DNA from: Elainellaceae cyanobacterium
GTDB taxonomy: Bacteria > Cyanobacteriota > Cyanobacteriia > CAZCXK01
Assembly: GCA_051117555.1 (NCBI GenBank)
Contig: JBNPEG010000177.1
Span: 1 to 17,063 of the forward strand
Direction of reading: 5' to 3'
DNA length: 17,063 nt
This document shows, piece after piece, positions 1 through 17,063 of this stretch. Numbering within the stretch: position 1 is the first letter of the stretch; each line of letters opens with the position of its first letter. Under the pieces are notes generated by a model. That model was not told the origin of the DNA and did not search any database. It worked only from the letters and a program-made list of their open reading frames with translations. The position numbers were made by a program, and so were the translations under genes.

Positions 1-122
1 TAAAACGGGTCGAAAAGTTGCTGAAGATTTCAAAGCCAACATGAAGATTGTCTTCGATGAAGTTTTACCACAATGGAATTACACAGCCAAACCAGAATTA
101 CAGATTATTTAATTCCCGTTCC
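1..122 (+). mobile_element. Right end of an ISAzo13-like IS; putative IRR ending ...TTATTTAATTCCCGTTCC, followed by a putative 3-bp target duplication TTA (123-125)
   Basis: The transposase stop is followed by 10 nt, then the sequence switches abruptly to IS630 coding sequence at TTA-GAT-GAG-TGT-CAT (L-D-E-C-H). The left end is outside the window, so the IR cannot be confirmed. Confidence 0.65.
2..112 (+). CDS. ISAzo13-family transposase, C-terminal end (partial, runs in from the left edge)
   Basis: Frame from nt 2 (not in the ORF track) reads KTGRKVAEDFKANMKIVFDEVLPQWNYTAKPELQII*. The TGRKV...F...WNYT.P tail resembles ISAzo13-type transposase C-termini. Stop TAA at 110-112. Confidence 0.8.
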   Translation, partial: KTGRKVAEDFKANMKIVFDEVLPQWNYTAKPELQII

Positions 123-656
123 TTAGATGAGTGTCATTTGTTATGGGGAGATATCTGTGGCTACGGATGGAGTCGGCGCAATCAGCGCGTTGAGGTTGAG
201 GTCAAATCGACCAAAGAACGGCAAACCTACTATGGGGCTTTGGACTACTTGAGCAAACGCTTTATAGTGCAGGAGTACAGCGCAGGCAATGAGGACAATA
301 CGATTGAGTTTTTGAAATACCTCCAGTCGTTGGCAGAAGAATCAACTCGATGGATCATCATTTGGGATGGAGCCAGCTACCACCGCTCTCACAAAGTGAA
401 GGAGTTTCTGGCTCAGTTGAATAGCGGACGACCTGAGGAGGAATGGAAGATGACCTTGGTTCGCTTAGCCCCCAATGCACCGGAGCAAAATCCAGTGGAG
501 GATGTGTGGTTGCAAGCCAAACAGTTTGTTCGGAAGTATGCTCGCATGTGCAAGAAATTCAAGTCGGTTAAGTTGCTATTTGGACTGGTAACGCATTTGC
601 AAACCTTCGCTTTTCCTAAAGCATTCATGTACGGTTATTGTTCATGTCCTATTTGA
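123..656 (+). pseudogene. IS630-family transposase, C-terminal DDE domain, interrupted by the ISAzo13-like insertion
   Basis: Motifs LDECHLLWGD, IIWDGASYH and LAPNAPEQNPVEDVW give the IS630/DDE_3 D-D-E triad. Residues encoded upstream of nt 123 in the ORF track are unrelated read-through of the other IS. Confidence 0.88.
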
Positions 657-666
657 GAACGGTATA
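123..666 (+). mobile_element. IS630-family element, right portion, with putative right end ...CCTATTTGAGAACGGTA and TA target dinucleotide (665-666)
   Basis: The end overlaps the transposase stop and finishes in TATA, consistent with the TA duplication typical of IS630. Confidence 0.6.
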
Positions 667-838
667 TGAGTAGATGGGTGCTGCGTATAACCCGTTTTGA
701 ATCGGGACTGAAGTTTTTCGAGGAATTAGTTTAATCTTCCATCATTATTCAATTTAGCACTGGAATGAGCTGTTATTTATAGCATCTAATATCAACATTA
801 ATTCTAAATTAAAAATTGATCGCTGCAACCATTAAAGG

Positions 839-1315
839 GGCATAAAAACATTAATGTTTAGATGCCATAATGCCTGCCCAGCCAAACAGATAAAATATCG
901 TTTATCAGTTTAAGAGTTCAACATTATCTGTCTACTTAATAAAGCAAATCTTAAATGTTTAACTTCGCCACTATGCTCGCATTTTTGTTCTGAGAAAGAG
1001 CGTAGAGTTCAATAACTACCAACCTATATGCCTGACAAATGCTGAATGTATTATGAGGTAAGCTGCTTTCTGAATGACTGGTTAAGTCTAGCCTTCACGA
1101 AATCTTGTGCTATCCAATCCATTCAAGGTATGCGTCGAAAACTTGATCTACAAAGTCTAAAATCAGGCTCTACTTTTACTCGGTTTTTGTTTATATCACA
1201 CCCGGAATAAATTAAATTTATTAATTTTATTCATGAATACGAAATTCATGCAAAAAACATAATAAATAACACACAAAATCCATCAGAAGTGCAGACAAAT
1301 CCAACAATAATTGTT
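839..1315. promoter_or_regulatory. AT-rich upstream region of the globin/GTPase cluster with several palindromes (candidate operator sites)
   Basis: GGCAT-aa-AAACATTAATGTTT-ag-ATGCC (839-866); GATAAA-N6-TTTATC (889-906); AATAAATT-A-AATTTATT (1206-1222); TATTCATGAATA (1228-1239); AACAAT-A-ATTGTT (1303-1315). No ORF of 60 aa or more in the region. Confidence 0.4.
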
Positions 1316-1355
1316 AGAAAAGTAGAGATCCAAACCTTCATAGCAAGGAGACCTT

Positions 1356-1910
1356 ATGACGCTCGATCCCCATCTATTTATGACCACTATGGAAAAGCGA
1401 GTGGGATTCACAGATGAAGATAAATCTCTATTGAACGCTCATGCAGACTGGGGTAAGCAAATTGCGCCCGAAATGGCTGATCATTTTTATGCCTATCTCA
1501 ATCGCGATGAAGAGATGAGCCAGATCTTGAATGCCAAAGAAGGTCGGATTCATCGCCTTCGCGAAACCTTCGTGGACTGGTTTTACGAGATGTTTACCGG
1601 CATGGATGAATGGAACAAAGACTATGCCGAACGCCGCTGGAGGATTGGTCTGGTTCATGTCCAAATTGGGATTGGGCCTCAGCATGTCGTTCCGGCGATG
1701 GCAACCGTCGTTCATGAAGTTGGCAAGAAACTTCGCGAAGAAGGTAAAAGCGAATCTCTTCAATTTGCTCTCAGCCGCATTTGCATGATTGATCTGGCAT
1801 TTATAGAGCAAGCCTATGTAGAGGTCAGTTCTGCAGCAGTGCTTCGAGAGACAGGCTGGACAGAAGGCTTATTCAAGCGTCTGATTACAACGGGTGCAGG
1901 CTCGATGTAA
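1356..1910 (+). CDS. Stand-alone protoglobin / globin-sensor domain protein (184 aa)
   Basis: Pattern GFTDEDKSLL...ADHFYAYL...RLRETF..WF.EMF...YAERRWRIGLVHVQIGIGPQHV matches sensor globins: B10-like Tyr in FYAYL and proximal F8 His in GLVH. RBS AGGGAG upstream. No fused output domain. Confidence 0.88.
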   Translation: MTLDPHLFMTTMEKRVGFTDEDKSLLNAHADWGKQIAPEMADHFYAYLNRDEEMSQILNAKEGRIHRLRETFVDWFYEMFTGMDEWNKDYAERRWRIGLVHVQIGIGPQHVVPAMATVVHEVGKKLREEGKSESLQFALSRICMIDLAFIEQAYVEVSSAAVLRETGWTEGLFKRLITTGAGSM

Positions 1911-1983
1911 GGCTGAATATATCTGCTTTTCAAGGCAACACGTCACACATGATTTCTTCTAAATATTAACCAAAGGAACAACG

Positions 1984-2352
1984 ATGGCAATTAATACCGA
2001 GAAACTGGGACACATCTTACAAAATTTCGTCACCACCACAACGGATGTTCAAGGAGCAGCCGTAGTCACCCCCGATGGACTACCGCTGTCTACTAGCCTT
2101 CCCGGTTCAATGGATGAGGAGCGAGTTTCTGCCATGTCTGCGGCGATGCTTTCATTAGGGGAACGCATCGGCGTCGAACTCGCACGAGGCGGCATCGATC
2201 GCCTGTATGTTGAAGGCAATCAAGGGTTCAGCATCTTAACCAGTTGTGGTCAAGATGCAGTATTTCTAGTTCTAGCTGGAAAGGCAGCGAAGCAAGGTGT
2301 TCTCATGCTAGAGATCAAGCGGACGGTTGAAGACTTGAGACGTGTTTTATAA
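1984..2352 (+). CDS. Roadblock/LC7 domain protein (MglB/CvnB-like, putative GAP)
   Basis: 122 aa with VQGAAVVTPDGLPL, ERVSAMSAAMLSLGERIGVEL and GVLMLEIKR, typical of the Roadblock fold. RBS AAGGA upstream. Confidence 0.92.
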   Translation: MAINTEKLGHILQNFVTTTTDVQGAAVVTPDGLPLSTSLPGSMDEERVSAMSAAMLSLGERIGVELARGGIDRLYVEGNQGFSILTSCGQDAVFLVLAGKAAKQGVLMLEIKRTVEDLRRVL

Positions 2353-2477
2353 GCCGTTGAGTTTGCGAGTTTGATCTCGATGATCCTGCTGCAAGGGTGC
2401 ATCTTCCCCCTCTCGTCTGTTGCCCCCTTTACCGTTATTCCATGTATTAACTCAAGCAGCTTAGCGGAGCAATTTTA

Positions 2478-3095
2478 ATGGAACTCCTGCGTTTAGTCGT
2501 TACCGGAACTCCAGGGGCTGGCAAATCTACCTTTGTTCGATCCGTTAGCTCAATCGGAGCTGTTGATACCGATCGCACAGCGACCGATTCAACCGCAGAG
2601 ATTAAATCAAAAACAACAGTTGCATTTGATTTTGGTCGAGTCACTGTCGGCAGCGGACTGGAACTCCACGTATATGGCACACCAGGGCAATCGCGCTTTA
2701 ACTTTATGTGGGATATTCTCATTCGCAGAGCCCATGCTTACATTTTGCTAATCGCGGCGCATCGTCCCCACGAATTTGGCAAAGCGTTGCAAATTCGTGC
2801 CTTTATGAATGAGCATGCACCTTCAATTCCGATGGTGATCGGCATGACCCATCTCGATCGTCCGGGGGCGTGTGACCCGGAAGAGATCATGCTCCGGCTC
2901 GGATTTTTTGATCGAAATAATCGACCTCCAATGGTGGCTGTCAATGCGGGCGATCGCGCTTCTGCAAATCAAGCCATCAATGTGTTGCTGCTTGCCCTAC
3001 TCATGTATCGTCATCAGCTTCAATCACAGGCGACAACATCCCCAGAACCGCGACTTCGTTCAAGGCTTGGACCGCAAGCCATGATGATGCGCTAG
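2478..3095 (+). CDS. MglA/CvnD-like small GTPase 1 (ATP/GTP-binding protein)
   Basis: G1 GTPGAGKST, G2 TTVAFDFG, G3 YGTPGQSRF, G4-like THLD. Carries a ~25-aa extra polar/basic C-terminal tail. Confidence 0.92.
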   Translation: MELLRLVVTGTPGAGKSTFVRSVSSIGAVDTDRTATDSTAEIKSKTTVAFDFGRVTVGSGLELHVYGTPGQSRFNFMWDILIRRAHAYILLIAAHRPHEFGKALQIRAFMNEHAPSIPMVIGMTHLDRPGACDPEEIMLRLGFFDRNNRPPMVAVNAGDRASANQAINVLLLALLMYRHQLQSQATTSPEPRLRSRLGPQAMMMR

Positions 3096-3141
3096 CTGCG
3101 CACAATTCATTCATGTACATATACAGGGTTAGGAGGGATCG

Positions 3142-3687
3142 GTGACGCTTAATTCAGATGTGATCCGCATCGTGGTCACAGGGACTGTCGGCGCAGGTAA
3201 GTCTACGTTTGTACAAACTGTCAATCAATTTGGCGTTGTCGAAACCGATGAAATCGCAACAGATGCTATGGCACTGCGGAAGCCAACTACAACGGTTGCG
3301 CTCGATTTTAGTCGAATTGCACTCAGTTCTAACATCGTGCTGCATGTGTATGGAACGCCGGGGCAATCACGCTTTGATTTTATGTGGGAGTTGTTGATTC
3401 AACGAGCCCACGTCTATGTAGTGCTGGTGGCTGCACATCGCCCCGAAGACTTACCCCAGACTCGCGGCATTATGACATTTATGGCAGAGCGCACGTCTGT
3501 TCCAATGATTATCGGCATTACGCATACCGATTGTTCGGGAGCGATGGGTCCGACCGCAATTCTGGCTCAGCTAGGATATCTCGACCTCGGCCATCAGCCT
3601 CCCCACTTAATTATTAATCCTCATGAGCGATCATCTGTGTTTGCAGCGCTCGCTACGGCAGCTAATCAGATCATGATCCGTCCTTGA
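3142..3687 (+). CDS. MglA/CvnD-like small GTPase 2 (paralog of the preceding gene)
   Basis: GTG start with RBS AGGAGG. G1 GTVGAGKST, G2 TTVALDF, G3 YGTPGQSRF, G4-like THTD. Confidence 0.92.
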   Translation: MTLNSDVIRIVVTGTVGAGKSTFVQTVNQFGVVETDEIATDAMALRKPTTTVALDFSRIALSSNIVLHVYGTPGQSRFDFMWELLIQRAHVYVVLVAAHRPEDLPQTRGIMTFMAERTSVPMIIGITHTDCSGAMGPTAILAQLGYLDLGHQPPHLIINPHERSSVFAALATAANQIMIRP

Positions 3688-3727
3688 CGAATGCTACATT
3701 TCAACATCCGGCGCATCCCCGCAATCG

Positions 3728-5587
3728 ATGGAGTCATCCATGCCTGAGGCGATAGTTCGATATCCGTTATGCTTTCAAAGGTCGAATCAGCCTGTCATTG
3801 ACGCGCAGGTGATTCAACGCTTCAGTCAACTTGCTCAGAATCCATCTCCTTATCAGCTTCCTCCTGACTTGGGCTACTTTATTGGTCGTCAAGCCGAGCT
3901 GCATCAAAACTTGATTTTGCTTCAGCAGGCGGTCTATTCGTTTAATCCAGTGACTCGGATTATGGCGATCGCAGGGGATGCGGGGCTAGGCAAGTCAGCG
4001 TTTGCGATTCATCTTGCTCATCAGCTCAAAACCGACTTTCCTGATGCTCAACTTTATGTCGATTTGCGAGGGAATGAGCGTCATCCGACTGATCCTGCTG
4101 ATGTGTTAGTGAGTTTTTTACGCGCCTGGGGCATTGAGGATGATGCGATTCCTACTAATCTACCTGAGCGCTCCCAGTTCTTTCAGCAGTTGGTTGCGGG
4201 CAATCGCACCTTATTGGTGTTAGACAATGCTGCTGATGATACCCAAATTGCTCCGCTGATTCCGGCTGGGATTACCTGCGGCGTGATTGTGACCAGTCGC
4301 AAACCGTTACCTCGGCTTAATGATGCGGCGCGGCTCAAATTAGCTCCGTTTTCGGATGCTGACGCGCTGACGCTTCTGCAAACCCTTGCAGGAGCAAAGC
4401 GAATTCAATCGGGCGAGACGACTCATCGGCTGATTCAACTCTGCGAAGGCAATCCGCTGGCACTGTCGCTGATTGGCAGCATGGTTAACCATCCGCCCGT
4501 TGAGTCTCTTGAGAGTGTGATCAAACAACTTGACGCTGAGCGGCAGCGATTAGACCCACTAGGATCAAGCTCGTCTGCGATTCGGTCGTGCTTTATGGTC
4601 AGCTATCAAACCCTAAATCCTGATGCGGCTCGTTTGCTGCGCGGTTTGGGGTTATTATCAGAACCCGACTTCACGGCTGCGATCGCCCCAGCCTTGCTAG
4701 ATAGTTCTGAGGCTGATGCCCAAGAGGCGATCGCCCAACTCGTCTCCCGGCAGCTTCTACACCCCCTCGGTAATAATCGCTATCGCTTACATAGCGTCAT
4801 TCGCCGATTTGCCAAAAATCAGTTGGCGCTAGAAGAGTCTGCAGATGCTCGTCATGCGACTCGTCTCCACATCAGCCAGTGGTATTCTGACGCCGCTCAA
4901 GTTCTTAATCTTACGCTAGACCCTGCGACACGGGGTGCATTTACGCAAGCGGTTCATCAAATGAGCGATCGCCCAGATCCGCTTTTCCAGAATGCTCCGG
5001 CAGCGGCACTTAATTGGTTTACTATTGAGTATTCCACCATCTTGACAGCCTTTGAATGGGCAGAACAATCCCAAGATTGCGAACGGGTCGCGGCATTTGC
5101 GCTGAGCCTTGCGCCCTTTTTTGATAGGACTCGCAACCAAAACGGTTGGGAACATACCCATCAGCGGGCATTAGCCCTCACCCAGATAACGGGCGATCGC
5201 CTCAAGGAAGCCCAACTATGGACTCACTTGGGGCATCTTGACTTGCGGTATCAGCAGTTTGAACGGGCGAAAACCCGATACGAGAAAAGTATTGCTCTGT
5301 TTCAAGACCAACGCAATCTTCAGGGAGAAGCCCTGGGTTTAGCACATCTTGGGCTTTTAGAGCGAGAACAAAGTCAGATTGAAAAGGCGATCGCCTTTTG
5401 GGAAATTGCGTTCGAAAAACTTGCCGCCACTCCACCCGCCCAAAAGAAACTGATTCGATGGATGCAGATGACGGATAGCGCGCTGTTTGCTCAAATCAAT
5501 CGTTCTCAGAACGCTGAAGCAACGCCTGACACGGATAGTCTTTTCAAAAATCTAGGCGGCACGCTCCGCAAGTGGTTTAAGGGCTAG
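3728..5587 (+). CDS. STAND NTPase, NB-ARC + winged helix + TPR (AfsR-like core without an N-terminal DNA-binding or effector domain)
   Basis: QLPPDLGYFIGRQAEL, Walker A GDAGLGKS, FPDAQLYVDLRG, Walker B LLVLDNA, sensor-1 VIVTSR, GxP GNPLAL, MHD-like RYRLHS, TPR-like repeats (EAQLWTHLGHL..., EALGLAHLGLL...). Alternative start ATG at 3740. Confidence 0.88.
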   Translation: MESSMPEAIVRYPLCFQRSNQPVIDAQVIQRFSQLAQNPSPYQLPPDLGYFIGRQAELHQNLILLQQAVYSFNPVTRIMAIAGDAGLGKSAFAIHLAHQLKTDFPDAQLYVDLRGNERHPTDPADVLVSFLRAWGIEDDAIPTNLPERSQFFQQLVAGNRTLLVLDNAADDTQIAPLIPAGITCGVIVTSRKPLPRLNDAARLKLAPFSDADALTLLQTLAGAKRIQSGETTHRLIQLCEGNPLALSLIGSMVNHPPVESLESVIKQLDAERQRLDPLGSSSSAIRSCFMVSYQTLNPDAARLLRGLGLLSEPDFTAAIAPALLDSSEADAQEAIAQLVSRQLLHPLGNNRYRLHSVIRRFAKNQLALEESADARHATRLHISQWYSDAAQVLNLTLDPATRGAFTQAVHQMSDRPDPLFQNAPAAALNWFTIEYSTILTAFEWAEQSQDCERVAAFALSLAPFFDRTRNQNGWEHTHQRALALTQITGDRLKEAQLWTHLGHLDLRYQQFERAKTRYEKSIALFQDQRNLQGEALGLAHLGLLEREQSQIEKAIAFWEIAFEKLAATPPAQKKLIRWMQMTDSALFAQINRSQNAEATPDTDSLFKNLGGTLRKWFKG

Positions 5588-5719
5588 CTAAGTTGGTGCC
5601 GGGTCATTCAATACGCACCCCGATTCCGCATCAGCTTGGGTCTAGGCGTAGCGCTAATAGCGAGTCTTCGCGTTTGGCACAGTCTGGTTTACTCCCCGAT
5701 GTGCCGAGGAGGTCGTGAT

Positions 5720-6292
5720 TTAGTCGCTAAAAACAGCCTCGTAGAGGTCGGCTAGGGCAATTTCTACGCTGACTGATTGCAGCGTTAATGACTGGCTGTA
5801 ATATTCTGTAAATAGCCATTGGTTTTCGGCCTGTTTTACGTACTGCTCAACATGGGGCTTATATTGATCAATCAGGAGATATTCCTGAAAGGTGGGGATA
5901 GTGCGGTATGCCTCAAACTTGTCGCCTCGGTCATAGCCCTGAGTGGAGCCAGAGAGCACTTCCGCCATCAAAATGGGGGTCATCACCGTGTCCTTGCGTC
6001 CTGGCTTGAGATCTACCGGGCGGGATGTCACCATGATGTCGGGATAGGTATACACGTTGCGCTCAGGAATCCACAGACGCTGATCGGTCACAAACACGCT
6101 ATAGGATTGATTCCGCAATGCAAACCAAAGCAGGGCATTCAACGCACTAACAATGTTGTTATGTTCAGGAGTTCCCCCCGTCATTGGCACGATATCTCCA
6201 TCGCGGTACTCGTTACGAATGTCAGATTCTACCTCAAGCGCGAGATATTCCTCTGCGGTACAGGGTTTGGTTTGGCTAGAGGCAAGTGTCAT
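5720..6292 (-). CDS. Uma2 (DUF820) family PD-(D/E)xK endonuclease-like protein
   Basis: EYRDGDIVPMTGGTPEHN, YPDIMV, EVLSGST..YDRGDK..AY, EYLLIDQ; this family is highly expanded in cyanobacteria. Confidence 0.92.
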   Translation of the reverse strand: MTLASSQTKPCTAEEYLALEVESDIRNEYRDGDIVPMTGGTPEHNNIVSALNALLWFALRNQSYSVFVTDQRLWIPERNVYTYPDIMVTSRPVDLKPGRKDTVMTPILMAEVLSGSTQGYDRGDKFEAYRTIPTFQEYLLIDQYKPHVEQYVKQAENQWLFTEYYSQSLTLQSVSVEIALADLYEAVFSD

Positions 6293-6360
6293 GGCGTTCG
6301 TTCCTCTAAAATTGCTTTCCGTGCGGTTTTGTCTGTGATCCTCTCAAATATTCACCACAG

Positions 6361-6624
6361 CTATTCGATTCGTTGAATTTTTTCATTTTCAATCCACTGC
6401 TCAATCGGTGCCCAGCGGCTAAATCGATACTCTGGATCAAGCAGCACAATCAGAATGATAAATGACCGAGAACTGAACCGGCGGGTAAGGTGTCCGAGGA
6501 CTTTGCCCTTGGAATAGTGATCAAACTGGACGCGATCGCCCTTACGAAATCGAGATTGATAATCAGAGTTTGAAATTAGATAGGGTTGGGTAGACGCAAT
6601 TTCATCCATTGTTTCATGTATCAC
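6361..6624 (-). CDS. Small hypothetical protein (82-87 aa), possibly an SH3/KOW-like beta barrel
   Basis: Co-oriented with Uma2, 68 bp upstream of it. FRKGDRVQF..YSKGKV resembles KOW/SH3 starts and contains a HIP1 site. Start GTG 6624 or ATG 6609. Confidence 0.5.
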   Translation of the reverse strand: MIHETMDEIASTQPYLISNSDYQSRFRKGDRVQFDHYSKGKVLGHLTRRFSSRSFIILIVLLDPEYRFSRWAPIEQWIENEKIQRIE

Positions 6625-6730
6625 GGTAAGCTGGGGGCTACTTAATACGCCGGTTGGTGCATTTCTAGCTATCAGCTATTGGCAACGCGTTGGCGCATGG
6701 TATGAAACAACAGGGAATACACACGATAGG

Positions 6731-6864
6731 CTGCTCTGTAAAGGGTTAAATGTCCCCATTGGGGGCTTGTAAACCCCGTCTTTCTCAAAACCTGATGTGT
6801 CAAAGAACTCCAGGTCTAGAGGGTGACGGGCTTAAATGGGGATTTAACCCTTACATGGGAGATA
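6731..6864 (+). ncRNA. Candidate structured RNA: long rod-like imperfect hairpin, family unassigned
   Basis: TGTAaAGGGTTAAATgtCCCCATT (6737-6760) pairs with AATGGGGATTTAACCCTTACA (6835-6855); CCCGTC (6775-6780) with GACGGG (6825-6830); TTTCT with AGAGG (G-U pairs on the + strand); ACCTG (6790-6794) with CAGGT (6811-6815). Confidence 0.45.
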
Positions 6865-7109
6865 GGGGGCTCTTATTAGAAGAATCACGACGAACTCAGT
6901 AAATTCCGCATTAAGATAAACCCAATTTTATGAAGCTCACTTGAAGAGAGGTGTTGCTGATTTGGCTGATTTAGATGATCAATATGTGCTCATATGTGCT
7001 CAAAACTAAAGGGTGGGATAATACGGTAAGTGGGTGGGCGGAATCAAATGTAGTGGTCTGACATGCTTAAGATGATGCAAATCCTTAAAGGGCTGAAGCT
7101 CTTGAATCC

Positions 7110-7140
7110 GGTGCGTTATGCTGCGCTAACGATACCCTAC
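7110..7140 (-). repeat. REP-like palindrome (GTAG + hairpin)
   Basis: Minus strand reads GTAGGGTATCGTTAGCGCAGCATAACGCACC: GTAG followed by an imperfect stem GGT..CGTTA/TAACGCACC. Confidence 0.65.
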
Positions 7141-7170
7141 CTAATGCACAATTTTAGCTGTGCCACGCCA

Positions 7171-7308
7171 GTAGGATGGGTATAGCCCTTCGGGCATGGC
7201 TTCGCTAAAGCGATAGCGTAACCCATGCGGGCGTTGGGTTATTGCCTTCGGCAAGGCTGCGCCTTTCTTGAATGCCCCTTGGGCTATACGTACCTCAACC
7301 CAACCTAC
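7171..7308. repeat. Inverted REP-like doublet (GTAGGATGGGT...AACCCAT / GTTGGGTT...AACCCAACCTAC), each half interrupted by mini-hairpin inserts
   Basis: GTAG at the left end and CTAC at the right end. Internal triloop hairpins GCCC-TTC-GGGC, TGGC-TTC-GCTA, TTGCC-TTC-GGCAA, AGGC-TGC-GCCT and GCCC-CTT-GGGC. Confidence 0.7.
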
Positions 7309-7420
7309 ACAAGTCTCATATTTAATTAGTCCTACCTACTTACGAATTACTATCTTGTCGACTAGCCCCCTACAGTTTGAACCATCATCGCAACAATACA
7401 GACGTGATTAAGGATGCAGC

Positions 7421-8266
7421 ATGCACAGTTTCATTCCTCCCGATCGATTTTTTGCCTATCTCTCCTGGACAGATATCCACGCCATCCGAGATAAGGCGAA
7501 TGTTGTGCTAGTTCAGCCGATTGGCGCCATCGAGCAGCATGGTCCCCACTTACCGCTGATTGTCGATGCTGCCATTGGCACAGCAGTTTTGGGCAAAGCA
7601 TTAGAAAAGCTAGAGTCAGAGATTCCGGCCTATGCGTTGCCTCCGCTCTATTACGGCAAGTCGAATGAACATTGGCACTTTCCGGGCACGGTGACCCTTA
7701 CAGCCCAAACGCTCATCACGATGCTGATGGAAATTGCAGACAGCCTCTATCGCGCCGGGTTTCGCAAGCTGGTGCTGATGAATTCTCACGGGGGACAGCC
7801 CCAGATTATGGAAATCGTGGCGCGAGACTTGCATCAACGGCATGACGATTTTATGGTGTTTCCCCTGTTTACGTGGAAGGTGCCTAATAGGGCTAGCGAC
7901 CTGATATCTCCTAAAGAAAAAGAATTAGGCATTCATGCAGGCGATGCAGAAACCAGCATCATGCTGTCGATCTTGCCGGATCAGGTGAAGATGAACCGAG
8001 CTATGACAGAATATCCCCACGGGTTGCCCGATGATAGTTTGCTCAGCATGGAAGGAAAACTGCCGTTTGCGTGGGTGACGCGGGATCTGAGCCGCAGCGG
8101 TGTATTGGGTGATCCGACAGTTGCTACCAAGGAAAAGGGCGATCGCATTTTAGAGTCGGTGTCTGATGGCTGGGTGAACGTCATCCGCGATATCCATCGG
8201 TTTCGGCAACCTCAAGCGTGGAAAGGCTGGAATGACACGTCTGACGACTGGGGAAATGAGCAATAA
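7421..8266 (+). CDS. Creatininase-family amidohydrolase (substrate unknown)
   Basis: Metal-binding motifs PIGAIEQHGPHLPLIVD, YGKSNEH..FPGT, NSHGGQ, HAGDAETS, and SGVLGDPT.AT.EKG. Confidence 0.92.
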   Translation: MHSFIPPDRFFAYLSWTDIHAIRDKANVVLVQPIGAIEQHGPHLPLIVDAAIGTAVLGKALEKLESEIPAYALPPLYYGKSNEHWHFPGTVTLTAQTLITMLMEIADSLYRAGFRKLVLMNSHGGQPQIMEIVARDLHQRHDDFMVFPLFTWKVPNRASDLISPKEKELGIHAGDAETSIMLSILPDQVKMNRAMTEYPHGLPDDSLLSMEGKLPFAWVTRDLSRSGVLGDPTVATKEKGDRILESVSDGWVNVIRDIHRFRQPQAWKGWNDTSDDWGNEQ

Positions 8267-8314
8267 CTGCTACGATTTCCCCAATTTCCCCAATGACTAG
8301 AATGCTGATTTGAA

Positions 8315-9307
8315 TTACCAAGCCGTGACCATGTCTTGAGCACTAAACGGGCGATCGCGCTCGTGGTCTTGCTCAAAATCAATGATTGGGCCCTTAGGCA
8401 CAAGCCCTGTTGGGTTCACGTTGGTGTGGCTCTTGTAATAGTGCCGTTTAATGTGGTCTAAGTTGCAGGTGTCTTTTACGCCTGGGTGCTGATACAAATC
8501 ACGCAAATAGCCCCACAGATTGGGATAATCGACGATGCGGCGCAGATTGCATTTGAAATGCACGTAGTAGACGGCATCAAAGCGAAAGAGGGTGGTAAAC
8601 ATGCAAAGGTCTGCTTCGGTGAGGCGATCGCCACAGAGAAACCGCTGGCGATCGAGCACTCCTTCCCAGTAATCAAGGGCATCAAATAGGTCGGTGACGG
8701 CTTCCTCATAGGCAGCTTGCTGCGTTGCAAACCCGGCTCGATATACCCCGTTGTTGATGGGTTGATAGATAGCATCAATCGCAGACTCAATAGAATCGTG
8801 GAGGTCACCTGGGCACAGATCGACATCCGACCGAGCGATCGCGCCAAATTCGGTATCCAACATGCGAATGATTTCGCGAGACTCGTTATTGACGATCGTT
8901 TTTTGCTGCTTGTCCCATAGGACAGGCACTGTCACCCGGCCTGTAAAGTGAGGATCAGCCAGCGTATAGATATCGCGCAGATATTCAGCCTGATTAACGG
9001 TATCCGGAATGCATCCGGGACCATCCGAAAATTCCCACCCTTCTCCCATCATTTCAGGATCAACAATAGAGATAGAGATGGCATCGGTTAACCCTTTAAG
9101 CTGTCGCATAATCAGGGTTCGGTGCGCCCAGGGGCACGCTAGAGAAACATAGAGATGATAGCGCCCCGCTTCTGCTTTGAACCCACTCGAACCATCTGCC
9201 GTAACCCAGTTCCGAAATGTGGTCGATGGACGAATAAACTTCCCGTCTTTATCTTCCTGATTGCGTTTGTTCGCCCACTGCCCGTCGATGAGCATTCCAA
9301 GTCCCAC
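8315..9307 (-). CDS. Glutathionyl-hydroquinone reductase / Xi-class glutathione S-transferase (YqjG/ECM4 family)
   Basis: GRYHLYVSLACPWAHR (catalytic CPWA), RVTVPVLWD, NNESREI, INNGVYRAGFA, TEADL, RFDAVY..HFKCN. Start moved to GTG 9307, which has RBS AAGGAGG; the longer ORF-track start overlaps trtA. Confidence 0.92.
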   Translation of the reverse strand: MGLGMLIDGQWANKRNQEDKDGKFIRPSTTFRNWVTADGSSGFKAEAGRYHLYVSLACPWAHRTLIMRQLKGLTDAISISIVDPEMMGEGWEFSDGPGCIPDTVNQAEYLRDIYTLADPHFTGRVTVPVLWDKQQKTIVNNESREIIRMLDTEFGAIARSDVDLCPGDLHDSIESAIDAIYQPINNGVYRAGFATQQAAYEEAVTDLFDALDYWEGVLDRQRFLCGDRLTEADLCMFTTLFRFDAVYYVHFKCNLRRIVDYPNLWGYLRDLYQHPGVKDTCNLDHIKRHYYKSHTNVNPTGLVPKGPIIDFEQDHERDRPFSAQDMVTAW

Positions 9308-9419
9308 AGGTGCCTCCTTGAGATTGCAGTCCGATACGTTCAGCGTATCGCGTCCCCCATGAATGCTCATCCACCAACAGAATGACCCGGACAAATCAAC
9401 TATCTTGCTTAACACAAAG

Positions 9420-10109
9420 TCACGCTCTACTGAGTCGGGCAACCTTCAACGTCATGATGATATGCGCCGATGGAGCCGTCCAGCCGATGATTCCGCCTTG
9501 GGCACGTACCATTTCAAGGGTTGCTTGCTTAAACTCAGGGCAATAGCTTTCTGTGCAGTCTTCCACCATGAGGCAGTCGTAGCCGCGATCGTTGGCTTCG
9601 CGCATGGTCGTTTGCACACATACTTCTGTTGTGACTCCCGTCATCAGCAGGTGGGTGATGCCTCGTTCCTTTAAGGTTGATTCGAGAACAGTATTGTAGA
9701 ATGCGCCTTTGCCAGGTTTCGGAATCATCACTTCACCATCAATGGGAGCTAACTCGGGAATGATGGCGTTTCCAGGTTCTCCAGAGATTAAAATACGCCC
9801 CATGGGGCCTGGATCGCCAATTCGAAGATAGCTTTTGCCGCGATCGCGCTTAGAGGGCGGGCAATCGGACAAATCGGGTTTGTGGCACTCCAATGTATGA
9901 ATGATAGGAAGCTGAAGGTCACGAAACGTATTCAGAAGTAGCTTAAGAGGCGGCACAATGGTGCGCAGTCGTGTCACATCATTGCCCAGGGCATCTCCGA
10001 AACCACCCGGTTCCATAAAGTCGCGCTGCATATCGATGATGACGAGCGCTAACCGGCTGAGATCGTCAGGGAAGGGATAGTCGTAGGGAGATGCAGGAAT
10101 AGTTGTCAT
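9420..10109 (-). CDS. trtA: Triuret hydrolase (isochorismatase-like cysteine hydrolase)
   Basis: D-K-C triad (IDMQRDF, KPGKG, TTEVC). All six TrtA-type residues as recalled: F, L, N in [11 protein letters not shown] in TTEVC; Y in TESY; I in QGGII. Confidence 0.85.
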
Positions 10110-10159
10110 AGAGTTTTTGGAGTAAGGGGGCTGTTAGAGCTTTTATAGCAGCAGGTGTA

Positions 10160-10189
10160 GCAAGTAGGGTGGCAAGTAGGGTGGCAAGT
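10160..10189. repeat. Short tandem repeat GCAAGTAGGGTG x2.5
   Basis: Units at 10160-10171 and 10172-10183, partial at 10184-10189; intergenic between the ABC ATPase and trtA. Confidence 0.8.
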
Positions 10190-10212
10190 GCAAGGAGAAT
10201 GCAGAATGCCAT

Positions 10213-11760
10213 TCAATGTCCTGCCATGCTGCGACCGATTGTAGTATAGTCTGCAAGGGCGATCGCGCTTTCATAGACAAATCGTCCATCGCTGATCACA
10301 AGAATTCGATCGGAGAGCTTCAGCAGTTCGTCTAAGTCTTCGCTCACGAGAAGAACGGCGACTCCGCGATTGCGAGCTTCGATAAGCTGACTGTGAATAA
10401 AATCCACCGCTGCGAAATCGAGCCCAAAACACGGATTGGCGACAATCAGCAGTTTAATCTGGTCGGCGGATAGTTCACGCGCGAGGACGGTGCGCTGCAC
10501 ATTGCCACCCGAGAGATTGCCAACTGGCGTATCAGGCGATGGCGTTTTGACTGAAAATTGGCTAATCAGCCCGGTTGCCATGTGCCGAATGGCTTTGAGA
10601 ATTAACAACCAACCGTTTGCCTGAGGTGGGCGATCGAAGGTGCGGAGTGCCATGTTTTCTGCCACGCTCATGTGGGGCACACAGGCGTTGCGGAGGGGTT
10701 CTTCAGGGAGTGCAAAGACGTGATGTTTTGCCATTTCGGCGCGAGTGGCTCGGTAGGGTTCTCCATCAACCCAAATCTGTCCGGCGATCGCCTCTCGTTG
10801 TCCGGCAAGTACTTCAACAAATTCACGCTGCCCGTTGCCTGAGATTCCGGCGATACCGACAATTTCACCGGCATGAACCGTGAGATTGACGCCGTGAACC
10901 GCTTCAACCCCATTATCTTTGTTGGCGTGCACGTCTCGAATGTCTAAGATAGGCACCGGGTCAGAATGGCTGACCTTATCCACAGGAGTGGGCTCTTTCT
11001 TCTCGCCCATCATCATCTCTGACATATCAGCCACGGTGAGGTCTTTGACCAACCCATGCCCCGCAAGTTTTCCCTTACGCAACACGGTGATTTCATCGAC
11101 AAAGGCGGTTACTTCTCGGAATTTGTGGGAGATCATGAGCACGCTCAATTCGCCCGCCGTCACGCGATCGCGCAATAATCCTAAGACTTCATCGGCTTCA
11201 CCGGGCGTCAGTACCGACGTCGGCTCATCAAGAATCAGAATCCGACTTTTCAAATAAAGCTGTTTGAGAATTTCAAGCTTTTGCTTTTGTCCAGCGGCAA
11301 GCTGAGCAATGGGGACATCGAGGGGAATTTGAAACGGCGCAGACGTCATAAATTCTTGCAATTCGTCCAGTTCAGCCGACCAGTGAATCAAATTGGCACG
11401 GTCAACCCGCGACAGCACCAGATTTTCGGCCACGGTCATCGCAGGCACCGACGTAAAGTGCTGGTAAACCATGCCGATGCCGTAGTGATGGGCGGCTTGC
11501 GGGCTGGCAATGGCAACTGTCTGACCATCAATCTGAACGGTGCCTGATGTCGGAGCATAAAAGCCCATGACACATTTTACCAGCGTACTTTTTCCGGCCC
11601 CATTTTCGCCAAGTAGAGCGTGGAAGGTTCCGGGTTTGAGATGCAGCGACACATCATCGAGAGCGATTAGGCTGCCGAATCGCTTAGTCATGCCGATAGC
11701 CTGGAGGTCAGGCGGAGCTTGACGCTGAACAGCCGTTTCAGTTTGGGTTGCAGTGTTCAT
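10213..11760 (-). CDS. ABC transporter ATP-binding protein, CUT2/nucleoside type with two NBDs
   Basis: Walker A GENGAGKST, ILILDEPT, degenerate second Walker A GISGNGQR, signature LSGGNVQR, LLVSEDLDEL. Start set at ATG 11760 (MNTATQ). Confidence 0.93.
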   Translation of the reverse strand: MNTATQTETAVQRQAPPDLQAIGMTKRFGSLIALDDVSLHLKPGTFHALLGENGAGKSTLVKCVMGFYAPTSGTVQIDGQTVAIASPQAAHHYGIGMVYQHFTSVPAMTVAENLVLSRVDRANLIHWSAELDELQEFMTSAPFQIPLDVPIAQLAAGQKQKLEILKQLYLKSRILILDEPTSVLTPGEADEVLGLLRDRVTAGELSVLMISHKFREVTAFVDEITVLRKGKLAGHGLVKDLTVADMSEMMMGEKKEPTPVDKVSHSDPVPILDIRDVHANKDNGVEAVHGVNLTVHAGEIVGIAGISGNGQREFVEVLAGQREAIAGQIWVDGEPYRATRAEMAKHHVFALPEEPLRNACVPHMSVAENMALRTFDRPPQANGWLLILKAIRHMATGLISQFSVKTPSPDTPVGNLSGGNVQRTVLARELSADQIKLLIVANPCFGLDFAAVDFIHSQLIEARNRGVAVLLVSEDLDELLKLSDRILVISDGRFVYESAIALADYTTIGRSMAGH

Positions 11761-11810
11761 AGTAGAAAAGTATAGAGAAATTGCAGACGGGCCAACAGAA
11801 AGGCTCACAC

Positions 11811-11833
11811 GTGGGCAAGATGCCCGCACTATA
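11811..11833 (-). repeat. REP-like palindrome GTGGGCA-AGA-TGCCCGCAC
   Basis: Intergenic hairpin between biuH and the ATPase gene; minus strand reads TATAGTGCGGGCATCTTGCCCAC. Confidence 0.5.
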
Positions 11834-11865
11834 GAAATCAAACCCTTGCATACGTGGGATGTTTT

Positions 11866-12549
11866 CTACTGTCGGATTGCTTCAATCAATGCGTCTGAGT
11901 CTGCGACCGCGCCAAATACGCCGCCTTGCATTTTAATCATCTTGAGAGCAGCTAGATAGTTGCCGTAGTCCGTCGCGCCAGTGCAGTCGGAGAGCAGCAG
12001 GCACTCATAGCCGCGATCGTTGGCTTCGCGCATGGTGGTGTGAACGCACACATCGGTGGTGATGCCCGCTAAGATCATGTTTTGGATGTGGTTGCGGCTC
12101 AAGATTAGGTCTAAATCGGTTGCATAAAACGATCCTTTGCCAGGTTTATCAATCACGATTTCTCCTGGCAGGGGTGCCAATTCAGGAATGATGTTCCAGC
12201 CCGGTTCACCCCGCACGAGAATTTTCCCACAGGGTCCTGCATCTCCGATGCCTGCACCAATTCGGCGCGATCGCCACTGTTTGTTTTCAGGCAAATCTAG
12301 CAAATCAGGACGATGTCCTTCTCGGGTGTGAATGATGGTATATCCTTCGGTTCTCGCAACGGATAGCACGTTAGAAATGGGCTCAATAGGAGCACGAGTC
12401 AATGACAGGTCATATCCCATCGCGTCTACGTATCCGCCCTGACCACAGAAATCGATCTGCATGTCAATGATTATGAATGCAGTGTTTTGAGGGCGCAAAT
12501 CGCCATTATAAGGAAAGGGATAGGGGTCGGCATCAACAAAACATCCCAT
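11866..12549 (-). CDS. biuH: Biuret hydrolase (isochorismatase-like cysteine hydrolase)
   Basis: [68 protein letters not shown] closely follow Rhizobium BiuH as recalled. BiuH-type residues Y, M, Y, D, T, V are all present. Confidence 0.9.
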
Positions 12550-12564
12550 GTCCAGTTCTCCATA

Positions 12565-13500
12565 TCAATTATTCGTACCCAATGCACCGGGAACGCCAAG
12601 CAGAGTACGCTTGGGCGAACAAGTGAAAATCATGATCACCAATGTCAGCACATAGGGCGCTGCATTAAACAAGTAGTAGCCATCTTGAATGCCAACCGAT
12701 TGCAAGGCTGGCCCCAGTGCCTGCGCGCCACCAAATAAAAGGGATGCCCAGAGACACAGCATAGGTTTCCATCTCGCAAAGATGACGAGGGCAACCGCCA
12801 TTAACCCCTGCCCGCTTGAAATACGCTCTGTCCAGACGCCGGGATAATAAAGGGATAGGGAAGCTCCCCCAATGCCTGCCAGGAAGCTGCCTGCCATGAT
12901 GCTCAGCATGCGTACTTTGAAAATTGAGATGCCCATCGCTCGTGCCGCGTCCGGGTTGTCACCTACGGCACGAATAAACAGCCCCCAGCGAGTCGCCCGA
13001 AAAAACCACGTCATCACCGGGGCGATCGCCAGTCCGAGTAGAAACAGTGGGCTAATCTGCAATGCGGCTTGCAGCGCCGGAGCCATGCCCGTGGTTGCCA
13101 GATTAATCGTAGGTAGTTGAGGCGCTGAGGGCTGAATAAACGGCTTGCCCAAAAAGAAGGCAATACCGCTTCCGAAGATGATCATGGCGATGCCAACCGC
13201 GACATCATTGACCCTAGACTGCTGAGAAAGCCAACCATGAATGGTGCCTAAAATCACGCCTGCGAGTCCGGCGACGAGCACTCCAATCCAAGGGGAACCT
13301 GTCAAATACGAGATTGCATAGGCACTCATCGCTCCGGTGAGCAATGTGCCTTCAAGCCCAAGGTTGATTTTGCCGCTTTTTTCAGTCAAGCACTCGCCCA
13401 AGCTGACAAAGAGAAAGGGCGTGCCGCCTCGCATCATGCCCGCTAAAACAGCAAGCAGCACGCCCCACCAGCCAATGGCTTGAGATGCGTCTGTTGTCAT
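12565..13500 (-). CDS. ABC transporter permease (CUT2/BPD_transp_2)
   Basis: Multiple TM helices; EKSGKINLGLEG, RAVGDNPDAARAMGI, GQGLMAVALVIFARW. ATG 13500 preceded by GGAG. Confidence 0.92.
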   Translation of the reverse strand: MTTDASQAIGWWGVLLAVLAGMMRGGTPFLFVSLGECLTEKSGKINLGLEGTLLTGAMSAYAISYLTGSPWIGVLVAGLAGVILGTIHGWLSQQSRVNDVAVGIAMIIFGSGIAFFLGKPFIQPSAPQLPTINLATTGMAPALQAALQISPLFLLGLAIAPVMTWFFRATRWGLFIRAVGDNPDAARAMGISIFKVRMLSIMAGSFLAGIGGASLSLYYPGVWTERISSGQGLMAVALVIFARWKPMLCLWASLLFGGAQALGPALQSVGIQDGYYLFNAAPYVLTLVIMIFTCSPKRTLLGVPGALGTNN

Positions 13501-13543
13501 GGATAGATCTCCACTGATAGTTGAATATTGAGACAAGGTAAAA

Positions 13544-13600
13544 GTAGGGTGCCGTATAGCCTTTCAGGCATGGCTACGCTAAAGCGTCAGCGTAACGCAC
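13544..13600 (+). repeat. REP-like element with mini-hairpin insert; second copy of the 7171-7226 unit
   Basis: GTAGGGTGCCGTATAGCCTTTCAGGCATGGCTACGCTAAAGCGTCAGCGTAACGCAC aligns with GTAGGATGGGTATAGCCCTTCGGGCATGGCTTCGCTAAAGCGATAGCGTAACCCAT. Confidence 0.8.
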
Positions 13601-13622
13601 GGGGTTCAAGAGTTTCAACCTA

Positions 13623-14714
13623 TTAACCGTCAGCTATCAACACGGGTGATGGAGGGTTTGAAACCGGCTTTTCTTTGAAGAACTCGAACGTGCCGTAAAG
13701 CGATTCGCTATAGAGAATCACCAAAAATACGATGCCCTGAAAGACCAATACTGTGGCATCAGGTAAGCCGTGCGATCGCTGCAAAATGCCCCCACTGGCG
13801 AGAATGCCGCCCAACAGTACCGATACCAGCGCTGCTGCCAAAGGATTATGGCGAGCCACAAATGCCACCAAAATGCCCCCGTAGCCATAGCCCACATTCA
13901 GCGACTCGTTGGCGGCTCCTTGAACGGCTGCAACTTCAACCATGCCCGCTAATCCGGCACATGATCCGGCTAGAAAGCAAATCATGACCGTCAGTTTACC
14001 AACCGGCAAACCTGCAATGCGGGCGGCACGAATATTGCCCCCTGCCGTGCGGGCGGCAAACCCAAAGGTGGTGCGCTGAATCAAGATGTAAGCGATAATG
14101 CAGGCAATTAAACCGTATGCCAATCCCCAGTGCACTCGCGTTCCAGGAATCGTGCCAAGCATATTGGCATCAACTATAGGAAACGTAGACGGCTTGTTGA
14201 GCGAACTTGGATCGCGCATCGGCCCATTCACTAAATGGTTCATAGCGGCAGTGCCAATGTAGTTAAGCAACAGACTGCTGATGGTTTCATTGACGCCGCG
14301 ATAATGGCGCAATGCTCCAGCCGCTGCAATCATCAGCCCCCCTGCCCCCATTCCGGCGATCGCCATGCCAATTTGCACCACGAGCGGAGGAGCCGAACTC
14401 AGTGCCAATCCAACTGATACGGCGGCTAATCCACCGATGACTAGCGCGCCCTCATTGCCAATAATCACCAGTCCCAATCGGGCAGGAAGTGCTGTACACA
14501 GCGCAGATAGCATGAGTGGTGCAGCGCGAATCAAGCTATTTTGAAAGGTACTCCATTTGCCGAATGCTGCTTTCCAGATAGATTCATAAACCGCCAACGG
14601 ATTTGCTCCCGATGCCGCACAAAACGCACCAAAAATTACTAGAGCAACACCAACTGCGGCAATCGGAATCATGATTGATTCCAAATTCCTTCGCCAAGTC
14701 TGAGAATTCATCAT
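13623..14714 (-). CDS. ABC transporter permease (CUT2/BPD_transp_2)
   Basis: Multiple TM helices; IGNEGAL, GVNETISSLLLNY, GGNIRAARIAG, GYGYGGILVAFVARHNP. Start ATG 14714 (AGGA 9 nt upstream) or TTG 14720. Confidence 0.92.
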   Translation of the reverse strand: MMNSQTWRRNLESIMIPIAAVGVALVIFGAFCAASGANPLAVYESIWKAAFGKWSTFQNSLIRAAPLMLSALCTALPARLGLVIIGNEGALVIGGLAAVSVGLALSSAPPLVVQIGMAIAGMGAGGLMIAAAGALRHYRGVNETISSLLLNYIGTAAMNHLVNGPMRDPSSLNKPSTFPIVDANMLGTIPGTRVHWGLAYGLIACIIAYILIQRTTFGFAARTAGGNIRAARIAGLPVGKLTVMICFLAGSCAGLAGMVEVAAVQGAANESLNVGYGYGGILVAFVARHNPLAAALVSVLLGGILASGGILQRSHGLPDATVLVFQGIVFLVILYSESLYGTFEFFKEKPVSNPPSPVLIADG

Positions 14715-14719
14715 CGTCA

Positions 14720-14769
14720 AAGTTCCTAAAAGAAGTTCCTAAAAGAAGTTCCTAAAAGAAGTTCCAAAG
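14720..14769. repeat. 13-bp tandem repeat AAGTTCCTAAAAG x3 plus one degenerate copy
   Basis: Exact units at 14720-14732, 14733-14745 and 14746-14758; fills almost the whole BMP-permease intergenic gap. Confidence 0.9.
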
Positions 14770-14774
14770 AACAG

Positions 14775-15956
14775 CTATCCAACCGAGCCAATCACCCCTT
14801 CGACGAGATAATTCATCTCTTCGAGCTTCGGATCTTGCTGCTTCAGTTCTTCATCAGGCGTCACCATGACATTTCCTTGGTTGTCTTTGATTTCACCTTT
14901 ATAAATGACTTTGCTGCCGTCCATAAATTCCGCTTTTGCAGCCTCTGCCGCATCTTTTGCATCTGCGCTTACCGCAGGACCATACGCCGACAGTTGACAA
15001 AATCCTTCTTTGAGACCGCCTCGCAAGACATGGGGGATGCTGCCATCCATTAAGGAATGTCCAGCTTTGATATCGTTTGCAATTTGAGTGTAAATATTTG
15101 ACCAACTCCACTCAGCCCCTGTGAGATAGCCCTTAGGTGCTAGTGTTGCCTGGTTTGCATGGTAACCTGAGCTAAAAATGCCTCGTTTCTCTGCCGTTTC
15201 AATCACGACTTTAGGACTATCAACGTGGCAGGTAACCACATCGATACCTTGATCAACCATGCTATTGGTGGCTTCTGCTTCTTTGATCGGTTCTGCCCAA
15301 TTGCCCGTAAAGATCACCTGCGTCGTCGCATCGGGGCGCACGCTCTGGGCTCCCAGGGTAAAACTATTAATATTTCTCAGCACTTGGGGAATGGGCTTAG
15401 CGGCCACAAACCCCAATTTGCCACTCTTGGAGGTCATTCCAGCGACAATTCCTGCAATATATTGGGCTTCATCGATATAGCCAAAGTAACTCCCCACATT
15501 GGCAGGATGGACGCCGTCTTGATAGAGGCCGCCGCAGTGGAAAAACTGCACATCTGGATATTCCTCGGCCAGCTCTAGAATATGCGGATCGAAGTAGCCA
15601 AACGAGGTAGGAAAGAGCGCTTGGGTGTCGTCAATATCGATCATGCTGCGCATCGACTCCGCAACGGCAGTGGTTTCTGGAACATTGGCTTCTTCCACAA
15701 TCTCTACCCATGAAGCACTGTCCATCATGCCTGCGGCTCCTTCGGCGTGAGCCTGGTTGTAGCCATAGTCATCCTTCGGACCGACGTAGATAAACCCCAT
15801 CATGATTGAGTCTCCATCACTAGACCCACTGGCAGATCCGCTCGTGGATGACGTGCAACCCGCGCTGAATTTGGCAGTTACACCAAATGCCGTGGTTGCA
15901 AGAAGTCCTCGGATTACCTGGCGACGAGATAGGCGTAGAAACCGATTTTTGCTCAC
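14775..15956 (-). CDS. BMP-family ABC transporter substrate-binding lipoprotein with a Tat-type signal
   Basis: GTG start with RBS AGGAGG; twin-arginine SRRQVI; lipobox-like SAGC; GFIYVGPKDDYGYNQAH, TSFGY, INSFTLGA, typical of BMP/PnrA. Confidence 0.9.
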   Translation of the reverse strand: MSKNRFLRLSRRQVIRGLLATTAFGVTAKFSAGCTSSTSGSASGSSDGDSIMMGFIYVGPKDDYGYNQAHAEGAAGMMDSASWVEIVEEANVPETTAVAESMRSMIDIDDTQALFPTSFGYFDPHILELAEEYPDVQFFHCGGLYQDGVHPANVGSYFGYIDEAQYIAGIVAGMTSKSGKLGFVAAKPIPQVLRNINSFTLGAQSVRPDATTQVIFTGNWAEPIKEAEATNSMVDQGIDVVTCHVDSPKVVIETAEKRGIFSSGYHANQATLAPKGYLTGAEWSWSNIYTQIANDIKAGHSLMDGSIPHVLRGGLKEGFCQLSAYGPAVSADAKDAAEAAKAEFMDGSKVIYKGEIKDNQGNVMVTPDEELKQQDPKLEEMNYLVEGVIGSVG

Positions 15957-16024
15957 GTTGGTGCCTCCTGTGCGGATGATCGATAGTGAAGCGTTGAGCA
16001 AAGGTTATCAAGCTGATTGAGCTA

Positions 16025-16057
16025 AAAGGTTCGAGAAAGGTTTGAAAAAGGTTCGAA
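16025..16057. repeat. 11-bp imperfect tandem repeat AAAGGTTYGAR x3
   Basis: AAAGGTTCGAG, AAAGGTTTGAA and AAAGGTTCGAA, ~70-100 bp upstream of the BMP start. Confidence 0.75.
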
Positions 16058-16084
16058 AAAAGGGGGGCATTGAGGAGGAGGAGG

Positions 16085-16121
16085 GTATCAATCTCCACGG
16101 CAAACTGTTATATATGTCACA
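16085..16121 (-). promoter_or_regulatory. Candidate CRP/NtcA-family binding sites in the divergent intergenic region
   Basis: Minus strand TGTGA-CATATA-TAACA (16106-16121; 9/10 to TGTGA-N6-TCACA) and GTG-GAGATTGA-TAC (16085-16098; 5/6 to NtcA GTA-N8-TAC). Confidence 0.35.
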
Positions 16122-16286
16122 AAGTTGGGCTAGGTGAGCGTGTAGCATTTTGCCTTATTACGCCAGAATAGTCCGCGAGAATAGGCGGATGGTGAGGGGA
16201 AATGCTCAGAGCAATAGGTATAGAGAATGTAATGGCTGAGATCTAAGAAGTTCTTTTAATACAGCGGATGCGATGATGCCGATCGT

Positions 16287-17063
16287 ATGAATTCTCAAGA
16301 AGCCCTGACACTTGTCGAAGCCATTCTCACCGAAACGCGGTTAAACAAACTGCAACGCACGGTCTTTTGCGATGCCTGGAATGACAAGTCGTATTTAGAA
16401 ATCGCTCACTCGTCTGGATATGAGTTGGGATATGTCAAGCAAACGGGGTCCCAATTGTGGCAATTACTTTCCCGCGTGCTCAACGAGCGGGTCACAAAGC
16501 ACAATCTTCATGGCGTGCTGAAACGAAAAGTAGCCAGTGAAATGGGCACTCCTGCGTCTAGCAAGACGATTTACGGGCGGGATGCTCGTCCTTCCAATGG
16601 TTTGGATACGGCGCATCGAGACGATGGCCTTGATTCACAGCCTGATTCCCCTCATGTTGACTGGGGAGATGCGATCGAAGCCGCTGCGTTTGTCGGTCGG
16701 ACGGCAGAGCTTGATCGATTTGAGCAGTGGATTCGACAGGATTGTTGCCGATTATTGGGGCTGTTTGGGATGGGAGGGATCGGCAAGACCTCTCTGTCAG
16801 TTAGATTGGCAAAGCGCCTAATCCAGCCTGATGAGAGTTTGCGATCCGCTCAGCAAACTCAGGGTATCCATTCTGATATACCCTCCCAATGTGACCATCA
16901 CTCAACCTTCAATCCAGGTTTTCGCTATGCCATCTGGCGATCGCTCCGCAATGCACCTCCGTTGACGGCTCTCCTGACAGACTTGATTCAAGTTCTCTCA
17001 GACCAACGAGAAACCAATCTGCCGGATACCCTTGACGGGCAGTTGCGCCGCCTCCTTCACTAC
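16287..17063 (+). CDS. Cyanobacterial HTH + NB-ARC STAND protein (family usually carries C-terminal WD40 repeats), partial
   Basis: Not in the ORF track because it has no stop in the window. Reads MNSQEALTLVEAIL...SYLEIAHSSGYELGYVKQTGSQLWQLLS...VTKHNL (HTH), then DWGDAIEAAAFVGRTAEL, Walker A GMGGIGKT, IWRSLRNAPP. Open to the window end (259 codons). Confidence 0.9.
   Translation, partial: MNSQEALTLVEAILTETRLNKLQRTVFCDAWNDKSYLEIAHSSGYELGYVKQTGSQLWQLLSRVLNERVTKHNLHGVLKRKVASEMGTPASSKTIYGRDARPSNGLDTAHRDDGLDSQPDSPHVDWGDAIEAAAFVGRTAELDRFEQWIRQDCCRLLGLFGMGGIGKTSLSVRLAKRLIQPDESLRSAQQTQGIHSDIPSQCDHHSTFNPGFRYAIWRSLRNAPPLTALLTDLIQVLSDQRETNLPDTLDGQLRRLLHY

Follow-up and report, generated by a model that had tools for sequence, protein, structure and literature searches.

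How might a cyanobacterium make use of a heme globin, a Roadblock protein, two small GTPases and a STAND ATPase encoded side by side, and is the last of these a working part of the system or a chance neighbour? The question is raised by 17,063 nt of DNA from an Elainellaceae cyanobacterium (the whole of this stretch is referred to here as the window), on which ORF calls place five co-oriented genes at 1356-5587 of the plus strand, in the order globin, Roadblock, GTPase A, GTPase B, STAND (Table 1), with intergenic gaps of 73, 125, 46 and 40 bp. Pfam matches for all five ORFs agree with the gene content proposed in a first-pass annotation of the sequence; the co-orientation, the gaps and the lack of terminators between the genes, also described there, are borne out by the ORF coordinates and by a scan of the region 600-7500, in which none of the six terminator-like sites (a chance level: 6.8 expected) lies within any of the four gaps, all being inside ORFs or downstream. 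That annotation had further claimed that kinase, DUF742, DUF4388 and REC genes are absent, and Pfam indeed finds no HATPase, DUF742, DUF4388 or REC domain in the five ORFs. The 700 bp 5' of the globin gene are AT-rich (GC 0.36-0.41), and promoter-like sites upstream of this gene are at chance level (seven found, 9.9 expected).

Table 1. Features of the five-gene cluster and its upstream region (positions in the window)
Feature	Position	Strand	Basis and remarks
Promoter-like site TCGAAA-17-TAAAAT	1135..1163	+	9/12 matches; candidate operon promoter only
Single-domain sensor-type globin (protoglobin/GCS-family), 184 aa	1356..1910	+	Pfam Protoglobin PF11563
Roadblock/LC7 protein (MglB/CvnB-like), 122 aa	1984..2352	+	Pfam Robl_LC7 PF03259
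Small GTPase A (MglA group 2-5/CvnD-like), 205 aa	2478..3095	+	Pfam ATP_bind_1, Roc, Ras
Small GTPase B, 181 aa	3142..3687	+	Pfam ATP_bind_1; GTG start; directly 5' of the STAND gene
NB-ARC + TPR STAND ATPase, 619 aa	3728..5587	+	Pfam NB-ARC PF00931; AfsR 8JKE match; AF2 model
NB-ARC module of STAND, residues ~50-370	3875..4837	+	Secondary structure of the model
TPR-like helical repeats of STAND, residues ~372-595	4841..5512	+	Helix pairs of the model; TPR_12 match
C-terminal amphipathic basic helix of STAND, residues ~603-618	5534..5581	+	Hydrophobic moment; model

The globin (Protoglobin: E 4.4e-23, 82.5 bits against a curated cut-off of 25) matches PDB 8H17 over residues 1-184 (E 1.6e-87) and, judged by sequence, is an ortholog of the solved 'Tlr1989 protein'. 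In alignments with three globin-coupled sensors (5OHE, 2W31 and 1OR4), its Y45 and H101 fall where those proteins have their distal Tyr and proximal His. In related loci the place of the globin can be filled by a V4R-fold protein, the two sensors being interchangeable. Weak Pfam V4R matches are found in 12 of the 18 members of this alternative family, and an AF2 model (pLDDT 81) retrieves PoxR/MopR (E 2e-6, TMq 0.71), Bet3/TRAPPC3 (0.65) and H-NOX (0.56) in Foldseek; fold relations between V4R, TRAPPC3 and H-NOX have been described (PMC10933270).

The Roadblock protein (Robl_LC7: E 6.5e-16, 58.3 bits against a cut-off of 23) is presumed to be a GTPase regulator or platform. Its PDB matches include 7F8M (E 4.2e-23), 9JUE (1.1e-19) and CvnB5 (3LEQ, 2.5e-10), and the P-D-G of residues 30-32 contains the Asp-Gly pair that is conserved in the MglB partners of group 2-5 MglA proteins (PMC4316618). 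The GTPases are paralogs (~50% identity) that match ATP_bind_1 (PF03029, cut-off 27) at E 1.2e-10 and 42.1 bits (A, which also matches Roc and Ras) and at E 1.1e-14 and 55.3 bits (B). Both keep G1-G3, including GTPGQ, the motif defining MglA groups 2-5; GTPase A, which retains the P-loop and a Thr-Thr G2, ends in a basic extension of ~35 aa. At G4, however, they have T-H-x-D in place of [NT]KxD, which leaves their specificity for guanine uncertain.

The STAND protein may truly start at M5 (3740), a Met conserved in orthologs. It matches NB-ARC (E 6e-12, 45.8 bits against a cut-off of 23.5), weakly TPR_12, and AfsR (8JKE) over residues 40-455 (E 3.1e-52). Its AF2 model (pLDDT 84.8, pTM 0.82) comprises a nucleotide-binding domain (~50-205), a helical domain (~210-295) and a winged-helix domain (~298-370) ahead of the TPR half, and retrieves 6MFV, Apaf-1, plant NLRs and CED-4 in Foldseek, with Avs3 among the weaker matches at rank 15. 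No effector domain (nuclease, protease, TIR or other) was found by Pfam or in the model. Of 23 family members, 21 retain a complete NB-ARC, and across 21 orthologs there is no variation in Walker A (G83, G86, G88, K89), Walker B (D166), T189, P243-L244 or H355. Position 356, in the MHD-like H-D motif, is Asp in at least 90% of orthologs and Ser here; with this Ser, and with GTPases that lie on long branches (see below), the system in the window could be under relaxed constraint or differently regulated. The Roadblock/GTPase module probably docks on the TPR half; in two Leptolyngbya-type loci (L023 and L029), this half occurs alone, as proteins of 392-402 aa with TPR Pfam matches and no NB-ARC that directly follow V4R-Roadblock. 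A transmembrane tail forms the C-terminus of 15 of the 23 proteins in the family. In its place the window's STAND has the amphipathic basic helix (predicted, at low pLDDT), with a hydrophobic moment (0.69) above that of every internal segment of the protein, and this is a candidate membrane-targeting element in place of the tail anchor.

A STAND search of genome contigs gave 46 loci, 23 of them cyanobacterial with at least 32% identity; 22 of these were analysed at ORF level (L035, on a 2.6-kb contig, was left out), with gene calls from a simple ORF finder and assignments from BLAST against the proteins of the window. In 21 of the 22, the STAND gene is closely preceded, on the same strand, by Roadblock and/or GTPase genes; a globin or V4R-like gene is upstream as well in 18, and the gaps are mostly below 200 bp. 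The STAND gene's closest neighbour from the cluster is a GTPase gene in 12 loci and a Roadblock gene in nine, and one locus (L034) has neither. The window's exact gene order is found again twice (L022 and L026), and the upstream cassettes are often tandem, in varying copy number. No globin, V4R or Roadblock match was found in the 23 non-cyanobacterial loci, whose STANDs are more distant and AfsR-like. Among metagenome contigs, the single full-length ortholog (L099) is accompanied by the module, which is absent from the other 26 loci of that scan. The ortholog loci, mostly from Coleofasciculaceae and spread over several families, are phylogenetically clustered and therefore not independent observations.

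Because the arrangement recurs in other genomes, it goes beyond chance. The first-pass annotation would have been undermined by STAND orthologs that were never syntenic with the module; the survey came down on the side of linkage, and from this conserved synteny a functional link between STAND and module can be regarded as shown. It might still be supposed that a globin-Roadblock-GTPase module happens to have an unrelated STAND gene beside it, as filamentous cyanobacteria carry STAND/TPR genes in great numbers (61 candidates at first look in the window's genome) and a second, unrelated NB-ARC/TPR paralog in genome G129 stands alone (L011). This is contradicted by the 21 of 22 ortholog loci in several families, by the metagenomic ortholog, by the short gaps and by a GTPase lineage specific to the cluster type, and such fortuitous adjacency is very improbable indeed.

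Seen from the globin, the STAND version is the exception: among 401 cyanobacterial genomes sampled, 31 carry the globin, in 44 copies altogether, and three of these copies have a STAND beside them. Forty other copies were fetched, and none adjoins a STAND; 28 are with Roadblock, GTPase and DUF4388, one is with Roadblock only and 11 are solitary. This confirms the first-pass annotation on the existence of globin-Roadblock-GTPase neighbourhoods in cyanobacteria. More common than the STAND version is an arrangement of globin or V4R, Roadblock, GTPase and PATAN (DUF4388), of which the window's genome has one copy, with a globin, on another contig (C174). These clusters resemble the window in their globin (59-79% identity), Roadblock and GTPase families and in having the sensor ahead of Roadblock, but the window has a second GTPase and the NB-ARC/TPR STAND in place of PATAN. 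The GTPases also differ: in a tree of 59 rows, a branch with 98/92 support splits 27 PATAN-cluster from 32 STAND-cluster GTPases, and those of the window genome's two systems fall on opposite sides of it. GTPase B pairs there with the GTPase next to the STAND of L017 as its sister (support 100/97), each on a long branch. STAND-linked and PATAN-linked copies are not cleanly separated in the globin tree.

How far do known systems account for such a cluster? In MglA/MglB of Myxococcus and Thermus, and in MglA groups 2-5, a small Ras-superfamily GTPase is likewise encoded beside a Roadblock/LC7 protein. Groups 2-5 are characterized by a GTPGQ G3, a Thr-Thr G2, no intrinsic Arg finger and the Roadblock Asp-Gly pair (Wuichet and Sogaard-Andersen 2014, PMC4316618), and the window's proteins show all of these features; cyanobacterial members belong to group 5 and are occasionally near PATAN genes, and 'globin' and 'TPR' do not occur in the main text of that paper. 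The window differs in its two GTPases per one Roadblock, its T-H-x-D G4, its dedicated soluble sensor gene before Roadblock and the STAND behind. The conservons of Streptomyces and Mycobacterium (MfpB-MfpA among them) combine an input protein, Roadblock (CvnB), a GTPase (CvnD) and sometimes a GTPase-binding output partner, MfpA (PMC4316618). CvnD has the same PF03029 match, and CvnB5 is the relative noted above, but the window lacks the histidine-kinase-like membrane protein CvnA and CvnC/DUF742, its input being a soluble heme globin (V4R elsewhere) and its last gene a STAND. In sequence, the NB-ARC and the first part of the TPRs come closest (31-36% identity) to the AfsR/SARP and XRE-HTH STAND regulators of Actinomycetota, AfsR sharing an Asn after Walker B; unlike them, the window's STAND has no N-terminal DNA-binding domain (it begins ~45 residues before the P-loop region), its orthologs have C-terminal membrane tails, and the NCBIfam AfsR model scores it at 244, where the cut-off is 1430. 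HGbRL of Methylacidiphilum is a heme globin fused to Roadblock/LC7, with a proposed relay of ligand binding to Roadblock, and its globin groups with bacterial globins such as HMP, FHP and Vitreoscilla haemoglobin (PMC4476040); it is a fusion and is not linked to a STAND, whereas the window's genes are separate and its globin matches Protoglobin and globin-coupled sensors. Finally, in TRAPP/Ragulator-type platforms of eukaryotes and Asgard (Bet3/TRAPPC3, longin/Roadblock, Rab/Rag), there is a likeness to the related loci that co-encode a Bet3/V4R-fold protein, Roadblock and a Ras-like GTPase and tie them to a membrane-anchored scaffold, but it is one of parts and layout only, and the window has globin, not V4R.

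The reading that we favour, with a probability of roughly 0.55, is that the five genes form one operon for a heme-gated Roadblock/GTPase switch that acts on a STAND scaffold tethered to the membrane, the TPR half of the STAND providing the coupling. It would be a rarer sister version of the widespread cyanobacterial sensor-Roadblock-MglA-like GTPase-output cassette, with an effector-less STAND replacing PATAN. The globin would bind heme and change state with O2, NO, CO or redox, as suggested by its conserved heme residues and solved ortholog; it would act on the Roadblock dimer encoded beside it, to which the invariant sensor-Roadblock adjacency and the known globin-Roadblock fusion point; and Roadblock, by homology to MglB/MglA and CvnB/CvnD, would determine whether GTPases A and B are in the GTP or the GDP form. 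GTPase and/or Roadblock might then dock on the TPR half of a STAND sitting at the cytoplasmic membrane, and shift its ADP/ATP-dependent closed/open or oligomeric state. Among the longer homologs, no protein that fuses NB-ARC to a GTPase or to Roadblock was seen. It is the direction of the signal and the output that we infer in this scheme.

It is possible, although on balance unlikely, that the STAND is not an output but a membrane platform, a tail-anchored TPR protein that recruits a Roadblock dimer and GTPases in the manner of Ragulator/Rag, the GTPases acting on targets encoded elsewhere, such as pilus or gliding machinery. This would suit the transmembrane or amphipathic tails across the family, the lack of an effector domain, the TPR-only homologs that still follow V4R-Roadblock and the PATAN counterpart, described in a preprint as a membrane-localised output domain that binds the pilus motor parts PilB1 and PilC (bioRxiv 10.1101/2021.06.11.447907), but it leaves unexplained why a complete NB-ARC, with its invariant Walker A, Walker B and MHD-like His, is so widely kept. 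The GTPases may not be an obligatory link to the STAND, as Roadblock is the nearest gene in nine of the 22 loci and a genome with V4R-Roadblock-TPR (G427) has no GTPase match at 1e-10. Sensor-Roadblock immediately precedes the STAND/TPR protein in five loci: L023, L025, L029 and L042, with no GTPase in the stretch examined, and L024, with none in the STAND-proximal cassette. Koonin and Aravind are said to have proposed, in 2000, that Roadblock proteins are general NTPase regulators. A core of sensor, Roadblock and STAND, in which Roadblock acts directly on the NB-ARC or TPR, as on other NTPases, and the GTPases are accessory, nevertheless seems quite improbable: a GTPase intervenes in the window and in 12 of the 22 loci, genomes G425 and G426 have a GTPase elsewhere, and the position of STAND-cluster GTPases on their own side of a supported branch implies a long co-history.

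Many bacterial STANDs are antiviral, and the first-pass annotation had allowed for defence. In an NLR-like conflict system, the triggered STAND would oligomerise and its transmembrane tail damage the membrane, with sensor, Roadblock and GTPase as the gate. The Avs3 match, the variable cassette number, a patchy distribution (matches at E<=1e-40 in four genomes out of 401, with a 99%-complete genome of the same genus lacking any) and the flanking transposase fragment and Uma2 gene (the latter convergent, minus strand, 5720-6292) could be so explained, and the accessible part of a preprint mentions MglA-MglB modules in putative anti-selfish-element systems (10.64898/2026.10.19.760177). The option is nonetheless unsupported, and rather doubtful, since PADLOC returned two marginal single-protein matches and no system, effector domains are lacking, the nearest STAND relatives are AfsR/SARP and XRE-HTH regulators, the sensors belong to types that bind gases or small molecules, the cluster lies among genes for metabolism and transport and not in a defence island, its HIP1 density and GC content are those of the genome, and the window's copy has no transmembrane tail.

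Returning to the heme-gated switch with a STAND scaffold, the PATAN version offers an analogy from which one might plausibly guess at an output in some process of the membrane, for instance gliding or the control of pili in oxygen gradients. As the linkage recurs in about twenty other filamentous cyanobacteria besides the window, this looks like an undescribed signalling system.

Contig C250, which fills the window (17,063 bp), is part of a 6.06-Mb cyanobacterial draft genome. Its ORF positions, Pfam domains and spacing bear out the cluster of globin, Roadblock, two small GTPases and STAND ATPase described in the first-pass annotation: the gaps are of 73, 125, 46 and 40 bp, and none of the four holds a terminator-like site (the overall count of such sites being at chance level). 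The annotation had also remarked that kinase, DUF742, DUF4388 and REC genes were lacking from the cluster, with which the Pfam search agrees, giving no match to HATPase, HisKA or DUF742 in the five cluster ORFs or the flanking ORFs, and no PATAN (DUF4388) protein after the GTPase genes of the cluster. The cluster differs in this from a conservon (CvnABCD), the histidine-kinase-like membrane sensor CvnA and the DUF742 protein CvnC both being missing. Upstream, an AT-rich 700-bp spacer without HIP1 sites separates it from a transposase ORF, and the next gene downstream is convergent with it. A 113-nt direct repeat (71% identity; 2664-2776 and 3340-3452) is present because the two GTPase genes are paralogous around the G3 region. 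Scans for Rfam families and tRNAs found none in the window.

Across 7421-16001 runs a block of genes, mostly on the - strand, that Pfam assigns to metabolism and transport. Their products are a creatininase-family amidohydrolase, a GST-like protein, two hydrolases of the isochorismatase family and an ABC transporter made up of two BPD_transp_2 permeases, a double ATPase and a binding protein of the Bmp/PnrA type; together they may serve in the salvage of nucleosides or amides. A second STAND-like ORF, unrelated to that of the cluster, is incomplete at the contig end (16287-17063, + strand); it has an AAA_16 match from about residue 135 and a weak N-terminal FxSxx_TPR match.

Features of the window and the paralogous cluster of the same genome
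Feature	Location	Strand	Basis and remarks
DDE_3 transposase fragment, 202 aa	48-656	+	Pfam, 3.1e-18; at contig start
Globin	1356-1910	+	Pfam Protoglobin above curated cut-off
Roadblock	1984-2352	+	Pfam Robl_LC7 above curated cut-off
GTPase A	2478-3095	+	Pfam best match ATP_bind_1 (PF03029); Roc and Ras weaker
GTPase B	3142-3687	+	Pfam best match ATP_bind_1 (PF03029); Roc and Ras weaker
STAND	3728-5587	+	Pfam NB-ARC above curated cut-off; TPR_12 weak
Uma2 gene, putative restriction-endonuclease-like	5720-6292	-	Pfam; next downstream, convergent with cluster
Paralogous cluster	contig C174 (locus L003), 4303-7215	-	globin 71%, Roadblock 79%, GTPase 54-57% identity, then DUF4388/PATAN

Is the STAND gene a regular companion of the module, or did it come to lie there by chance? 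The first-pass annotation had proposed synteny among orthologs as the test, and the outcome favours linkage. The STAND is rare, found in 4/401 sampled cyanobacterial genomes (E<=1e-40; three candidates scored per genome), and in all three genomes other than the window's the best match lies directly behind Roadblock/GTPase genes. A scan of species-representative genomes with an alignment of four orthologs gave 46 loci, 23 of them cyanobacterial, the carriers being Coleofasciculus, Symploca, Caldora, Microcoleus, Allocoleopsis, Limnofasciculus, Phormidium tenue, Leptolyngbya, Nodosilinea, Stenomitos and MAGs. ORF-level analysis covered 22 of the cyanobacterial loci (L035, on a 2.6-kb contig, was left out; three of the 22 had already appeared in the 401-genome search, and L017 and L031 are truncated by contig ends). 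Co-oriented Roadblock and/or GTPase genes precede the STAND in 21 of these 22 loci, which, as the carriers are mutually related, are not independent observations. The cluster gene nearest the STAND is a GTPase in 12, a Roadblock in nine and neither in one (L034, from Nodosilinea); gaps are mostly below 200 bp; and the sensor position is occupied in 18/22 by a globin or by a protein of 154-180 aa (discussed below). Two Symploca loci (L022 and L026) have exactly the gene order of the window. The 23 non-cyanobacterial loci encode AfsR-like proteins of 23-47% partial identity, and no globin, sensor or Roadblock match was found among them. Metagenome contigs contributed one full-length ortholog, with a GTPase gene upstream and a globin-GTPase pair downstream; the module was absent from the other 26 metagenome loci, 24 of which gave distant tblastn matches to the STAND. 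The association holds across several families and in several gene orders, and the conserved synteny contradicts chance adjacency; the comparative support for linkage of the STAND with sensor/Roadblock/GTPase cassettes is solid.

Some of these loci carry additional genes. In two from Coleofasciculus, a MIP/aquaporin gene (L018:3803-4477 and L020:7958-8668) lies between the Roadblock genes and the GTPase/STAND genes, a hint that the cue may be a small uncharged solute. In L018-L021, large pentapeptide-repeat proteins of 711-773 aa (e.g. L019:10586-12742 and L020:15637-17952) are encoded after a globin-GTPase pair downstream of the STAND gene. They recall the pairing of the conservon GTPase MfpB with the pentapeptide protein MfpA, as summarised in PMC4316618, but could equally be there by chance in genomes rich in pentapeptide repeats.

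The globin family is well conserved (59-79% identity), with 44 copies in 31/401 sampled genomes, three of them beside a STAND gene. For 40 others, each fetched with about 11.5 kb, no STAND was found within the fetched sequence; 28 were accompanied by Roadblock, GTPase and DUF4388 (PATAN) genes in three recurring orders, often with a V4R protein as well, one by a Roadblock gene only, and 11 were solitary. The paralogous cluster on C174, a contig of the same genome as the window, is of this common cyanobacterial form. Comparison of the STAND clusters with the common PATAN cassettes therefore indicates that the STAND takes the place of PATAN, for which it substitutes. In Synechocystis, PATAN has been shown to be an output domain that localises to the membrane and interacts with PilB1 and PilC (bioRxiv 10.1101/2021.06.11.447907), and it is often a neighbour of MglA/MglB homologs (same source; PMC4316618). 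A maximum-likelihood tree of 59 GTPases is split by one branch (support 98/92) into 27 PATAN-cluster and 32 STAND-cluster proteins, with the window genome's own paralogs on opposite sides, but the groups were defined by gene neighbours and both GTPases of the window lie on long branches, so that the split is to be read as a long separate history only. The globin tree lacked the resolution to tell STAND-linked and PATAN-linked copies apart.

The globin scores 82.5 bits with its Pfam model (cut-off 25), matches a solved structure over its full length (8H17, 'Tlr1989 protein'; E 1.6e-87), and also aligns to the globin domains of the globin-coupled sensors 5OHE, 2W31 and 1OR4, Y45 and H101 falling at the positions of the distal Tyr (B10) and proximal His. 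By fold and by these two residues it is a globin of the sensor (protoglobin/globin-coupled-sensor) type, for which heme binding and gas sensing are predicted. The Roadblock protein (Robl_LC7, 58.3 bits; cut-off 23) matches archaeal and bacterial Roadblock structures (7F8M and 9JUE) and CvnB5 (3LEQ, 2.5e-10), and contains, as P-D-G at residues 30-32, the Asp-Gly pair typical of the Roadblock partners of group 2-5 MglA proteins (Wuichet and Sogaard-Andersen, PMC4316618); with this pair, its domain and its place beside a GTPase gene, it is a partner of the MglB/CvnB kind and a presumed GTPase regulator. GTPases A and B both retain the P-loop GxxxxGK[ST], a Thr-Thr G2 without an intrinsic Arg finger, and the G3 motif GTPGQ, columns that are invariant also across all 24 aligned relatives; P-loop, Thr-Thr and GTPGQ, the last of which defines MglA-family groups 2-5, are features of those groups in PMC4316618, and both GTPases agree with them. 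At G4 there is T-H-L-D (A) or T-H-T-D (B) instead of [NT]KxD, a departure common to the whole family, in which the His is at least 90% conserved; the same paper gives [NT]KxD as the guanine-specificity motif of groups 1, 4 and 5, groups 2 and 3 also deviating. GTPase A has a C-terminal extension of about 35 residues, GTPase B is short, and the latter found no match among PDB sequences at 0.01. Fusions to NB-ARC or TPR domains were absent from 50 longer GTPase B homologs, two of which carry protein-kinase domains; six longer Roadblock homologs were uninformative for fusions.

The STAND protein most resembles AfsR, over the nucleotide-binding and first TPR part of the latter (3.1e-52), and the match of the STAND to the NCBIfam AfsR model (244 bits against a cut-off of 1430) covers only profile positions 285-691. 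It differs from AfsR/SARP regulators in lacking the N-terminal SARP DNA-binding domain (no Pfam match to Trans_reg_C or BTAD), and as it begins only about 45 residues ahead of the P-loop region, there is no DNA-binding or other effector domain. NB-ARC scores 45.8 (cut-off 23.5), and an AlphaFold2 model from 21 orthologs (pLDDT 84.8, pTM 0.82) consists of a disordered N-terminus, NBD, HD, WHD, some eleven TPR-like helices (about 372 to 595) and a last helix of low confidence. Foldseek matches of this model were 6MFV, an archaeal STAND-TPR protein, Apaf-1 in its ADP-bound form, plant NLRs and CED-4. Invariant among the 21 orthologs are G83, G86, G88 and K89 of Walker A, D166 of Walker B, P243 of the GxP motif and H355 of an MHD-like motif, and the protein is a STAND NTPase of the NB-ARC (AP-ATPase) clade. 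The MHD-like motif (residues 355-356, window 4790-4795) reads His-Ser in the window and His-Asp in at least 90% of orthologs and in AfsR; substitutions of this Asp have an activating effect in plant NLRs. A strongly hydrophobic stretch of 19 residues at the very C-terminus (mean Kyte-Doolittle >2.3) in 15/23 family members suggests a tail anchor. The window STAND and seven others are without it, most of them ending in a short basic segment; the final 14 residues of the window protein, modelled as a helix at low confidence, have a helical hydrophobic moment of 0.69, above that of every internal segment. Membrane association would then be a trait of the family, in keeping with the fact that its PATAN counterpart is found at the membrane.

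The alternative occupant of the sensor position was placed by fold rather than by sequence. The 154-180-aa family (18 genes in our alignment: L006:6257-6721 and 17 more, e.g. in L019-L021) had no Pfam match above threshold, only weak V4R matches in 12/18 (best E 8.5e-4), and chance-level profile matches to PDB sequences. With an AlphaFold2 model (pLDDT 81, pTM 0.80), Foldseek found the V4R phenol-sensor domains of PoxR, MopR and DmpR (E ~2e-6, TMq 0.71), Bet3/TRAPPC3 (TMq ~0.65) and a Nostoc H-NOX domain (TMq 0.56), folds whose relations are described in PMC10933270. One Cys is invariant in the family and a second mostly conserved; the genome of the window has no copy. Globin and V4R sensors are interchangeable: the V4R-like gene takes the globin's slot directly ahead of a Roadblock gene, either replacing or accompanying the globin, and Coleofasciculus loci have as many as four V4R-Roadblock pairs in tandem ahead of the STAND gene. 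GTPase genes may be missing from such cassettes. In the stretches examined, L025 and L042 have sensor-Roadblock-STAND without a GTPase, the STAND-proximal cassette of L024 also has none, and in L023 and L029 (Leptolyngbya-type) the sensor-Roadblock pair is followed, again without a GTPase, by a TPR-only protein of 392-402 aa (L023:1621-2829, L029:8860-10038), homologous only to the WHD/TPR half of the STAND and lacking NB-ARC; in the L029 genome no GTPase match was found at 1e-10. The occurrence of these TPR-only homologs after V4R-Roadblock genes therefore suggests that it is the TPR half of the STAND that the module would bind, through either GTPase or Roadblock.

How might such a system work? 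The globin would bind heme, sense a gas and pass the signal to the Roadblock protein, this last step made easier to accept because a globin-Roadblock fusion, HGbRL, exists (PMC4476040). The Roadblock protein, by homology, would control the GTPases, and docking on the TPR half would change the state of the NB-ARC at the membrane. More generally, in filamentous cyanobacteria, arrays of sensors (heme globin and Bet3/V4R fold), each paired with a Roadblock, may converge with or without small GTPases on one tail-anchored NB-ARC/TPR switch, a prokaryotic counterpart of the membrane GTPase platforms of eukaryotes in which the STAND is a membrane integrator and Roadblocks set its nucleotide state; we would give this about one chance in five. 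Less probably, the STAND is a passive membrane platform, or a direct target of the Roadblock protein. A predicted complex of STAND, GTPase B, GTP and Mg had an ipSAE of 0.00 in two runs without controls, which is no evidence either way.

Other explanations concern the cluster as a whole. A role in defence, suggested by its STAND, has little support: PADLOC gave a generic TPR model (1.6e-5) and a marginal mad8 match (0.0086) in the window but no system, no match came from its models for the anti-phage STAND systems already known (Avs, bNACHT and others) and no effector domain is fused to the STAND, the nearest relatives of which are transcription-factor STANDs; moreover, the neighbours are metabolic and transport genes, and HIP1 density and GC content are those of the genome. 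This composition bears also on recent horizontal acquisition, which we considered. The STAND was found in 2/41 relatives (E<=1e-20) and not in a 99%-complete congener (G002), from which the cluster is missing, and a transposase fragment adjoins the cluster. Against this, HIP1 sites (GCGATCGC; n=7 in the cluster) occur at 1.65 per kb, compared with 1.51 in the genome, and GC content is 0.50 against 0.49. A plasmid collection searched with the STAND gave 184 records, nearly all of them AfsR/SARP-like proteins of actinomycetes below 35% identity, and was uninformative on mobility of the cluster.

Bacterial GTPase/Roadblock switches are understood in only a few cases, namely Myxococcus polarity and the Streptomyces conservons; to our knowledge, their inputs and targets are mostly unknown. 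Small GTPase/Roadblock modules, conservons and PATAN neighbourhoods are themselves already known. The literature searched, which excludes subscription journals, yielded no description of a Roadblock/GTPase module coupled to a STAND, of a cyanobacterial globin-Roadblock-GTPase cluster or of V4R-Roadblock arrays, and no paper naming Tlr1989; only the HGbRL paper (PMC4476040) brought a globin-coupled sensor and Roadblock together, and Podar et al. 2008 (PMC2253512) nowhere mention GTPase, Roadblock or operon.

The locus offers an identifiable and biochemically tractable input, a heme globin with a solved ortholog structure, and an unusual partner, an effector-less NLR-type ATPase of a family with a membrane tail. 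If the proposed convergence on the STAND is true, this would be the first Roadblock/GTPase module gating an NLR-type ATPase, and the first effector-less STAND to serve solely as a hub for signals. Cassettes of V4R (Bet3-like), Roadblock and GTPase genes in relatives bear on the prokaryotic roots of TRAPP and Ragulator layouts. Should the coupling prove real, Ras-like GTPases and STAND/NLR ATPases, each a major switch family, would be joined in one pathway that could serve as a test bed for the relay of sensor state by Roadblock proteins, and that would offer a clue to the way in which oxygen and other chemical cues are integrated by mat-forming cyanobacteria.
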